Source of the DNA: Planctomycetota bacterium
GTDB taxonomy: Bacteria > Planctomycetota > JAFGQW01
Assembly (NCBI GenBank): GCA_016935485.1
Contig: JAFGQW010000216.1
Span: forward strand, 14,649 to 78,648
Direction of reading: 5' to 3'
DNA: 64,000 nucleotides
Shown: positions 1-64,000 of the stretch, piece after piece
How positions within the stretch are numbered: the stretch's first letter is position 1
Layout of the letters: each line of letters opens with the position of its first letter
Notes under the pieces: generated by a model
Seen by the model: the letters and a program-made list of their open reading frames with translations, nothing else
Told to the model about the DNA's origin: nothing
Database searches by the model: none
Translations under genes and position numbers: made by a program

Positions 1-1649
1 CGCTCCTCGGCGTGCACCTCGCCCCCCAGGCGGGTCAGCGCGCGCGGCACGGTCGTGAGCACGAGCGTCTCGAAGCCGCGGCCCAGACGAGCCAGCGGAT
101 GGAGAAGGAGCCACATCAGCGCTTGTGCCCCCTTGCGGTAGGTCCACTCGGCGTCGATGTTGGTCGACCGGAGCTCGGGCGGATAGAGCCCGGTGAGCTT
201 GAGACCGGTGAACGCCATTGCCGACCAGAACAGGAGCTGCGACTGCGTGATGACGTGGGTGAGGTCGTAGGGCTGGTAGTCGTTCACGAGCGGCAGCAGC
301 CGGTAGAGAAACACGTTCGGCAGCATCCCGTTGAAGAGGCACAGCGCCGCCGCGATGCCCATCGCCAGCAGCATGTGGAGCGGTGCCTCCCGGCAGCGGA
401 TGCCGCTGTCGTGCGCGTAGAACGCGAAGAACGGGATCTTGATGCCCGCGTGGTGGAAGACGCCGGCCGAGGCGAACAGCAGCAGGAACCACTGGACGTC
501 GAAGTCGTGCTCCGCCAGCGCCGCCATCACCATCGACTTCGAGACGAAGCCGCTGAACAACGGAAACGCCGAGATCGACGCCGCCCCCACGAGGCACAGT
601 CCGGCCGTCACCGGCATGGACTTGTAGAGGCCGCCGAGGTCCGAGCCGTTGATCTTGCCGGTGCGGTGAAGCACCGCGCCCATGGACATGAAGAGGAGCC
701 CCTTGAACAGCACGTCGTTGAAGGCGTGCGCCACCGCGCCGTTCACCCCCAGGGCCGTCCCCACCCCGACGCCCGCCACCATGAAGCCGATCTGGTTGAT
801 CATCGAGTAGCCGAGCACCCGGCGCAGATCGTTCTCGATCACGGCGAAGAAGATCGGGAAGCACGCCATTGCCGTGCCGATCCAGACCAGCTCGGTGGTG
901 CCCGCGAACGAGCGGGCGAGCGCGTAGACCGCCACCTTCGTGGTGAACGCGCTCAGGAATACCGTGCCGGTCGGAGTGGCCTCCGGATAGGCGTCGGTCA
1001 GCCAGTTGTGGAGCAGTGGGAAGGCGCACTTGATGCCGAAGGCGGCGAGCATCAGCTTGGCCGCGAGCGGCAGCGCCAGGACGTCGAGCCGGCCTGGATT
1101 CAGCGCGCCGAAGGTGACCGAGCCCGTCTCGTGCACGTGCACCAGGATCCCGGCGAGCAGCAGCAGCCCCGACACCACGTTGACCATCAGGTAGCGCATC
1201 CCGGCGCCGTAGGCGCGCGCACTCTTGCGCGCCCAGATGAGGAACACCGAGGTGACGGCCAGCAGCTCCCAGCAGACGAACAGCGTGATCAGGTCACCGG
1301 CGAACACCGCGCCCAGCGCGGCGCCGGCATAGGTGACCGCCGCCACCTGCTCCACGGCGCCCTTCACGTGCAGCGCGAACAGGATCCCGAGGAAGGCGGC
1401 GATGTGGAAGAGCACGCCGAACAGAAAGCTCATGCTGTCCACCGCGCCGTCGTCCATCCGGACCAGGATCAGCCGGTGGCCGAACAGCTCGAGCCCCCCC
1501 CAGTTCGCCCCGTCGTGGAGCGCCAGCAGGTTCACGGCGCCGAGCAGGGGCAGCGCGAGCAGCCAGGCGGCGCGGAGCTTGCCGCGGAGCAGCGGAATCA
1601 GCAGCGCGCCGGCGAGGAAGACCACCGCGGGAGGAACGCTACCGATCAT
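1..1649 (-). CDS. MrpA/NuoL-like proton-translocating antiporter subunit (N-terminal module); 3' end lies beyond window start
   Basis: Reverse-complement translation from an ATG near 1647-1649 gives MIGSVPPAVVFLAGALLIPLL... with NuoL/MrpA-type TM helices (…HAFFKALLFM…-like region). The + strand track ORF 12..1670 is a low-complexity R/H/E-rich antisense shadow. It sits at the end of the mrp-like operon. It is partial because the gene runs off the window. Confidence 0.7.
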   Translation of the reverse strand, partial: MIGSVPPAVVFLAGALLIPLLRGKLRAAWLLALPLLGAVNLLALHDGANWGGLELFGHRLILVRMDDGAVDSMSFLFGVLFHIAAFLGILFALHVKGAVEQVAAVTYAGAALGAVFAGDLITLFVCWELLAVTSVFLIWARKSARAYGAGMRYLMVNVVSGLLLLAGILVHVHETGSVTFGALNPGRLDVLALPLAAKLMLAAFGIKCAFPLLHNWLTDAYPEATPTGTVFLSAFTTKVAVYALARSFAGTTELVWIGTAMACFPIFFAVIENDLRRVLGYSMINQIGFMVAGVGVGTALGVNGAVAHAFNDVLFKGLLFMSMGAVLHRTGKINGSDLGGLYKSMPVTAGLCLVGAASISAFPLFSGFVSKSMVMAALAEHDFDVQWFLLLFASAGVFHHAGIKIPFFAFYAHDSGIRCREAPLHMLLAMGIAAALCLFNGMLPNVFLYRLLPLVNDYQPYDLTHVITQSQLLFWSAMAFTGLKLTGLYPPELRSTNIDAEWTYRKGAQALMWLLLHPLARLGRGFETLVLTTVPRALTRLGGEVHAEE

Positions 1650-1902
1650 AGTAGTCCTCCGCGCGCATGACGAGCTTGCGCAGCTCCTTCGCGGCGAGCA
1701 CCAGGAACACGCAGCCCACGAAGCCGTAGAACCCGTAAAACCCGAACAGGCGCTCCGCGCCGTAGTGCACCCGCTTGGTGTAGCAGAGATCGAGCAGCAG
1801 GAGCGCCACGCAGATGCCGGCGAGAAGGCCGATCACCCGCTTCACGTTGCGCGGATTGTCGAAGAGGTGCCTTCTCTCCTCGCGACGTTCCTGCTCGTCC
1901 AT
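1639..1902 (-). CDS. small 2-TM membrane protein (87 aa) inserted between mrpD and mrpA-like genes
   Basis: Tail of track ORF 1639..3111: MDEQERREERRHLFDNPRNVKRVIGLLAGICVALLLLDLCYTKRVHYGAERLFGFYGFYGFVGCVFLVLAAKELRKLVMRAEDYYDR. It has two hydrophobic helices and a 5-bp gap to the downstream start. No family recognised. Confidence 0.5.
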   Translation of the reverse strand: MDEQERREERRHLFDNPRNVKRVIGLLAGICVALLLLDLCYTKRVHYGAERLFGFYGFYGFVGCVFLVLAAKELRKLVMRAEDYYDR

Positions 1903-1919
1903 GGGCCTAGGCACTGCCG

Positions 1920-3380
1920 TCACCTGAGAATCTGGTTGGAGAACTGGAACACCAGTTCCGGATAGACGAAGAGCACGAGACAGCCCGCCGCGGTCACCAC
2001 GATCGGCAGCACGCACGCCAAGGGCGCCTCCTGGACGCCGCCCCGGAGCACCGCGTGGGTGGGCTCGTCGATGAACCCCCGGATGGCGATCGGCAGGAGG
2101 TACGCGACGTTGAGGAGCGAGCTCACCAGGAACACCCCCAGCAGCGCGATCCGGTCCGCCTCCAGCGCCGCGAGCCCGAGAAACCACTTCGACCAGGCCC
2201 CGCCGAGCGGCGGCAGGCCGATCACGCTCAGCGCGCCGACGAGGAAGCAGGCCGTGGTGACCGGCATCACCCGCCCGATGCCCCGCATGTCGCTCACCTC
2301 CGTCAGGTGGTGCGCGGTGTAGATGGCGCCGGCGCAGAAGAACAGCGTGATCTTCCCGAAGGCGTGCATCGCGATGTGCAGGCTGCCGCCGACGATGCCG
2401 AGCCGCGATCCCATCACCGCGGCGAGCACGATGTAGCTGAGCTGGCTCACCGTGGAGTAGGCCAGCCGCGCCTTGAGGTTGTCCTTGGTCAGCGCGACGA
2501 GCGAGGCGACGATCACGGTGCCGCCGGCCAGCCAGCACAGCGCGTCGCCGAGACGCTCGCGGGAGATGAAATCCACGCCAACCGTGAACACGGCGATCTT
2601 GAGCACGATGAACACGCCGGCCTTCACCACCGCCACCGCGTGCAGCAGCGCGCTCACCGGGGTCGGCGCCACCATCGCCGCCGGCAGCCAGAAGTGCAGC
2701 GGCATCACCGCCGCCTTGCCCGTGCCGAGAACGAACAGCACGAGCAGCACGGCCGCCACGGCGGGCGTCACCTTGCCCTCGAGAATCCCGCCCTCCCGGA
2801 AATCGACCGTGCCCGTGACCGCGTAGGTCCAGATGATCGCGAGCAGCATGAGGCAGGTCGAGGTGAACACGAGAATGCCGAGGTAGATGCGGCCCGCGCG
2901 GATGGCCTCCGGGGTCTCCTTGTGGGCGACCAGCGGGAAGGTGGAGAAGGTCAGCGCCTCGTAGAAGAGAAAGAGCGTGAACAGGTTGGCCGAGAACGCG
3001 ATCCCGAGCGCGCTGGCGATCGCCACCGCGAAGCAAGTATAGTAGCGCGTCTGCTTGTGTTCGCGATTGGCCCGCAGGTAGCCGAACGAGTAGATCGAGT
3101 TGAAGATCCACAGGAACGAGGCGATCAGCGCGTAGATCATGCCCAGCGGCTCGACGACGAGCGCGAGCCGGATGCCCGGCACCTCCTCCACCAGGTCCAC
3201 CGCGGGGCGCTCGCCCTGGAGCACCCCGGGAGCCAGGCTCGCCACCACCGCGAATGTCGCCAGCGCCGTCACCAGCGTGACCGTCTCGCGCAGCTTCGGC
3301 CAGCGGCCCGTGAGCCCGACGAGCAGTGCGCCCAGTCCGGGCACGGCCAGTGCGAGGGCAGGGGTGATCGCCGCCGTCAT
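1920..3380 (-). CDS. mrpD: Mrp antiporter subunit D / NuoN-like (487 aa)
   Basis: Start placed at internal Met 93 of track ORF 1920..3656 (MTAAITPALALAV...). The track's upstream 92 aa are R/G-rich junk. Conserved proton-pumping subunit motifs are present (WLPAAMVAPTPVSALLHAVAVVKAGVF, LAYSTVSQLSYIV). ATGA overlap with the upstream gene stop. Confidence 0.85.
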   Translation of the reverse strand: MTAAITPALALAVPGLGALLVGLTGRWPKLRETVTLVTALATFAVVASLAPGVLQGERPAVDLVEEVPGIRLALVVEPLGMIYALIASFLWIFNSIYSFGYLRANREHKQTRYYTCFAVAIASALGIAFSANLFTLFLFYEALTFSTFPLVAHKETPEAIRAGRIYLGILVFTSTCLMLLAIIWTYAVTGTVDFREGGILEGKVTPAVAAVLLVLFVLGTGKAAVMPLHFWLPAAMVAPTPVSALLHAVAVVKAGVFIVLKIAVFTVGVDFISRERLGDALCWLAGGTVIVASLVALTKDNLKARLAYSTVSQLSYIVLAAVMGSRLGIVGGSLHIAMHAFGKITLFFCAGAIYTAHHLTEVSDMRGIGRVMPVTTACFLVGALSVIGLPPLGGAWSKWFLGLAALEADRIALLGVFLVSSLLNVAYLLPIAIRGFIDEPTHAVLRGGVQEAPLACVLPIVVTAAGCLVLFVYPELVFQFSNQILR

Positions 3381-4867
3381 TCGCCGACTCCCAGGGCCAC
3401 GGCCGCGGCCTTGGCCGTGGCCACGGTGAACGTCGCGTGCAGCCCGAAGTAGAGCGAGGCGCCGATCAGCACCCAGGTCGGCACGAGCAGCGCGAGCGGC
3501 GCCTCCCGGACCGGAAGCGACGGATTCTCCGGGACCGCGAAGTAGAGCGCCTCGACCACCCGCCAGACGTAGAGGAGCGCGAGGATCGAGCCCACGAGGA
3601 TCACGACCGCCAGCGGCCAGGCGTCGCCGTGGAGGCAACCCGCCACCAGGTACCATTTGCTGATGAACCCGGCCGTGGCCGGCACACCCACCAGCCCCAT
3701 GCCGCCGACGACGATGGCCGCGGCCGTGAGCGGCATGCGCCGACCGAGGCCGCGCAGCTCGCCGATCGTGGCGCCGCCCAGCCGGTAGACGACCGCCCCC
3801 AGCGCGAGGAAGAGGCCGCCCTTCATGACGGCGTGGTTGAAGACGTGGACCACCGCCCCGGTGACGCTGGCGTGGTTATGAAGCCCCAGCCCCAGCATGA
3901 TGTAGCCGATCTGCGCCACGCTCGAGTACGCCAGCAGCCGCTTGATGTTGTTCTGCCGGATCGCCAGCACCGAGGCGACGAGGATCGCCAGACACGAGAA
4001 CCCGATCAGGAACACGTCGGCCGACAGGAAGTCGAAGGTCACCCGGAGCCCGAAGACGGTGAACAGGAAGCGAAACGTCATGTAGGCGCCCACCTTGGTG
4101 GCCGTGGCGGCGAGGAACGCCGTCACCACCGAGGGCGCATAGGTGTAGGCGTTGGGCAGCCACATGTGCAGCGGGAAGAGCGCCACCTTGAGCCCCAGCC
4201 CGGTGACGATGAGCGCGAACGCCGTGAGCACGACCCTGTCGCTCTGGAGCCCGGCCAGCCGGTCGGCCAGGTCCACCATGTTCAGCGTGCCCGTCTTCAT
4301 GTAGAGGTGGCCGATGCCGAGCAAGAGGAAGGTGGCCCCGACCGTCCCGAGGATGAGGTAGCGGAAGGCGGCGGTGAGCGCGCGCCGGTCCTTCTGCACA
4401 CCCAGCGCCACGAGCGTGTAGGTGGACAGCGAGGCGATCTCGAGCAGCACGTAGAGGTTGAAGGCGTCGCCGGTGATGGTGATGCCCAGCAACCCCGTCA
4501 GGCAGAGTAGCCACGCGGAGTAGAAGAAGCGCCAGCGCTCGGCGGGAATCTCGGCCGCCACACTCAGCCGCGCGAAGACCGCGCAGACGGCGGCGATGCC
4601 GGACACGATCGTGAGCACGAAGGCGTTGACGGCGTCGACGCGGTAGACGATGCCCCAGGGCGCCGGCCAGCTGCCCATCGCGTACTCCACCGGCGGCGCG
4701 CCGGCCACGAGCACGCGGCCCAGCAGCGTCGCCGACAGGGCGAACACCGCCCAGGTCACCAGCAGGGTGAGCAGCCACGGCAGGTGGCCGCGGCCGAGAA
4801 AGAGCGCCACCAGTCCCGCCACAAGCGGCACCACGACGATCAGCGCGGGAAGGTGCGGCGCGATCAT
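3377..4867 (-). CDS. mrpD: Mrp antiporter subunit D paralog / NuoM-like (496 aa)
   Basis: MIAPHLPALIVVVPLVAGL... with motifs LFPLHMWLPNAYTYAPSVVTAFLAATATKVGAYM and LLAYSSVAQIGYIMLGL typical of the MnhD/NuoM family. Second D-type subunit in tandem. Confidence 0.85.
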   Translation of the reverse strand: MIAPHLPALIVVVPLVAGLVALFLGRGHLPWLLTLLVTWAVFALSATLLGRVLVAGAPPVEYAMGSWPAPWGIVYRVDAVNAFVLTIVSGIAAVCAVFARLSVAAEIPAERWRFFYSAWLLCLTGLLGITITGDAFNLYVLLEIASLSTYTLVALGVQKDRRALTAAFRYLILGTVGATFLLLGIGHLYMKTGTLNMVDLADRLAGLQSDRVVLTAFALIVTGLGLKVALFPLHMWLPNAYTYAPSVVTAFLAATATKVGAYMTFRFLFTVFGLRVTFDFLSADVFLIGFSCLAILVASVLAIRQNNIKRLLAYSSVAQIGYIMLGLGLHNHASVTGAVVHVFNHAVMKGGLFLALGAVVYRLGGATIGELRGLGRRMPLTAAAIVVGGMGLVGVPATAGFISKWYLVAGCLHGDAWPLAVVILVGSILALLYVWRVVEALYFAVPENPSLPVREAPLALLVPTWVLIGASLYFGLHATFTVATAKAAAVALGVGE

Positions 4868-5229
4868 AGCTCCTCGAACTCCCCGAGCTCATCGGCCTCG
4901 ACGGTGCCGAACTCCTTCTTGATGGCGATCACCAGCGCCAGCGCCACCGCCGTGGTGCTCACCGACACCACGATCGCGGTCAGGATGAGCACGTGCGGCA
5001 GCGGATTGGTGTACGGCTGGCCCTCCCGGAGCGCCTCCCAGTAGATCGGCGCGGTGCCGCCTTTCTTCACCGCCATCGAGATGTAGAAGAGGAACACCGC
5101 CGTCTGGAACATCCCGAGCGCGATGACCTTCTTCACGAGGTTCGGCTTGGCCGTCGCCCCGTAGAGCCCGATCATCATCAGCACGACGTAGATCAGGTAG
5201 TTGTAGTGGTACTGGAGGAACCACTCCAT
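4864..5229 (-). CDS. mrpC: Mrp antiporter subunit C / NuoK-like
   Basis: 121 aa, three TM helices, MEWFLQYHYNYLIYVVLMMIGLYGATAKPNLVKKVIALGMFQTAVFLFYIS typical of MnhC. Start overlaps the stop of the upstream gene (4864-4867). Confidence 0.85.
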   Translation of the reverse strand: MEWFLQYHYNYLIYVVLMMIGLYGATAKPNLVKKVIALGMFQTAVFLFYISMAVKKGGTAPIYWEALREGQPYTNPLPHVLILTAIVVSVSTTAVALALVIAIKKEFGTVEADELGEFEEL

Positions 5230-5232
5230 CGC

Positions 5233-5652
5233 TCAGGACTCCGCGAACTCGCGAAACAGCGTGATCATCACCGCCGCCACGGTCATCCCCACGCCCAGCT
5301 CCACCAGCGTCATGCCGAGCGCCTGCGCCGCCCCGGGATCGTGCGGGGCGTGCATGAGCGCGTAGTAGTCGAGGAAGTTGCCGCCGCGCACGAGACACCA
5401 GACGCCGACGCCCGCGTAGAGGAGCACGCCGGCCGCGGCCAGCACGTCCGTGGTGCGCTTGGGGACGATCGCGGTGGAGGCCTGGATGCCGTGGACGAGC
5501 GTGTAGAGCACGAAGGCCGACGCCAGGATCACGCCCCCCTGGAAGCCGCCGCCCGGCCCGCCCTCGCCGTGGAAGATCACGTAGAGCCCGAACACCATCA
5601 TGAACGGCATGAGCACCCGGGCCGTGGTCCGGATCACGACGTTGTCATCCAT
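5233..5652 (-). CDS. mrpB: Mrp antiporter subunit B
   Basis: 139 aa, MnhB-like: ...MPFMMVFGLYVIFHGEGGPGGGFQGGVILASAFVLY... Confidence 0.8.
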   Translation of the reverse strand: MDDNVVIRTTARVLMPFMMVFGLYVIFHGEGGPGGGFQGGVILASAFVLYTLVHGIQASTAIVPKRTTDVLAAAGVLLYAGVGVWCLVRGGNFLDYYALMHAPHDPGAAQALGMTLVELGVGMTVAAVMITLFREFAES

Positions 5653-6292
5653 CGCCAGCCGTCTCGCTCTCGTCTCGTGGCCGCGCGCGCGGCGCCCGCC
5701 GGCGCCGCCGCCGGAACAGCCGGCCCTTCTCGCGCGGCGCGCCGCGCAGCAGGATCAGGCTGATCCCGGCGGTAAAGATCACCGCCGTCTCGAACATCGT
5801 GTCGTACCCGCGGTAGCTTGCCAGCACGGCGGTCACCTGGTTGGGCACGTGGTGGCCCATGTTTGCCAGAGGCGCCCCGGGTCCGATCTGGTCGCCGTGG
5901 GGCGCGTTCTGCGCGATGTACTCCGGCGCCACGTGGCCGTGGATGGGGGCGGCCGGATCGCCGAACCGGGGCATGTCCTGGATGCCGTAGACCAGCGCCG
6001 CCCCGGTAGCGACGCAGATCCCGAGCGCGGGCCAGTGCACGCGCGGTTCGCGGCGCTCCTCCCGCCCGGTGTAGACGAGCGTGCCCACGAGCAGCACGGT
6101 CGTGATCCCCGCCCCCACTGCCGCCTCCGTGAAGGCGACGTCCATGGCCTGCATGTTGTACCAGACGATGGCCATGAGCAGGCTGTAGATGGACATCAGC
6201 AGCACCGCGCCAAAGAGGCTGCGGGTCCGGATGACCGCCACCGCCGTGATCCCCAGCAGGGTGAGCAGCAGCATGTCGACCGCGATCATCAT
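5645..6292 (-). CDS. MnhB-domain (DUF4040-like) membrane protein, equivalent to MrpA C-terminal domain encoded separately
   Basis: 215 aa, several TM helices (MMIAVDMLLLTLLGITAVAVIRTRSLFGAVLLMSIYSLLMAIVWY...). Resembles the C-terminal MnhB-like domain of MrpA / MbhD-E type subunits. Arg-rich C-terminal tail. Confidence 0.65.
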   Translation of the reverse strand: MMIAVDMLLLTLLGITAVAVIRTRSLFGAVLLMSIYSLLMAIVWYNMQAMDVAFTEAAVGAGITTVLLVGTLVYTGREERREPRVHWPALGICVATGAALVYGIQDMPRFGDPAAPIHGHVAPEYIAQNAPHGDQIGPGAPLANMGHHVPNQVTAVLASYRGYDTMFETAVIFTAGISLILLRGAPREKGRLFRRRRRRAPRARPRDESETAGDG

Positions 6293-6630
6293 CGGCGCGG
6301 CTCTCCCTTCCGCCAGGGCACCCGGCCGTCCTGCTGCGCGCCGCGCGCCACCGCGTGGGTGGCGGTCGGCGAGGTGACGATGATGAAGCCGGTGATCAGC
6401 AAGAGTCGGACGACCACCGCCGGCGTGTTCACCGAGAGCGAGCCGGCGTGCGCCACCGTGTAGAGCGCCAGGCCGAGGAAGATCAGCAGCTGGGCCAGCG
6501 TGTCGCCCTTTCCCGAGCAGTGGGCGCGCGTGTAGAAATCCGGCATGCGCAGCACGCCGACGGCGCCGGTGACGGCCACCAGCGCCCCCAGGAAGAGGCT
6601 CGAGGCGGCAACGATGTCGAGGAGGATCAT
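6289..6630 (-). CDS. mrpG: Mrp antiporter subunit G
   Basis: 113 aa: MILLDIVAASSLFLGALVAVTGAVGVLRMPDFYTRAHCSGKGDTLAQLLIFLGLAL... matches MnhG (RMPDFYTR.HA..K motif). Confidence 0.8.
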   Translation of the reverse strand: MILLDIVAASSLFLGALVAVTGAVGVLRMPDFYTRAHCSGKGDTLAQLLIFLGLALYTVAHAGSLSVNTPAVVVRLLLITGFIIVTSPTATHAVARGAQQDGRVPWRKGEPRR

Positions 6631-6637
6631 CCGGAGG

Positions 6638-6892
6638 CTACCCCAGTCGCTGGTACTCGATAAACTTGAGGATGGCGAGCGTGGCCAGGAAGTTGATCAG
6701 CGCGTAGACCAGGGCGATGTCGAGGAAATCGGGGCGCTCGTAGACAAAACCGAGCAGCGACACCAGGATCACCGTCTTGGTGCCCAGGGCGTTCGTGGCC
6801 AGGATGCGGTCGAACGCCGTGGGTCCGAGCAGTGCCCGGACGAGGTAGAGCAGGATGGCGACGAGAATGGCGATCGACGCGGCGGCGAACAT
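6638..6892 (-). CDS. mrpF: Mrp antiporter subunit F
   Basis: 84 aa: MFAAASIAILVAILLYLVRALLGPTAFDRILATNALGTKTVILVSLLGFV... matches MnhF. Confidence 0.8.
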   Translation of the reverse strand: MFAAASIAILVAILLYLVRALLGPTAFDRILATNALGTKTVILVSLLGFVYERPDFLDIALVYALINFLATLAILKFIEYQRLG

Positions 6893-6899
6893 GGCCCTC

Positions 6900-7379
6900 C
6901 TACTCCAGGCTTCTTACCCGGTCGTGCATCTGCCCCGACACGAGCCCCTTCTCGCTCGCTGCGCTGAGCGCGTGCACGAGAAACTCGCCCTCCTCGACCG
7001 CCAGCGTGATCGTGCCCGGGGTGAGCGTGATGGAGTTGGCATAGAGCGTGGTGTGCAGGTCGGTGGTTGTCCGGTAGGGCACCCGGACCAGGCGCGGGTC
7101 GATCGGGAGTCGGGGATGCCAGACCCGCCAGAAAACATCGATGTTGGCGAGCACGATCTGGCCGAACAGCCAGGGCCAGTAGGTGATCGCGCCGGTGAGC
7201 AGCGGGTGCACGGGGTGCCCGCCCTTGACTTCGAACACGCCCTTGCGGCGCGCAAGGTAGACCACGAGCGCGCACGAGAACACGCCCGCGCCGATGAGGA
7301 AGGCGGTGTAGTGGCCGGAGAGCGCGAGCCAGAACACGAGGAGGACGGCGAACAGGTAGACAGTGCGCATCGGCCCCAT
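6900..7379 (-). CDS. mrpE: Mrp antiporter subunit E
   Basis: 159 aa MnhE-like: ...LFAVLLVFWLALSGHYTAFLIGAGVFSCALVVYLARR... First gene of the minus-strand operon E-F-G-B'-B-C-D-D-x-A. Confidence 0.8.
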   Translation of the reverse strand: MGPMRTVYLFAVLLVFWLALSGHYTAFLIGAGVFSCALVVYLARRKGVFEVKGGHPVHPLLTGAITYWPWLFGQIVLANIDVFWRVWHPRLPIDPRLVRVPYRTTTDLHTTLYANSITLTPGTITLAVEEGEFLVHALSAASEKGLVSGQMHDRVRSLE

Positions 7380-7534
7380 CCTGCGCTCGGCAACCTTCTT
7401 TCCCTGCGATCAGGCGGGCGGCCGCGACCGGCCGGGGCGGGCCTGATGAACAGGCTAGAAGGATAGGAGATCCTCGCGGATTCGCAAGCTCGAAGCCCGG
7501 AGATTCGGCGGCCGACAATCGGGCGGCGCGACTC

Positions 7535-7605
7535 GCCTGCGCCACGCTCACCCGCACCCGCACCCGCCCGCGCCACGCACTCTCCCGCGCGCGCGTCCCG
7601 GACAC
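7535..7605. repeat. single copy of GC-rich REP-like intergenic repeat (CCGCCCGCGCCAC...GCGCGCGCG...ACCCGCACCCGCAC family)
   Basis: Seen directly: cgcctgcgccacgctcacccgcacccgcacccgcccgcgccacgcactctcccgcgcgcgcgtcccg between sppA stop and mrpE start. Same motif family as the repeats at 16.6, 18.3, 29.0 and 42.5 kb. Confidence 0.6.
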
Positions 7606-7614
7606 CCCCGGCCG

Positions 7615-8664
7615 TCACAGCTGCCAGAGGTAGAGCACCGGCGAGCCCCCGCGGCCGAGGTAACTGTCGAGGTCGAAGATCGGGCCGACCGCGATCCGGT
7701 CAGCCAGCCGGGCGGAGAGCAGTGACTCCAGAAGGCCCCGCGGATCGTCGTAGCGGATCACGCGGAGGCTCTTCACCTTGGCGAGCTCCGCCGCCTTCGC
7801 GACCGCGTCGTCGAGACTGCCCAGCTGGTCCACCAGCCCCTTCTCGAGGGCCTGCCGTCCGGAGAGCACCGTGCCCTGGAGCGCGCGCACGTCCTCGGCG
7901 GCGATCTTGCCGCGCCGGCCCTCGGTCACGACCTGGACGAAGCGGTCGAACATCTCGCCGATGATGGCCTCAAGGTGCGTCCGTTCGGCCTCGGTCATCG
8001 GCCGGTACGGCGACAGGATGTCCTTGTGCGACCCGGAAACGAGCGCGTGCGTCTTGATGCCGAGCTTCCCGTCGAGCAGCCCTTGCATGTCGTGGTGCAC
8101 GAGCAGGACGCCGATGGAGGCCGTGAGCGAGGTGGGCATGGCGACGATCCAGTCGGCCGGCGCCGAGATGTAGTACCCGCCCGACGCCGCGAGGTCCTTC
8201 ATCTGCACCACCACAGGCACTCCGGGGTGCTCCTTCTTGAAGTCGACGATCGCCCGATAGATCAGATCGGACGCCGTGATGCCGCCCCCCGGCGAGTTCA
8301 CCTCCACGATCAGCGCCTTCACCTTGTCGCGGGCGGCCCGCTTGAGCCGCTTGCGCACGGCGCTGACCGGATCCCGCCCCCGGCGGAACGGACCGTACCC
8401 CTCCTCCAGGATCACGCCCTCCACACGGATCAGCGCCGCCCGATCGCTCGCCTCGGCGTCGCCGGCCGCGAACTCGGTCTCGAGCCCGCGCTCGGGGATC
8501 GATTTGGGCATGGTCAAGGCAAGGAGCACGAACCCGCCCACGATCAGGACGATCCCGAGGAGTGCGATCACGGCCAGCGCCACGACGGCCACCGGCAGGG
8601 TGCTCGATCGGTGCTTGATGACGATGGGCGGCCGCTCGCCGCCGGGAACGTTCACGGTGTCCAT
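7615..8664 (-). CDS. sppA: signal peptide peptidase SppA (36K type, S49 family)
   Basis: 349 aa. N-terminal TM segment, then an S49 peptidase domain (LIVEVNSPGGGITASDLIY...KDLAASGGYYISAPADWIVAMPTSLTASIGV). Confidence 0.9.
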   Translation of the reverse strand: MDTVNVPGGERPPIVIKHRSSTLPVAVVALAVIALLGIVLIVGGFVLLALTMPKSIPERGLETEFAAGDAEASDRAALIRVEGVILEEGYGPFRRGRDPVSAVRKRLKRAARDKVKALIVEVNSPGGGITASDLIYRAIVDFKKEHPGVPVVVQMKDLAASGGYYISAPADWIVAMPTSLTASIGVLLVHHDMQGLLDGKLGIKTHALVSGSHKDILSPYRPMTEAERTHLEAIIGEMFDRFVQVVTEGRRGKIAAEDVRALQGTVLSGRQALEKGLVDQLGSLDDAVAKAAELAKVKSLRVIRYDDPRGLLESLLSARLADRIAVGPIFDLDSYLGRGGSPVLYLWQL

Positions 8665-8840
8665 GCTCGCCTCCTCGCCGTGCGAGAGGAAAGGATCGGT
8701 CGGACCGCCTGCGACTGGCCCCAGTGTAGATCAGACAGCCGGGGATTTCACCTCGGTTCCGGCGCCTTCCGGCACGCCGGCCGGCCGCGCCGCGCGCGGG
8801 CCCGTACGCGGCGCTTCGCCCGCCGGGGCAGGTCGCCTCG

Positions 8841-10700
8841 TCACGGGTCGACCAGCACCAGCATCGCGTTGAAGTTCCCGCAGCATGCGTGGTAGTTGTG
8901 GTTGGCCCGGAGCGGCGCGAGCGCCCCGAGCGGCCGGGGGTCGCCGAGCGAACCGAGCGCCCAGCAGGCGTACGCACGGGTGTGCGCGGAATGCCGGGAG
9001 GAGTCGAGGAGACCCGCGAGGGGGGCGATGGCGGTGCGGTCGCCGACCAGACCGAGCGCCTGGGTGAACGCGATGCGTGCCGCGTGGGACGGCTCCGACG
9101 CGAGGGCCGCGACGAGGGGCGGCACCGTTGCCCGCGCACGCAGCAGGCCGAGCCCGAGTGCGGTGTGCTCGCGAAGCTCGGGCGCGGCGTACTTGGCACG
9201 GATCGTGTCGAGCAGCGCTCCCGCCGCCGCAGAATGGCCGATCATGCCGAGCGCCACCGCGCAGTCCCCGCGGAACCGGACGGACCGCGCGCTCCGATAC
9301 GCGGCCAGGAGCATCGGCCCTGCGTCGGCGTCGCCGGCAATGCCGAGCGCGATCGCGAATCCACCCCTGGCGTCGGGCGACCGGGTGCGCTCGAAGGCGG
9401 CCCGGAGCCGCTCTCGCCCGGAGCACAGCCGTTCGGGATCGGCCTCGGCGCGCGCGGACCGGGCGCCGCACGCGATGGCGAGACCGAGACCGCAATACAC
9501 CTGGAGCTCCTGCTTCTCGCGAAAGAGCGCCAGGGTCAGCATGGCGTGGGCCTGGGCACCGCCCAGGTGGCCGAGCGAGATCGCCGAGAAACCGCGCGTC
9601 AGCCGGTCCCTGCCGGCCGTGAGCTTGCGGCCGAGGGCTTGCACGGCAGCCGGCTGCGGGCCGTCCGGTCCGATTCCTGCGGTCGCGAGCGCGAGCGCAG
9701 CGCTGCGTCCGAGCGCCGCGTTCCGGCTCGTCTCGAGCACGTCCACGAGGAACGCGACGTCGGTTGAGTCCGCGGCATCGCGGCTCGATTCGGCGAGGCG
9801 ACCGACCGCGAGCACGGCCTGGGCGCGCACCCACTCGGCGGCGGGGCCGCCCGGCGCCGCGACGCGTCTGAGGTGGCCGGCGATCGCCCGCCGGACCTCC
9901 GCGCGCTCGCGAAACAGCCCGAGCGCGGCGACGCATGCCATCGGAATATGGTGGTCGTGGCTGCGATCGAGGCTCTGGCGAACCAGCGCGTCGCGCAGGG
10001 CGCCGTCCGCGTCGATCCCCGGATGCGCGTGTGCGAGCAATCCCAGACCCACGGCGGCAATGCCACGCAGCTCGTCGGTGCTCCTCCGGCCTCCGAGGAG
10101 CCGCCGTGCCGGCTGGCCGTCGTCGAGAAGAGCGAGGAGCGCGGTGCGCGCCTCGGGGTGCTGGAGGAGCGCCAGACCCATCGCCGCGCCTTCCCGCACC
10201 AGCTCGTCCCTGTCCGCCAGCGCCTCCAGCAGCCTGGGAAGACCCTCCGGCGCGCCCGTCTTCCCGATGGCGACGGCGGCGCGATAACGCACCGCGAGCG
10301 CATCATCGCGAAGCGCGGCGACCAGAGCGGGCAGCACGTGCTCTCGCACGCAGGCGCGACCGGGCCGGTCGGCGTCGATGGCGAGGCGCCCCGACTGGCG
10401 GCCGAAGAAGAAGTCAGTCGAGTCCGATTGAACCGACTGCTCCTCCGCCAGCCGCGCCTGCCGCTTCAGGAAGCGATCCTTGTTGTAGTCCCACCAGCAG
10501 TGCCAGCTCTCGCTCACGAGCGACGCCTCCGCGCTCCGGCGGGTCACGCCCGGGCTGCGGGTCGTGGCGCCTCGCGGCGCCCCGACGGGCCCAGCCCCGG
10601 CGGCCGCTCCGGGCGGCGTGGGCGCGCCCTTCGGCTCAGGCGCCGGTGCCGGCGACGGTGCGGGTGCCGGCGGCGCGGACGGAGGAGTCGTGGACGGCAC
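8841..10700 (-). CDS. HEAT-repeat (PBS-lyase-like) protein with Pro-rich N-terminal linker; probable secreted protein whose true N-terminus may lie upstream (to ~10865) across an in-frame TGA
   Basis: 619 aa with multiple A/L/R-rich HEAT-like repeats (ALVAALRDDALAVRYRAAVAIGKTG..., ALADRDELVREGAAMGLALL...). The track start is a GTG. The Pro-rich low-complexity sequence continues in frame upstream of it. See findings. Confidence 0.75.
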   Translation of the reverse strand: MPSTTPPSAPPAPAPSPAPAPEPKGAPTPPGAAAGAGPVGAPRGATTRSPGVTRRSAEASLVSESWHCWWDYNKDRFLKRQARLAEEQSVQSDSTDFFFGRQSGRLAIDADRPGRACVREHVLPALVAALRDDALAVRYRAAVAIGKTGAPEGLPRLLEALADRDELVREGAAMGLALLQHPEARTALLALLDDGQPARRLLGGRRSTDELRGIAAVGLGLLAHAHPGIDADGALRDALVRQSLDRSHDHHIPMACVAALGLFRERAEVRRAIAGHLRRVAAPGGPAAEWVRAQAVLAVGRLAESSRDAADSTDVAFLVDVLETSRNAALGRSAALALATAGIGPDGPQPAAVQALGRKLTAGRDRLTRGFSAISLGHLGGAQAHAMLTLALFREKQELQVYCGLGLAIACGARSARAEADPERLCSGRERLRAAFERTRSPDARGGFAIALGIAGDADAGPMLLAAYRSARSVRFRGDCAVALGMIGHSAAAGALLDTIRAKYAAPELREHTALGLGLLRARATVPPLVAALASEPSHAARIAFTQALGLVGDRTAIAPLAGLLDSSRHSAHTRAYACWALGSLGDPRPLGALAPLRANHNYHACCGNFNAMLVLVDP

Positions 10701-11357
10701 GGGCGGTGCGGACGGCGGCGGCGCGGGAAAGCCCGGGATCGGATTGGGGGCAACGGTCCCCGACGGACCGTTGTAGCGCGGCTTTCAGCCGCACCCCACG
10801 CGGTCGGGCAAGGCGACGAGCAGGAAAGCGGAGACGGCAACCGCCAGGACCGCGATCGTGCGCATCCGTCGTTCCTCGCTTCCTGTCCGGGCCCGTCTGT
10901 CTGCATCGAGCCGCGCGGGCACGGCGGAGAGTCTAACGCACGGCGGCGGATCTGACCACCGCATAGCGCGGGCTTCGCCCGCAGCCCTCGACGATCAGCG
11001 ATCAGTCGTCAGCTTGTGCCGCGCGGCCGCGAGCCAAACGGGACGTGCGTGTCCCGCATTGCGGCGCCCTGTTCGAAACGGGGACAGCGCGCGAGCGGGA
11101 GAGCACGGAACCACTCGGCTGACGGCGGCGGACGAGCAGGGCTACGTGATTCTCCGGACCATGAGGCGTAAACTTCTGTGCTCGGCGCGCAGAAACTCGG
11201 GTCTCGCGGTGTAACTCGCCTCGGCCGCTCGACTTGCCGATCGTTTCTCGCCGGCAACGAACGCTCCAGCGCCCCGCGTCGCGATGCCGATAGAACTGTC
11301 GGAAAAACCTTCGCGCCTCGAGAACGAGCTACCGGGTCTCTTTCAAGGAACCGCCAC

Positions 11358-11918
11358 ATGAACCTCTTCCCCGTGAGCAAGAAGAGCGCGGCCGATCCGG
11401 CCGTGCCGATCGCGCCGCCGCCCGACGAGCTGCGTCTCCGCCCGGACGGCGCGGCACCCGGCGAGCGTCTGCGGGCCAGCCGCGACCGCGCCGCCACCAC
11501 CTCGACGCTCAACCCGCACCTCTCGTTCGAGGGCGAGCTCAAGTACACGGGCAAGGTCTCCGTGGACTGCGAGTTCCGGGGCAGCATCGTCACCAGCGAC
11601 ACGCTCCTCGTCGGGCCTTCCGCCGTCGTCCACGCCAACCTGACGGTCGGCGTGATCGAGATCAGCGGCAAGATCCACGGCGACGTCAAGGCCACCAAGA
11701 GCGTGAGGATCCTGTCGGGCGGCGAGGTGCACGGTAACATCGAGACGCCGACGATCTCGATGGAGGAAGGCGTGGTCTTCGAGGGCAGCTGCAGCCGGCC
11801 GCCGGACGCGCCGGCCCCGGCGCCGGAGAAGGTGACCCGGAGCGCCGCGCGCGCGACGCCTCCCATCTACCCTGCCGCGAGCACGGCGCCGGCCCCGGCA
11901 CCGCGCACCGCGCCGTAG
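11358..11918 (+). CDS. bactofilin (CcmA/DUF583) cytoskeletal protein
   Basis: Internal ATG (Met 61 of track ORF 11178..11918) preceded by AAGGAA. Bactofilin beta-helical core LVGPSAVVHANLTVGVIEISGKIHGDVKATKSVRILSGGEVHGNIETPTISMEEGVVFEGSC, flanked by Pro/Ala-rich tails. Confidence 0.85.
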   Translation: MNLFPVSKKSAADPAVPIAPPPDELRLRPDGAAPGERLRASRDRAATTSTLNPHLSFEGELKYTGKVSVDCEFRGSIVTSDTLLVGPSAVVHANLTVGVIEISGKIHGDVKATKSVRILSGGEVHGNIETPTISMEEGVVFEGSCSRPPDAPAPAPEKVTRSAARATPPIYPAASTAPAPAPRTAP

Positions 11919-12048
11919 CGGCCCGCACGCCGCGCCGCCGCCGCTCCCGCCGGCCTGGCGCCGACGGGCGGCCAGAGGTCTCCGCGCTCTGGGCCCGCGC
12001 CGGAAGAACCTCCCGCGTTTCGCCGCGAGGTTCCTCTCGCGCGGACCC

Positions 12049-14115
12049 TCAGTGCACCGGCGTTCCCGGCAGCGGCTCGCCGTCCGGGTGGAGCAGCAGC
12101 GGCACACCGTCCGCCGTCTCCGCGGCGAGAATCATGCCGCGGCTCTCGACCCCCATCATCTGGCGCGGGGCGAGATTGGCCAGCACCACGACGCGCCGCC
12201 CCACTAGGGCGGCGGGATCGTAGTGTCCCTTGATGCCGGCCACGATCTCGCGCGTCTCGACCCCGAGGTCCACCACGAAGCGCATGAGCTTCTTGGTCTT
12301 CGGCATCTCCTCGGCCGCGCGCACCCGGCCGATCCGGATGTCCAGCTTCTGGAAGTCCTCGAACCCGACATTGTCCCTGAGCGGTTCCACCCCGGTCGGT
12401 TCCACGGTCGTTCTCCTGTCGCCGCCGGCCGCACGCGCGCCCAGCGCGGTGACCTCGGCCGCAATGGTCTCGTCGTCGATCTTCAGGAAAAGCCCTTCCG
12501 GCTCGCCGATGGCATGGCCCGGCGCGAGCGGCCGGTCGGCAAACGTGTCCCAGCGCTGCTGCGCGAGCGGGCGCGCCATGCCCAGCATGCTCCACAGCCG
12601 CTCGGTGGTCCCCGGCATCACGGGATGAAACAGCAGCGCCAGGGTGCGCAGCACCTCCGTGCAGACGAAGATCGCGGTGGCGCAGCGCAGCGGATCGTCC
12701 TTGCGGGTCGCCCACGGCCGCTTCTCGCTCAAGTAGCGGTTGGCGGCGTGCGCCAGCCCCATGATCGTCTCCATGGCCTGGCGCACGCGATAGGTGTCGT
12801 AGAGCTCGCCCACCGTGGTCGTCATCCCGCGGGCCCGCTCGAGCAGCGCCCGGTCCGCCTCATCGAACGGGCCCGGCGCGGGCACGCGGCCGTCCAGCTG
12901 GGACGCGATGAACTTCAGCGTGCGCATGGCGAGATTGCCGAACGTGTCGGCCAGCTCGCCGTTCACTCGTTTCTGGAAGTCCTGCCAGGTGAACTCGGTG
13001 TCGCGCGTCTCCGGCGCGCTGGCGGCCAGCGCGTAGCGGAGCGCGTCCACGGGGTACTTCGCGAGGAAGTCCTCGAAGTCGATGTACCAGCCACGGCTGG
13101 TGTTGAACTTGTCGCCCTGCAGGTTGTAGAACTCGTTGGCCGGCACGTTGTCCGGCAGGATGTAGGGGTCCGGCTGGCCCATGAGCATGGCCGGGAAGAC
13201 GACGCAGTGGAACGGGATGTTGTCCTTCCCGAGGAAGTGCACGAGCCGGCAGTCGGGGTTTTGCCAGTAGTCCTGCCACGCATCGGGCTGTCCCCTGGCC
13301 CGCGCCCACTCGATGGTCGAGCTGATGTAGCCGATCGGCGCGTCGAACCAGACGTAGAGCACCTTGCCCGCGGCGTCGGGCAGCGGCACCTGCACCCCCC
13401 AGTCGAGATCGCGCGTGATGCAGCGCTCCCGCAGCCCCGTCTGGAACATCGCCTCCACGAAGCGGAGCACGTTCGCCTTCCAGCCGGTCTTGCCGCGGAT
13501 CCACGCCTCGAGCCGCGGCTGGAAGTCCTGGAGCTTCAAGTACCAGTTCCGGCTCTCGCGCACCTCGGGCGCCGCCCCGCTCACCGCCGACCGCGGGTGT
13601 ACGAGCTCCAGCGCGTCCAGCCAGGCGCCGCACTTCGGGCACTCGTCGCCGCGGGCCTCCCCGTGGCCGCACCGGGGGCAGGTCCCGAGCACGTACCGGT
13701 CCGCGAGGAACATCCGTTCCACCGGGTCGTAGAGCTGCCGCTCGGTCTTCAAGCTGATGTGCCCGGCCTTGAGCAGGTTCAGGAAGAACTGCTGGCTCAG
13801 CTCGTGGTTGAGGGGCCGCGAGGTGCGCGAGAAGTTGTCGAACCGGATCTGCATCCGGTCGAAGGTATCCTTGATGATCCGGTGGTACTTGTCGACCAGC
13901 ACCTGGGGGAGGACGCCGGCCTTGCGCGCGGCGATGGTGATGGCCACGCCGTGCTCGTCGGTGCCGCAGATGTAGACGACATCGGAGCCCTTGAGACGGT
14001 GGAAGCGCACGAAGATGTCGGCCGGCAGGTAGCCCCCCACGATGTGGCCGAAGTGGATCGGCCCGTTGGCGTAGGGAAGCGCGCTGGTGACCAGGATCTT
14101 CCGGCGCTCGGCCAT
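12049..14115 (-). CDS. metG: methionine--tRNA ligase
   Basis: Start at Met 28 of the track ORF (MAERRKILVTSALPYANGPIHFGH = HIGH motif). Zn knuckle CPRCGHGEARGDECPKCG. KMSKS-region equivalent. C-terminal EMAP/tRNA-binding domain (VVDLGVETREIVAGIKGHY). Confidence 0.95.
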   Translation of the reverse strand: MAERRKILVTSALPYANGPIHFGHIVGGYLPADIFVRFHRLKGSDVVYICGTDEHGVAITIAARKAGVLPQVLVDKYHRIIKDTFDRMQIRFDNFSRTSRPLNHELSQQFFLNLLKAGHISLKTERQLYDPVERMFLADRYVLGTCPRCGHGEARGDECPKCGAWLDALELVHPRSAVSGAAPEVRESRNWYLKLQDFQPRLEAWIRGKTGWKANVLRFVEAMFQTGLRERCITRDLDWGVQVPLPDAAGKVLYVWFDAPIGYISSTIEWARARGQPDAWQDYWQNPDCRLVHFLGKDNIPFHCVVFPAMLMGQPDPYILPDNVPANEFYNLQGDKFNTSRGWYIDFEDFLAKYPVDALRYALAASAPETRDTEFTWQDFQKRVNGELADTFGNLAMRTLKFIASQLDGRVPAPGPFDEADRALLERARGMTTTVGELYDTYRVRQAMETIMGLAHAANRYLSEKRPWATRKDDPLRCATAIFVCTEVLRTLALLFHPVMPGTTERLWSMLGMARPLAQQRWDTFADRPLAPGHAIGEPEGLFLKIDDETIAAEVTALGARAAGGDRRTTVEPTGVEPLRDNVGFEDFQKLDIRIGRVRAAEEMPKTKKLMRFVVDLGVETREIVAGIKGHYDPAALVGRRVVVLANLAPRQMMGVESRGMILAAETADGVPLLLHPDGEPLPGTPVH

Positions 14116-14587
14116 CGTGCCTTCCTCCGTCGAGCGCGGCCGCCGGGACACGGCGACCGACCGCAACGCGAAACCGGACGGAACCGAAACCGGCAAGGTC
14201 TCGTCCGCCCGCCGTACGGAGCCAAAGACTCCGTCATATCCTCTTCGCTGTCAAGCGCATACACGGTCGGAACGGAACACGCGAGCGCCGGGCACCCGCC
14301 GCGGCCCCGCGTCTCGGAAGCGGGCGGGGGAAGGCGCCGCGGCGCGCCCGTTCCCTGCGGCGGCGCCGTCCGACTTCGCCGTGTCCGCAAGACCGAGGTC
14401 CGCGTACCGCCGGTTCTTCCGGAGGTTCCGGCCTCCGTTCGGCCCGGATGCCGGCCCGTGACGAGGAAGGCTGGAGCCCCTGCCGGGGATGCCCTATATT
14501 TCCGCCGGACCGTTCCACGGACCCTCGGTATCGCCGTCGATCACCCCAAGCAGATGACCCGCTACTGACCCATTGGAGACCTCTTAC

Positions 14588-16546
<1,959 letters not shown>

Positions 16547-16577
16547 CCGGCCGGATCCCCCTCGCTCGGGGATGACC

Positions 16578-16608
16578 CCGCGGAGGCGGCTCGCTCGCCG
16601 CCTCCGCG
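16578..16608 (+). terminator. GC-rich stem-loop immediately after acs stop (putative terminator)
   Basis: cgcggaggcgg-ctcgctcg-ccgcctccgcg: roughly 11-bp perfect inverted repeat, about 30 nt downstream of acs. No obvious U-tract in this high-GC context. Confidence 0.45.
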
Positions 16609-16609
16609 C

Positions 16610-16762
16610 ACCCCCGCGGGCGCACTCCCGCGGGCGCAATCCGCCCGCGCCACCCGAGCGCGCGCCTTTCGCGCGCGATACCCGCACCCGCACCCCCGCG
16701 GGCGCAATCCGCCCGCGCCACCCGAGCGCGCGCCTTTCGCGCGCGATACCCGCACCCGCACG
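16610..16762. repeat. tandem REP-like repeat, 2 copies of ~62-75 bp unit
   Basis: Unit cccccgcgggcgcaatccgcccgcgccacccgagcgcgcgcctttcgcgcgcgatacccgcacccgcac is repeated twice nearly perfectly. Each unit carries internal palindromes gcgggcg/cgcccgc and gcgcgcgc. Confidence 0.8.
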
Positions 16763-16941
16763 GAACTCTCAGCCAAGCGCTATCTGGCCGCTGCCGATCG
16801 AACCCGCGCCGGAGCGTGCTAAGTTTCCGCAGAAGCGCAGACGGCCTGATTCCCGCGGATTTCCCGTCGCTGACAGGTGCTGCCGCGCAATACCAGGGCC
16901 CCGCCGCGCGGGGACCAGATCGGAAGGGAAAAGACAACGAC

Positions 16942-18231
16942 ATGAGTGCCAGAGGAGCCTTCAACCCGTTCGAGATGGCGCGTGCCCAGTTCGATCGGAT
17001 CGCGGAGCTGATCGGCCTCGACGAGGCGGCCCGCGAGCTGCTCCGCAACCCCATGCGCGAGTACCACTTCAACATCCCGGTGCGCATGGACGACGGCAAG
17101 GTGAAGGTCTTTCGCGGCTTCCGCGTGCAGCACAACGACGCGCGCGGACCGGGCAAGGGCGGCATCCGCTTCCACCCGCAGGAGACGATCGACACGGTGC
17201 GAGCGCTTTCCATGTGGATGACCTGGAAATGCGCCGTGGTCGACATCCCGCTCGGCGGCAGCAAGGGCGGGGTGGTCTGCGACCCGCACCACCTGAGCGC
17301 GCGCGAGCAGGAAGCGATCTGCCGCGGCTGGATCCGGCAGATCGCCCGCAACATCGGGCCGGTTCAGGACGTGCCAGCGCCCGACGTGATGACGAACCCG
17401 CAGCACATGCTGTGGATGCTGGACGAGTACGAGACCCTCCTGGGCGGCCACTTCCCGGGCCAGATCACGGGCAAGCCCGTCGGCATGGGCGGCTCGCTGG
17501 GCCGCACCCAGGCCACCGGCTACGGCGTGATCTACACGCTGCGTGAGGCTTTGAACGAGCTCGGCCTGAGCCCCGGGGAGACCACGGCCAGCTTCCAGGG
17601 CTTCGGCAACGTGGCCCAGTACGCCATCGCCCTCTACCACGAGCTCGGCGGACGCACGCTGTGCGTGTCATGCTGGGACCACAGGGATCAGACCTCCTAC
17701 TCGTTCCGCAAGCCGGGTGGCATCGATCTCGAGGAGCTGAGATCGATCACCGATCGGTTCGGCGGCATCGACAAGGACAAGGCAGAGAAGCTCGGCTACG
17801 AGCGGCTGCCCGGCGACGCCTGGCTCGAGCAGGACGTGTCGGTGCTGATCCCGGCGGCCCTCGAGCACCAGATCCACGCCGAGAACGTCCACCGGATCCG
17901 GCCCTCGGTGAAGGTGGTGGCCGAGGGTGCCAACGGCCCGACCACCCCGGAGGCCGACCAGGTGCTCGTCGAGCGGCGGATCTTCCAGGTTCCGGACTTC
18001 CTGGCCAATGCCGGCGGCGTGACGTGCAGCTACTTCGAGCAGGTCCAGTGCAATACCAACTACTACTGGGACCAGGACGAGGTGCTCGACAAGCTCGATC
18101 GCAAGATGACCGCGGCGTACCACGCGGTGAGCGATCTCGCCCGCGAGAGGAAGCTTCCCATGCGCGACGCGGCTTACTTCGTGGCCGTGAACCGCGTGGC
18201 GGCGGCGTGCCGCGCTCGGGGCTGGATCTGA
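16942..18231 (+). CDS. gdhA: glutamate dehydrogenase (Glu/Leu/Phe/Val dehydrogenase family)
   Basis: Start at Met 43 of the track ORF (MSARGAFNPFEMARAQF...). GDH motifs GGSKGG, KCAVVDIPLGGSKGGV, C-terminal NAD(P)-binding GFGNVAQYA. Confidence 0.95.
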   Translation: MSARGAFNPFEMARAQFDRIAELIGLDEAARELLRNPMREYHFNIPVRMDDGKVKVFRGFRVQHNDARGPGKGGIRFHPQETIDTVRALSMWMTWKCAVVDIPLGGSKGGVVCDPHHLSAREQEAICRGWIRQIARNIGPVQDVPAPDVMTNPQHMLWMLDEYETLLGGHFPGQITGKPVGMGGSLGRTQATGYGVIYTLREALNELGLSPGETTASFQGFGNVAQYAIALYHELGGRTLCVSCWDHRDQTSYSFRKPGGIDLEELRSITDRFGGIDKDKAEKLGYERLPGDAWLEQDVSVLIPAALEHQIHAENVHRIRPSVKVVAEGANGPTTPEADQVLVERRIFQVPDFLANAGGVTCSYFEQVQCNTNYYWDQDEVLDKLDRKMTAAYHAVSDLARERKLPMRDAAYFVAVNRVAAACRARGWI

Positions 18232-18240
18232 GCCGGTCTG

Positions 18241-18600
18241 GAAAGGGGTCAGACCCCAGTCGTCACCCCCGCGGGCGCCCTCCGCCCGCGCCACGCAGCG
18301 CGCGCTCTCCGCGCGCGTCACCCGCACCCCCACCCGCACGCGCACGCGCACGCGCACGCTTGACCGCAATCGGGGGTCAGACCCCAGTCGTCACCCCCGC
18401 GGGCGCCCTCCGCCCGCGCCACCTCAGCGCGCGCCCTTCGCGCGCGTCACCCGCACGCGCACACGCACCCGCACCGCGCGCCCGACACCCCCACCCCCAC
18501 CCGCACTCTCACTCCTCTCCCCTCTCTTCTCTTCTTCGTGCTCTTCGTCTCCTTCGTGGTCTTCGTGTTTGACTCGCCCGCGCCGACCCCACTCCCCGCC
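18241..18600. repeat. composite intergenic repeat: two ~120-bp REP-like units (each starting with GGGGTCAGACCCC hairpin) followed by a CTTCGTG (revcomp CACGAAG) heptamer array
   Basis: Units at ~18247-18365 and ~18372-18480 are near-identical. 18520-18570 is cttcttcgtgctcttcgtctccttcgtggtcttcgtg (4x CTTCGTG at 9-10 bp spacing). It lies between convergent gdhA and the redoxin gene. Confidence 0.8.
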
Positions 18601-18612
18601 CTGCCCCGTCTC

Positions 18613-19191
18613 CTACCCGAAGTAGTCGGGCGCGTTGCCCGGCCGCCACTTGATGTTGCAGCCGATGCTCGGCTTCTGCTCCGCCGGTACCGGCCGCCCG
18701 GCCAGCACGGCTTCCAGCGCGCGCCGGAGATCCTCGCCGGTAACCGGCACCTCGTTTCCCGGCCGAGCGCCATCCATCTGCCCGCGGTAGGCGAGCTTCC
18801 GGTCCCGGTCGAAGAGGAAAAAGTCGGGAGTGCAGGCGGCACGGTAGGCCTTGGCCACCTCCTGGCTCGCATCCACCAGGTAGGGGAACGTGTAGCCGCC
18901 TTCCCGGGCCTCCACGGCCATCTTGTCGGGCGCATCCTCCGGGTAGGCCGCGAAGTCGTTGGAACTGATGGCGACGATCGCCACCCCCTGCTGCTGGTAG
19001 TCGCGGGCCAGCGCCGCCAGTCCCTCCCGGATGTGCTTGACGAACGGACAGTGGTTGCAGAGAAACGCCACGAGGAGGGCCGGTTTCCCGGCGAAGTCGT
19101 CGAGCGCGTGGATCCGGCCCGCCGGATCCGGCAGCCGGAAATCCGGGGCGGGCGTGCCGAGCGATAGCATCGTCGAGGAGGTCGCGGCCAT
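18613..19191 (-). CDS. thioredoxin-fold thiol-disulfide oxidoreductase (redoxin/AhpC-TSA-like)
   Basis: Start at Met 32 of the track ORF with upstream GGAAAGGAG Shine-Dalgarno. CxxC active site (FLCNHCPFVKH). Conserved PDFRLPD N-terminal motif of the redoxin family. Confidence 0.85.
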   Translation of the reverse strand: MAATSSTMLSLGTPAPDFRLPDPAGRIHALDDFAGKPALLVAFLCNHCPFVKHIREGLAALARDYQQQGVAIVAISSNDFAAYPEDAPDKMAVEAREGGYTFPYLVDASQEVAKAYRAACTPDFFLFDRDRKLAYRGQMDGARPGNEVPVTGEDLRRALEAVLAGRPVPAEQKPSIGCNIKWRPGNAPDYFG

Positions 19192-19403
19192 CGGAGAGCT
19201 CCTTTCCGGAAACGGGAACCCGGTCGCGGAAGGAATACCGCGCAGCCGCGGTGGATTCGAGGGGCTTCGGCGCTCCCGCGGCACCCCCTGCCCCCCCCGA
19301 GCCCTGCCCGGATAGGGCGTTGATCGGCCCGGCGCGCGGCCGGTAGAATAGCTGCCACATCGAGGATGGTTCGAGTCCAGTCCAGCAAGCAGACCGAAAG
19401 GAG

Positions 19404-20699
19404 ATGGACATGCGCGCTGCCGTTCTCTGTCTCGTCGTGATGTCGCTCGCCGCCACGGCGGCTCCTGCCCAGCCCCACTCGCACGGCTGGTTCGTGCCGG
19501 GCTACCGGCACATCCACTACGTCAGTCCGCAAGGTGCGGTGACGTCGGTCAGCTTCACGACCAGCTACGTGTACGCCGCGATCATGAACTGGGACAACCG
19601 CACGGTGCTCGCGTTTGACTACTCGCTCAACGCGATCCTCCAGATCGACCCTCAGAACCTGACGGTGGTGGGCACGCTGCTCAAGGATCCCCTCCTGACC
19701 GCGACCACGGCAGTGGCCGACATGGTCTTCGATTCCAACGGCGATCTCTTCGTGGCCGGCACCACCGGCCGGCCCGGCATCTCGCGGACATCGGTCACCA
19801 ACCCCGCGCTGACCCCGATCGTCAACACCGCCCCACTGGCCACCGTGGGCAACATGTCGCTCGACCCCGACACGGGCGAGCTCATCGCCGTGCCGGGCTT
19901 GACGGCCGGAACGGTCTGCTATCTCGTGCGGCGGGACGGCTCCACGTTCCAGACGCTCGGCACCGGCTTCGTTACCCGCTACGGCACCTACCGGCACATC
20001 CCGACCGGCGATATCTACTCGGGTTCGTGCTGCGGCAGAAGCGGCGGCGGCTCGAATGCCGCCCTGGTCCGGCTCGCGGCCGGCACCACCGTGGCCACGA
20101 CGCTCTTTCCGAACGACACGATCCGCGGCGCCTACTCGCCCTGGCCGGACCGCGCCAGCGCCGCGACGCAGCGCCTGATCGTCGCCACCTGGCGCGATAC
20201 CGGCAGCCCGGGCGCCGACGGCCTCTGGCAGGTGGACATCGCCACGACCACCATGAGCAAGCTGGCGACCATCACCACCGGCAACACGCACAAGGCCGTG
20301 CACGTGTTCGGCCGGAACCTGCAGACCGTGCGCGTGGCCCAGGGCCAGTGGGCGGTGCGGCTGAGCTTTCCGGGAATGGCCGGGATGGGCTACGCGGTGG
20401 CGCTCAGCATCAGCGGCACCCGGCCGTTCCCGCGGCTCGCCGACGGGCGGGCGATCCCGATCACGCCCGACATCTTCACCGCGACGAGTCTTTCCACGGG
20501 CCTGGCGCCCTACTTCACCCACAACATCGGCGCGCTCAATGCCAGCGCACAGGCGGCGGCACTCGTCGACGTGAGCACGCTCGGCAAGGGGTTGAACGGA
20601 ATCAGGCTGTTCTTGCTGGCAGCCGTGCTCGACCCCAAGGCGCCGTTCGGGCTGTCGGTCATCGCCGATCCCGTGGCGCTGGTGATCGAGGGCCTGTAG
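19404..20699 (+). CDS. secreted hypothetical protein (signal peptide, Thr/Gly-rich, probable beta-rich fold)
   Basis: AAAGGAG RBS then ATGGACATG. N-terminal signal peptide MDMRAAVLCLVVMSLAATAAPAQP. No recognisable catalytic motif. Contains SGSCCGRSGGGS. Confidence 0.65.
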   Translation: MDMRAAVLCLVVMSLAATAAPAQPHSHGWFVPGYRHIHYVSPQGAVTSVSFTTSYVYAAIMNWDNRTVLAFDYSLNAILQIDPQNLTVVGTLLKDPLLTATTAVADMVFDSNGDLFVAGTTGRPGISRTSVTNPALTPIVNTAPLATVGNMSLDPDTGELIAVPGLTAGTVCYLVRRDGSTFQTLGTGFVTRYGTYRHIPTGDIYSGSCCGRSGGGSNAALVRLAAGTTVATTLFPNDTIRGAYSPWPDRASAATQRLIVATWRDTGSPGADGLWQVDIATTTMSKLATITTGNTHKAVHVFGRNLQTVRVAQGQWAVRLSFPGMAGMGYAVALSISGTRPFPRLADGRAIPITPDIFTATSLSTGLAPYFTHNIGALNASAQAAALVDVSTLGKGLNGIRLFLLAAVLDPKAPFGLSVIADPVALVIEGL

Positions 20700-20831
20700 G
20701 CCGCCGGCGCACGGCCGAAACAGCGCGAGGCTCCGGCACGGAGCCGGAGCCTCGTCGCACGGTCGCGTCCCGGGCGAACCGGGGTGCGGAGCCACCCATA
20801 GGGGCCGGGGAGCGGTTCCCCCAGAGTGGGG

Positions 20832-21305
20832 TCAGGCCTTCTTGCCCGGGCCGAACATGTCGAGGAGCTGGATGCGGGCGCGCTGCATGCGGCGGAGCAT
20901 GATGGCGGAGAACCGCTTCATCATCTCGTAGCCCATGGCGGGATCCTCCTCGAACTTGCCGCGCAGACACCGGGCGTCCATCGCGATCGCCTTCGTGTCC
21001 TCCACGGCGCGCGCCGCGTAGTGCCACCGGTACGGAGGAAAGAGCCAGGACCAGCCGAGCACCTTGCCGGGTCCAATCGTCTCGATCGTGATGACACCGC
21101 GATCCGAAGACTCGATATCAATGGCCACCTTGCCGGACTGGATGATGTAGAAGTGATCCGCAGGATCATCCTGGTTGAAGATGTTCTTGCGGGCAGCAAA
21201 GTGCGCGTTCGAGGCGCACCCGACCAGCGAAGTGATGTAGTCGGCCTTCATGCCCTCAAAGAACGGGTGCTCCCTCAGCAGTGTCTCCACCGTGCGGATT
21301 TCCAT
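20832..21305 (-). CDS. stand-alone cyclic nucleotide-binding domain protein
   Basis: 157 aa. cNMP-binding signature (FGEMALL-equivalent region GKVLGWSWLF..., RAARAVEDTKAIAMD). No HTH domain. Divergent from the hydrogenase operon. Confidence 0.75.
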   Translation of the reverse strand: MEIRTVETLLREHPFFEGMKADYITSLVGCASNAHFAARKNIFNQDDPADHFYIIQSGKVAIDIESSDRGVITIETIGPGKVLGWSWLFPPYRWHYAARAVEDTKAIAMDARCLRGKFEEDPAMGYEMMKRFSAIMLRRMQRARIQLLDMFGPGKKA

Positions 21306-21978
21306 GGGCGCTCTCCTCAGTCAAGTCTCTTCTCGGGCCGTCCTTCGGCGCACGTGCGAAACCAGGCCGGCGGCAAAGACTGCCGCGTGCTCGGGCAGAT
21401 CGGCAGCCCCGTCATTCCGACCACTCCTTCGCCAGTCCACCATCCCCGATCCCGGATCCCACTCTTACCGGAATCCGCAGCCATGATCAACAGATATTTG
21501 GCGTGAAACCGTTGACCCCGTTCACGATGGTTGTAGCTTTTCCGGAGCCTCCCGGCCGGGGCCGGGATATGGAACGGAAAGCGTTCAGATTCGCCGCACG
21601 GTCGCCTGCCTTGCCCCGCTTTGCGGAGCGCCTTGCGGACGGTCAATCGGCAGCCGCGATACAGATGGAAGCGGTGCTCGTGCCGCAACCTGTCCGCCGC
21701 AGCTGCCTCCGCCGCAGCTGCCTGGCGCGCCCGTTCGGCGCCGCGCCCGTTCCAGTGACCAGCGCGCCCGGGAGCACGAGCCGTCGGCGTCAGGACTGCG
21801 CGCCGCACGAGTGCGGACCTGCCGGCGGAGAGGCTGCCGCTTTTCCGCGCAAGTCGGGAACGGAGAACGAGATACTACCACGGCCGAACCGGGAGTCGGC
21901 GCCGGACTTGCCCGCCCCGCGGGCGCGCGCGGCCTCGTCCTCCCGGTCGCCTTCGGCGCCTTTGAGGAGGATGCTCTC

Positions 21979-23019
21979 GTGACAGTCCGAGTCGTACCGC
22001 GAGCCGCTCTGGATGCCTGGGTGAACGACCTCGTCCAGCGGCAGAAGGTCTACGGCGTGCAGTTGAAGGAGGAGCGCTTCGCCTTCGGCCCGCTCGTGCG
22101 GGCGGCAGACCTCCGCCTGGACTACGACGTCACCCTGCTGCCGCCCAAGAAGTACTTCCTGCCGCAGCGCGAGGTGCTGAGCCGGTTTGACCGCTTCAAG
22201 GTCGAGTTCGAGCCGGTGCTCGCCGACGAGCCCTTCGTGCTTCTCGGCGTTCACCCTTACGACTTCGAGGCGATCCGGCAGCTCGATGCGATCTTCTCCC
22301 GCAACCACCCCGACGCGCACTACCTCACCCGGCGCCGGAACGCGACCATCGTGGTCTCGGATGTGGAGACGCCGTCTCAGGACGTGTTCGCCGCCTGCAT
22401 GGGCACCGCCACCGCCGACTGCATGGACGGCTGGGACGTGCTGCTCACCCGGATCGCCGACGCCACCTACGCGGTCGAGGCGCGGACGGAGAAGGGCACG
22501 GCCCTGGTGGGCCAGATCCAGGGGACGAAGGGGGCCGGCGAGGCCGATCTCGAGCAGCGCCGCGCCGTCTGGGATCGAAACCGCGACGTCCTGAAGAAGC
22601 ACCAGCTCCGCATGAACCCCGAGGATCTGCCCGACCTGCTGGCCCGGAGCTATGATCACCCCGTCTGGGAGGAGAAGGCAGCCCTCTGCTACTCCTGCGG
22701 CTCGTGCAATCTCGTCTGCCCGACCTGCTACTGCTTCGACGTGGCCGACGAGCTCCACTGGGATCTCCAGACCGGCGAGCGCACGCGGCACTGGGACGGC
22801 TGCATGCTCGAGAAGTTCGCGGAGGTCGCCGGCGGCCACAACTTTCGCGGCGGCAAGGCCGCGCGCTATCGCCACCGCTACTACCGCAAGGGCAAATGGA
22901 TCCACGACTTGACCGGGGACATCGCCTGCGTCGGGTGCGGCCGCTGCATCAGCGCCTGCACGGCCAAGATCGCCAACCCCGTGGAGGTGTTCAACCGGCT
23001 GATGGAGGCCACGTCATGA
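21979..23019 (+). CDS. hydB: group 3b [NiFe] hydrogenase (sulfhydrogenase-type) beta subunit, 4Fe-4S protein
   Basis: GTG start (Val 57 of the track ORF) preceded by GAGGAGG. The track N-terminus upstream is junk. Cys clusters CYSCGSCNLVCPTCYC and CVGCGRCISACT. Similar to sulfhydrogenase beta / HyhB. Confidence 0.8.
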   Translation: MTVRVVPRAALDAWVNDLVQRQKVYGVQLKEERFAFGPLVRAADLRLDYDVTLLPPKKYFLPQREVLSRFDRFKVEFEPVLADEPFVLLGVHPYDFEAIRQLDAIFSRNHPDAHYLTRRRNATIVVSDVETPSQDVFAACMGTATADCMDGWDVLLTRIADATYAVEARTEKGTALVGQIQGTKGAGEADLEQRRAVWDRNRDVLKKHQLRMNPEDLPDLLARSYDHPVWEEKAALCYSCGSCNLVCPTCYCFDVADELHWDLQTGERTRHWDGCMLEKFAEVAGGHNFRGGKAARYRHRYYRKGKWIHDLTGDIACVGCGRCISACTAKIANPVEVFNRLMEATS

Positions 23020-23891
23020 GCGAAGCCACCGTCCAGAACAGAGCGCCTGCCGGCGCCGATGCGCCCCGGAGCATCTACCTGCCCGAGCCGGCCACGCTGG
23101 TCGACGTGCGCCCGATGACCAAGCAGGAGAAGTTCTTCCGCTTCCAGATGGCGCGCGCGGAGGGGATGAAGTACATGCCCGGACAGTTCGCCGAGATCTC
23201 GCTGCCGGGCATCGGCGAGTGTCCGATTTCGATCAGCTCCTCGCCCACCCGCAACGGCGACGGCTCCTTCGAGATGGTCATCCGCAGCGCCGGCGCGGTC
23301 ACGGCCGCGCTCCATCGGCTCAGCCCCGGCGACCGGGTCGGCGTCCGCGGCCCCTTCGGCACGCACTTCCCGGTCGAAGACGAGTTCCGCGGCAAGGATC
23401 TCGTGTTCATCTGCGGAGGCATCGGTCTCGTGCCGGTGCGCTCGGCCATCCACTACGTGCTCGACCAGCGGGACGATTACCGGAAGATCACCGTCCTGTT
23501 CGGAGCCCGCTCGCCCGAGGAGCGCCTGTTCATCGGCGAGCTCTACGACCTGAAGACCCGCAAGGACGTCTTCTTCCAGGAGACCGTCGACGTGGCCGAT
23601 CCCACCTGGGGCGGCAACGTCGGCGTCATCACCACGCTCATGCCGCAGCTGCGCCTGGAAGCCGACCGCACCGTGGTGATCATCTGCGGCCCGCCCATCA
23701 TGTACAAGTTCGTGCTGCTCGAACTGCGCAAGCTCCAGGTCGCCAACCGGAACATCTACGTGTCGCTCGAGCGGCACATGAAGTGCGGCGTCGGCAAGTG
23801 CGGACACTGCCAGATCAACGGCCTCTACGCCTGCCAGGACGGGCCGGTGTTCAGGTACGCGGACATCTCGTCAGTTCGGGAGGCGATCTAG
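23016..23891 (+). CDS. hydG: group 3b hydrogenase gamma subunit (FAD/NAD(P)-binding oxidoreductase with 2Fe-2S)
   Basis: ATG overlaps the hydB stop (ATGA). Ferredoxin-NADP reductase-like fold (RFQMARAEG..., GGIGLVPVRS). C-terminal CGVGKCGHCQ...C 2Fe-2S motif. Confidence 0.9.
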   Translation: MSEATVQNRAPAGADAPRSIYLPEPATLVDVRPMTKQEKFFRFQMARAEGMKYMPGQFAEISLPGIGECPISISSSPTRNGDGSFEMVIRSAGAVTAALHRLSPGDRVGVRGPFGTHFPVEDEFRGKDLVFICGGIGLVPVRSAIHYVLDQRDDYRKITVLFGARSPEERLFIGELYDLKTRKDVFFQETVDVADPTWGGNVGVITTLMPQLRLEADRTVVIICGPPIMYKFVLLELRKLQVANRNIYVSLERHMKCGVGKCGHCQINGLYACQDGPVFRYADISSVREAI

Positions 23892-24632
23892 ATGCGCAAG
23901 CCACGAATCGGTATCTTCGACTTTGCGTGCTGCGAGGGCTGTCAGCTGCAGATCGTGAACCTGGAGGAGGAGATCCTCGATCTCCTCGGCGTGGTCACTC
24001 CGGTGGAGTGGCGGGAGGCGATGTCCGACCAGGCCGAGAAAGGCGAGTCGTTCGACATCGCCCTCGTGGAGGGGTCGATCACGCGGGAGGAGGATGCGGA
24101 GCGGCTCCGCGAGATCCGCGCCCGGGCGAAGTTCCTGATCGCGCTCGGCGCCTGCGCGACCATCGGGGGGGTGAACAAGCTGAAGAACAACTTCGGCATG
24201 AACGACGTGAAGGAGACGGTCTACGGAGAAGCAGCCGATATGCCGCACCTCGAGACCATGCCGACCAAGGCGCTCCACGAGGTGGTCCAGGTGGACTACA
24301 TGGTGCACGGCTGTCCGATCGAGGCGGCCGAGCTGGCCCATGTCGTGAGGACCCTCCTCGCCGGCAAGACGCCGACGCTCCCCGCCTACCCGGTGTGCGT
24401 GGAATGCAAGCTCAAGGAGAACGCCTGCCGCTTCGAGTTCGGCGAGATCTGCCTCGGGCCGATCACGCGCGCCGGCTGCGGCGCGCGGTGCCCGTCGGAA
24501 GGCTCCTGGTGCTTCGGGTGCCGCGGGCTCGTGGATGACCCGAACACCCAGGCTGCCCGCGAGGTGATGGCCCACTACGGCAAGACGATCGACGATCTCC
24601 GCGGCAAGATGCTGCTCTTCAACAGCAAGTAG
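23892..24632 (+). CDS. hydD: [NiFe] hydrogenase small (delta) subunit
   Basis: IGIFDFACCEGCQLQIV N-terminal cluster-binding motif typical of group 3 small subunits. Further Cys motifs GCPIEAAE and CVECKLKENACRFEFGEICLGPITRAGCGARCP. Starts 1 nt after the hydG stop. Confidence 0.9.
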   Translation: MRKPRIGIFDFACCEGCQLQIVNLEEEILDLLGVVTPVEWREAMSDQAEKGESFDIALVEGSITREEDAERLREIRARAKFLIALGACATIGGVNKLKNNFGMNDVKETVYGEAADMPHLETMPTKALHEVVQVDYMVHGCPIEAAELAHVVRTLLAGKTPTLPAYPVCVECKLKENACRFEFGEICLGPITRAGCGARCPSEGSWCFGCRGLVDDPNTQAAREVMAHYGKTIDDLRGKMLLFNSK

Positions 24633-24645
24633 GAGAAACGCCCCG

Positions 24646-25944
24646 ATGAGCCGAACAGTCGAGTTCGATGTCCACCACGTGACCCGGGTCGAGGGGCACG
24701 GCAACATCAAGGTGCGGGTGAAGAACGGGACCGTCGACGAGGTGCGCTGGCTGGTGCCGGAGGCGCCGCGCTTCTTCGAGGCCATGGTGCGGGGCCGGAG
24801 CTGGGAAGACATCCAGACGGTGGTGAGCCGCATCTGCGGCATCTGCTCGGTGACGCATTCGCTCGCCTCGATCAAGGCGGTCGAAGCGGCGCTCGGCGTC
24901 GAGATCTCCCGGCAGACCGACCGGCTGCGCATCCTGGCCCACTACGGCGAGCAGGTCGAGAGCCATGTCCTCCACGTCGGTTACCTCGTCGCGCCGGACC
25001 TCCTCGGCCAGAAGTCCGTCGTGCCGCTGGTGACAAGCCACCCCGAAGTGGTGCAGACGGTGATTGCACTCCACAAGCTCGGCAACCACATGATGGAGGT
25101 GCTCGCCGGCCGCAAGACCCACCCCATCCGCTTGAAGCCGGGCGGGTTCGCGAAGCTCCCCACCGAGGCGGAGCTCCGCGACCTCAAGGCGCGGCTCCAG
25201 GCGGCGGTGCCGCAGCTCGAGGCCCTGGCCGAGGTGATTCTCAGCCTCGCCGGCGAGCTCCCGGATTTTCGCCGCGAGACGGAGTACATCGCGCTCGTCA
25301 ACCCGCCGCACTATCCCTTCTACCACGGCCAGATCGGCAGCACGGACACCGACGAGCGGGTACCGGTAGCCGAGTTCGAGCGGGTGGTCAACGAGTACGT
25401 CTCGCCGCAGTCCACCGCGAAGTGGACCCGCTGGCATCGCGACGCCTACGGCGTCGGGGCGCTGGCGCGCTTCAATCTCAACGCCGAGCATCTCGCGCCG
25501 CTCGCCACGAAGGTGGCGGCTTCCTTCGGGCTCGAGAAGGGCTGCACGAACCCCTACTTGAACAACGTGGCGCAGCTCGTGGAAGTCGTGCACGTCGTCG
25601 AGCGAAGCATGGGGATCGTCGACGAGCTGCTTGAGGCCGGAATCCGTCCGGAGAAGCCGCACGTCGAGCCACGGGCAGGTGTCGGCGTGGGCTGCGTCGA
25701 GGCGCCGCGCGGCATCCTCTTCCACAAGTACGAGTTCGACGAGCGCGGCCGGTGCCTGGCCGCCAACATCTGCATCCCCACCAACCAGAACCACGCCAAC
25801 ATCCAGAAGGACTTCGAGGCGTTGCTGCCCGAGATCCTCGACGAGGAGGAGGACGCGATCCGGCTCAAGATGGAGATGCTGGTGCGGGCCTACGACCCCT
25901 GCATCTCGTGCTCGACCCACTACCTCGACGTCGAGTTCGTCTGA
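24646..25944 (+). CDS. hydA: [NiFe] hydrogenase large (alpha) subunit
   Basis: N-terminal RICGICSVTH (L1 Ni-binding CxxC) and C-terminal DPCISCSTH (L2) followed by a short cleavable extension YLDVEFV. AGGAGA RBS. Confidence 0.95.
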   Translation: MSRTVEFDVHHVTRVEGHGNIKVRVKNGTVDEVRWLVPEAPRFFEAMVRGRSWEDIQTVVSRICGICSVTHSLASIKAVEAALGVEISRQTDRLRILAHYGEQVESHVLHVGYLVAPDLLGQKSVVPLVTSHPEVVQTVIALHKLGNHMMEVLAGRKTHPIRLKPGGFAKLPTEAELRDLKARLQAAVPQLEALAEVILSLAGELPDFRRETEYIALVNPPHYPFYHGQIGSTDTDERVPVAEFERVVNEYVSPQSTAKWTRWHRDAYGVGALARFNLNAEHLAPLATKVAASFGLEKGCTNPYLNNVAQLVEVVHVVERSMGIVDELLEAGIRPEKPHVEPRAGVGVGCVEAPRGILFHKYEFDERGRCLAANICIPTNQNHANIQKDFEALLPEILDEEEDAIRLKMEMLVRAYDPCISCSTHYLDVEFV

Positions 25945-26091
25945 GCGCGCGCGGCGGGGCGCGGACCAAGCTGCCGCGGTTCGCGCCCCGCACCGCCCCC
26001 CGGGTCCTGTCCCGCGCGCCGGGAACGGGCTAAGGTTGTGCGTCCCGGGGCCGGGGCCTCCGGGGCACATTTCCCGCTGCCGGAGCTCGCC

Positions 26092-26580
26092 ATGGTCGCC
26101 GCAATCGCCGTCCTCGGACTCGGCAGCCCGCTGATGACCGACGAGGGAATCGGGATCCGCATCCTCGAGGCGCTGGAGCGGCGCGCCGACCTTCCGGAGG
26201 ACGTGGAGCTGGTCGATCTGGGGACCGGTGGGCTCCGGATCGTGCACGAGGCGGCCGGTCGGCGGAAGCTCGTCGTCGTGGACTGTGCCCGGATGGGCGA
26301 GCCGCCCGGCACGATCCGCCGGTTCACGCCGGAGGAGGTGCGCAGCCGCAAAGTCACCCTGCGCTGGTCGCTCCACGAGGGCGACGTTCTCGCCAACCTG
26401 GAGCTCGCCCGCCGCCTCGGGACCTGCCCCGAAGAGGTGGTCCTCCTCGGCATCCAGCCCGAGCGGGTCGCGCCGGGCCTCGAGCTGACGGCGACGCTCG
26501 CGGCCCGGCTCGAGGAGTACGTCGGGTGGGTGCTGGCCGAGCTCCGTCCCGCGGAGAAAGCAGGGCCGGAGCGTGCATGA
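26092..26580 (+). CDS. hydrogenase maturation endopeptidase (HycI/HoxW/FrhD family)
   Basis: Start at Met 19 of the track ORF (the track start is GTG). MVAAIAVLGLGSPLMTDEGIGIRILEAL... and ...VVVDCARMGEPPGT... are typical of Ni-dependent C-terminal processing proteases. Confidence 0.85.
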   Translation: MVAAIAVLGLGSPLMTDEGIGIRILEALERRADLPEDVELVDLGTGGLRIVHEAAGRRKLVVVDCARMGEPPGTIRRFTPEEVRSRKVTLRWSLHEGDVLANLELARRLGTCPEEVVLLGIQPERVAPGLELTATLAARLEEYVGWVLAELRPAEKAGPERA

Positions 26581-26926
26581 GTTCTCGATCTGCCAGAGCC
26601 TCGTCGACGCGGCTCTGGAGGAATTCCGCCGGATCGAGCCGACCCCCGAGCGGATCACGCGCGTGCGCGTGGTCGCGGGGCGCCTGCACCAGCTCGTCCC
26701 CGAGTTCCTCCAGTCGGCGTACGAGGTGCTGACGAAGGACACGCCAGCGGAAGGCTCCGAGATGGAGCTCCGGCTGGTGCCGGTCACCGGCCGCTGCACG
26801 GCGTGCGGCTGGGAGGGCGAGATCGAGCCGCCGGTGTTCCAGTGCGCCGGTTGCGGCGCCTTTGCGATCGAGCTGTGTGGCGGCAAGGAGCTGTACCTGG
26901 ACCAGATGGAGATCGAAGAGCGGTGA
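26573..26926 (+). CDS. hypA: hydrogenase nickel insertion protein HypA
   Basis: GTG start giving MHEFSICQSLVD..., a classic HypA N-terminus. Zn-finger CTACGWEGE...CAGCGAF. Overlaps the protease stop. Confidence 0.9.
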   Translation: MHEFSICQSLVDAALEEFRRIEPTPERITRVRVVAGRLHQLVPEFLQSAYEVLTKDTPAEGSEMELRLVPVTGRCTACGWEGEIEPPVFQCAGCGAFAIELCGGKELYLDQMEIEER

Positions 26927-27633
26927 GTTCCCGGGAGATCCGCGTCTATCGCGACCTGATGGGCGCCAACGAGAAGTGGGCCGCCGCCACCCGCGCGTGG
27001 CTCCGCGAGCGCGGCATCCTGATGCTGAACCTGATCGGCTCGCCGGGGTCGGGAAAGACGGCGCTGCTCGAGCGCATGGTCGGCGCGCTGCGGCGGGAGA
27101 GCTCGTTCGCGGTCCTCGAGGGCGACGTGGAGACGACCTGCGACGCCGAGCGGCTGCACGCACTAGGCGTGCCGGTGAGCCAGCTCCTGAGCGGTGGCGC
27201 GTGCCACCTCGAAGCCAAGCTCGTTCACCACGCGCTGCGCGATCTGGCGGTGGACCGGCTGGATCTCGTCTTCGTGGAGAACGTGGGGAATCTCGTCTGC
27301 CCGGCGGAGTTCGACATCGGCGAGGACGCGAAGGTGGCCGTGCTCAGCGTCGCCGAGGGCGAGGAGAAGCCGCTCAAGTACCCGCTGCTCTTCCGCGAGG
27401 CGGCCGCGGTGGTGCTCACCAAGATCGATCTCGTCCCCCACCTCGACTTCGATCTCGAGGCCTGCCGCCACCACCTGCGCCAGGTGAGCGGCATGCGCCC
27501 CGTGTTCGAGGTCTCCGCGCGCACCGGCGCCGGGGTGGAGGACTTCACGCGCTGGGTGCTCGACCGGCGTCCGTCCCGCGGGGCGGCGGCCGGCGCCGAA
27601 CACGAACCCGGGCCACGAAGGGACTCCCGATGA
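26923..27633 (+). CDS. hypB: hydrogenase nickel incorporation GTPase HypB
   Basis: GTG overlapping the hypA stop (GTGA). An ATG start at ~26959 is an alternative. P-loop LIGSPGSGKTALLE. CxxC-type CDAE region. G-domain ENVGNLVCP, TKIDL. Confidence 0.85.
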   Translation: MSSREIRVYRDLMGANEKWAAATRAWLRERGILMLNLIGSPGSGKTALLERMVGALRRESSFAVLEGDVETTCDAERLHALGVPVSQLLSGGACHLEAKLVHHALRDLAVDRLDLVFVENVGNLVCPAEFDIGEDAKVAVLSVAEGEEKPLKYPLLFREAAAVVLTKIDLVPHLDFDLEACRHHLRQVSGMRPVFEVSARTGAGVEDFTRWVLDRRPSRGAAAGAEHEPGPRRDSR

Positions 27634-28973
27634 CCGAAGGCAAGACCACCTGGCGCTTCCCCCGCGTGTTCTGGTTCGCCAACGGCGCCGAGCTTCTCGA
27701 GCGCGCCGCCTACTACGGGACGTTCATCGCGCTCACCCTGTACCTGTCGCGCGTGCTGGGGCTGAGCGACCCCGCGGCCGGCTGGATCGCCGGCTTGTTT
27801 GGCGCCTTCATCTACATCTTCCCCTTCCTCACCGGGGCCGCGTCCGATCGGATCGGCTTCCGGACCGCCCTGATCCTCGCGTTCGCGCTGCTCACCGTCG
27901 GCTACGGGATGCTCGGGGGGTTCCGCACGCCGCTGCCGGTTTACGTCGGCCTCTTCCTGATCGTGCTGGGCGGCTCCTTCGTCAAACCCGTGATCTCCGG
28001 CACCGTCTCGAAGTGTTCCGATGCCACCAACCGGGCGCGCGCGTTCAGCATCTTCTACATGGTGGTGAACATCGGGTCCTTCTGTGGCAAGACCGTCGTG
28101 AAGGAGATCCGCGAGGAGCTTACCGTCGCCAACGTTCCCTACTTCTCCGCGGCCGCTTCGCTGGTCGCGCTCCTGCTCGTGCTGCTGTTCTACTGGCCGA
28201 CGGCGCGCGACGAGGCGCGGCCGCGGAGCGTGCGGGAAACGCTCGCCGGCATGTGGACGGCGGTCCGCAAACTCCGGTTCCTCTGCCTCATTCTCATCAC
28301 CGCCGGCTTCTGGGCCCTCCAGGGCCAGCTCTACGGGGCGATGCCGAAGTACATGCTCCGCATGGTCGGCGAGGGGGCGGCGCCGGAATGGCTCGCGAAC
28401 ATCAACTCGGTCGTCGTGGTGTGTCTCGTGGTTGTGGTCACGCAGTGGATCCGGAAGTGGCGCTCCGATGTCAGCATCGCGCTCGCGCTGGTCATCGTCA
28501 CGGCCGGGGCGTTCGGCATGGGCATGTCGCACCTCTTCACCGGCTCGCTGAACCTGCTCGGCCTCCAGGTGCACCCGGTCCTGCTGATGGTCTGCCTCGG
28601 GATCGCGCTGCAGGGCCTGGCGGAGTGCTTCCTCAGTCCGAAGTACCTCGAGTTCGCCTCCAAGCAGGCTCCTCCGGGTCAGGAAGGGCTCTACCTCGGC
28701 TACTCGCACATGAACACCTTCTTCGCGTGGCTGCTGGGGCTGCCGCTCTCCGGTTATCTCCTCCTGTGGTTCTGTCCGGATCCGACGCGGCTCTCGCCGG
28801 CCGACCAGGCGCAGCGGCTGGCCGCGCTCGAGGGTCTCGCGCCGATGCCGGAGGCCTATGCGCACGCTCACTACGTCTGGTACGCCTTCGGACTCGTGGG
28901 CCTCTTCGCGGTGGGCTGCCTGTTCGTGTTCATCTTCGTCACCCGTCGCCTCGACGCCCGCCGGGTGCCTTGA
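27630..28973 (+). CDS. MFS transporter, POT/PTR2 (proton-dependent oligopeptide transporter) family
   Basis: Start at Met 257 of the track ORF (ATG overlapping the hypB stop). ELLERAAYYG matches the POT ExxERFxYYG signature. About 12 TM helices. Confidence 0.8.
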   Translation: MTEGKTTWRFPRVFWFANGAELLERAAYYGTFIALTLYLSRVLGLSDPAAGWIAGLFGAFIYIFPFLTGAASDRIGFRTALILAFALLTVGYGMLGGFRTPLPVYVGLFLIVLGGSFVKPVISGTVSKCSDATNRARAFSIFYMVVNIGSFCGKTVVKEIREELTVANVPYFSAAASLVALLLVLLFYWPTARDEARPRSVRETLAGMWTAVRKLRFLCLILITAGFWALQGQLYGAMPKYMLRMVGEGAAPEWLANINSVVVVCLVVVVTQWIRKWRSDVSIALALVIVTAGAFGMGMSHLFTGSLNLLGLQVHPVLLMVCLGIALQGLAECFLSPKYLEFASKQAPPGQEGLYLGYSHMNTFFAWLLGLPLSGYLLLWFCPDPTRLSPADQAQRLAALEGLAPMPEAYAHAHYVWYAFGLVGLFAVGCLFVFIFVTRRLDARRVP

Positions 28974-28974
28974 T

Positions 28975-29200
28975 CCGCGGGCGCAGTCCGCCCGCGCCAC
29001 GCCAGCGCGTGCTCTTCACGCGCGCACCCCCACCCGCACCCGCACGCCCCATGCACCACCGGGACCGGGTCAGACCCCGTTCCCGCCCGCGCCACGCCAG
29101 CGCGTGCTCTTCACGCGCGCACCCCCACCCGCACCCGCACGCCCCATGCACCACCGGGACCGGGTCCAGACCCCGTTCCCACCCGCGCCGGCCTCGATTT
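28975..29200. repeat. tandem REP-like repeat, 2 copies of ~96 bp unit
   Basis: Unit cgcccgcgccacgccagcgcgtgctcttcacgcgcgcacccccacccgcacccgcacgccccatgcaccaccgggaccgggtcagaccccgttccc is duplicated almost perfectly right after the transporter stop. Contains GGGTCAGACCCC. Confidence 0.8.
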
Positions 29201-29337
29201 CCGCGCGCCGGGATGGTAGCATCCGAGGGCGTTTCCTGCGGGAGTCGGTGGACCTCGCACGCCGGACCACTCGGCGGCTCGGCGGCAATCTGCGGGCGGC
29301 TTCCGGCCCCACCGGAACACGGCAGGGAGAGACGAGA

Positions 29338-31374
29338 ATGGCGACCTCCGGATCACGCGACTTGAGCCCGGCACCCGACCGGTCCGAGGCGGCTCCGGTC
29401 ACCGACGTGGTACTCTTCACCAGTGGCGTCGGCTGCTTCTGTCGCGCCGGGAAGATCACGGGTGACGCCTGCCTGGAGCTCGTCTTCAGCGCCGAGCAGC
29501 TGAACGACCTGCTCAAGAGCATGGTGGTGCTGGACCTGGACGGCGGGCAGGTGACCGGGATCAGCTACGCCGCGCAGGATCCGGCCGGCAAGGCCCTGCA
29601 GGCCTTCGGCGTGAACCTCGCCGGGAACCCCTCGCTCGGCTCGGTGCTCGGCCAGCTCGGCGGCGTGCCGCTGGCCGTGGCCACCGCCGACGGCGAGTGC
29701 CGCGGGAAGGTCCTGGGAGTGGAAACCCGGCAGCGCAAGACCGAGTCCCGCGACATCCTGAGTCAGCTCGTTTTGAGCCTCTTCACCGACAGCGGCATCC
29801 GCGCCTTTGCCGTGGAGGAACTCCGCGAGATCCGGATCCTGGACCCCTACCTGGCGGCGGACCTCGACAAGGCTCTCGCCGTGCTGGCCCGGAGCCGCGA
29901 CCGCCAGCGACGCACCGTGACCGTCGGCCTGGCCGGGAAGGGCGAGCGCCGCATCCGAATGACCTACCTCCTGGAGACCCCCGTCTGGAAGGTCAGCTAC
30001 CGTCTGGTGCTTGCCGAGAAGCCGTTTCTGCAGGGCTGGGCCGTGGTCGACAACACCACCGACGACGACTGGAAGGACGTGCAGCTGGCGCTGGTTTCCG
30101 GCCGGCCGATCTCCTTCATCCAGGATCTCTATACGCCCCTGTACCTGGCACGGCCGGTCGTCACGCCCGAGCTCTACGCCGGCCTGCGGCCGGTGAGCCA
30201 CGCGGAATCCGTCGGGGGCGCGGCCGCCGGCAGCCTGCCGCTCGCGAAACTGGCGCAGGACGACGCGGACGCACTGCAGGAAGCTCCCATGATGCGCGTG
30301 ATGTCCGCACCCGCCCGCCATCGCATGGACCGATCCATGGACGCCGAGGAGAGCTACGGAGGAGCGCCGTCCAGGGGAGCGCTCATGGAAGCGGCCGAGG
30401 CCGCCGCCATCGGGGGGGAGGCCGGCGAGCTCTTCCGCTACACGGTGAGCACACCGGTGAGCATCGCCCGGAGAAGCGCGGCGGCGCTGCCCATCATCGC
30501 CGCGGGGGTCGAGGCCGAGAAGCTCTCGATCTACAACGCGGACCATCACCCCAGCCACCCGTACAGCGCCTGCAAGATGAAGAACTCGACCGGCCTGACC
30601 CTGATGGGCGGGCCCATGACCGTCTTCGACGGGGATGTCTATGCCGGCGACGCCCAGGTGCCCGGCATGCAGCCCGCCGAGGAGCGCATGATCAGCTATG
30701 CGCTGGACCTGGCCTGCAGTGTGGACACGGAGCACTTCGGAACCACCCGCGAAGTGGTCGGACTGGCCATTGCCCGCGGCCATCTGCGGGTCACGCAGCG
30801 AGAACGCCAGCGCACGCGGTATCGCCTCAAGAACAAGAAGGATGCGCCGAAGACCGTGATCGTCGAGCATCCCTACGATGCCGACTGGGAGCTCAAGGCC
30901 CCCAGGAAGCCCGGAGAACGCACCGACTCGCACTACCGATTCCGCATGGCGCTCGCGGCCAGCGCCGGCGCCGACCTGACGGTGGATACCCAGCGGACCA
31001 CCTGCTCGTACGAGGACCTGGGCGATCTCAGCGAGTCGCGGGTCTCCTACTACGTCAACGGCCCGGTTTCTCCGGAGGTCAAAGCCGCGCTCCAGGCCGT
31101 CCTGGAGATCCGCAAGCAGATCGGCACGGCCGCCGCCGACCGGGAGGCTCTGGAAAGGCGCAAGGCCGAGCTCTTCGAGGACCAGAAGCGCATCCGCGCC
31201 GATCTCGGCGCCGTGCCAGCCGGCTCCAAGCTTCGCGACCGCTATACGAGGAAGCTCGCCCAGCAGGAAGACCGGATCGACCAGCTCGAGGACCGGCTGG
31301 AGGCGGCGCGCGCCGAGGAGCGCACGAAGCAGGAGGAACTGGCGGCCTTCCTCGAGAAGCTGGAGCTGGAGTAG
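29338..31374 (+). CDS. DUF4139/DUF4140 (MuiA-like) family protein with C-terminal coiled coil
   Basis: Start at Met 161 of the track ORF after GGGAGAG. N-terminal VTDVVLFTSGVGCFCRAGKITGDA (DUF4140-like), central TYLLETPVWKVSYRLVL...GWAVVDNTTDDDW (DUF4139-like), C-terminal charged coiled coil. Confidence 0.65.
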   Translation: MATSGSRDLSPAPDRSEAAPVTDVVLFTSGVGCFCRAGKITGDACLELVFSAEQLNDLLKSMVVLDLDGGQVTGISYAAQDPAGKALQAFGVNLAGNPSLGSVLGQLGGVPLAVATADGECRGKVLGVETRQRKTESRDILSQLVLSLFTDSGIRAFAVEELREIRILDPYLAADLDKALAVLARSRDRQRRTVTVGLAGKGERRIRMTYLLETPVWKVSYRLVLAEKPFLQGWAVVDNTTDDDWKDVQLALVSGRPISFIQDLYTPLYLARPVVTPELYAGLRPVSHAESVGGAAAGSLPLAKLAQDDADALQEAPMMRVMSAPARHRMDRSMDAEESYGGAPSRGALMEAAEAAAIGGEAGELFRYTVSTPVSIARRSAAALPIIAAGVEAEKLSIYNADHHPSHPYSACKMKNSTGLTLMGGPMTVFDGDVYAGDAQVPGMQPAEERMISYALDLACSVDTEHFGTTREVVGLAIARGHLRVTQRERQRTRYRLKNKKDAPKTVIVEHPYDADWELKAPRKPGERTDSHYRFRMALAASAGADLTVDTQRTTCSYEDLGDLSESRVSYYVNGPVSPEVKAALQAVLEIRKQIGTAAADREALERRKAELFEDQKRIRADLGAVPAGSKLRDRYTRKLAQQEDRIDQLEDRLEAARAEERTKQEELAAFLEKLELE

Positions 31375-31439
31375 CCGCCCGGCGGTCCGCCACGGCGACT
31401 CCGCCGCCGCACACTCTTCCGTGGACGGACGGTGACGCG

Positions 31440-33101
31440 ATGCCCATCCGACTCTCGCGGCTCATGGCCGCCGCGCTGGTCATTCTCGCGCTGATCCCGC
31501 TCTCGAGCCTCGCGGCGGCGCAGGCGGCGGAGCGCGCCGACGACGCAACGCTCGTCGTCCTCGACACCGGGAAGATCACCGGCTCGGTGAGCACCGACCA
31601 GCCCCCCGTGCGCGTCTACCGCGGCATCCCCTACGCCGCCCCGCCGACCGGCGAGCGCCGCTGGAAACCGCCGGCTCCGGCGGAGCCGTGGACCGATGTG
31701 CGCGCGGCGACCGCCTTCGGCCCCGCCTGCCCGCAGCCCGCACCTGTCCTCGGAACCAACCCGCGTGCACAGTCCGAGGACTGCCTCTACCTGAACCTCT
31801 GGACCGCCGCCGAGCGGGCCGAGGAGCGCCGTCCCGTCATGGTCTGGATCCACGGCGGCGGCTTCACCACCGGCGCCGGCTCGCAGCCCTACTACGACGG
31901 GAGCACGCTCGCGCGCCAGGGTGCCGTCGTGGTCACGATCAACTACCGGCTGGGCCCGTTCGGCTTCCTCGCCCACCCCGCCCTGTCCGCCGAGTCCCCG
32001 CGCCAGGTCTCGGGCAACTACGGCCTGCTCGATCAGATCGCGGCCCTCGAGTGGGTCCGCCGCAACATCGCGGTCTTCGGCGGAGATCCCGCGCGGGTCA
32101 CGATCTTCGGCGAGTCCGCGGGTGCGGTGAGCGTCGGCTGGCTGCTCGTCTCCCCGCTCGCCCGCGGGCTCTTCCACCGCGCGATCCTGCAGAGCGGAAC
32201 GGCCGGCGGCCGCCTTCGGCACGTGAGCCGCACCTGGCAAGGCCGCGAGCCGATGGAGGCCGTCGGCAGCCGGCTCGCCGGCGAGCTCGGTGTCGAGCCC
32301 GGGACCGACCTGGCCGCCGCGGCCGCGCGGCTGCGCGCCCTAGACGCCGAAACGATCCTCGCCGCAGCGCGACCGGCCCAGGGCCTCTTCGGCCGCGGCG
32401 TCAAGTTCGGCCCGGTCCTCGACGGCTGGGTGGCGCCGGACGATCCATGGGCTCTGCTCGGCCGCGGCGAATTCGGTCGTGTCCCGATCCTGGTCGGCGC
32501 CAACGCCGACGAGGGCACCGTCTTCCTCCGCCAGCTCGATGTGAAGCGCAAGCTCGGCTACCGGCTGCTGCTCCAGTCCTTCGCCGGCGAGCATGCCGAC
32601 GAGCTCTACGCCTGTTTCCCCGCCGCCACGAACCGCGACGTGCCGGCGGCCCTGAACCGCCTCGTCACGATCACGGCCTTCGTGGCGCCGGCCCGTGCGC
32701 TGGCCCGCGAGGTCGCGCGCCACGGCGGCAAGGCTTGGCTCTATCACTTCACGCGCGCCGCCGCGACCGGACGCTTCGCGAGCACCGGCGCCTTTCACGG
32801 GGCGGAGATTCCCTACGTGTTCGGCCGTCTTGCGGCAAGCCCGGACGCTCCGCGCCGGCAGTTCCGCTACGAGGAGATCGACCGCCGTCTCGCCGCCGCC
32901 ATGAGCGCCGCCTGGGTGCGGTTCGCCACCGCCGGCGACCCCGGCGGTGAGGGTCTCCCGGAGTGGCCGGCCTACGATCCGGCAGAGGACCGGCTGCTCG
33001 TCTTCGGCAACGAGATCGCGGCGGCCGCAGGTCTGGAGCGGGAAGCCTGCGATCTGGCCGACCGGCTCCGCGATCGGCTCGGCGGCGCCGGCGACCACTG
33101 A
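31440..33101 (+). CDS. secreted carboxylesterase type B (para-nitrobenzyl esterase-like)
   Basis: Signal peptide MPIRLSRLMAAALVILALIPLSSLAAAQA. EDCLYLNLWTA. Nucleophile elbow GESAGA. Oxyanion HGGGF. The track ORF 29697..33101 has an antisense-junk 5' part. Confidence 0.9.
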   Translation: MPIRLSRLMAAALVILALIPLSSLAAAQAAERADDATLVVLDTGKITGSVSTDQPPVRVYRGIPYAAPPTGERRWKPPAPAEPWTDVRAATAFGPACPQPAPVLGTNPRAQSEDCLYLNLWTAAERAEERRPVMVWIHGGGFTTGAGSQPYYDGSTLARQGAVVVTINYRLGPFGFLAHPALSAESPRQVSGNYGLLDQIAALEWVRRNIAVFGGDPARVTIFGESAGAVSVGWLLVSPLARGLFHRAILQSGTAGGRLRHVSRTWQGREPMEAVGSRLAGELGVEPGTDLAAAAARLRALDAETILAAARPAQGLFGRGVKFGPVLDGWVAPDDPWALLGRGEFGRVPILVGANADEGTVFLRQLDVKRKLGYRLLLQSFAGEHADELYACFPAATNRDVPAALNRLVTITAFVAPARALAREVARHGGKAWLYHFTRAAATGRFASTGAFHGAEIPYVFGRLAASPDAPRRQFRYEEIDRRLAAAMSAAWVRFATAGDPGGEGLPEWPAYDPAEDRLLVFGNEIAAAAGLEREACDLADRLRDRLGGAGDH

Positions 33102-33190
33102 CGCTTGCGGGGCCGTCCGGTCCCGTCTTGTGCAGCCGGCCTCCGGCGCGATAGAATCCGGCGCGCAAAACCGCACCCAGGAGAACCACG

Positions 33191-34903
33191 ATGTCGCCGC
33201 GCCGCCGACGGTCCCTCCAGCGGCAACCCCTGCTTGCCGCCTTCGCCCTGCTCGCCCTGGCCGCTCTCGCGCCGGCCCAGCCTCCCAGCGGCCCCGCGGG
33301 CCGGGCAGACGACGAGGACGCACTCTTCCGCGGGATCGAGGTCACCCGCTGGGACGACCCGCACACCCGGCCGGACACTTATGCCGAGTATCTGGCCGCC
33401 CGCGCCCGCCACGCCCTCGACGCTCCCTTCGCCGCCGAGGTCGTCTACGTCAGCCCACCGGGAATCTACGCGGGCACGCAACGGATCGACATGCTGGTCG
33501 CCTCCCCGCTCGAGACCGCGCTTGAACCCGAGCTCACGCAGTACGCCCAGGATCTGGAGGCCGAGGGCTGGGGCGTCGTGATCTGGAAATGCACGGGCGG
33601 CACGCCGCCAGAGGTCCGCGCGTTCCTCCAGGGCCGCCGCGCAGAGGCGCAGATCCTCGGCAGCATGATGATCGGCGACCTGCCGGTCGCGTGGTACGAG
33701 ATGGACGACGACTTCAACAACACGCACTCCGAGTTCCCGTCGGACCTCTACTACATGGACCTCGACGGCACGTTTGGCGACGGGGATCAGGACGGCAAGT
33801 TCGACTCCCACGACGTCTCGCCGACCGGCGACCAGCGGCCGGAGATCTTCCTCGGCCGGCTGCGCGCGAGTCCGCTGGCCGGCACCTGGGGCACAGAAGT
33901 CGAGCTGCTCCGAAACTACTTCGCCAAGGTCCATGCCTACCGCGCCGGCACGCTCTCGGCGCCGCGGCAAGCGCTCGCCTTCCAGGACGACGACTGGTAC
34001 ACGATGGCCACCGAGCAGGCGAAAGCCTACGCCACGGTGGTCACGGTGTCGGACAAGTACGAGACCACGGCGGCGAACTACCAGGCGCGCCTCCTCGAGA
34101 GCTACCACTCGGTGGTCGTGTGCGCTCATTCGAGCCCCAGCGGCCACAGCTTCAAGGTGCCGGCGTCCAGCGGCGGTTCGCTCAGCAACACCGCGCTCTG
34201 GGCCCTCGATCCACCGGGTCTCTTCTACAACCTGTTCGCCTGCTCCAATGCGCGCTACACGTCGACCCGTTACATGGGCGGCGTCTACATCTTCGTGAAA
34301 TCGACGGGGCTGATCGCGGTCGGCACCACGAAGACCGGATCCATGCTGTCGTTCGGCGATTACTATGCGAGCCTCGGGCGCCACGACACCTTCGGCGAGG
34401 CATTTCGCTCCTGGTTCGCGCGGCGCTGGCCGTACTCGCTGACGGCCCGCCGCTGGTTCTACGGGATGACCCTGCTGGGCGATCCGACCCTGCGCATCCG
34501 CCAGGCGTCGCTTGCCGCAGACTACACCTCCGCCGGCCCGGGCCAGGGGTTCACGGTGGACTTCGCGCTCGACGGCCGCCCCGACCGGGCGGGAGATCCC
34601 TACGTGATCCTCGCCTCCCAGACCGGCACCTCGCCCGGCTTCCCCGTCCCCGCCACGCGGGTGCCGCTGGTGTTCGACACCGTCACGTGGTTCTTTCTGT
34701 TCGCGCTCAATGGCCCGGCCTTCCCGAACAGCTGCGCCACGCTGGACGCCGCCGGCCAGGCCCGCGCGCGGCTCCGGCACGCGGGCCCCATCCCGCCGGC
34801 CCTCCTCGGCCACGAGCTCCACTTCTCCGCGCTGCTCAGCGACGCCCGGACGCTCGGGTTCCGGGCCGCCACGCCGCCCGCCACGGTGAAGCTTGTCGAA
34901 TGA
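33191..34903 (+). CDS. secreted peptidase C25 (gingipain-like) family protein
   Basis: Signal peptide. Blocks colinear with the gingipain catalytic domain: HSSPSGHSF (His region), LFYNLFACSNARY (Cys region), GLIAVGTTKTGSM, WFYGMTLLGDPTLRIR. Confidence 0.6.
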   Translation: MSPRRRRSLQRQPLLAAFALLALAALAPAQPPSGPAGRADDEDALFRGIEVTRWDDPHTRPDTYAEYLAARARHALDAPFAAEVVYVSPPGIYAGTQRIDMLVASPLETALEPELTQYAQDLEAEGWGVVIWKCTGGTPPEVRAFLQGRRAEAQILGSMMIGDLPVAWYEMDDDFNNTHSEFPSDLYYMDLDGTFGDGDQDGKFDSHDVSPTGDQRPEIFLGRLRASPLAGTWGTEVELLRNYFAKVHAYRAGTLSAPRQALAFQDDDWYTMATEQAKAYATVVTVSDKYETTAANYQARLLESYHSVVVCAHSSPSGHSFKVPASSGGSLSNTALWALDPPGLFYNLFACSNARYTSTRYMGGVYIFVKSTGLIAVGTTKTGSMLSFGDYYASLGRHDTFGEAFRSWFARRWPYSLTARRWFYGMTLLGDPTLRIRQASLAADYTSAGPGQGFTVDFALDGRPDRAGDPYVILASQTGTSPGFPVPATRVPLVFDTVTWFFLFALNGPAFPNSCATLDAAGQARARLRHAGPIPPALLGHELHFSALLSDARTLGFRAATPPATVKLVE

Positions 34904-34912
34904 ACCGCTGCG

Positions 34913-36466
34913 CTACCGGTGCTCCACGGTGTAGACGTTGGAGGCGCCGGGGAGGCCCACCGTGCCCAGCAGCACGCCGGTCTGCGGATCGGCGAGCACG
35001 AGCTGCGCGTTCGGGAACGTTCCGATGCCCATGAGGCTGCCGTCCCGCGCGAGCCCGCAGGCCCACGCACCCGGCAGTGCCGGGAGCGGGCTCAGGGGCT
35101 GATACGCGAAGAACGTGATGTTGCGCGGGTTGAGGTCAAGCCGGCCGGCCCAGCCCGTACCGCCGAAGCCCGAGACCACCGCAAACGTCCCGTCCGGAGC
35201 CATCTCGATGTCCGCGGGCGCCGAGCCGAAGGCGACGGGGGGCACACTCGTCACCCCGATGTTCTGGATGCCGGGCTGCGTCGGGTCGTGGTCCAGCCAC
35301 TGCGCTCCGACGACGTCGTAGCGGGCGATCTCCGCCGGATTGGTCCCGGCGTTCTGGATGAGCACCAGGACGACATCCTCGTCTGGCGTGAACACGACCC
35401 GGGTCGCGAGCGAGAGGCCGCCGGTGCCGCTCATCGGCACCGGCGCGGTCACCAGGTTCTTCAGATACGACGCGCTCCGCGGATCGGTGTCCACCAGCAC
35501 GAGATTGATGGTGTTGATGAAGCCGACGAGCACGGCGGCCTGCTTGCCGCTGCGCGCCAGGGCCCAGCGCTCGGTCATCGGGTTGCCGCCCGTCAAGTTG
35601 ACGGTGTTCGCCAGCAGCGTCCCGAAGCTCGGGCTGGCCGGGTTCGCCACGTCGAGCGCCACGAGCTCGCGCTGGCTGCTGCCCGGATCCGTCAGCGTGT
35701 AGAGGCGCTGGTTCGCCTTGTCGTAGCCGATCCCGTAGCACCCGCTGCCCGCCGAGGTATAGACCGTGCGCCATACCGGCACGGTCGTCGTGACGTCCGC
35801 GTAGTTCACCTGGCTCGTGAAGCTGGAACCCACGAAGAGCCCGCGCCCCCCGTAGGTGAACGCGGCGCCGGTGACGTTGTCGCTGAACGTCGCCCCCCCC
35901 TGGTGCACGAGGAGGTTCACCTGGGGGTCGACCAGGTAGTACGGGTCGATGTTGCCGCCCACGGATGTGCCCACGAACACGAGCGGCGGGTAGGTCAGCT
36001 CGATCTTGAGGCCGCGCGAGGTCGCCGGGGAGCCCGGCATCGGAAAGTCCATGGCCACGAACTGGGCGAAGAACTCCGCGCCCGCAAGCGCTGGCATCGG
36101 CGGGAAGGCGAGCGGCACGGGCACGATCGCCGTGCCCGCCCCGGGCTGGTTCGGGGTGCCGCCCAGCACGATGGGCCGGATCAGGATCGGATCGGGCGGA
36201 ACGAGCCCGATCAGGATCTCGGTCTTGCCCAGGAGGAACCGGCCCGGCCGGGTCGAGACCCCGAGCAGCCCGGTCCCGCCGCCCAGCCCGTTGTGGATCC
36301 GGAACGTGAAGAGGCCGTTGCCCATGAAGGCCTGGTTGCAGCTCAAGACGGGCGTGAAGCCGCCGGTGCCCGGCTGGCCGTTTCCGTAGGGGTCCTGGGC
36401 GGCGGCGGCGCCAGCCAGCACCGCAAGCAGGACGGCAAGGACAACTCCACCGCGACGGCATAGCAT
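34913..36466 (-). CDS. secreted hypothetical protein (signal peptide; Gly/Thr/Pro-rich beta-type protein)
   Basis: MLCRRGGVVLAVLLAVLAGAAAAQDP signal. No recognised domain. Convergent with the C25 peptidase, with a 10-bp gap between their stops. Confidence 0.6.
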   Translation of the reverse strand: MLCRRGGVVLAVLLAVLAGAAAAQDPYGNGQPGTGGFTPVLSCNQAFMGNGLFTFRIHNGLGGGTGLLGVSTRPGRFLLGKTEILIGLVPPDPILIRPIVLGGTPNQPGAGTAIVPVPLAFPPMPALAGAEFFAQFVAMDFPMPGSPATSRGLKIELTYPPLVFVGTSVGGNIDPYYLVDPQVNLLVHQGGATFSDNVTGAAFTYGGRGLFVGSSFTSQVNYADVTTTVPVWRTVYTSAGSGCYGIGYDKANQRLYTLTDPGSSQRELVALDVANPASPSFGTLLANTVNLTGGNPMTERWALARSGKQAAVLVGFINTINLVLVDTDPRSASYLKNLVTAPVPMSGTGGLSLATRVVFTPDEDVVLVLIQNAGTNPAEIARYDVVGAQWLDHDPTQPGIQNIGVTSVPPVAFGSAPADIEMAPDGTFAVVSGFGGTGWAGRLDLNPRNITFFAYQPLSPLPALPGAWACGLARDGSLMGIGTFPNAQLVLADPQTGVLLGTVGLPGASNVYTVEHR

Positions 36467-36724
36467 GCGTCACCTCCTGTTCTCGAACGTCTCCTCGATT
36501 ATGAGGCCCCGCATGAAGGCCGTCAATCCACGGCCGCCCGGCCGGCCGGCCCGCGCCGGTGCCCGGGGCGCCCGCCACACCCCGGAAGAGAACGTTGCCC
36601 TGGACCCGGGGGAGCGGCTATGGGTTTGCCCATTCCGCGGAATCGCCCCTCCGCAGCCGCGCCGCTGCCGCGGTGAGCATCACGTCCCTGCGACGGCGCT
36701 TCGCGTTCTGCCCCGGAGGACTCC

Positions 36725-37909
36725 ATGCCGCTCAAAGCCATCCGCGAGTTCTTGAAGCTCGAGGCCTCCAGCGGAATCCTCATCGTCGCGTTCGCCGTAC
36801 TCTCGCTCGGGTGTGCGAACATCCCCGGGCTTGCCGACCTCTACAAGGCCTTCCTCGAGATCCCGATCGCGGTGCGCATCGGCGCCCTCGCCCTCGACAA
36901 GAACATCCTGCTTGTCGTCAACGACTTCCTGATGGCCATCTTCTTCCTCCTGGTCGCCCTGGAGATCAAGCGCGAGCTGCTCCAGGGCGAGCTCAAGGGG
37001 CAGCTCGCCCTGCCGCTCGCCGCGGCAATCGGCGGTGTGCTGGTGCCCTCGGGCCTCTACGCCGGGCTCAACGCCCACGATCCCGTGGCCATCAACGGCT
37101 GGGCCATCCCGGCCGCCACCGACATCGCGTTCTCGCTCGGCGTGCTCGCCCTGCTGGGCAGCCGCGTGCCCACCTCGCTCAAGGTTTTCCTGATCACCGT
37201 GGCCGTGGTGGACGATCTCGCCGCCATTGCCATCATCGCGATCTTCTACACCGGCCAGCTCTCCCTGGTCGCCTTCCTGCTCGCCCTGGCGGGCATCACC
37301 GGCCTGACCGCCGCCAACCGGCTCGGCTGCCGCAACCTCGGTGTCTACTTCTGGATCGGCGCGTTCGTCTGGGTGTGCGTGCTCAAGTCCGGCGTGCACG
37401 CCACGCTGGCCGGAGTGGCGGTGGGCTTCGCGATCCCGCTCCACGTCAAGCGGCCCGACGGCAACCGCTTCGCGCTGGCCCGCAACCTCGAGCACATGCT
37501 CCACCCGTGGGTGGCGTTCGTCATCATGCCGCTGTTCGCCTTCGCCAACGCCGGGGTGAGCTTCGCGGGGGTGGCGGCCGACAACCTGCTGGACACGACG
37601 CGGCTCGGCATCGGGCTGGGACTCGTCGTGGGCAAGCCGATCGGTCTCGTCGCCGGAGCGCTCGTCGTGGTCAAGCTCGGTCTGGCGCGCCTGCCCGAGG
37701 GCGTGGGCTGGCGCCACCTCGCGGGCATCGGCTTTCTCGCCGGGATCGGCTTCACCATGAGTCTCTTCATCGGGGCGCTGGCGTTCGAGGACGCCGGTCC
37801 CGCCCTGGCGGTGTCGGTCCGCCTGGGCGTGCTCGGCGGCTCCGTGATCGCGGCCACGGTCGGCTACCTGCTGCTGCGCGTCACGCTGCGGCCCGTGCCG
37901 GCGGACTGA
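36725..37909 (+). CDS. nhaA: Na+/H+ antiporter NhaA
   Basis: 394 aa. NhaA motifs VAVVDDLAAIAIIAIFYT (DD pair), GFTMSLFI, LGVLALLG. Confidence 0.95.
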   Translation: MPLKAIREFLKLEASSGILIVAFAVLSLGCANIPGLADLYKAFLEIPIAVRIGALALDKNILLVVNDFLMAIFFLLVALEIKRELLQGELKGQLALPLAAAIGGVLVPSGLYAGLNAHDPVAINGWAIPAATDIAFSLGVLALLGSRVPTSLKVFLITVAVVDDLAAIAIIAIFYTGQLSLVAFLLALAGITGLTAANRLGCRNLGVYFWIGAFVWVCVLKSGVHATLAGVAVGFAIPLHVKRPDGNRFALARNLEHMLHPWVAFVIMPLFAFANAGVSFAGVAADNLLDTTRLGIGLGLVVGKPIGLVAGALVVVKLGLARLPEGVGWRHLAGIGFLAGIGFTMSLFIGALAFEDAGPALAVSVRLGVLGGSVIAATVGYLLLRVTLRPVPAD

Positions 37910-37952
37910 GGGCCCGCCGGCACGCCCTCCCGCCGGCCGCTCGCGCGGGCCC

Positions 37953-39713
37953 TCAGTCGGCGAAGTAGGCGCGCAGCACATACTGCTGCATCATGCGCTG
38001 GGTGTTGAAGAAGGAGCCGTTCAGCGCCAGCGCGTGCCGCATCACGTCGAGGTAGCGGGCACGGTCGCGGTAGTAGAGCGGCAGGACGACGTGCTCGAGC
38101 TTCTCGTAGATGGATTCCGCGTCCCGCGCCCACCGGTCCTCCGCGTCCTCCTCCTTGCCGATCGACCAGCCCGTCACCCCCTCGATGCAGCCCTCGATCC
38201 ACCAGCCGTCGAGCACGCTCAGGCTGGGGACGCCGTTCAGCGCCGCCTTCATCCCGCTGGTGCCCGACGCTTCGTTCGGCGGCAGCGGCGTGTTCAGCCA
38301 CAGGTCCGCGCCGGCGGTAACCAGGCGCGCGAGCGCTGTGTCGTAGTTCTCGAGGTAGACCACCTTCACGTCGCCCTGCAGCGTCCGGGCCGCCTGCACG
38401 ATGCGCTGGATCAGCTCCTTGCCGCCCTGATCCCGGGGGTGGGCCTTGCCCGCATAGACGATCTGCAACCCCCCCTGCTCGCGGGCGATCCGGCGCACGC
38501 GCTCGACGTCGGCAAAGAGCAGATCCGCCCGCTTGTAGGTGGCGGCGCGGCGCGCGAAACCGATCGTGAGCGTCTCGAGATCCATCCCGGCATCGCTCTT
38601 CTGGTTGACGTACTCCAGGAGCTCGCGCTTGCCCTCCTGGTGCGCCGTCCAAAGTTCCTCCCGGGGAATGCCGAGCGCGTACCGCAGGCTGAAGTTGTCC
38701 TCCTTCCAGCCCTCGACGTAGCGGTCCAGCAGGGCCTGCACCGGCCCGCCCACCCAGGTCGCCGCGTGCACGCCGTTGGTGATGGCGTCGACGTGGTAGC
38801 CGGCGAACATCAGGCGCGAGACCTCGCCGTGCTTCTTCGCGACGCCGTTCACGTAGCGGCTGAGATTGAGCGCCAGATGCGTCATGTTGAGGTGCGCTCC
38901 CGGGCGCACCAGCTTCCGCATCCGGTCGGTGACCTGCGCGGGCGGAAGTTGCAGGATCCGGGCCAAGAGATCCACGCAGAAGCGGTCCTTCAGGTCCATG
39001 CCGTAGTCGTCATCCGGCATCACGCGCTGCACGAGCTCCAGCGGGAACTGGTCGTGGCCGGCGGGAACGGGGGTGTGCGTGGTGAAGACGCACCGGCCGC
39101 GCACCGCCTCCACATCCTCCTGGCGGAACTCGGTCCGACCCGCGCGCTCGGCCTCCTCCCGGAGCAGCTCGAGGGTCAGCAGCGCGGCGTGGCCCTCGTT
39201 CATGTGGAAGCGGCGGATGTCGGCGTGGCCGAGCGCGCGCAGCATGCGAACCCCGCCCATGCCAAGCAGGATCTCCTGGCAGAGCCGGTAGTGATCGTCG
39301 CCGCCATAGAGGTGATCGGTGAGACCGCGATCCCACTCCGTGTTCTCGGCCAGGTTCGTGTCGAGGAAGTAGACCGGTACCCGATAGCCGCTCGCGCCCA
39401 CGACCTCGTACTTCCAGGCCCGGACCCGGACGTCGCGCCCTTCCAGACGCACGGTGGCCCGTGCCGGCATCTCCGCGAGGTACGTGGACGGAGTCCACAC
39501 CGTAGGCTCTTCCGTCTGCCACCCGTTCGGATCGAGGCGCTGGTGGAAGTAGCCCTTGTTGTAGAGGAGCGTGACCGCCATCATCGGCACGCGGAGATCG
39601 GCGGCCGAGCGGATGGTATCGCCCGCCAGGGCGCCGAGACCGCCGCTGTAGGTGGGCAGCCCGGACTCGATGGCGATCTCGAACGAGAAGTAGGCGATCC
39701 GGCGGTCACTCAT
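37953..39713 (-). CDS. glgP: alpha-glucan (glycogen/maltodextrin) phosphorylase, GT35 short form
   Basis: Start at Met 59 of the track ORF ([14 protein letters not shown]...). Motifs [33 protein letters not shown] (PLP-lysine region). Confidence 0.9.
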
Positions 39714-41073
39714 GGTACGTCCTTCCCTTCGTGTCGCGAGGTGCGCTCTCCGCCGGGCCGCCGCCGAAGCGGCGCGGCTGCCCGGTGGCCGCCAGCACGC
39801 TCGTCCAGAGCTCGTCCTCGGGGTCGATGCGCTTCTTCGTGGCCGCGACCAGCGCCAGCGGCACGTGCATGAAATCCGCGTGGGCAAACCCGATCATCGT
39901 GTCGGTCCGCCCGGCCATGGCCGCGTGAACGGCGCGCCGCGCGAACTGGTCGCAGAGCACGCTGTCCCCGGCATTGGCCGGCACGCTCCGGATGATGTAG
40001 CTGGGATCGATGTACTTGAGATCGCAGGGAATGCCGCGCGCCTTGAGGTGCGCGCGGATCCTCTCCCGGAGAAAGACCCCGACGTCGTCGGGACCCGGAC
40101 CGCTCGCCGTATCGCCTGCGCCGCGGCCCGCGGCGGCGAGCATTCGTCCCACCCCCTCGGCGACCACGATCACCGCGTGGCCGCGCGCCGCGAGCCGCTG
40201 CTCCAGCGCGCGGAGGAATCCACCATCTCCCTCGAGGATGAGCGGCACCTCGGGAATCAGCGTGAAGTTCACGTCGCCGCTCGCGAGCGTGGCGGCCGCG
40301 GCGATGTAGCCGGCATCCCGTCCCATCACCTTCACCAGGCCGATGCCGTTGAGCGTGCTCCGCGCCTCGTTGTGGGCGCCCTCGAGCACCGCGCGGGCCA
40401 TCTCCATGGCCGTCGCGAAGCCGAAGCTCCGGTCGCAGTAGGGCACGTCGTTGTCAATCGTCTTGGGAATGCCCACGACCGCGATCCGCGCCCCGCGCCG
40501 GGCCACCTCGGTGGATATCGCGTGCGCGCCGCGAAGGGTGCCGTCCCCGCCGGCGCACAGGAGAATATCGATGGCCCGGCGCTCGAGGAAGTCGACCATC
40601 ACCGCCGGCTCCTCCAGAGCGCGCGACGTCCCCAGCAGCGTGCCGCCCTCGCTGTCGATTCCCTCCACGTGGTCCGGCTCGAGGCGCAGCGGCTCGTGGC
40701 CGTGCGCCGGGTTCAAGCCGCGGTAGCCGTAGCGGATGCCGAGCACCTCCGGGACGCCGTAGTTGAAGTGGAGGCTGAGGAAGGCCGAGCGGATCACGTT
40801 GTTCAGCCCGGGGCAGAGCCCGCCGGAGGTGACGATCGCGACGCGGGCGCGAGCCGGATCGAAGAAGAGGTGCGCGCGCGGCCCCGCCTTCTCGAAGAGG
40901 AGATCCTCCTCGCCGGCGCCTTCCGGGCCGACCTCGATGTCATGGCGGACCCAGGTTCCCTCGGGCACGAAGTTGCCGACGCTGTCGCCACGCCGGGTGG
41001 AAAGCCCGAGCGGCGAGGGGAATCGGCAGGGGCCGAGGGATTCAACCGGAACCTCGCCGCGTGGACTCGCCAT
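39706..41073 (-). CDS. pfk: 6-phosphofructokinase (ATP- or PPi-dependent, PfkA family)
   Basis: Start at Met 69 of the track ORF after [34 protein letters not shown] motifs. 8-nt overlap with the glgP start, so an operon. Confidence 0.9.
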
Positions 41074-41275
41074 GGCGCATGCTCCTTCCGGATGGCCGGG
41101 AGCTCGGGCGCGCCAGCTGCAGCGCGAGCGCCCGGCGCTCTCGGCCCGTGCGGCACTCCTGCCGCCAGCACCGAGATGAGGGTAACGCGAATCCGGGCGG
41201 GGGCAAGACCGCGGCACGTGCGCGGGGCGCGTCGGCCGGCTTGACCGCGCACGGCTGGCCGGGTAGGTAGGGAGC

Positions 41276-42337
41276 ATGGCGATCGAACGGTGCCGGCCGG
41301 CTGTCCTCCATGCGCGCGCGCGGCTCGCTGCCGTCGCGCTGCTCGTGGCCGGCGCTTTCCTGGCGGCGGGCGGGTGCGGGCCGGCGGGCGATGCGGCCGA
41401 GTTTCATGGCGCGACCATGGGCACCCGCTATGCCGTCAAGGTCGCGCGGCTCCCGCCGGGAATCCGGCGAGCCGCGCTCGCGGCGCGGATCGAAGCGCGA
41501 CTCGAGCACGTCAACGCCTGCATGTCGACGTATCGGCCCGACTCGGAGCTGTCGCGGTTCAACCGTTCCCCGTCCACGGACTGGTTCCCCGTCTCGGCGG
41601 ACACCGTGCGCGTGGTGCATGCGGCGCTCGAGGTGAGCCGCGTGACGGACGGCGCGTTCGATGTGACGGTCGGGCCGCTGGTAAACCTGTGGAGCTTCGG
41701 GCCCGAGCCGCGCGAATCCGCCGCACCCGAGGCAGCCGCAATCGCCGAGCGCCTCGGGGCGGTCGGCTGGTCGCGACTCGAGGTCCGGCTCGACCCGCCC
41801 GCGCTGCGGAAGCTTCGCGGCGACCTCCAGGTCGATCTCGCCGCAATCGCCAAGGGATACGGCGTGGACGTGCTGGCCGGGCTGCTGGAGGAGTGCGGCG
41901 GCCGCGACTACCTGGTGGAGATCGGCGGCGAGGTACGGTTGCGCGGGAACCGGGCCGACGGCACGCCCTGGACGGTCGGGATCGAGGCGCCCGATCCCGA
42001 ACGGCGGCGCGTCGAGGAGGTGCTCGTGCCCGGCACGGCGGCGGTGGCCACCTCCGGCGACTACCGTAACTTCTTCGAGCAGGACGGCGAGCGCTACTCG
42101 CACACGATCGATCCCCGGACCGGCCGGCCGATCCGCCACGCGCTGGCGGCGGTGACGGTCGTGACGGACACCTGCATGCGCGCCGACGCGCTCGCGACCG
42201 CGCTGATGGTGCTCGGGCCGGGCGACGGGTCGGAGTTCGCCGTGCGGCAGGGCCTCGCCGCCCTCTTCTTCGTGCACACCGAGACCGGCATCGCCCGGAA
42301 GACCACGCCCGCGTTCGAGGCGCTGGCGGCGCGGTAG
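41276..42337 (+). CDS. apbE: FAD:protein FMN transferase (ApbE family) lipoprotein
   Basis: Lipoprotein signal ...LAAGGCG. ApbE motifs DVTVGPLVNLW, AIAKGYGVD, TSGDYRNFFEQDGERYSHTIDPRTGRP. Confidence 0.85.
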   Translation: MAIERCRPAVLHARARLAAVALLVAGAFLAAGGCGPAGDAAEFHGATMGTRYAVKVARLPPGIRRAALAARIEARLEHVNACMSTYRPDSELSRFNRSPSTDWFPVSADTVRVVHAALEVSRVTDGAFDVTVGPLVNLWSFGPEPRESAAPEAAAIAERLGAVGWSRLEVRLDPPALRKLRGDLQVDLAAIAKGYGVDVLAGLLEECGGRDYLVEIGGEVRLRGNRADGTPWTVGIEAPDPERRRVEEVLVPGTAAVATSGDYRNFFEQDGERYSHTIDPRTGRPIRHALAAVTVVTDTCMRADALATALMVLGPGDGSEFAVRQGLAALFFVHTETGIARKTTPAFEALAAR

Positions 42338-42359
42338 TGGACACGCTCCGGCGGCCTGC

Positions 42360-42680
42360 CCGGGACCGGCAGGTTTTCTTGAACACGAAGAACACGAAGA
42401 GAAGAGAAGGACACGAAGAAGAAGAAGAGAGGAACAAGAGGGCGAAGAAGCGGAGCGAGCGCGGAAGCACGGGTCGAGCACGAGCACGATGAAGAAGCGT
42501 GGCGCGGGCGGCCTGCGCCCGCGGGGCGTGCGGGTGCGCGCGTGCAGTGCACGCGCTGACGTGGCGCGGGCGGCCTGCGCCCGCGGGGCGTGCGGGTCCG
42601 CGCGACGCGTGAGCGTGCGGGCTGTGCACGCGGGATGGGCGTCCGCGTGAGGGTGCGCAGGAAACGCAGGAAGAGCGCTG
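42360..42680. repeat. composite intergenic repeat in inverted orientation relative to the 18.2-kb copy: CACGAAG heptamer array followed by two REP-like units
   Basis: 42371-42410 aacacgaagaacacgaagagaagagaaggacacgaag. Then gtggcgcgggcggcctgcgcccgcggggcgtgcgggtgcgcg duplicated (~42490-42620), which is the reverse complement of the CCGCCCGCGCCAC...ACCCGCAC motif. Confidence 0.8.
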
Positions 42681-42866
42681 AAGTGAGGGACACAACCGGC
42701 GCCTCTTTGCTTCGTCTCTTCTCTCCGCGCTCTTTGTGGTTGCCTTCTCTTCTTCCGCGAGGCGTCCGGCGAGCTCTACCGATCGCGGCACGGATCGGCC
42801 AGAATGGCACGGCCTGGCGGCGCTCGCCGCCGGTCGAACTCGAGACTCCTTGCGGACCCGACAGCC

Positions 42867-44591
42867 ATGCATGATTCCTCGCTCCACCGCGCCCGCCTCC
42901 CGCTCGCTCTTGTGGCATCGACCCTCGCGTGGCTCGCCCTCGCCGCAGCCGGCCCGGCCCAGGACCGGATCACCGGCCGAGGGTTCGCGACGCGCTCCGA
43001 GATCCTGGCGATGAATGGCATGGCCGCCACCAGCCAGCCGCTCGCCACGCAGGTCGCGCTCGACATCCTCAAGCAGGGCGGCTCGGCGGTCGATGCCGCC
43101 ATCGCCGCCAATGCCGCGCTCGGGCTGATGGAGCCCACGGGGTGCGGCCTCGGCGGCGATCTGTTCGCCATCGTGTGGGACGCCGACACGAAGAAGCTCC
43201 ACGGGCTCAATGCGAGCGGCCGCTCGCCGGCGGGGCTCACGCTGGCGATGCTCCGGGAGCGCGGGCTCGAGAGGATGCCCGCGCTCGGGCCGCTTCCGGT
43301 CACGGTGCCCGGATGCGTGGACGGCTGGTTCGAGCTCCACCGGCGCTTCGGGAAGCTCCCGATGGCCCAGCTGCTGGCGCCGGCGATCGCCTACGCGCGC
43401 GCCGGCTTCCCGGTGAGCGAGCTCATCGCCCACTACTGGGCCCGAAGCGCCGCGCGCTACGCGCGCTTTCCCAACTTCGCAGAGACGTTCCTCGTCGACG
43501 GCGCCGCGCCGCGGAAGGGCGAGGTCTTCCGGAACCCGCGGCTGGCGGCCACGCTCGAAACGATCGCGCGCGAGGGGCGGGACGCCTTCTACCGCGGCGA
43601 GATCGCGAAGAAGATCGACGCCTTCATGAAGGAGGTGGACGGTCTGCTGCGCCTGGAGGATCTGGCCGAGCACCGTTCGGAGTGGGTCGAGCCGGTGAGC
43701 ACGAGCTACCGGGGCCACGAGGTGTGGGAGCTCCCGCCGAACGGGCAGGGCATCGTGGCGCTCCAGATCCTGAACCTGCTGGAGGGCTACGACGTGCGGC
43801 GGATGGGTTTCGGGAGCACCGAGTACATCCACTGCTTCGTGGAGGCAAAGAAGCTCGCGTTCGAGGACCGCGCCCGCTGGTACGCCGACCCCGCGTTCCA
43901 GGAGATCCCCGTGAAGGCGCTGATCTCCAAGGAGTACGCCGCCAGGCGCCGGGAGCTCCTCCGGCCGGACCGCGCCGGCAGGAGCTACCCGGCCGGCAAC
44001 CCCGCGGTGGACGAGGGCGACACCGTCTACCTCGCCGCCGCCGATCGCGCGGGCAACATGGTTTCGCTCATCCAGTCCAACTACCGCGGCATGGGCTCAG
44101 GCATGGTGCCTGGCGACCTCGGGTTCATGCTCCAGGACCGCGGCGAGCTGTTCGATCTCGCCGAGGGGCGGTTCAACTCGTACGCGCCGAAGAAGCGCCC
44201 CTTCCACACCATCATCCCCGCTTTCGTCACCCGCGGCGGGGAGCCGTTCCTCGCCTTCGGGGTCATGGGTGGCGCCACCCAGCCGCAGGCACATGCCCAG
44301 ATCGTGGTGAACCTCGTGGACTTCGACATGAACGTGCAGGAAGCCGGCGACGCGCCGCGCATCCTGCACGAGGGCTCCTCCGAGCCCACGGGCGAGCGCA
44401 TGCGGGACGGCGGCGAGGTGTTCCTCGAGACGGGGTTCCCGTACGCCTCCATCCGCGCGCTCGTCCAGAGGGGCCACCGCGTCGGGTGGAATGTCGGGAG
44501 CTTCGGCGGCTACCAGGCGATCCTGCGGAAGGATGGCGTCTACCACGGCGCCTCGGAATCGCGGAGCGACGGTCAGGCCGCCGGGTACTGA
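42867..44591 (+). CDS. ggt: gamma-glutamyltranspeptidase
   Basis: Start at Met 22 of the track ORF. Signal peptide. GGT family motifs including the catalytic Thr region (DEGDTVYLAAADRAGNMVS) and GGATQPQ. Confidence 0.95.
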   Translation: MHDSSLHRARLPLALVASTLAWLALAAAGPAQDRITGRGFATRSEILAMNGMAATSQPLATQVALDILKQGGSAVDAAIAANAALGLMEPTGCGLGGDLFAIVWDADTKKLHGLNASGRSPAGLTLAMLRERGLERMPALGPLPVTVPGCVDGWFELHRRFGKLPMAQLLAPAIAYARAGFPVSELIAHYWARSAARYARFPNFAETFLVDGAAPRKGEVFRNPRLAATLETIAREGRDAFYRGEIAKKIDAFMKEVDGLLRLEDLAEHRSEWVEPVSTSYRGHEVWELPPNGQGIVALQILNLLEGYDVRRMGFGSTEYIHCFVEAKKLAFEDRARWYADPAFQEIPVKALISKEYAARRRELLRPDRAGRSYPAGNPAVDEGDTVYLAAADRAGNMVSLIQSNYRGMGSGMVPGDLGFMLQDRGELFDLAEGRFNSYAPKKRPFHTIIPAFVTRGGEPFLAFGVMGGATQPQAHAQIVVNLVDFDMNVQEAGDAPRILHEGSSEPTGERMRDGGEVFLETGFPYASIRALVQRGHRVGWNVGSFGGYQAILRKDGVYHGASESRSDGQAAGY

Positions 44592-44624
44592 TGCCCGCCC
44601 GGCTCGCTGCGCACGCCTTCACTC

Positions 44625-44820
44625 GGAAGAGGAAAGGCAACCACGAAGCCCACGAAGACACGACACGAAGACCACGAAGAGAAAGGAGCGAGGCGGCGAC
44701 AGCTGCAAGGCCATGGGGTCTGACCCCGCACCTTGCAGACCCCGACGTCCGCTCCTCCGGATGGGGCGCTCACCCGGCATGCCGCGCACCCGCCCCCTCA
44801 CCCCTTGCCCCTCCGCCCTC
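44625..44820. repeat. degenerate copy of composite repeat (CACGAAG x4 array + GGGGTCTGACCCC hairpin + degenerate ACCCGC-rich tail)
   Basis: ccacgaagcccacgaagacacgacacgaagaccacgaagag then ggggtctgaccccgcaccttgcagacccc...cacccgccccctcacccc. Lies between convergent ggt and the ABC permease. Confidence 0.65.
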
Positions 44821-46090
44821 ACTCGTGCCGGAGCGCCTCGACCGGGTCCATCCCGGCCGCCTTCCACGCCGGGTAGAGACCGGACAGCAGCCCCACGAGG
44901 AGCGAGATCCCGGGCGCGAGGAAGAGCGCATAGAGCGGCGTGCGCGCCTTCACGTCGGTAAAGAACTTCACGACCTCCGGCAGCAGGTAGCCGAAAGCTA
45001 CGCCGAGGATGCCGCCGGCGAGCGTCAGCACCAGCGACTCCACCAGGAACTGCGACAGGATGTGCTGCTGGGTGGCGCCGAGCGCCCGCCGGATGCCCAC
45101 CTCGCGGGTCCGCTCGGTCACGGTGGCGAGCATCACGTTCATGACGCCGATCCCGCCCACGAGCAGGCTGATCCCGGCCACGCAGGCGAGCACGATCGTC
45201 CAGATCCGGGCCGTCGCCTCGGCCAGACGCAGTTCCTCCAGCGGCACGAACACCGAGTAATCCCCCTGCTCGTGCGTCTTCTCGAGCATGGTCCGGATGT
45301 TTCTGGCGACAGCGATGACGTCGTCGATCTCGCGGGCCTTGATCTGCGCCTCGTGGACCTCCACGCGCGAGATGTCGGTCGATCCGGGCGTCTGGCGGAT
45401 GTTGATGTCGCCGAAGCGCTCCCGGAGCGCGCTCAGCGGCGTGTACGCGCCCATGGGTTCGTCCGCCGAGGACTTGCCCTTGCTGCTCCCGCCGCGCCGC
45501 CGCTCGAGAACGCCGACCACCGTGAACACGGCGTCGCCGAACTGCACCGTCTCGCCCAGCGCGCTGCGGATCGGGAAGAGCTGGCGGGCCATCTCGTAGG
45601 TGAGCACGCACACCGGCCGGGAGTGCTCGAAGTCGAGGCTGGCGAGCCAGCGCCCCTCGACGGCCTGCGCGTTGGTCACGTTGGCGTAGCGGGGGATGGT
45701 GCCGAACAGGTTGGCCTCGTACTTGACGCCCCGCATCCAGATCTCCTTGCTCACCTTGCGGACCGGCACCACGACCTTGACTGCGGGCAGGGTCTCGGCG
45801 ATGCGGTCCATGTCGAGGAAGGTGAGCCCGTACTCCACCATGCGCGAGGTGGAGGTCGTGGATTCGTCCACCTCCACGGGCTTCTGGCTGTAGAGGATGA
45901 TGGTGGTCGGCCCCAGCCGCTTCACCATCTCCTGCGCCTCCCACTTGGCGCCCTCGCCGATGGCGAGCATCGCGATGACGCTGCCGACGCCGAACAGAAT
46001 GCCCAGCATGTTCAGCACCGAGCGCAGCTTGTGGAGCAGCAGGTTCTTCATGCCGAGCCGGATCGTGCGGAGAATCCAGAAGAGGTTCAC
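44819..46090 (-). CDS. ABC transporter permease (MacB/FtsX-like)
   Basis: GTG start overlapping the ATPase stop (GTGA) with GGAGGAGG upstream. The upstream 280 aa of the track ORF are antisense junk. FtsX-domain C-terminus with 4 TM helices and a large periplasmic loop. Confidence 0.85.
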   Translation of the reverse strand: MNLFWILRTIRLGMKNLLLHKLRSVLNMLGILFGVGSVIAMLAIGEGAKWEAQEMVKRLGPTTIILYSQKPVEVDESTTSTSRMVEYGLTFLDMDRIAETLPAVKVVVPVRKVSKEIWMRGVKYEANLFGTIPRYANVTNAQAVEGRWLASLDFEHSRPVCVLTYEMARQLFPIRSALGETVQFGDAVFTVVGVLERRRGGSSKGKSSADEPMGAYTPLSALRERFGDINIRQTPGSTDISRVEVHEAQIKAREIDDVIAVARNIRTMLEKTHEQGDYSVFVPLEELRLAEATARIWTIVLACVAGISLLVGGIGVMNVMLATVTERTREVGIRRALGATQQHILSQFLVESLVLTLAGGILGVAFGYLLPEVVKFFTDVKARTPLYALFLAPGISLLVGLLSGLYPAWKAAGMDPVEALRHE

Positions 46091-46800
46091 GGGACCTCCT
46101 CCCCGGCCGCGTCGGCCTCCGCACGGGTGCGGAGGCTCTCGATCCGGCCGTCCGCGAGCACCATCACCTTCTCGGCGTGGCGGGTGAGCGCCGCGTTGTG
46201 GGTGACCAGGATGATCGTCTTGCCCATGCCGTGCAGCTGATCCATCACCGCGAGGATCTCGTTCTCGGTGGCCGAGTCGAGGTTGCCCGTCGCCTCGTCG
46301 GCGAGCACGATGGCCGGGTCGTTCACCAGCGCCCGGGCGATGGCCACCCGCTGCTGCTGGCCGCCCGAGAGTTCCGTCGGCCGGTGGTGCAGCCGTTCCG
46401 TGAGCCCGACCCGGGCCGCAAGCTCGCGAGCCCGCCGCCGCGACTCCGGCGGCGCCACCCCCTGGTAGAAGAGCGGCACCTCGATGTTCTCCTCCACCGT
46501 GAGCTGCGGAATCAGATTGAAGGACTGGAAGATGAACCCGATGCTCCGCGAGCGCACGTGCGAAAGGGCATCGTCCGACAGCGCCGAGACATCCACGCCG
46601 TCGAGCACGTAGGTGCCCGCCGTGGGACGGTCCAGGCAGCCCAGCAGGTTCAGCAGCGTGGATTTCCCCGACCCCGAGCGGCCCTGGATCGCCCAGTACT
46701 CGCCCGTCTCGATGTCGAGATCGATCCCGTCCAGGGCGCGCACCACGCTGTTGCCCATCCGGTAGTGCCGGCAGACGCCGCGGAGATAGGCGAGACTCAT
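46087..46800 (-). CDS. ABC transporter ATP-binding protein (MacB/LolD-type)
   Basis: Walker [10 protein letters not shown], signature LSGGQQQRV, Walker [14 protein letters not shown]-loop VTHN. Confidence 0.95.
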
Positions 46801-48761
46801 TCGCCGCCACTCTCCGGCTGGCGGGCACGCGGCGCGTCGGAGCCCGGGCTTCGGGCACCGCGGTCGCTCGCGCCGGTCTCACCGGCGCGCGGCTCCCCTC
46901 CCGGGCCGGAACCCGGCTCGCCGGAACCACGGAGCGCCCGCAGGTGCTCCCGGATCTTCTGCAGCTGCTCCTCCTGCGGGAGGTCCTTCACCTGCTCCCA
47001 GAGATCCGGGTAGCGCTCCTGCGCCCTCTGGAGAAGGACGGCGGGGTCGGCCGTGCCCGGGCCGCGCTCGCCGGTGCCGGAGCCGCGCTCGCTGGCTGGC
47101 CGGCCCTGCGTCGACACCTGGAGCCCCTCCGGGATCACGTCGCCGGCCTTGTTCTCCTCCACCACGCGCGGCGGCACGGCATCCGCCGGCTCGCTGAGAT
47201 AGACCCGCTCGCCCTCCTTCAGCCCGGAGATCACCTCGACGTTCTTCTCGTTGTGCTTTCCCACCTCGACGAGCCGCGCTTCCGGCCGCCCGGACGTCCT
47301 CACGTAGACGAACGCGGTGTCCTTGCCGGCGGTGAACACCGCCTGCACCGGGATGTAGAGCACGTTCTCGACCTTCTCGCAGTAGATCGTCACCAGCGCC
47401 GACATGCCGGGCCGCATGTCGGTGGCCTCGCCCTCCACGCGCACGCGCGTCTTGTAGACCTTGCGGTCGGGCGTGAGCCAGCCCGAGGACGAATCCGGCA
47501 CCTCCGGGACCTTCAGGACCGTGCCCTTGAAGATCTTGCCCTGGAGCGCATCCACCTGGACGGTGGCCTGCTGTCCCCGCCAAAGCAGGCTCCGCGCCGA
47601 CTCGTGGATGCTCACCTCGACGACCATCTCGCTCACGTCGGGAAGCGTGATGATCTTCTGGTGGTAGCGGACGGAGCCGCCCTCGGCGATCGGGTCCTCG
47701 CGGCCGCGGCGCCAGTTGCTGGACTCGTTGGCATAGACGACCAGGCCGTTCTGGGGCGCCGTCATCGTGCCCGACTCGATCTGCTTCTCGATCCGGTCGA
47801 GCTGCGTTCTTTCCAGATCGCGCTGGCGCTCCTTGGAGTTGAGATCGGTCTGGGCCTGGACCCGCATCTGCTCGCACTTCTCTCGCACGCGGTCCATGTT
47901 GAGCTCGGCCTCGCGCACGTCGGCCCGCAACCGCTCCTCCTGCTTGCGCAGATCGAAATCGAGCAGGTTGCGCATCCGCGCCAGGGACAGCTCGAGATCG
48001 AGCCGGGCGCGTTCCGACGAGATCCGGTCGCGCTCGAGCTCGTTCTTGGTGATGTAGTCCTTGGCGTGGAGCTTCTCGCTCCACTCGAACACATCCTTGG
48101 CGTTCTCGAGCGTCGCGCGCGCGAGCTTGATCTTGTTCTCCTGCTCCTGGATCTGGACCTCCCGGTCGCCCTTCTCCTCCCCCGTCGCCGCGGGAAGCTC
48201 CCCGCCGGCGGCCGCCACCGGCCGATCCCACGCCCCGCGCACCCCGAGGAACTTGTCCAGCTCGATCCGCGCAAACGTCAGCTCCAGCTCCGCCCGGGCG
48301 ATCTCGGACTCGATCTGCTTCAGCGTGATGTTGAAGGACGCCTTCGACTGCAGGTACGCGCTCTCGGCCCGCTCCACCGAAAGCTCCTGCTTCTCCTTCT
48401 GGCTCTCCAGACCGGTCGTGTCGAGCGTGCAGAGCCAGGCGCCTTTCCGGACCCGGCTGCCCTCCTCCACGAGCTTCAGGATCTGCGCCTGGCCCTCGAT
48501 CTCGGAGATGACCGAGACCGAGCGGGCCGCCTCGAGCGCACCCTGCGTCGCCACCGTGATGACCAGATCGCCGCGGAGCACCTCCTTCACCTCGGCGGCG
48601 ACGGCATCGGCCTTGACCTCGCCGCCGAACCAGGCGGACCACGGCAAGAGGAAGTAGGCGACGACGACCAGCACCACGAGGAAGAAGACAACCCTCCGGC
48701 CCCTGCGGGGTCTAGCCGCGGGCGTCCGCGGCGGTGCGGTCGGTGTCGAGTCGATCATCAT
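46797..48761 (-). CDS. HlyD/MacA-family periplasmic adaptor (membrane fusion protein) with extended coiled coil
   Basis: N-terminal TM anchor, long alpha-helical hairpin, C-terminal beta-barrel/lipoyl-like region, acidic Gly/Pro-rich C-tail. Stop overlaps the ATPase start. Confidence 0.85.
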   Translation of the reverse strand: MMIDSTPTAPPRTPAARPRRGRRVVFFLVVLVVVAYFLLPWSAWFGGEVKADAVAAEVKEVLRGDLVITVATQGALEAARSVSVISEIEGQAQILKLVEEGSRVRKGAWLCTLDTTGLESQKEKQELSVERAESAYLQSKASFNITLKQIESEIARAELELTFARIELDKFLGVRGAWDRPVAAAGGELPAATGEEKGDREVQIQEQENKIKLARATLENAKDVFEWSEKLHAKDYITKNELERDRISSERARLDLELSLARMRNLLDFDLRKQEERLRADVREAELNMDRVREKCEQMRVQAQTDLNSKERQRDLERTQLDRIEKQIESGTMTAPQNGLVVYANESSNWRRGREDPIAEGGSVRYHQKIITLPDVSEMVVEVSIHESARSLLWRGQQATVQVDALQGKIFKGTVLKVPEVPDSSSGWLTPDRKVYKTRVRVEGEATDMRPGMSALVTIYCEKVENVLYIPVQAVFTAGKDTAFVYVRTSGRPEARLVEVGKHNEKNVEVISGLKEGERVYLSEPADAVPPRVVEENKAGDVIPEGLQVSTQGRPASERGSGTGERGPGTADPAVLLQRAQERYPDLWEQVKDLPQEEQLQKIREHLRALRGSGEPGSGPGGEPRAGETGASDRGARSPGSDAPRARQPESGGE

Positions 48762-50397
48762 ACTTGAGTCCTTCGGGGTCGAGGGTCAGGATCTCCACGT
48801 CTCGCAGCAGCTCCAGCTGGGCCGTCTTGTAGCTCACGAGCAGCCGCGAGAGTGCGCTCTGGGCGCTCACCAGCGACTCCTGCGCTTCCAGCAGATCGCG
48901 GGTGATGGCGCGCCCGGCGCGGATCTTCTCGTTGGTCTCGTCGACCTGGCTCACGGCCAGCTTCACGCGTCTCAACTGGATCTTGTAGTCCTGCTCGATC
49001 TGGCCGAGATCCCTCAGCCGCGCCCGGACTTCGCGCTTGACCGTATCCAGCAGGAGCTCGTGGTCGCGCACGGAGCGCTCGTAGGTGATGATCGCGCTGC
49101 GATAGGCGTTGCGCTGGCGGGTCCGGTCGATGGGGAGATCCCAGTCCAGCGCCGCGCCCAGGGAGACGGTCTTCCAGTCGGCCTGCCAGGCGTTGTCGTC
49201 CTTGGAGGGGATGATCACGTCGAGATGGAGATCGAGCCCCATCCGGAGCGCATCGGCGGTGATCACGACCTGGCGCTTGGCGTCCTCGACCCGGTCCTGG
49301 CTGATCTTGAGATCGAGGCGGTGCTCGAGCGCGAGCTCCACCGCCCGCACCGGGTCAAGCGCGAGCTCCGGGATGCCGCGCGCCTGGAGGTCAGCGAACT
49401 CCTGGCGCGCGAGCGCGAGCTCGGTGTCCATCGGCAGGCCGAGGGTGATCTTGAACGCGTCCAGCGCGCTCTTCAGCGATTCCCTGAGCCTCAGCAGCGT
49501 CGCCTCCGAGCTCAGCACGCTCTGCTCGTTCTGGTCCACCTGGAACTTCGGGAGCTTGCCGGCCTCGTAGAGCGCCTGCTGCAGCTCGAAGCTCACCTTC
49601 AGGTTCCTCAGGTTCGCTTCCTCGATGTCGATCCGGTCGAGCTGCTGCAGGAGATCGTAGTAGTCTGCCGTGATCACCACCACATGGCGGCGCCGGAAGC
49701 GCTCGAAGCTGCGCAGGCTGTAAACCACGTTGCGCTCGGCCTGGGTCAGGCTCTCGAGCGCGATGTCGGGGCCGAAGCCGCGGAGCAGCGGCTGGGTGAG
49801 CCCGAGCGTGAGCAGCGCGGAGCGGTCCCAGGGCACCCCGGAGGTAATCGAGCGGGACAGACTGCCGAGCAGCCGCCCCAGGATGGAGGCGCCCGTCGCC
49901 AGGGCGCGATCCAGGGTGAGGGAGGCCGACGTCGAGACGTCGGCGTCGCGGCGGTTGCCGGCGATGCCCACTGTGCCGGACAGCGTCGGGTGCCAGTCGA
50001 ACTCCCAGCGGGCGTTGCTCAGCGACAGGGCGGAGACGAACAGCGTTTCCTTCTGGTTCTGGAACTCGCGGCCGAGCAAGCCGGCCACTTCGAGGCTGCG
50101 CGCGAGGTCCAGCTGGAGCGGCACGGGCGCGGGTTCGGCGTCGGTTCTGGCCTGCGCAAGCGCCTCGAGGAGCGCCACGCGCGCCGGGTCCTCGGGAGGA
50201 GGCTCCACCGTGAAGGGGCGTGTCTCCCCGAAGACTTCTTCCTGCTTCTCATGGAGGATCGCGAGCGCTTCCTCGTCCGCGGCCTTTCGATACGACTCGG
50301 AGCTGCATCCCGCGAGCAGGACCGCGAGAACGAGCGCCATCGGAACGGGCGTTCGAAACGGGGAACGAGACACGGGTTCTGCCATCGCTTTCGCCAT
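48712..50397 (-). CDS. TolC-family outer membrane efflux protein (probable lipoprotein)
   Basis: Start at Met 20 of the track ORF. Signal ending LLAGCSS. Two OEP repeats with characteristic coiled-coil heptads. Confidence 0.85.
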   Translation of the reverse strand: MAKAMAEPVSRSPFRTPVPMALVLAVLLAGCSSESYRKAADEEALAILHEKQEEVFGETRPFTVEPPPEDPARVALLEALAQARTDAEPAPVPLQLDLARSLEVAGLLGREFQNQKETLFVSALSLSNARWEFDWHPTLSGTVGIAGNRRDADVSTSASLTLDRALATGASILGRLLGSLSRSITSGVPWDRSALLTLGLTQPLLRGFGPDIALESLTQAERNVVYSLRSFERFRRRHVVVITADYYDLLQQLDRIDIEEANLRNLKVSFELQQALYEAGKLPKFQVDQNEQSVLSSEATLLRLRESLKSALDAFKITLGLPMDTELALARQEFADLQARGIPELALDPVRAVELALEHRLDLKISQDRVEDAKRQVVITADALRMGLDLHLDVIIPSKDDNAWQADWKTVSLGAALDWDLPIDRTRQRNAYRSAIITYERSVRDHELLLDTVKREVRARLRDLGQIEQDYKIQLRRVKLAVSQVDETNEKIRAGRAITRDLLEAQESLVSAQSALSRLLVSYKTAQLELLRDVEILTLDPEGLKYDDRLDTDRTAADARG

Positions 50398-50686
50398 GTT
50401 CGACTGCGCCGCGACGCAGGCAGCCAGCACGCACTCCCCGCGGCGCGCCGGCACCCGTCGGCGTTGCGGCCGGCCGCACTCCCCGCGGCGGCGGCGCGAG
50501 TGGGAGATTGCCCGAGGCGGCGGACGGACCCGCCGCCCCTCGTGCCGGGCCCGGCCCCGAGGGGGCGCAGGCTGAACTTTCGCACATCCGTGCGCTGTTC
50601 GCCAGCCATTCGCCGGATTTGCGGCCTGCCGCGCGGCGCCTTGCGCCTGAAGCAGACGGCGGCCGGCGCGTAGCCGGATGCCACGT

Positions 50687-50797
50687 CAGCCCCTGATCTC
50701 GTGGCAAAAGAGCGGCGTCGCGGCGAGCGTCGCCGGGAAGCTCCCCAGCAGCACCACGCCGGCCGCCGTCTGCTTCAGGAACTCACGACGGTCCATG
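50687..50797 (-). other. orphan twin-arginine (Tat) signal-peptide mini-ORF (36 aa), probable gene remnant
   Basis: Reverse complement reads ATG GAC CGT CGT GAG TTC CTG AAG... = MDRREFLKQTAAGVVLLGSFPATLAATPLFCHEIRG-stop. Perfect S/T-RRxFLK Tat motif plus h-region, then termination. Coordinates are +/-2 nt. Confidence 0.3.
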
Positions 50798-51154
50798 ATC
50801 CCCTCCGGCCACGGGCTCGCCGGTCTTCTGCGCCACGATCATGATCTCGATCTCGTCCAGATCGAGCGGCCTGCGTCCCCAGTTCCCGGCAGTGCCGCCC
50901 CACATGTCGCGCACGGACAGGCCCGCTAGGCGACAGAGCAGGACGAGCTCCGTCGCGACGAAGCCGCGCCTCGTGAGCTCGATCGCGTGCCGACCGGTGC
51001 CGCACCCGACGTCCAGGATCGAGGCGCCCGGACGAAGCTCGAGCTCCTCCAGCAGGAAGTCCACCTCCTTCACGGTGTTCTTCGTGAAGACGTTCTCGTT
51101 GTAGATCGGCGCGTGGGCGTCGAAGAACCGCTCCCACGTCGATTTCTCGGTCAT
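50783..51154 (-). CDS. short class I SAM-dependent methyltransferase-like protein (123 aa; possibly truncated)
   Basis: Start at Met 110 of the track ORF. Motif I ILDVGCGTGRHAIELTRRGF is clear. The sequence after motif I does not follow the usual motif II/III pattern and the protein ends after ~60 more residues. Confidence 0.5.
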   Translation of the reverse strand: MTEKSTWERFFDAHAPIYNENVFTKNTVKEVDFLLEELELRPGASILDVGCGTGRHAIELTRRGFVATELVLLCRLAGLSVRDMWGGTAGNWGRRPLDLDEIEIMIVAQKTGEPVAGGDHGPS

Positions 51155-51370
51155 TCGTCTATCTCCGGGTCCGCCGGCCGCACGCTGGCGGGCGCTGGTG
51201 AAGATCCTGCGTGCGGCAACCCATCTCGTCAACCCGCGGCCCGCGGCGTCCGCGACGCTCCGGAGGCGGCAGGCCTTCCCGGCCGGCGTCCTCGCGGCAA
51301 CAGCGTTCCTGACGCAAGGAAGTCCTGCGGCATCTTGACGGTCCGCGCGCCACGTCTTACAGCGTCCTAC

Positions 51371-51589
51371 ATGAGCACCTCGATCACGATACGCCTCGAC
51401 CCGAGCCTGAGCCAGCTCCTGGACCGCCTCGTGGAACAGACCGGGCGAACCCGCGGTGAGATCGTCCGGGAGGCCCTGCAACGGCAGCTCGGCCTGCTCC
51501 GATTCGAACAGCTGCGCCGGACCGTGCTTCCGTTCGCGGAAGCCCGGGCGTACCTGACCGACGAGGACGTGGCCCGGGAAGTCTCGTGA
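51371..51589 (+). CDS. ribbon-helix-helix (CopG/VapB-like) antitoxin
   Basis: 72 aa: MSTSITIRLDPSLSQLLDRLVEQTGRTRGEIVREALQRQL. Beta-strand followed by a helix-turn-helix typical of RHH. Stop overlaps the downstream GTG start. Confidence 0.7.
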   Translation: MSTSITIRLDPSLSQLLDRLVEQTGRTRGEIVREALQRQLGLLRFEQLRRTVLPFAEARAYLTDEDVAREVS

Positions 51590-51999
51590 GGGTCTTTCTG
51601 GACACCAACGTGCTCGTCCGCGCCTTCGCCACCCGGGGACTGTGCGCGGACGTCATGCGACATGTGCTGCCCGAGCATGAGCTGGTCGTCGGGGAGGTTG
51701 TGCTGCGCGAGCTTCGCCGCGTGCTGCGGACGAAGATCAAGGTGCCGGCAGCCGTGGTGACCGCGATCGAGGGTGTGCTCCGCGAGCACGAGGTGGTCCC
51801 CAAGCCTCGCTCGACGCCGCCTCTGGCGCTGCGGGACGCATCCGACCGCTGGGTCCTGGCGAGCGCGATCGCCGGGCGAGCCGACGTGCTGGTCACCGGC
51901 GATCGCGACCTGCTGGAGATCGCCGCGCAGTCACCGGTACCCATCGTGGATCCTCGCGGTTTCTGGACGCTCCAGCGCCAGAGCTCTCCGGGTCGGTAG
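51586..51999 (+). CDS. PIN-domain toxin (VapC-like)
   Basis: GTG start. VFLDTNVLVRA (first acidic Asp), later acidic residues in ...WVLASAIAGRADVLVTGDRDLL. 137 aa. Confidence 0.8.
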   Translation: MRVFLDTNVLVRAFATRGLCADVMRHVLPEHELVVGEVVLRELRRVLRTKIKVPAAVVTAIEGVLREHEVVPKPRSTPPLALRDASDRWVLASAIAGRADVLVTGDRDLLEIAAQSPVPIVDPRGFWTLQRQSSPGR

Positions 52000-52199
52000 C
52001 CGATCCTGTCTGTGCCGCCCGCAGATTGCGCCCATCCACCGCGGCGCGGCGCATGACAACGGACCCTGCCGCCGGCCAACCGGCGGATTCTCCCGCTGCC
52101 GCCGCGCGTTCGCCGAGGCTTCGGCGGGCAAGCCCGGACCCTACTGGACCAGAGAGCGCTCGATCCCTTCCGTGAAGGCGCGCTCGGAGATCTCGGGGC

Positions 52200-53387
52200 T
52201 CACGGCAGCTCCGTTCCCCGCGCGCGCGAGGAGACCTGGGCCGTCAGGGGAGGTGCCTCCTCCAGCACTTCCAGCAGGCGGCGGGCGCAGTAGACCCGGT
52301 TACGCCGCGCCTCGTTCGTCCGCTCCACGATTCCCGCCGACTCGAGTTGATCGAGCGCCCTCTGGGCGCTGGTGTACGCCACACCGAGCCGTTCGGCCAG
52401 CCCCGTGACGCTCCGGAATGGGTTCTCCACGAACAGATCGAGCGCCCGTTCCGGAAGCCTCGAGCGGACTCCCGCGAGGAGCTTTCGCCAGCCCGCGCAC
52501 AGCTCATCGATCCGGCGGATCCGTGCCAGAGCGTCGTCGGCCTGCGCGGCCGTGCCGGCCAGGAAGTAGGCCAGCCACTCTTCCCATTCGTCCCGTTCGG
52601 TGACGCCGAACAGGCGCGCATAGTACTCGGGCCGGGTCGCCTCGAACCAGGCGCTCAGGTAGAGCAGCGGGGAGGGAAGCACACGCCGGGCCGTGAGCAA
52701 CAGCGTGACCAGGAGTCGTCCCACCCGCCCGTTGCCGTCGAGGAACGGATGGATTGCCTCGAACTGCGCGTGGAGGAGCGCCGCGTGGACCAGTGGCGGC
52801 AGCGAATCGTCGTGGAGGTAGCCTTCCCACGCCCCGAGGCATTCCATGAGCTTCTCGGGCGGAGGCGGTACATAGGACGCTTTGGAGAGCGCGCAGCCGG
52901 GTGGCCCGATCCAGTTCTGGCTCGTGCGAAACTCTCCCGGCGTAGCGGCATCGCCGCGTACGCCCCGCATCAGCTTCTCGTGAAGCTCGCGGACGAGGCG
53001 TAGGCAAACGGGCAGGTTTCCGAGCCGCTCGACGCCGTACTCGAGGGCCACGACGTAGTTGGCGACCTCGCGCAGGTCCGCAGGGCTTCGTTCCACGGCC
53101 GTGCCGGCCTCCGCCGCCAGCAGCTCGCCCAGAGTCGCCTGGGTCCCCTCGATGCGGCTCGACAGCACCGCCTCCCTCCGGACGAACGGCCGAAGGAGGA
53201 GGTGCGGGTTCGGCAGTCGCCCGCCTTCGCCCGCCAGCCGCCCGATCGCCCGGTCTGCGCCCGACAGCGCACCGACCAGCTCGGGACCCCAGTCGAGCGG
53301 CGGCGGCAAGGGGTTCGGCACGAACGCCTCGTATCCGCCGGGACAGGCGAACTTGCGGCCATGGGGCTGGCGCAGCGGGTCCCGCAT
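52200..53387 (-). CDS. Fic family protein (AMPylation/Fido domain)
   Basis: Start at Met 12 with GGAGGGA RBS. Canonical Fic motif HPFLDGNGRVGR. C-terminal winged-helix-like region. Confidence 0.9.
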   Translation of the reverse strand: MRDPLRQPHGRKFACPGGYEAFVPNPLPPPLDWGPELVGALSGADRAIGRLAGEGGRLPNPHLLLRPFVRREAVLSSRIEGTQATLGELLAAEAGTAVERSPADLREVANYVVALEYGVERLGNLPVCLRLVRELHEKLMRGVRGDAATPGEFRTSQNWIGPPGCALSKASYVPPPPEKLMECLGAWEGYLHDDSLPPLVHAALLHAQFEAIHPFLDGNGRVGRLLVTLLLTARRVLPSPLLYLSAWFEATRPEYYARLFGVTERDEWEEWLAYFLAGTAAQADDALARIRRIDELCAGWRKLLAGVRSRLPERALDLFVENPFRSVTGLAERLGVAYTSAQRALDQLESAGIVERTNEARRNRVYCARRLLEVLEEAPPLTAQVSSRARGTELP

Positions 53388-53661
53388 GGTCGATTCCCTC
53401 CTTATCGCTGAGCGAAACAACGCGCCTCGCTATTATCACTTGGCGCCTTATCGAAAACAAGGGCCGGATCTGGCCGCGCTCCCCGCCGAACCGCCGTGAC
53501 CACCGGCCCGCCCCGGGAGACCGGACACGGATTTCGCCCCGCACCGTCGCGCCGGTCGCCTGGAGCGGCCCGTCATTCGTCCCTGCCCAGATGGCGCCGG
53601 AACGACTACGACGTCGACGCGCCGGAAGATCAGGCGGTCCGGCCGCCACGTGCGGCTCCAT

Positions 53662-56600
53662 TCACAGCTCGTGAACGACCACCCCGGCGGGTGCGGTCAG
53701 CGCCTCGGCACCCGCCCGCACGTGACGATGATGCGTGAACAATACGACCTGCGTGCGCGACGCCACGTCGGCCAAGACGCGGAGCGCCGCGGCACCGCGG
53801 TCGTCGTCGAACTGCACCAGAACGTCGTCGACGATGAAGGGCATCGGCTCGCCCCCGGCGCAGGACGCCTCGACGGCGGCAAGGCGTAGCGCGAAGAAGA
53901 GCTGATCCCGTGTTCCCTCGCTCATTCCGTACGATGGCACGCGGGTCCCCGCCGGTCGCACGCCGACGAGGATGGGACGGTCCTCCTCCACGTCGGCCTC
54001 GAGCCGCTCGAAGCTGCGGAGGGTCATCTCCCGGAAGAGAGCGCCCGCGCGGAGCAGGAGCGGCGCCTGGTTCTTGCGCCGGTAGTCGTCGATCCGGCGC
54101 GCGAGAAGCGTCGAGGCCACGCGCAAGCGAGCGTATCGTACGACGTCGTCGCGCAGCCGGGCGAGCGTCGCCTGCACCTCCTCGGCCGTCTCGCCTGCCG
54201 CGGACCGCCCCCGCAGCTGCCGGAGTTCCGCCTGTGCGCCGGCCCGCGCGTCGCGGGCTGCCGAGAGGTCCTTCTCCACCTCCGCCAGCTCCTCCCCGAT
54301 CTGGCCGAGCCGGACGTCGATCGTGTCCTTGTCCGCGCTCGTGGCCTCGGTCTCGAGATCCGCGATCGAGGCGCCGTCGCCGCCGCGGACGAGCTCCTTC
54401 TCGAGCCGCGCGAGTTCGCTCTGGCAGGCACGACGGTCGGCGTTTCGCTGCTCCGCCACGACGAGATCGCCGTCGACCCCGCAGCGCGCCTCCTCGCGGA
54501 GCGCCGACAGCGTCCGACTCGCGGCCGCGACGGCGTCCTTGTAGCCGGCGACGTCGACCCGGAGGCGCTCGAGCTGCGCGAGGGCTTGGCGTCGCCGTTC
54601 ATCCTCTTTGAGCACCGCGCCGAGACGCTGGTGGAGCCCCTCGACCCAGGCGTCCTCGGACCGGCCCTCGGTCGCTGCCATCTCACCGAGACGCTCGGCG
54701 AGAGTGCGCACGTCGGCCCGGAACGATTCGGCGTCGCGGTCGATGCCCCAGATGCGCGTCTCGTATCCCGCCGCCTCGTCGAGTGCCCGGAGGATCTTCT
54801 CGACGCCGTCGAGGGCGAACAGGGCGTCCTCGGGCAGAGGAACGTCGCCAGCGAAAAGGCCGCGAATCGCCTCGCTCCACTTGCTCTGCCACGCCTGGAC
54901 GCCCGCCTCCGCATCACGCACGGCGGCCTCCGCATCACGAATCGCCTGTTCGGCGTCGCGCGTCTGGCGCGCGTGCTCCACCCGGACACGCTCTTCCTGC
55001 TCGATGCGTTGCCGCAGCTTCTCCGCAGCGGCCAGCATCATAGGAAGGCCGCCAGCAGGTTGCAGGGTCGGCTCCAGCGCCGTGATGGCGACCCGGAGGC
55101 TCGCAATCTGCTTCTCGATCCACGCATCGAGTTGCTGCAGCTCTTGCCGCACCTCCAACGCGACCCCCGAATGCTCCCGGAGACGGCTGAAGTCCTCGCA
55201 CCATGTGCGCGCGTCGTGGATCTGCGGCGGGGTGGCGAGCACGGGCTTCCAGGCGTCGCGCCAGGCGGCTTCCAGTTCCTCGACGGCCTTGCGCCGACGC
55301 TGCGAACCCTGGTCCGCTTCCTCCATTTCCGTGGCGAGGCGCTCGCGCTCCTCCAGGTACTGCGCGAGTTCGGCGACGCGACCGGCTTCGCTTCGGAGGC
55401 GATCCGCGAGTTCGTCCGCCGCCGTCACGGCGCTTGGGTAGAGGTCCATCAGCTTGCCCTTGCCCAGGAGCTCGCGAACCTCGGCCGTCACGTCGCGGCC
55501 CTTCTCCCAGTGGTCGCGCAGCAGACCGAACGCGTCGTCGCGGCGCGTCCTGGCTGCGGCGAGATCTTCCGCGGTCGGGACGGCCTTCTTGGAGCGCAGG
55601 GTCTCGATTCTCGCCTCCAGTTCGCGCGTCCTTTTCGTGAGCCGCTGGTGCTCGGTCCTGGCCGTGCGGCTCTCGGCATCGAGTTCCTGGGCCGTGCGCT
55701 CGAAGCGCGCGATCGCGGCGCCGGTTGGCACGCAAAGCGCGTCCAGCTTGTCGATGGCCGACGCGGGGAGTTGCAGCTTCTCGATCGCGGCGGCGCGTTG
55801 CGCTGCGTTCCGCTGCGCGGCTTGAGCGAGCTTCTCACGCTCCGCTTCGGCATCGCCGCGGCGGCGCGCCTCCTCGATGGTACTGACGAGGCTCTCCGGG
55901 TCGCACTCGGGCGGAAGTGAGGCGGCCGCACGCGCGAGCGCGCTGGCTTGTTCCTGCGTGTCCTTGCGCCGGCGACGTGCCGACTCCAGCCGTTCGTCCA
56001 GCCGCTCGCGCTCGGCGGCGAGCTTCTGGATACGCGGGCGCCGGCCGACGAATACGCGGAGCGACTCGGCGGTTCCGATGTCGAGGTCCGGGCGCAGTTC
56101 GTGGAGAAGGCGTTGCGCCAACGCGCGTTGCTCGCTGTGCTGGCCGACGAGCCGGGGGCGATCGCTGAGCGCCTTGCGGTGGCTCCCGAGGTTCTTGTGG
56201 AGGTCGCTGACGGCCTGGGTCTCGGCCGCCAGCGGCGGCGTCGCCCCGAGGTTCGCGACCATCGCTTCCTGTTCTCGGAGTTCCTCCGCCGCCGGCTCGA
56301 GCTTCTGCTGTGCCGTGCGGAGCGCGGTCTCCGCATCCTGTCGCCGCTGCGGGAAGTCTGGGGCGAGCAGCACCACGTCGCCGAGATCGGCGAGACGACG
56401 ACGCATCTCTTCGCGTTCGGCCAGCAGCGGCAGGACGCGCTTGAGCCGCTCGAGGCGAGCCCTCTGTCCGGAGAGGCCCTGCTCGTGCTGTGTGAGCCGT
56501 GCGACCTGCTCGTCGGCATCGCGCGCCGCACGATCCTGGCTCACCCACGCGTCGGCCGACACGGTCGCGTCGCGCTGGGCGCTGCGGAGATCACGGAGGT

Positions 56601-57162
56601 GGCTGATCGCCTGGTTGACGGCGCGGTTGTGGCCGCGCGGCGCGAACAGCGCGGCGGCCTCGTCGTCGAGCTTCCTGCGAAGCGCCCCGAGGCGAGACAC
56701 CCCCGAGCCGGCGGCGAACAGGGTCGCGCCCAGATCTCCGTGCCCCTCGAGGATCTCGCGGCCACCCTCCAAGAGGCGTGCATGGTCGATGCCCCAGAAC
56801 ATCCGAAACTGTTCCGGCCCCACGCCGCCGAGGAACCGGTCCAGCGCGTGGTCGTCGAGCCGGGTGTCGCCCGGCCCGAGCAACGAACCCTTGAGCGCCT
56901 TGCGGCGGCAGAACTCGATCTCGTCTCCCGACGACAGGCGCAGCCGCGCCCCGACCCGGAGTTCTGCGTAGGGATGCAGGAAGGCGTCGCTCGTCTGCCC
57001 CGGGATGCCGTAGAGAACCGCGTGGAGCGCGCGGAGCGCCGAACTCTTGCCCGCCTCGTTGGGCCCGAAGATCACGTGCAGACCGTGGCGACCGCCGCGG
57101 AGGTCCAGCACGCGGTTCGTGAATGGACCGAACGCGGCGAGCCGTAGCTCGAGGATCTTCAT
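53662..57162 (-). CDS. SbcC/Rad50-like AAA ATPase with ~900-aa coiled coil
   Basis: N-terminal Walker A FGPNEAGKSS. Very long Ala/Arg/Glu-rich coiled coil. C-terminal signature/D-loop region MSEGTRDQLFFALRLA...PFIVDDVLVQFDD...VVLFTHH. Confidence 0.85.
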   Translation of the reverse strand: MKILELRLAAFGPFTNRVLDLRGGRHGLHVIFGPNEAGKSSALRALHAVLYGIPGQTSDAFLHPYAELRVGARLRLSSGDEIEFCRRKALKGSLLGPGDTRLDDHALDRFLGGVGPEQFRMFWGIDHARLLEGGREILEGHGDLGATLFAAGSGVSRLGALRRKLDDEAAALFAPRGHNRAVNQAISHLRDLRSAQRDATVSADAWVSQDRAARDADEQVARLTQHEQGLSGQRARLERLKRVLPLLAEREEMRRRLADLGDVVLLAPDFPQRRQDAETALRTAQQKLEPAAEELREQEAMVANLGATPPLAAETQAVSDLHKNLGSHRKALSDRPRLVGQHSEQRALAQRLLHELRPDLDIGTAESLRVFVGRRPRIQKLAAERERLDERLESARRRRKDTQEQASALARAAASLPPECDPESLVSTIEEARRRGDAEAEREKLAQAAQRNAAQRAAAIEKLQLPASAIDKLDALCVPTGAAIARFERTAQELDAESRTARTEHQRLTKRTRELEARIETLRSKKAVPTAEDLAAARTRRDDAFGLLRDHWEKGRDVTAEVRELLGKGKLMDLYPSAVTAADELADRLRSEAGRVAELAQYLEERERLATEMEEADQGSQRRRKAVEELEAAWRDAWKPVLATPPQIHDARTWCEDFSRLREHSGVALEVRQELQQLDAWIEKQIASLRVAITALEPTLQPAGGLPMMLAAAEKLRQRIEQEERVRVEHARQTRDAEQAIRDAEAAVRDAEAGVQAWQSKWSEAIRGLFAGDVPLPEDALFALDGVEKILRALDEAAGYETRIWGIDRDAESFRADVRTLAERLGEMAATEGRSEDAWVEGLHQRLGAVLKEDERRRQALAQLERLRVDVAGYKDAVAAASRTLSALREEARCGVDGDLVVAEQRNADRRACQSELARLEKELVRGGDGASIADLETEATSADKDTIDVRLGQIGEELAEVEKDLSAARDARAGAQAELRQLRGRSAAGETAEEVQATLARLRDDVVRYARLRVASTLLARRIDDYRRKNQAPLLLRAGALFREMTLRSFERLEADVEEDRPILVGVRPAGTRVPSYGMSEGTRDQLFFALRLAAVEASCAGGEPMPFIVDDVLVQFDDDRGAAALRVLADVASRTQVVLFTHHRHVRAGAEALTAPAGVVVHEL

Positions 57163-58424
57163 CGCGTCGCTCCCTCGCGGGCGATCCGCGCAAGCAGCAG
57201 TTCTCGGGCTTCGCAGACGAGCCGCGCCAGGATCTCCGGCGCGTGGGGATCGACCGCGTCCTCTCCGGCAAGCAACTCCGACGGCAACTTGCCACGAATG
57301 TCAGCGAGTGCGTCTCGCAGCGCCGCGGTCTCCTCCGGGCTGTCCGCGGCGGCCGCGAACTCCTGCAGAAAGCTCCCGAGCGCGTCGTCACGTGCGGCCA
57401 GCGCCGCCAGGTCGATCGGCCGATCGGTCGCAAAGCGCACCTTTTCGACCCAGACATCCGCGGAAGACACGCCGGCTGCCAGAGCGCGAATCTCCTGGAC
57501 CCAGTGGTCCGGGTTGGCGGCGATCTCGTCGTGGCAGGCGGCGGGTCCGGTCACCTCGACGCGCACGGCCACGGCGCGGCCGTCCGTGCGATCTGCGGCG
57601 GCCGTGAGCGACCGCGCGACGCGGTCGAGCACATCGTCCGTCGTCGTCGTCCCGTCCAGATCCACGCGGCAGACGGCCCAGCGCAGGACGTCGACGTGGC
57701 GTTCTTCGACTCCGGCGACGGCGCCGTTCTCGACGGTGACCAGCGTGCATCCCTTCGGACCGACCTCTCGCGCGTGCCGGCCCTGAACGTTGCCAGGGAA
57801 CACCATCCACGGGTCTCTCGACACGACCTCGCGCTGGTGGACGTGGCCGAGCGCCCAGTACTGGTAGCCCTTCTGCGCGAGGATCTGCGCCGACGTCGGT
57901 GCGTAGGCCGCGTGTCCCTCCCGTCCATCGAGGCTCGTGTGAAGCAGGCCGATGTGGAAGAGGCCTGGATCCGCGCCGGGATAGGCGGCGGCGAGATCCT
58001 CGGTCACGGCCCTCGACGCAAAGCCCTGCCCGTGGATCGCGACGCCGAACGCCTCGAGCAGACGGGTCTCGGGCTTCTTCGTCGAGAAGAAGCGCACGTT
58101 CTCGGGCGAGCGCAGGTTCTTCGTGAGCTGGCTGGCGGCGTCGTGATTTCCCGCGACGACGAAGACGCGGATGCTCGCCTCGCGGAGCTTCGCCATCTGC
58201 TCCACGAAGAACAGGCCCGTGCGGTAATCCTTCCAGTCGCCGTCGTACAGGTCGCCCGCGAGGAGCACGAACGCGACCTCCTCGTCGATCGCGAGGCCAA
58301 CGAGGCGCTCCAGGGCGCGTCGCGTCGCGCCGCGGACCGCGTCGACGGGCGCCGACTCGTAGCGATCCAGCCCGATCAGCGGGCTGTCCAGGTGGACGTC
58401 GGCAGCGTGAAGGAAGCGAAACAT
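57159..58424 (-). CDS. SbcD/Mre11-like metallophosphoesterase nuclease
   Basis: Calcineurin-like phosphoesterase motifs FLHAADVHLD, LLAGDLYD, VVAGNHD, GHVH. Stop overlaps the sbcC-like start (ATGA). Confidence 0.9.
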   Translation of the reverse strand: MFRFLHAADVHLDSPLIGLDRYESAPVDAVRGATRRALERLVGLAIDEEVAFVLLAGDLYDGDWKDYRTGLFFVEQMAKLREASIRVFVVAGNHDAASQLTKNLRSPENVRFFSTKKPETRLLEAFGVAIHGQGFASRAVTEDLAAAYPGADPGLFHIGLLHTSLDGREGHAAYAPTSAQILAQKGYQYWALGHVHQREVVSRDPWMVFPGNVQGRHAREVGPKGCTLVTVENGAVAGVEERHVDVLRWAVCRVDLDGTTTTDDVLDRVARSLTAAADRTDGRAVAVRVEVTGPAACHDEIAANPDHWVQEIRALAAGVSSADVWVEKVRFATDRPIDLAALAARDDALGSFLQEFAAAADSPEETAALRDALADIRGKLPSELLAGEDAVDPHAPEILARLVCEARELLLARIAREGATR

Positions 58425-58630
58425 CTACCTACCCGATCCTCGCCTCATCCCGGTCCGGCCAAGGCGCCGATTCGCCGCGCGGGCGCGTGGCGCGGAGCTT
58501 TGCGTTTTGGAGCAAGGGCCGTGACGTGCGACACCGGCCGCTGCAGCGCGTCGTTGGGCAACGTCCCCGCTCCTGCTTCATGGTTCCACTCCAGTACCCC
58601 ACCGCAACCCGCCACGCAGCGACGGCTGGC

Positions 58631-59050
58631 CTACAGATAGGTCGCGCCGACATCCAAGCCCTCCTCCGGGGTGCCGTGGAAGCTCCCGTTGTGAAAAACG
58701 CACGGCGCATAGCGCTCGTTGCTGTAGGTGAAGAAGGAGAGACTCCAGGCGTCCTCGTTGCCAAAGTAGCGCAGGCGACAGAGATGAATGGGAGCTCCGC
58801 GCAGACGCTCGAGATAGTGCTGGCGAGTCTCGCGCAGCCGGCGAAGCTGCTGCTGAGTGGGTTCTGCCGGCTCGATGAATGCGTCGATGTAGCAGAGCGC
58901 GCCCCTGAACCGAATGTCGAGCCGGGAGTACCTGCCGCGGTAGTGCTTCTGCGCATGCTCTCTGATGCGCCTCTCCGTCCTTTCCCGCACCGCGGGCGGA
59001 ATCGGCCGACCACCGGAATGAGGATCATAGACCCAGGTCCGCCCACGCAT
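58631..59050 (-). CDS. hypothetical protein (139 aa)
   Basis: MRGRTWVYDPHSGGRPIPPAVRERTERRIREHAQKHYRGRYSRLDIRFRGALCYIDAFIEP...HLCRLRYFGNEDAWSLSFFTYSNERYAPCVFHNGSFHG. Non-repetitive, no family recognised. Confidence 0.45.
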   Translation of the reverse strand: MRGRTWVYDPHSGGRPIPPAVRERTERRIREHAQKHYRGRYSRLDIRFRGALCYIDAFIEPAEPTQQQLRRLRETRQHYLERLRGAPIHLCRLRYFGNEDAWSLSFFTYSNERYAPCVFHNGSFHGTPEEGLDVGATYL

Positions 59051-59205
59051 CGCGCATCACTCCTTCTCGTCCGTCCGATGCTCAGCATCAGCGGCGGGGC
59101 GAAGCGCCCTCCGCTGCATGCTGTTGCTAGCTGGCTCTCTCACCAGCGATTGGATTTCCGCGGTTGCTGAGAACCCGAAACGGTCACCTTGTGTCGCTCT
59201 GGCGA

Positions 59206-60156
59206 TCATTGTATGACGAACCGTTGCCGCAACGCGTGACGGTTGCTCGCAGGGTCAAACTCGCGCTGGACATCGTCCCGATCCTCCCTGCCGAGTCGAG
59301 TCCAGCGGGTCACGCTGCTTGGGTCGGCAGTCGTGTCGAAGCCGTTCGGAAGCGAGATGCCGATGAGGTTGGAGATCAGGTGGCGGTCATGGAAATCGTC
59401 CCAGACGAACACTTCCACGCGCAGACCGACGGCACGGACCGATGCTTGCAGGGCGTCGCGGAATCGCCGTTCGAAGTACCCGGCCTCAGCGCGCATCGGG
59501 AAGACACGGCCTGGCCCGGAGCCCTCGTAGCAGACGCGATGGATCTCGATCGCCGCTGCGGGGGTGCGTCGACCCGCAGGCGCGAGGATCTGTGCGAAGT
59601 CCCGATACCCCGGCCTGGCGGGGTCAAGATGCGGGTCGATGAACATCAAGGAGTTCGCGCAGCGCGACACGGGGGCGAGTTGCTCCAGGTACTCCGCCAC
59701 GTTGCGATGGAGGCTCACCGACGGGCTTCGCGCCGCCCACCAGCGCGCGCTTGCCAACCGGTCGATGCGGGCGACCAGCAGCTCGTCCGGGAAGGCCGCC
59801 TTGACCGGCTCCCTGACGATGACGCCGCCTGTGAACGGAATGATGGCGTGCGTGCCGAGCGCCTCCTGGCACCATGCTGAATCGTCGGGCGGAGAGCTGC
59901 CCGCGGTCGGCGGGAAAGGCACGAGTCGGTTCTGCTGGGCCAGCTTCTTGAGAAGCTCCTTGCCCCGGCGGTGCCACGGCCGGCCATCGCTCATGAACAG
60001 CCGGCGCCATTCACCCGCTCGAAGATCCCGAATGAGCCCCTCGTCCAGCATCACCTCCTTGAGATTGCGGAGCTCGGCGTCACAGGCGTCCGGGTGGGAG
60101 TACGAGGTCACATCGAAGACGTCGGGCGTGATCGCGTAGTCGGCGAGGAGCGGCAT
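59206..60156 (-). CDS. hypothetical protein (316 aa), translationally coupled to upstream ABC-ATPase; possible TOPRIM-like/nuclease partner
   Basis: Start at Met 16 with GGGAGG RBS. ATGA overlap with the stop of 60156..61943. Contains candidate acidic motifs RVCYEGSG and VFVWDDFHD ~45 aa apart. No confident family assignment. Confidence 0.55.
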   Translation of the reverse strand: MPLLADYAITPDVFDVTSYSHPDACDAELRNLKEVMLDEGLIRDLRAGEWRRLFMSDGRPWHRRGKELLKKLAQQNRLVPFPPTAGSSPPDDSAWCQEALGTHAIIPFTGGVIVREPVKAAFPDELLVARIDRLASARWWAARSPSVSLHRNVAEYLEQLAPVSRCANSLMFIDPHLDPARPGYRDFAQILAPAGRRTPAAAIEIHRVCYEGSGPGRVFPMRAEAGYFERRFRDALQASVRAVGLRVEVFVWDDFHDRHLISNLIGISLPNGFDTTADPSSVTRWTRLGREDRDDVQREFDPASNRHALRQRFVIQ

Positions 60157-61943
60157 CAAAAGACCTCCCGCAGACCTTCCTCGAAGAATCCACCGGGCCA
60201 AGCCTTGACGAGCTCGCCGCGCTCGTTCAAGGGCATCTCGCGCACGATGCTCCTTGGCCCGTCCGGCTCCACGAAGAGCACCATGACGTGCTCGGGACGC
60301 ACCGCTGGCACACCCGCCGGCAGCTTGCCGTCACTCGTCTCCCGCATGCGCCGCATGATGCGCAGGAGCAGGTGCTCGCTGTGGCTCTCGATGAGCAGCG
60401 TGTTCCCCCCTTCGCCCAGGGCCGCACCGAGGAACACGTCCCCGAGCTCGGCCTGCAGCGCGGGATGCAGGTGGATCTCGGGCTGCTCGATCGCAAGGAG
60501 TTTGCTCTTCGAGGCGTAGGCGGCGACCAGCACCGGCAACACCTGACTGACCCCGATGCCGACGTCCCGGTGACTCACGGTCGTGCCGGTGCGCTTGTCG
60601 ATAAGCACGAGGTCCTGGAGCGTCTCGGACCGCGACTCGATCATCTCCTTCGCCCATCGCTCCGAGAGCGCCTCGGTGTCCGCGGCGCCGGCAACCAGAT
60701 CCTCGATCTCCGGGACCGTGTCGTCCGGATCGTCGGGGTCGAGCTCGCCGAGGCGCTCCGCCACCTCGCCGGCCAGCGCGGTCAGGTCGGCCCCCTTGTC
60801 CCCGTGCAGTCGTCCAAGGAGCGCAGCGGCGAAATCGTGCAGCGCCTTGCCGAGCTTGGACGGCAGCTCGCCTGCGACGGCCGGCGCGGGCAGCAGGTCG
60901 CGCACTTCGAGCTCGTAGGGGGTCTTGAGGCGGCTTGCATCCCCGAGCCAGGTGTTCACCAGTCGGCGGACATTCTCGCGGGTGCGGACCACGTCCCAGG
61001 CGTAGCCTCCGCCGGCGAACCAGTTGGGATCGTGGTGCTGCGAGAACGCCAGGTGCCGGGCCGGGTAGGAGCGCAGCGGCCCCAGGTAGCGCAGCCGACG
61101 GATCTCCTCTTCGACAGCCACCCCGAGCCCACCGACCAGCTCGCGCAGCGCCTTGGGAAGGAAGAGGCGAGCCGCGCGCGCGAGGTCCTCTCGACGGCGG
61201 CCGCGGCTCACGGGCACGAACGCTTCCTCGTGTTGCCGCTCCGACTCGCCCACAGCGGGCTCCTCCTCGATGCGCGGGAAGAGACCTTCGGCACTCGCCG
61301 TGATGCCGGGGACGAGGCCGTCGAGCACCTCGCCCATCGCGGCGTAGTCCTCCGCGCGGACCTCCTGCGTCGTCGTGGCCAGCATGAGCAGGCCGCGGAG
61401 GACCTCACGGAAGACCGGGTGGGCGTGGTCGAGCCGATCCAGGCGCAGCAGGCCCCCTGCCCGCGCGCTCATGGAGAGGAGCGGCGCCCCGTCCACCTCG
61501 ATCACGAAGCGCTCTACCCGGGCGCCCCCCTCCGGGTCGCGCACTCGATCCAGGTCCCCGAAGAGCGTTCGCTGCTCACTCGTGAACCCCGCCCCGATCG
61601 CCAGCTCCACGACCACCCCACGGGCCGAGCGCAGGAGCTCCGCAACCCGGCCGGAGAGGCGCCCCGGGTCGACCTCGAACGCCAGCTCCACCTGCCGTTC
61701 ACGCTGGCGCCGGTGGACATACTGCCGGAACCCGCCGAGATCGATCGACTCGCCGCCGATCTGCGTGCGCTGCGTGTCGAGTTCGCCCGTCTCGACCGCG
61801 TGGTGCGCGAGCGCGAGCGCGTGCAGGATGCTCGACTTGCCCGCGCTGTTGGCGCCGTAGACGAGCGTGATCGGACGAAGCGGCACGCGCTGCGCGCTCG
61901 CGAAGGCCTTGAAGTTGGCGATGCGGAAGGCGGTGAGGGTCAT
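60156..61943 (-). CDS. AAA_15/AAA_21-type ABC ATPase with DUF3696-like C-terminal tail (AbiLi/AriA/PtuA-like defence ATPase)
   Basis: Start at Met 67 of the track ORF. Walker A YGANSAGKSS. ABC signature-like LLAIEQPEIHLHPALQ. H-loop ESHSEHLL. Short C-terminal tail PLNERGELVKAWPGGFFEEGL with no nuclease domain. ATGA overlap with the upstream OLD-family gene. Confidence 0.8.
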   Translation of the reverse strand: MTLTAFRIANFKAFASAQRVPLRPITLVYGANSAGKSSILHALALAHHAVETGELDTQRTQIGGESIDLGGFRQYVHRRQRERQVELAFEVDPGRLSGRVAELLRSARGVVVELAIGAGFTSEQRTLFGDLDRVRDPEGGARVERFVIEVDGAPLLSMSARAGGLLRLDRLDHAHPVFREVLRGLLMLATTTQEVRAEDYAAMGEVLDGLVPGITASAEGLFPRIEEEPAVGESERQHEEAFVPVSRGRRREDLARAARLFLPKALRELVGGLGVAVEEEIRRLRYLGPLRSYPARHLAFSQHHDPNWFAGGGYAWDVVRTRENVRRLVNTWLGDASRLKTPYELEVRDLLPAPAVAGELPSKLGKALHDFAAALLGRLHGDKGADLTALAGEVAERLGELDPDDPDDTVPEIEDLVAGAADTEALSERWAKEMIESRSETLQDLVLIDKRTGTTVSHRDVGIGVSQVLPVLVAAYASKSKLLAIEQPEIHLHPALQAELGDVFLGAALGEGGNTLLIESHSEHLLLRIMRRMRETSDGKLPAGVPAVRPEHVMVLFVEPDGPRSIVREMPLNERGELVKAWPGGFFEEGLREVF

Positions 61944-63628
61944 CGGGCCATCTCCACGGCCTTCTCGATGGGGTCGCGAAGCACGCCCGGGAGCTGCTCC
62001 GGCGTCACCCCAGCAATCCACTCGAAGGCACGGTCGATCTTCTCGCTCTCCTCGCGCGGCAGACCCAGCTCTGACTCCAAGTCCGGCTTGGCCCAGAAGA
62101 GTGCGCCCTCCTGGCAGGCAAGCTCCGTATCCCGGTTCCACCGTTCGTGCTTCCGGTTCCGGTCGGCTTCTTCGTTCTGACGCTTGTCACTCCACGACGC
62201 ATCGATGTCCCTCACGTCGTGGTCGGCCAACACGACAAACGGAATCTCCATTGCCTGGCAGACTTTCGCAAACAGCGGGATCTTTGTCTTTCCGCCGACC
62301 TCCACGACGGAGATTCCGAGCCGGTTTGGATCGTGCCCCATCTTCTGGAACACAGGCGGGAGCAGCACCTTTTCCGTGGCACCCTCCACAAGGAGAACGC
62401 TGCGTGCGAAGAAGAGCTCGTTACGCTGGGCGTCGAACTCGGTCATGAGCCGCAGCGCCTTTCGCTCGTCCTCGGCGAGGGCGGCCTTGGCGGCCTGCTT
62501 CACCGTCGTCCCCTCGACTTCGTTTCGGCGTACGAGCGCGATCGATTCGGGCCGGTCGAGCTGCACGAAGATGGGCGAGTGCGTGGTGAGGAAAACTTGG
62601 TTTCCCTTCTCGCTGAGACCCCTCAGAACCCTCGCGAAGTACCGCGCGCGATGCGGGTGGAGGAACACCTCCGGCTCTTCCAGGGCGAAAACCGCGCCCT
62701 CGCGCTTCAACTCCTCGTAGGTCCGGAACAGGGCGACGACGATGGCGCTCTGAAGCCCCGCGCCCACCTCGCCGGCCGGGCTGGTGATGCCCATCTGCTC
62801 GACGTAGAGCTGGAGCGAACGGAACGCATTCGTGGGATCGTGGCTCTCGAAGTGCAGCTCGACCTTGTGCCGTGCGGGGTCGAGCCCCATCTGCTCCACC
62901 GCGTTGGCGGCCAGCTTCTGCTCGATCTCGACGAAGCCGTCTGTGCGAAGATAGGTGTAGGCGTCCTTCACCGCAGACTCGAAGGCTTGCCGCCGCGTCA
63001 TCTGCGCGACGCTGCCGTCGGGCTTCTTGACCTCGACCTTCGTCTTGTCGTTCAGGAAGGCGGTGTTCACCTCGTTGAGGAGCCGACGCAGAACCGACCA
63101 GCGGCTGGTGGGGCCGTGGCGGTCGTACTCCCGCTGGACGCCGACGTAGATCAGCGGAAGCCGATCTCGCAACTCCCGGGTGACTCGGAAGGGCAACCAT
63201 GGCCCCCTGGGCTTCTTTCCCTTTTGAAGCGGCTCGCCGGGGTACTGCACCTGCTTGCCGTTCGGCTGGATGCAGTAGTAGTCGGTCGTGAGTGTGCCCG
63301 CCGGCTTCTGGCCCACCTTGCGCTTGTAGGCCTTGCAGCGGAGTTCGATTCCCCCGATCTCCAGCTTGCGGTTGTTGCGCCACTCCTCCATCGTTTCGTG
63401 GAAGAACACCTGAATGACGATGTCGTTGCTCGTGTCCTGGTTGTGGAAGTCCTCTTCCGAGAAGCTCCGCTCTGTCGGCCACATCTCGCCAAGCGCCAGA
63501 TTCAAGGCGCGCAGGATGTTCGACTTCCCGGAGTTGTTCTCACCGATCAGCACGCAGTACCGACCCGGCTCGAAGTCGAGCCTCTTGATCGACCGGAAGT
63601 TCTCGATGTGGATCCGCTTCATCTGCAT
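61940..63628 (-). CDS. OLD-family ATP-dependent endonuclease (N-terminal ABC ATPase + C-terminal TOPRIM), GajA-like
   Basis: Walker A IGENNSGKSN. Signature ALEEPEVFLHPH. H-loop LTTHSPIF. C-terminal TOPRIM with catalytic Glu in LLVEGATEKVLLP and DxD in VVLADHDVRD. 562 aa, the size of Gabija GajA / P2 Old. Confidence 0.85.
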   Translation of the reverse strand: MQMKRIHIENFRSIKRLDFEPGRYCVLIGENNSGKSNILRALNLALGEMWPTERSFSEEDFHNQDTSNDIVIQVFFHETMEEWRNNRKLEIGGIELRCKAYKRKVGQKPAGTLTTDYYCIQPNGKQVQYPGEPLQKGKKPRGPWLPFRVTRELRDRLPLIYVGVQREYDRHGPTSRWSVLRRLLNEVNTAFLNDKTKVEVKKPDGSVAQMTRRQAFESAVKDAYTYLRTDGFVEIEQKLAANAVEQMGLDPARHKVELHFESHDPTNAFRSLQLYVEQMGITSPAGEVGAGLQSAIVVALFRTYEELKREGAVFALEEPEVFLHPHRARYFARVLRGLSEKGNQVFLTTHSPIFVQLDRPESIALVRRNEVEGTTVKQAAKAALAEDERKALRLMTEFDAQRNELFFARSVLLVEGATEKVLLPPVFQKMGHDPNRLGISVVEVGGKTKIPLFAKVCQAMEIPFVVLADHDVRDIDASWSDKRQNEEADRNRKHERWNRDTELACQEGALFWAKPDLESELGLPREESEKIDRAFEWIAGVTPEQLPGVLRDPIEKAVEMAR

Positions 63629-63631
63629 CGC

Positions 63632-64000
63632 TCACTCGGTGGCCAACGCCTTTGCCTGCTGCTCCATCTCCTGGAGCAACTCTCTCATGTGCGCCTCGCG
63701 CCAGGAGGCGGTGAGGGCGCCGGAGAACGCCCAGCTCATCAGATTTGCCAAAAGCCGATCAAGTGCCGCCGCCGCGCGACGTCGCCTCTCTACGCACGGT
63801 TCGAGTTCCCGCAAGCGCTCTGCGAACCCCTGCTGAAGAGGGAGAGGCGGGAAGAGCGCGGGAAGGCCTCGCAGCTCAGTAGCATTGATGTTCGCCATTC
63901 CCACGGCGCGGCGGGCTTTGTTCGCCAGGAGCATCTTAATGAAAGAGCTGTTCATCAGGGCCCACACGTACTCGGGCAGAGCCTTGGCTGGATCGACGCG
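63632..64000 (-). CDS. hsdS: type I restriction-modification specificity subunit HsdS, C-terminal part (gene continues beyond window end)
   Basis: ...LPALFPPLPLQQGFAERLRELEPCVERRRRAAAALDRLLANLMSWAFSGALTASWRE... matches the conserved HsdS distal repeat (PLPPLxEQ ... FSGxLT..WR). Stop is 3 nt before the OLD-family gene start. Confidence 0.6.
   Translation of the reverse strand, partial: RVDPAKALPEYVWALMNSSFIKMLLANKARRAVGMANINATELRGLPALFPPLPLQQGFAERLRELEPCVERRRRAAAALDRLLANLMSWAFSGALTASWREAHMRELLQEMEQQAKALATE

Follow-up and report, generated by a model that had tools for sequence, protein, structure and literature searches.

The window, the whole stretch of DNA analyzed here, comprises 64 kb of a Planctomycetota MAG. 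Its segment at 18241–18600 lies 3′ of gdhA, and contains two kinds of repeat: REP-like units, which are tandem, GC-rich double hairpins of 62–128 nt each, and an array of the heptamer CACGAAG. REP-like unit 1 (18245–18372, plus strand) starts with the 13-nt palindrome GGGGTCAGACCCC (18245–18257), followed by hairpin 1 (CGCGGGCG-N5-CGCCCGCG), hairpin 2 (GCGCGCG-N5-CGCGCGC) and a tail of (CRCRCS)n hexamers. Unit 2 (18373 to approximately 18506, plus strand) repeats unit 1 in tandem with a 128-nt period, and its hexamer tail (18448–18506) is of the CACCCG type. Both units open with GGGGTCAGACCCC, are 100% identical over their first 50 nt, and contain CCGCCCGCGCCAC, the GCGCGCG/CGCGCGC hairpin and ACCCGCAC-type hexamers, in agreement with the initial annotation, which had placed two units of ~120 bp after gdhA.

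Elsewhere in the window, REP-like units are found without a heptamer array: two of 68 nt between the acetyl-CoA synthetase gene and gdhA (16604–16760, plus strand), two of 95 nt that end in GGGTC(C)AGACCCC (28975–29175, plus strand), and a partial or degenerate one (ACCCGCACCCGCACCCGCCCGCGCCAC; 7520–7600, plus strand). The REP core, GCGGGCGC-N3-CCGCCCGCGCCAC, has seven matches in the 64-kb window (0.04 expected), all of them intergenic, and the palindrome GGGGTCWGACCCC has four when at most one mismatch is allowed (0.2 expected). The 8-bp stem of the REP hairpin is invariant across the seven copies whereas the loops are variable, and the hairpins are predicted to fold. The core has no match in IMG/VR. 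As GGGGTCWGACCCC was never found in 1.05 Mb of other array-carrying genomes, it was rejected as a general companion of the arrays.

Heptamer arrays are present in the window solely at 18.5 kb (locus A), 42.4 kb (locus B) and 44.6 kb (locus C), and REP cores at 16.6, 18.3, 29.0 and 42.5 kb. Locus A is a solo arm on the minus strand (18534–18567), with the sequence CACGAAG-AC-CACGAAG-GA-GACGAAG-AG-CACGAAG; on the plus strand this reads as CTTCGTG at 18534, 18552 and 18561 and the variant CTTCGTC at 18543, with a 9-nt period. The array begins 45 nt past the stop codon (18613–18615) of an AhpC/TSA-like gene on the same strand, which is convergent to gdhA. As it reads CACGAAG on the minus strand, 3′ of the AhpC/TSA-like gene, the array is not oriented with gdhA. 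It is followed on that strand by a purine-rich tract (GAAGAGAAGAGAGGGGAGAGGAGTGAG; 18507–18533), which resembles the leaders between the 5′ arm and the ATG of the full cassettes described below.

At locus B, direct reading of the sequence identifies a terminator-like hairpin (CCTGCC-N7-GGCAGG-TTTT; 42355–42377, plus strand) downstream of ApbE and just upstream of the array. The array is a 5′-type arm (42384–42418, plus strand) that starts 46 nt past the ApbE stop, with CACGAAG at 42384, 42393 and 42412 and one degenerate position, and is followed by a purine-rich (GAA)n-like tract (42419–42496, plus strand). A degenerate partner arm, CTTCGTC ... CTTTGTG-GTTGC, with a pyrimidine-rich flank (42710–42743, plus strand), is predicted to pair with 42384–42440, and inside these inverted arms lie two inverted 62-nt REP-like units without the GGGGTCAGACCCC palindrome (42498–42621, minus strand). 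The predicted arm-to-arm fold has a minimum free energy of −198 kcal/mol (z = −3.2). An independent Logan assembly (L321) repeats locus B through the array and ends inside the first REP-like unit. Locus C is a solo arm of four exact CACGAAG copies in the orientation of the 42-kb array (44642, 44651, 44664, and 44673; 44642–44679, plus strand), with the flank GCAAC, 50 nt past the stop of the GGT gene. Between the convergent GGT and FtsX/MacB-like genes there is also a hairpin, CTGCAAGG...GGGGTCTGACCCC...CCTTGCAG (44703–44738, with GGGGTCTGACCCC at 44715; −21.6 kcal/mol, z = −3.4).

All three arms have at least three heptamers of the CAYRRAG type at a 9–10 nt period. Their outer flanks (TTGAA, TCAAA, and GCAAC) are atypical, matching the TTMAC consensus described below only in part, and an inverted partner within ~300 nt is found in degenerate form at locus B and not at loci A and C. 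Single CACGAAG heptamers, 42 in the window, are mostly codon-usage noise, and only the arrays are meaningful; CACGAAGNNCACGAAG has four matches where 0.00 are expected. Together with the excess of the REP core and the palindrome, this bears out the initial annotation in that the segment is not random low complexity. It had also described three copies of one ~330-bp composite of REP-like units and heptamers, and here only two loci combine an array with REP-like units. At 18.5 kb three of its four CTTCGTG repeats are exact and the fourth is the variant; the inverse arrangement at 42.4 kb exists as an array followed by two inverted units, but with the degenerate heptamer position and without GGGGTCAGACCCC; the supposed third copy has GGGGTCTGACCCC and the best array of the three, yet no REP-like unit. 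Each array does lie 3′ of a gene, as proposed, although locus B is also 5′ of the GGT gene.

No GxxExxY gene (the gene family associated with these arrays, see below) or remnant of it was detected in the window, either by tblastn or in a six-frame translation (best HMM E-value 6.5), and rRNA is absent from it. At the gathering threshold Rfam gave no matches in the window, and a single tRNA (in L091) among eight array-bearing loci.

Species-representative genomes were scanned for the heptamer-array pattern, which yielded more than 120 array loci in about 20 phyla, including Acidobacteriota, Chloroflexota, Planctomycetota, Verrucomicrobiota, Desulfobacterota, Heliobacteria, Nitrospirota, and Proteobacteria; isolate genomes such as those of Herpetosiphon aurantiacus DSM 785 and Desulfobacter vibrioformis DSM 8776 are among them. 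The typical element is an inverted pair, TTMAC-(CACGAAG-NN)x3 ... (CTTCGTG-NN)x3-GTKAA, with 3–4 heptamers per arm at a 9–10 nt period, a purine-rich tail after the array and a loop of 6–260 nt. As this period is about one helical turn, all heptamers face one side of the DNA. Loops range from 11 to 258 nt in 47 strict inverted pairs (6–300 nt under a looser definition), and solo arms are commoner (102 solo vs. 47 paired). The outer flank TT[A/C]AC is conserved among 189 arms (C at −1 in 90%, A at −2 in 69%, T at −4/−5 in 55–59%), which is not imposed by the search pattern. Resemblances to the DnaA box (TTATCCAC) and to CsrA (GGA), Hfq (ARN), and parS sites were dropped, since position −2 of the flank consensus is A instead of T and both strands are represented. 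In L036, L082, and L093 the pattern matched long perfect (CACGAAGNN)n tracts, which were read as coding His-Glu-rich repeats and are unrelated chance hits.

The elements are mostly intergenic (118 of 140), and their flanking gene pairs are co-directional in 63 cases, convergent in 35 and divergent in 11. The neighboring genes are diverse, with 195 Pfam families among 133 ORFs, and an operator of a single operon was rejected for that reason. Solo arrays follow no significant orientation rule relative to neighboring genes (60 vs. 43, p = 0.11); the sense orientation of all three window arrays may therefore be due to chance.

Among 148 small ORFs next to arrays only two families recur, with two members each, PDDEXK_3 and a TAT signal motif, and PDDEXK_3 is the sole recurrent family enclosed between arms (a PDDEXK_3/TIGR04256 ORF in L066 and L020). 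We also analyzed 81 GxxExxY genes drawn from metagenomes by protein similarity alone, not by arrays. Of these, 47 passed a strict two-arm test (at least 58%; about 80 loci), and most of the others show arms by eye. In a full cassette the 5′ arm ends 0–23 nt before the ATG and the 3′ arm begins 1–14 nt after the stop of the 123-aa gene. Heptamer variants co-vary between the arms (CATGAAG/CTTCATG, CACAGAG/CTCTGTG, CACGGAG/CTCCGTG), and the type of heptamer goes with the clade of the GxxExxY protein. The isolate genome of Lacimicrobium alkaliphilum carries a canonical cassette. Gene-less copies are far commoner than gene-bearing cassettes: loci selected by their arrays rarely hold the gene (2 of ~140 in genomes, 0 of 120 in IMG/VR), and the arrays could therefore serve a function that does not depend on the gene.

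GxxExxY proteins form a large family (PDDEXK_3; at least 7,997 clusters at 90% identity), the function of which has been listed as unknown (Steczkiewicz et al., 2012). The residues D67, E77, and K79, a conserved catalytic D...E-x-K, are invariant. An AlphaFold model (pLDDT 84.8) resembles a minimal PD-(D/E)XK fold, with weak fold matches to lambda exonuclease, Cas4, and I-Bth0305I (E about 0.01–0.2, TM about 0.4–0.5), and no solved structure of a GxxExxY protein was found by sequence. Searches of the literature for the array sequences, for the heptamers and for GxxExxY/PF13366 gave no account of such arrays, and a nuclease-gene cassette with heptamer ends in ~20 phyla has apparently not been described before.

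Dispersal of the element is evident from two species (L013 and L048) that carry a ~270-bp gene-less copy with ~92% identity, in which both the flanking DNA and the flanking proteins are unrelated; the same element is thus found in unrelated contexts, as expected of a MITE. The array module also has the terminal inverted repeats of a MITE, which the proposed composite lacks. Among 111 elements, with offsets of 0–8 and lengths of 2–8, no target-site duplication was consistent above shuffled pairs, and a classical MITE with target duplication was rejected on this ground. The gene-bearing cassettes that share the arms encode the PD-(D/E)XK_3 protein of unknown function, not a known transposase. 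The MITE-like element suggested in the initial annotation is thus unsupported for the composite as a mobile unit. It is supported for the heptamer-array module taken by itself, an inverted-repeat element that is dispersed across phyla and has gene-bearing relatives. For the alternative given in the initial annotation, a structured small RNA or protein-binding array, neither an Rfam match nor a sign of selection on RNA pairing was found. An empty vs. filled orthologous site was not found for the element.

Based on these results, we interpret the segment at 18241–18600 as two independent repeat families that have accumulated side by side in a permissive intergenic region at gene 3′ ends. One family consists of the REP-like hairpins, which are GC-only, genome-specific, tandemly amplified and hexamer-tailed, sometimes carry the GGGGTCWGACCCC palindrome, and resemble ordinary repetitive extragenic palindromes. 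The other is the CACGAAG array, an end-repeat of a tiny nuclease-gene cassette, that is, one arm of a very widespread element whose complete form brackets the 123-aa GxxExxY/PD-(D/E)XK_3 nuclease gene. We estimate the probability of this explanation as a whole at roughly 0.68. The sequence features themselves are real and far above chance, yet there is no single 330-bp unit. The window holds gene-less derivatives only, namely one degenerate inverted pair enclosing REP-like units (42384–42743) and two solo arms. Its arrays are probably inert relics, and may contribute some hairpin or terminator function.

That array, purine tract, REP-like units and palindrome form one MITE-like element, present in three copies and moving together, appears quite improbable to us. 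Loci A and B do agree in module order and relative orientation, and every one of the three arrays is accompanied by REP-like units or the GGGGTCWGACCCC palindrome; moreover, an IMG/VR contig (L266) has 4–5 copies of an analogous composite, which combines an array with GC-rich palindromic units of different sequence. However, the agreement between A and B is limited to the module level, with different spacing, locus C lacks a REP-like unit, and the unit length differs among loci (128, 62, 68, and 95 nt). The modules also occur independently, an outcome that the initial annotation itself had named as weakening the composite, with REP-like units free of arrays at three other sites within 64 kb, one of them partial, and more than 240 other array loci are not joined to the REP sequence or the palindrome of the window; the composite has no target duplications either. 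The co-localization may nevertheless be non-accidental, as two of the three arrays adjoin REP-like units in the same order and orientation and L266 offers an analog. Since L266 repeats the arrangement with a different sequence, the association of arrays with GC-rich hairpins may be a recurrent habit of high-GC genomes.

The architecture of the array element, its spread across phyla, its association with the gene, the co-variation of its arms, the dispersal of a gene-less copy and the conservation of catalytic residues are demonstrated by the data above. The heptamers would be putative sites of sequence-specific binding, most likely by the nuclease that the cassette itself encodes, at the DNA level. 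These putative sites may define the ends for copying of the cassette, in a homing-like or recombination-based manner without target duplication. Gene-less copies would then be non-autonomous passengers or targets, and the short-loop gene-less forms and solo arms surviving derivatives of the element. Tentatively, and at somewhat less than even odds, we propose that the inverted heptamer arrays (CACGAAG; CATGAAG, CACAGAG, and CACGGAG) serve as recognition ends for a so far undescribed selfish element of most bacterial phyla. Its sole gene would encode the 123-aa GxxExxY nuclease, which would bind the periodic heptamers and drive copying without target duplication. Such copying would have left behind a much larger population of gene-less hairpins and solo arms, in phages as well as bacteria, to which the three copies of the window would belong.

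The arms may also act at the level of RNA, which we consider rather unlikely. CACGAAG and CUUCGUG would then pair in the transcript into a long interrupted stem around the ORF, comparable to the 23S rRNA intervening-sequence repeats cut by RNase III or to toxin mRNAs silenced by 5′–3′ fold-back, and the gene-less hairpins and solo arms would be 3′ UTR signals for processing, stability or termination. As the arms abut the start and stop codons, they are part of any mRNA of the gene, and the co-variation of heptamer type between arms, the predicted fold of locus B and the preference of the elements for gene 3′ ends all suit such pairing. The same holds for the GAAGG/GAAGGA of the 5′ arm, which resembles a Shine-Dalgarno sequence (the inner heptamer is CACTAAGGAG in L121, L123, and L188), and for the ~440-nt size and layout of the cassette, which match the Coxiella intervening sequence of 428–444 nt (PMC4990558). 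A co-oriented gene precedes cassettes in 47 vs. 10 cases (30 vs. 23 for the downstream neighbor). However, co-directional neighbors usually make up ~70% in bacteria, so that the 82% observed is a modest excess, and the solo arrays lack a significant orientation rule. The spacers between heptamers are not complementary (37% vs. 32% in shuffles), leaving a stem in which 2x2 or 3x3 internal loops interrupt the 7-bp helices, and transitions that preserve G-U pairing are not favored (10 preserving vs. 17 breaking, p = 0.25); selection for a simple palindrome or RNA stem is thus unsupported. No Rfam family matches, and pairing alone leaves the conservation of the heptamers across about 20 phyla unexplained. 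Alternatively, a conserved host protein, for instance a regulator or a nucleoid-associated protein, could bind the arrays, which would then be unrelated to mobility, with GxxExxY genes merely using the same signal. The 9–10 bp period, which sets the sites on one helix face, the conservation of heptamers and not spacers, and the large excess of arrays over genes would fit this. We nevertheless regard it as highly improbable, as neighboring genes are functionally unrelated, divergent promoter regions are the least favored context, the heptamer type follows the protein clade, and the gene-less copy shared by two species with unalignable flanks behaves like mobile sequence and not like an operator.

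The link to the arrays ties the GxxExxY/PDDEXK_3 family to a precise and readily recognizable DNA signature, and suggests a role for it that can be tested, that of a selfish nuclease cassette, along with a presumed binding site for biochemical work. This signature would account for thousands of intergenic hairpins that have been puzzling in phage contigs and in bacteria of soil and sediment, and it provides a simple rule for annotating them. The cassette may also be a counterpart of the 23S rRNA intervening sequences, which have long lacked an explanation. For the window itself the outcome is sobering: the "composite element" does not form one unit, and what it is made of is probably relics.

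Several known systems resemble parts of this picture. Like the REP/BIME sequences mobilized by RAYT transposases, the GC-rich units of the window (and these only) are short, imperfect, GC-rich palindromes that are extragenic, multi-copy and clustered, with invariant stems and variable loops, and the independent assembly breaks within them. They differ in being head-to-tail direct tandems of 62–128 nt with hexamer tails within each cluster, not clusters of alternating orientation, and in belonging to a genome-specific sequence family that was not found in IMG/VR. The array elements share with bacterial MITEs (Correia, RUP, and Nezha) that they are short, non-coding, multi-copy intergenic inverted repeats, that the same copy can occur in unrelated contexts, and that their ends are common to a rarer gene-bearing relative. 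In contrast to these MITEs they lack a target-site duplication, end in repeated heptamers instead of a unique terminal inverted repeat, have a partner that encodes a 123-aa nuclease and no recognized transposase, and span about 20 phyla. The STRR sequences, found only in cyanobacteria, likewise consist of repeated heptanucleotides in intergenic DNA, but these are contiguous (period 7) and form long tandem tracts, whereas the array elements have a period of 9–10, 3–4 copies per arm and inverted pairs.

The 23S rRNA intervening sequences with an S23p/four-helix-bundle ORF (Leptospira, Coxiella, and Salmonella) are likewise selfish elements of ~430–440 nt with one short ORF bordered by inverted repeats, and both element types are scattered over phyla and thought to be horizontally transferred; in both, the ORF has been suspected of a part in mobility (PMC4990558). 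Intervening sequences are located in helix 25 or 45 of the 23S rRNA, and RNase III cuts the almost perfect ~28-bp stem that their ends form, whereas the array cassettes have neither this location nor such termini, being intergenic with heptamer-array arms and non-complementary spacers. Their ORF is a PD-(D/E)XK_3 nuclease and not S23p, and among the 133 + 148 ORFs neighboring arrays we saw no PF05635 ORF and no S23p/four-helix-bundle gene between the same arms. Flanking heptamer arrays have, to our knowledge, no counterpart in known homing-endonuclease genes, and neither a defined target nor an empty site was found for the cassettes. The free-standing or intron-borne PD-(D/E)XK homing endonucleases (I-Ssp6803I and I-Bth0305I) are nevertheless similar in being small PD-(D/E)XK nucleases within selfish insertions, with the I-Bth0305I catalytic domain as a fold match, albeit at the weak similarity given above, and the spread of the cassettes without target duplication fits homing.

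On direct reading of the window, all sequence features described in the initial annotation were present. At locus A (18.2–18.6 kb) a tandem pair of 128-nt REP-like units, GC-rich double-hairpin repeats, starts at positions 18245 and 18373. Each unit opens with GGGGTCAGACCCC and contains two GC-only hairpins and hexamer tails, and a pyrimidine-rich tract separates the units from a heptamer array with a 9-nt period (CTTCGTG at 18534, 18552, and 18561; CTTCGTC at 18543). At locus B (42384–42621) the modules are found in the inverse order, and locus C (44642–44727) consists of a four-heptamer array followed by GGGGTCTGACCCC. These repeat features exceed chance: in the window, the array pattern was matched 4 times (0.00 expected), the REP core 7 times (0.04 expected) and the palindrome GGGGTCWGACCCC, with up to one mismatch, 4 times (0.2 expected). 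Locus B was recovered in an independent Logan assembly, which ends within the first REP unit, as expected of a multi-copy repeat. Exact protein matches assign the window to a Planctomycetota MAG. The genes beside the arrays are those for GdhA, an AhpC/TSA-like redoxin, ApbE, gamma-glutamyltransferase and an FtsX/MacB-type permease. The hexamer tracts (CGCACG)n and (CACCCG)n at 18310–18359 and 18448–18506 read GTGCGGGTGGGGGTGGGGGTG on the minus strand, a sequence that may fold into a G-quadruplex. Directly 3′ of the acetyl-CoA synthetase stop codon and before the REP units lies a stable GC hairpin (GCGGAGGCGG-N7-CCGCCTCCGC, 16576–16606), probably the terminator of this gene, though it lacks a T-tract. 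A relative of the palindrome, ATTCCGGGTCTGACCCCGGC, is repeated in a Pirellulales MAG (L096:509 and L096:4130) and is the sole near-match to GGGGTCWGACCCC in 1.05 Mb of other loci.

The array and the REP units, previously annotated as one composite element, do not form a unit. Three of the seven copies of the REP-like core (GCGGGCGC-N3-CCGCCCGCGCCAC) in the window, at 16.6 and 29.0 kb, lack a neighboring heptamer array, a degenerate copy is present at 7.5 kb, and the best array of the window, at locus C, has no REP unit. Unit length varies by locus (68, 128, 95, and 62 nt), and GGGGTCWGACCCC is present in some units (18.2 and 29.0 kb) and absent from others. Aligned on its minus strand, locus A agrees with locus B in module order and orientation, and the two are similar at the level of the modules only. 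In hairpin 1 the 8-bp stem does not vary but the loops do, and hairpin 2 shows one compensatory change (C-G to U-A), which is ordinary behavior for REP-like sequences, a routine kind of repeat. REP clusters adjoin two of the three window arrays, and an IMG/VR contig (L266) carries 4–5 copies of an analogous composite, in which the array is combined with other GC-rich hairpins. We read this association as co-accumulation of the two repeats, or as nested insertion, in 3′ regions of high-GC genomes that are permissive and rich in hairpins; a composite specific to this lineage is a conceivable alternative.

Heptamer arrays are widespread among bacteria. A scan of one genome per species with the pattern CACGAAG-N2-3-CACGAAG-N2-12-CACGAAG, for which a few matches are expected by chance (estimated from the 21 specified bases), yielded at least 120 matches, and those listed derive from approximately 20 phyla, including isolate genomes. 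Typically, two arms of three heptamers each lie in inverted orientation on either side of a loop of variable size, and the outer flank TT[A/C]AC is kept without being part of the search pattern. The elements are mostly intergenic and lie less often between divergent genes than between co-directional or convergent ones (63 co-directional, 35 convergent, and 11 divergent flanking gene pairs among the listed matches), and the adjoining genes show no relation to each other. Arm-to-arm complementarity is absent from the spacers between the heptamers, indicating that the heptamer sequence is conserved rather than pairing. Scanning IMG/VR gave at least 120 matching loci, some with arrays beside phage head genes; this is only suggestive of arrays in phage, as IMG/VR contigs can include host DNA. 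Tandem heptamer-array hairpins were observed in a Vicinamibacterales MAG (L107:6474–7728; at least eight, period approximately 155 nt, region partly N-masked) and a Bacteroidales MAG (L076:5261–5833; seven copies, period approximately 84 nt). The arms of the latter (left, three CACAAAG; right, three CTTCGTG) could pair, with a G-U wobble, in bottom-strand RNA only. Arrays of other short words (CGCAGAG/AACAGAG, CACAGAT, (A)ACGGC(A), CGCGGAG, and CGCAAAG) with a similar period lie beside CACGAAG arrays in intergenic regions of L266, L227, L257, L096, and L105, and because of this adjacency the heptamer arrays may constitute a superfamily of many specificities. Long perfect (CACGAAGNN)n tracts (L036:7193–7271, L082:9–95, and L093:4608–4686), which in our reading encode runs of His-Glu-Gly or His-Glu-Ala, are coincidental pattern matches unrelated to the hairpin elements.

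In two array loci, the arms enclose a 123-aa ORF of the GxxExxY family (PF13366/TIGR04256). In a reverse test on 80 metagenome loci picked solely by similarity to the GxxExxY protein, arms closely flank most of the genes. The 5′ side of this cassette reads TTCAC-CACGAAG-NN-CACGAAG-NN-CACGAAG, followed by 0–23 nt and the ATG, and on the 3′ side the stop codon is followed by 1–14 nt and CTTCGTG-NN-CTTCGTG-NN-CTTCGTG-GTGAA. A strict regular expression detected both arms for 47 of 81 GxxExxY genes, and many of those failing it have degenerate arms or complete hairpins alongside (L020, L155, and L322). Heptamer variants co-vary from arm to arm (CATGAAG/CTTCATG, CACAGAG/CTCTGTG, and CACGGAG/CTCCGTG) and track the protein clade, and the gene is always read from the purine-rich arm. 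The complete genome of Lacimicrobium alkaliphilum contains a canonical cassette. The family comprises at least 7,997 clusters at 90% identity, with an invariant D...E-x-K triad and a predicted minimal PD-(D/E)XK nuclease fold, for which matches to solved structures are weak. The one survey listing this family, as PDDEXK_3, gives its function as unknown and reports multiple horizontal transfers (Steczkiewicz et al., 2012).

In L151 (124–1872), a SelA ORF (PF03841, E = 1e-116) continues in frame and stop-free across the 5′ arm into the GxxExxY ORF, giving a single reading frame of 582 codons; judged from partial flank sequence alone, the same upstream context seems to be present in L185, L187, L189, L191, and L196, and the cassette may be fused to, or coupled in translation with, the upstream gene. 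A Brocadiia (Planctomycetota) MAG (L322:6607–14299) has the gene inside a type I restriction-modification operon, with hsdR on one side and hsdS/hsdM on the other; three tandem heptamer-array hairpins lie upstream of the gene and more downstream. In L020 (974–1637) a complete hairpin of approximately 110 bp stands on either side of the gene, and the loops of the two are similar, a layout that resembles a composite transposon and differs from the gene-within-loop cassettes.

In DNA selected by array the gene is rare, being present in 2 of approximately 140 elements among the listed genome matches and in none of the 120 listed IMG/VR loci. A gene-less copy of approximately 270 bp is shared at approximately 92% identity by a delta-proteobacterial and a Syntrophobacteraceae MAG, in which flanking DNA and flanking proteins are unrelated. 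Gene-less copies are thus elements in their own right. No target-site duplication was found around the array elements, and neither a GxxExxY gene nor a relic was found in the 64-kb window. The arms of locus B form a degenerate inverted pair (42384–42743) that encloses two REP units and is predicted to fold arm to arm, and a terminator-like hairpin 3′ of ApbE lies immediately upstream. Loci A and C each comprise a solo arm and, after it, a purine-rich tract that resembles the leaders before the ATG of full cassettes. Each of the three window arms is in sense orientation relative to its upstream gene and begins 45–50 nt past the stop codon of that gene, an orientation preference common to full cassettes (upstream gene co-oriented in 47 vs. 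10, downstream gene in 30 vs. 23), to be read against a baseline of approximately 70% co-directional neighbors in bacteria. Solo arms elsewhere showed no significant rule of orientation relative to neighboring genes.

We favor a role on DNA, in which the periodic heptamers would be same-face sites bound by the cassette nuclease. Such sites could set the ends for homing-like or recombination-based copying, with gene-less copies as putative passengers or targets. The chief alternative is a role in RNA, in which the arms would base-pair within the mRNA in the manner of rRNA intervening sequences (IVS), the paired ends of which are cut by RNase III (PMC4990558), or would mask the Shine-Dalgarno-like GAAGG. 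The location of the arms within the transcript fits a role in RNA, but the non-complementary spacers and the absence of a wobble bias argue against it; one role would not preclude the other. We found no Rfam entry for the heptamer-array/GxxExxY cassette and no description in the searchable literature. It is most aptly grouped with two known kinds of element, selfish ORF cassettes resembling the IVS and MITE-like derivatives.

Follow-up and report, generated by a model that had tools for sequence, protein, structure and literature searches.

Two probably separable defence modules, a Class 1 OLD nuclease and a Menshen-type ATPase–effector pair, downstream of a type I restriction–modification specificity gene

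Introduction

At one end of the window, the 64,000-nucleotide stretch of planctomycete DNA analysed here, three closely packed genes follow the specificity gene (hsdS) of a type I restriction–modification (R-M) system. They encode an OLD-family nuclease, an ABC ATPase (G2) and a protein of no named family (G3), and the original prediction put them forward as a candidate for one non-canonical three-gene defence system. Do the three belong to one system, or do they form separate modules, and what kind of protein is G3?

Results

Gene order and junctions

All four genes lie on the minus strand (Table 1). The trio directly follows hsdS, as originally proposed, and so would close a type I R-M operon; the hsdS stop precedes the OLD start by 3 nt. 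A second assembly in which the locus is longer (L167) holds the whole hsdS gene (431 aa; Pfam Methylase_S, 1.4e-30), preceded by a yhcG-like fragment; hsdS and this fragment are the R-M genes seen for this organism in the window and the second assembly together. The close relatives L010 and L071 have the gene order hsdR-hsdM-hsdS-OLD-G2-G3. The ATGA overlap between OLD and G2 was found as predicted. The G2/G3 junction had been read as ATGA too, but is actually TGATG, with a single base in common; the G3 start is called identically and independently in L167 and agrees with homologues. That these open reading frames are real genes rather than chance follows from G3 alone, which has 1135 database relatives at 60–83% identity across phyla.

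Table 1. Positions of genes, junctions, domains and motifs in the window
Feature	Position	Strand	Description or basis
hsdS 3′ end	63632..64000	-	type I R-M specificity subunit; PADLOC Specificity_I 2e-17; gene runs past window end
OLD	61940..63628	-	Class 1 OLD-family nuclease, 562 aa; ABC ATPase + TOPRIM
OLD Walker A GENNSGKS (residues 29-36)	63521..63544	-	aligned to GPNGAGKT of 6p74
OLD TOPRIM domain (residues 406-471), LLVEGATEK + LADHD	62216..62413	-	PF20469 match 1-67/67
ATGA overlap, OLD stop/G2 start	61940..61943	-	sequence
G2	60156..61943	-	NsnB-like ABC ATPase, 595 aa, without nuclease domain
G2 Walker A GANSAGKS (residues 30-37)	61833..61856	-	conserved across the 71 aligned homologues
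G2 Walker B region LLAIEQPEIHLHP (residues 482-494)	60462..60500	-	EQPE ≥95% conserved, 71 homologues
G2 C-terminal tail (residues 541-595), DUF3696-like, proposed G3 docking site	60159..60323	-	sub-threshold Pfam match
TGATG junction, G2 stop/G3 start, one base in common	60154..60158	-	sequence (TTT TGA TG)
G3	59206..60156	-	NsnC-like effector (predicted), 316 aa; no Pfam, NCBIfam or PADLOC match
G3 PIN-like domain (about residues 1-145)	59722..60156	-	apparently without conserved catalytic acid set
G3 PLD/MIT_C-like domain (about residues 146-316)	59209..59721	-	AF2 model
G3 HxR(x)4N motif, H256-D-R258-H-L-I-S-N263	59368..59391	-	H256, R258 invariant, 84 sequences, four subfamilies
G3 Asp174 in FIDPHLD motif	59635..59637	-	invariant in 84 sequences

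The upstream gene encodes a Class 1 OLD nuclease

The first of the three proteins had been described as a complete OLD ATPase–TOPRIM nuclease, and profile searches agree, with matches to Pfam AAA_15 (2.4e-30) and OLD-like_TOPRIM (PF20469, 1.2e-21) and to PADLOC Old (1.2e-60); the LLVEGATEK and VVLADHD motifs are present in its translation. Residues 3–556 align with the Class 1 OLD of Thermus scotoductus (PDB 6p74) as a full-length homologue (E=7.8e-77), whereas the Class 2 Bp OLD matches at 7e-8. The Walker A, the EE-type Walker B (ALEEPEVFLHP), the TOPRIM glutamate (LLVEG) and the DxD (DHD) all align to their 6p74 counterparts, a set in keeping with Class 1 proteins such as P2 Old. We scanned the operon and neighbouring genes of the window and L167 (the OLD neighbours being hsdS, G2, G3, a 139-aa ORF and an SbcCD-like pair) with Pfam and PADLOC and found no helicase domain, in line with the original reading of the operon. 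Class 1 OLD proteins stand alone, without a helicase partner, and membership of this class explains why none lies beside OLD. Judged by its sequence, the protein is an unexceptional, stand-alone member of Class 1: an ABC ATPase, presumably under ATP control, joined to a TOPRIM domain that is predicted to act as a two-metal DNA nuclease and would require no helicase. It differs from its class in being operonic with hsdS and G2 and in its ATGA overlap with the latter.

Gabija was considered as well, since GajA is also an OLD-family ATPase–TOPRIM protein and PADLOC GajA profiles match the window OLD at 4e-57. We rejected it because the operon holds no UvrD-like GajB and because solved GajA chains match at only about 1e-12, against E=8e-77 for the Class 1 OLD.

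G2 is an NsnB-like ATPase whose tail tracks its partner

G2 matches Pfam AAA_21 (2.7e-19) and AAA_15 (3.5e-18), and Pfam found no nuclease domain in it, as expected from the original description of an ABC-type ATPase lacking one. Its best PADLOC match is PDC-M55A (9.8e-44), followed by NsnB (2.7e-41) and HEC-03B (4.3e-36), and on these profiles G2 is an ATPase of the NsnB/HEC-03/PDC-M55 type. Across an alignment of 71 G2 homologues a GIG signature variant is conserved, and Gln487, within the conserved EQPE, occupies the catalytic-Glu position of OLD-type ABC ATPases. Published NsnB carries EN at the Walker B site and a GxG signature (PMC12065111), such that both proteins have an amide side chain where the catalytic glutamate would stand.

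The DUF3696-like tail that had been proposed for G2 scores below threshold in Pfam (18.1 bits, E=0.0033; gathering score 22). It is nevertheless backed by the PADLOC NsnB, PDC-M55A and HEC-03B profiles, which align as far as residues 589–594 (NsnB: 589), and by a paralogue in locus L012 whose C-terminal part is 42% identical to G2 residues 431–595 and which passes the DUF3696 threshold (27.6 bits). The tail tracks the type of G3 independently of the remaining G2: its identity is 56–95% in 67 loci with a type A partner and 40–47% where the partner is type B. This co-variation indicates that tail and effector form a swappable cassette, and it agrees with an AlphaFold 3 prediction in which the DUF3696 of NsnB clamps the inPIN domain of NsnC.

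G3 is predicted to join a PIN-like and a PLD-like domain

In accord with its original description as a protein of no named family, G3 gave no family match in NCBIfam (E≤1), Pfam or PADLOC (both E≤10). A nuclease fold, TOPRIM or other, had been suggested as something to look for, and the AlphaFold (AF2) model (pLDDT 93.9) instead of TOPRIM predicts a PIN-like domain followed by a PLD/MIT_C-like domain. Relative to the catalytic motif of the PLD (HKD) superfamily, HxK(x)4D(x)6GSxN, the modelled PLD fold carries a variant, HxR(x)4[N/D], in which Arg replaces Lys and GSxN is missing; G266 and G272 are conserved. PB-PLD1 proteins have a conserved D/E after β2 (PMC12065111), of which Asp174 is the G3 counterpart, and in its modelled structure G3 has the architecture published for the Menshen NsnC ‘PB-PLD1’ effectors. 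The effector is polymorphic across the family, falling into subfamilies A–D, and when 5027 PADLOC models were run against the family only NsnC (11 of 84 members) and BrxL (4 of 84) matched, both weakly.

The closest structural relative, the MIT_C domain, is a membrane-binding module for which we know of no demonstrated catalysis, and nuclease activity of G3 is therefore an assumption on our part. G3 might instead bind or hydrolyse phospholipid through its MIT_C/PLD-like domain and kill by membrane damage, or serve as a mere scaffold. The HxR in place of the canonical HxK would fit such a role, yet PLD-fold nucleases score as well against G3 (SauUSI 10.7, NucT 10.0, Nuc 9.6, Zucchini 9.3, BfiI 8.0), the fusion to a PIN-like domain suggests nucleic-acid binding, and the C-terminal domain stands where NsnC proteins have RNase or DNase domains. 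We regard a non-nuclease G3 as very improbable.

G2 and G3 form an autonomous pair

Adjacency of the two genes is obligate, G2 lying directly before G3 in 75 of 75 related loci, and the gene in front of them varies. More than ten unrelated families fill this slot, among them hsdS, an RtcR-like regulator, DUF6119 and OLD. A motif scan (QRxxxW + DGxQR) of the 84 related loci found no DUF262 (NsnA) protein within 10 kb, and representatives of the gene clusters upstream of G2 bear domains other than those of NsnA. On this gene-neighbourhood evidence G2–G3 is an autonomous pair.

OLD is probably dispensable for the pair

How, then, does OLD relate to G2–G3? Of the G3-seeded loci, 67 have 6 kb or more of sequence upstream; in these, OLD precedes G2 only in L010 and L071 (2/67), besides the window. 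The trio does recur, OLD and G2 sharing the identical ATGA coupling in 2 genome loci and no fewer than 15 from metagenomes. The proposal of a single three-gene system thus stood as regards recurrence and coupling and was not supported as regards obligate unity, given a pair that is adjacent in 75/75 loci and preceded by OLD in 2/67.

In an integrated system the Class 1 OLD would stand in for NsnA as the first, DNA-sensing component, or else be a second effector, and would signal G2 to release G3. OLD indeed occupies the position of NsnA in the gene order, and beyond the recurrent coupling the linkage outlasts sequence divergence (OLD 62–90%, G2 50–96% identity) and is kept when G3 is swapped for subfamilies B and C, so that three G3 subfamilies are spanned. 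Moreover, locus L086 has an unrelated OLD (36% identity) just downstream of G3, and in 5 further dereplicated loci a different ABC ATPase, possibly with a TOPRIM, precedes G2, its EG motif aligning to the OLD TOPRIM glutamate. Set against this, besides the rarity of the arrangement, the linkage is essentially confined to two clades of the OLD tree, one comprising about 14 loci, the other small, which fits cassette inheritance rather than repeated selection. The nearest relatives of the pair have other genes, or nothing, in the slot: DUF6119 in L007 (G2 and G3 88% and 79% identical) and Ymh plus a 215-aa gene in L001 (81% and 72%). In near relatives G2 is joined by the identical ATGA coupling even to hsdS, G2 proteins resemble one another no more closely beside OLD than where it is missing, and Class 1 OLD proteins, to which the 6p74 homology assigns this one, are by definition stand-alone. 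OLD relatives also occur without G2–G3, some of them behind hsdS. Integration of all three genes consequently seems unlikely to us and, as far as the distribution of the genes can tell, OLD is dispensable for the pair.

The coupling across clades, the ABC ATPase in the 5 loci and the OLD of L086 might nonetheless signify that OLD-type nucleases cooperate with the pair. One form this might take, to which we likewise give little credence, is an OLD–NsnB–NsnC hybrid relay in which OLD supplants the ParB–DUF262 sensor NsnA, and DNA engagement or nicking licenses the ATPase to free the PLD-type effector. Were this so, the recurrence of OLD-type ATPase–TOPRIM genes immediately before the pair, and in one case after it, in every instance with overlapping start and stop, would be functional and not accidental.

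Comparison with known systems

Menshen (NsnA-NsnB-NsnC; Millman 2022; Li et al. NAR 2025, PMC12065111) is the system that G2–G3 resembles in the NsnB match, DUF3696-type tail and active-site variants of G2, in the modelled NsnC layout of G3 (an inactive PIN-like N-domain and a nuclease-type C-domain of the PB-PLD1/MIT_C-like class, with the conserved Asp and HDR motif), in the polymorphic effector and in frequent linkage to type I R-M. In contrast to Menshen, however, NsnA (ParB-DUF262 + ParBDB) is absent from the window and the 84 related loci, OLD lies upstream of the window G2, and G3 itself falls below the PADLOC NsnC model. The published Menshen survey was seeded from DUF262 (PMC12065111), which leaves pairs without NsnA outside it. 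HEC-03 (Payne et al. 2024, bioRxiv 10.1101/2024.01.29.577857) also consists of two genes, an ABC ATPase and a PIN-fold protein, both needed for defence, and is embedded in other defence systems. Its partner is, however, described as a VapC-like PIN ribonuclease, whereas G3 has the extra PLD-like domain and a PIN-like domain apparently without a conserved acidic set; G3 matches none of the HEC-03 profiles (PADLOC, E≤10), and HEC-03 is located inside Hma systems rather than behind hsdS. For PDC-M55, a PADLOC candidate that supplies the best G2 match, none of the partner profiles matches G3. Taken as sequence and model suggest, G2–G3 is a two-gene module, widespread and as yet uncatalogued, that joins a Menshen-type ATPase to a PIN-like/PLD-like effector and lacks the usual sensor gene.

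An OLD-type ABC ATPase that retains and governs a small, separate nuclease is the scheme also of PARIS (AriA-AriB), Septu (PtuA-PtuB) and AbiL/RloA-RloB. We rejected these systems, as the original prediction had anticipated in finding no textbook pair, because the predicted PIN-like and PLD-like fold of G3 is not that of DUF4435/TOPRIM, HNH or RloB, nor is G3 a DUF4276 protein; G2 matches AriA (1e-19) and AbiLi (1.4e-10) much more weakly than it does NsnB, PDC-M55A and HEC-03B.

Discussion

Within the 67 loci, hsdS lies upstream on the same strand in 35, and 31 have full hsdRMS; in 11 loci the G2 start is within 110 nt of the hsdS stop, some hsdS and G2 genes overlapping as ATGA. The hsdRMS-G2-G3 cassette moves whole across phyla, with HsdR and HsdM mostly 69–91% identical. 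In 19 loci without R-M the pair comes after an RtcR-like CARF/sigma-54 regulator, often in tandem arrays. The explanation we favour, with somewhat better than even confidence, sees in the locus the 3′ portion of a type I R-M cassette that is horizontally mobile, with two separable accessory defence modules on board, OLD and G2–G3. The order of this cassette would be hsdR-hsdM-yhcG-hsdS-[variable slot]-G2-G3 with OLD in the variable slot, and G2–G3 would represent the Menshen-type NsnB–NsnC core without the NsnA (ParB–DUF262) sensor, analogous also to the experimentally validated two-gene HEC-03.

In the mechanism we envisage, G2 would form oligomers in the manner of ABC ATPases, with an altered Walker B (E-Q for D-E) making for slow, switch-like turnover, and its C-terminal tail would grip the PIN-like domain of G3 and thereby keep the effector inactive. 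The variable body of G2 (residues 1–440) would sense an infection cue, after which ATP binding or turnover would remodel or release G3. Since the PLD-like domain of G3 has a single HxR(x)4[D/N] half-site, it presumably pairs with that of a second copy to complete a phosphodiesterase site, and the active effector would then cleave nucleic acid and halt infection.

As for the cue, the pair might guard the type I R-M enzyme, staying silent during restriction and being set off by phage anti-restriction proteins (compare PrrC/EcoprrI and PARIS/Ocr). The proximity to hsdS and the transfer of the cassette as a whole would suit a guard, as would the greater likeness of R-M-linked G2 bodies (median identity 46%, against 30% without R-M). 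Nevertheless, the 19 loci behind the RtcR-like regulator have no R-M enzyme to guard, and R-M linkage is common to many unrelated defence genes, and we consider a guard function possible but doubtful. Such a function concerns the trigger only and is compatible with a cassette of two separable modules.

Locus organization and composition

The hsdS 3′ end, the ATPase–TOPRIM gene OLD, the ABC ATPase gene G2 and the third gene, G3, are closely spaced on the same strand, the OLD start lying 3 nt from the hsdS stop. The sequence bears out the ATGA overlap originally described between the OLD stop and the G2 start; the G2–G3 junction, also described as ATGA, instead reads TGATG, with one shared base. 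L167, which was assembled independently from the same organism, matches the window at 100% identity across 11 kb, and gene calling there returned the same three genes. L167 also extends the locus, adding a complete 431-aa Methylase_S hsdS with a yhcG-like fragment in front. In many type I restriction–modification (R–M) cassettes of our surveys a yhcG (DUF1016) nuclease-like gene lies between hsdM and hsdS.

The source of the window is a Planctomycetes metagenome-assembled genome. GC3 is 0.77–0.89 for the genes from ∼50.7 kb to the window end, compared with 0.90–0.96 in the upstream housekeeping genes (1..50500; an efflux pump and others), a difference that fits a horizontally acquired island. 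Neither tRNAs nor Rfam families were found in the window, and no integrase was seen in it. A composition break was rejected as a sign that OLD had arrived on its own: the lower G+C of this gene lies in the first and second codon positions, and at GC3 OLD (0.86) is like G2 (0.89).

Coordinates of the features in the window and in related loci (L handles)
Location	Feature	Coordinates	Strand	Product
Window	hsdS 3′ end	63632..64000	-	fragment
Window	OLD	61940..63628	-	562 aa
Window	G2	60156..61943	-	595 aa
Window	G3	59206..60156	-	316 aa
Window	ORF between G3 and the Metallophos gene	58631..59050	-	139 aa
Window	SbcCD/SbcEF-like pair, Metallophos	57159..58424	-	421 aa
Window	SbcCD/SbcEF-like pair, AAA_27	53662..57162	-	1166 aa
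Window	Fic/DOC protein	52200..53420	-	
Window	PIN_3/VapC-like toxin	51586..51999	+	
L003	ATPase before G2	6544..8289		580 aa
L069	Three tandem ATPase–partner pairs	6556..17694		
L001	HsdR	21..2765		

OLD is a predicted Class 1 nuclease

Profile searches with OLD returned AAA_15 (2.4e-30) and a complete OLD-like_TOPRIM domain (1.2e-21) from Pfam, and Old (1.2e-60) from PADLOC. Among solved structures it aligned end to end (residues 3–556, E=7.8e-77) with Thermus scotoductus OLD 6p74, the Class 1 reference; GajA chains reached only ∼1e-12 in this search. The Walker A, EE-type Walker B, TOPRIM Glu (LLVEG) and DxD (DHD) motifs are aligned and intact. On sequence grounds OLD is a putative Class 1 OLD nuclease of an ordinary kind, which adds one more member to an established class. 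The original prediction was right that no helicase lies beside OLD, but what had seemed a puzzle is expected of this class, since Class 1 OLD proteins, to our knowledge, have no helicase partner. Gabija was rejected both because the helicase is absent and because OLD is far nearer to Class 1.

G2 and G3 resemble the ATPase and effector of Menshen

In Pfam, G2 matched only AAA_21 and AAA_15. Its top PADLOC profiles were PDC-M55A (9.8e-44), NsnB (2.7e-41) and HEC-03B (4.3e-36), with AriA (1e-19) and AbiLi (1.4e-10) far weaker, and a PDB sequence search gave no match. An alignment of 71 homologues showed conservation of Walker A, a GIG variant of the signature, an IEQPE Walker B, the H-loop and the C-terminal tail; the Menshen ATPase NsnB departs from the canonical motifs in the same kind of way (GxG, EN for DE; PMC12065111). 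DUF3696 scored 18.1 bits on the G2 tail, below the Pfam threshold, and residues 431–595 are 42% identical to the C-terminal part of a paralogue that passes this threshold (27.6 bits). G2 is, to judge from these profiles and motifs, a Menshen-type (NsnB-like) ABC ATPase. In Menshen itself, NsnA is a ParB–DUF262 sensor, NsnB an ABC ATPase that ends in a DUF3696 tail, and NsnC an inactive PIN-like domain joined to a variable nuclease (PMC12065111).

DUF4435, RloB, DUF4276 and HNH, the families originally singled out as candidates for G3, were all ruled out at the profile level, G3 having no match in NCBIfam (E≤1), Pfam or PADLOC (both E≤10). A search at E≤0.001 nevertheless brought up 1135 relatives; the top 120 share 60–83% identity with G3 and belong to Planctomycetota, Nitrospirota, Binatia, Acidobacteriota and other groups. 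No relative was found in IMG/VR viral contigs, INPHARED phages or PLSDB plasmids. An AlphaFold2 model of G3 built from 38 sequences (mean pLDDT 93.9) has two domains. The C-terminal domain is PLD-like, with structural matches to PLD 2ze4 (score 11.2), MITD1 MIT_C 2ymb (11.1), SauUSI 7clg (10.7), NucT 6ehi (10.0) and Nuc 1bys (9.6). The N-terminal domain is PIN-like, matching the SMG5 PIN domain 2hwy (8.3) and Nmd4, Utp24 and VapC (5.4–7.6).

Across 84 G3 sequences of subfamilies A–D, P11, R77, W95, D174, H256 and R258 are invariant and E204, H206, G266, G272 and D274 nearly so. The resulting motif, HxR(x)4[N/D], corresponds to an HKD-like half-site in which Arg replaces Lys. The PIN-like domain conserves no acidic set and is therefore probably non-catalytic; an active PIN nuclease is unlikely, D12, E98 and D132 being kept in subfamily A only and replaced in B–D. 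When the 84 members were compared with 5027 PADLOC models, 11 of them matched NsnC (E=0.0024 at best), 4 matched BrxL (E=7e-4 at best) and no other family appeared, and many BrxL proteins end in the same MIT_C-like domain (PMC12065111). The modelled folds argue for G3 as an NsnC-type effector whose family is unannotated. The fold of this partner also led us to reject PARIS, AbiL and Septu, so that G2 and G3 are not the textbook pair of that kind which the original prediction had allowed for.

The G2–G3 pair occurs without NsnA

A G3-seeded survey of 80 genome loci, combined with earlier look-ups, gave 84 loci after dereplication. G2 lay directly upstream of G3 in all 75 loci with at least 2 kb of upstream sequence. 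Of 67 loci, 35 had a same-strand hsdS upstream and 31 the full hsdRMS; in 11 loci no gene intervened between hsdS and G2, whose start was no more than 110 nt from the hsdS stop. A motif scan found no DUF262-motif protein within 10 kb in any of the 84 loci. The pair would work like NsnB–NsnC, but membership of Menshen fails for want of NsnA; it would likewise work like HEC-03, a validated two-gene ABC ATPase–PIN system, but its partner family differs. The Menshen census was seeded from DUF262 (PMC12065111), which places NsnA-less pairs outside its scope.

The gene before G2 varied. It was an RtcR-like CARF/sigma-54 activator (PADLOC 5.8e-189) in 19 loci, hsdS itself in 15, a 580-aa second ABC ATPase in 5 dereplicated loci, a pPIWI-nuclease-like protein in 4, a Class 1 OLD in 3 (the window, L010 and L071), DUF6119 in 3 and AAA_13 in 2; DUF3800, HerA, SIR2 and a 215-aa gene after Ymh also occurred. 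Several of these genes, hsdS included, share an ATGA overlap with the G2 start. The G2–G3 pairs nearest to that of the window lack OLD and carry instead DUF6119 (L007, 88%/79% identity) or Ymh and the 215-aa gene (L001, 81%/72%). Cassettes of hsdRMS–G2–G3 lacking OLD are also present in two cultured strains, Massilia timonae CCUG 45783 (L081) and Peristeroidobacter agariperforans KA5-B (L068). Between hsdS and G2, conserved flanks enclose a short slot whose gene differs from genome to genome, in the manner of a compact hotspot of variable defence cargo.

Individual cargo genes include DUF6119 (L007, L015, L027), pP_pnuc_1-like (L023, L047), DUF3800 (L040), 215-aa PDC-M14B-like (L001, L008) and AAA_13 (L006, L038) genes. 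The 580-aa ATPase (L003, L019, L029, L034, L082) has an ATGA overlap with G2; its ILYLEGSTD aligns by BLAST with LLVEGATE of OLD, PADLOC returned AriAB (3e-15) and Pfam no TOPRIM domain, and the protein is possibly a further OLD-superfamily nuclease. RtcR-linked pairs (L069, L012 and 17 other loci), in which the activator stands in place of R–M, come from Vicinamibacterales and Latescibacterota, and L069 carries three tandem pairs of an NsnB-like ATPase and a ∼320-aa partner, the partners being of different subfamilies. HsdR of L001, which belongs to this mobile type I R–M family, has a precomputed Peptidase_S24 match at its N-terminus.

We also surveyed 80 metagenome loci seeded from OLD and placed them on a neighbour-joining tree. 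Every member of one clade of ∼14 loci, the window included, has the order hsdS–OLD–G2, as does a second small clade; all other OLD relatives (≤66% identity) stand alone in other islands. Confinement of the linkage to these clades points to an inherited cassette rather than repeated assembly. Some OLD relatives precede, in place of G2, a gene beginning LIYQTEDGRTRIQVRLE (L104, L107, L098, L099, L105), which is presumably RhuM-like; in L104 and L107 the OLD relative sits behind hsdS, and this gene lies directly behind hsdS–OLD.

The G2 tail co-varies with the effector

In loci with partner type A (67 loci), the G2 tail (residues 541–595) is 56–95% identical to that of the window, even where the body (1–440) falls to 15–30%. 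With partner type B the tail is only 40–47% identical and the rest of G2 66–87%. The last 55 residues of G2 thus track the effector type and not the rest of the protein, which implies a recombination breakpoint inside the 3′ end of G2. Some members of the OLD-linked clade have, in the position of G3, a replacement that is 27% identical to it and alike in architecture, with the effector motif reading HNR in subfamily B and HDR in subfamily C. Such co-variation is the pattern expected if the G2 tail contacts G3; in Menshen, AlphaFold 3 predicted contact between the NsnB DUF3696 and NsnC PIN-like domains in 23 of 24 systems.

Proposed mechanism

Our starting points are the observed identities, folds, obligate G2–G3 pairing, absence of NsnA, slot variability and tail–effector co-variation; the mechanism itself is an analogy, drawn from Menshen models and from PARIS, Septu and HEC-03, the last a two-gene system that has been validated. 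G2 would oligomerize as an ABC ATPase, its tails clamping the PIN-like domain of G3, and Gln487 in place of the catalytic Glu suggests a slow, switch-like ATPase. An infection signal would be read by the divergent G2 body, and G3 released or remodelled. With one HxR half-site per PLD-like domain, two copies probably come together, in the manner of Nuc, NucT and BfiI, to form the active site, which would cut nucleic acid. A guard-type trigger, for example anti-restriction proteins, is an attractive possibility given the strong linkage of G2–G3 to type I R–M; the RtcR-linked loci show that R–M is not required for the pair. OLD would work alongside as a separate TOPRIM DNA nuclease under ATP control, with hsdRMS as the first line. 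Its substituting for NsnA in a hybrid relay seems to us improbable; G2 next to OLD is indistinguishable from G2 without it.

A specialist would expect both this architecture and an unremarkable OLD. The useful and testable elements are the NsnA-less core, how large it is and that annotators overlook it, the tail–effector cassette and the hsdS–G2 slot. If our reading is right, NsnB–NsnC works without NsnA, the pair being the minimal Menshen-type unit and NsnA an add-on sensor. Spread over diverse environmental phyla, the G3 family numbers more than 1000 members (E≤0.001), yet Pfam, NCBIfam and PADLOC do not see it, no PADLOC 2.0 model detecting G3, and current defence annotators would therefore miss these systems. 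Swapping of tail and effector together would offer a natural experiment locating the ATPase–effector contact, and the slot a compact variable site for mining further defence genes.

Other genes of the island

The ORF next to G3 is also called in L167 and had no match in Pfam, NCBIfam or PADLOC. The two genes of the SbcCD/SbcEF-like pair overlap by 4 nt, and in PADLOC they matched LmuB alone, and weakly (2.7e-11); an SbcCD-like pair also lies a few kb downstream of G2–G3 in L003, L019 and L056 and may be a recurrent island module. The Fic/DOC protein has a C-terminal winged-helix domain and matches PADLOC SoFic (2e-114), and the PIN_3/VapC-like toxin gene (2.5e-12) marks the inner edge of the island.
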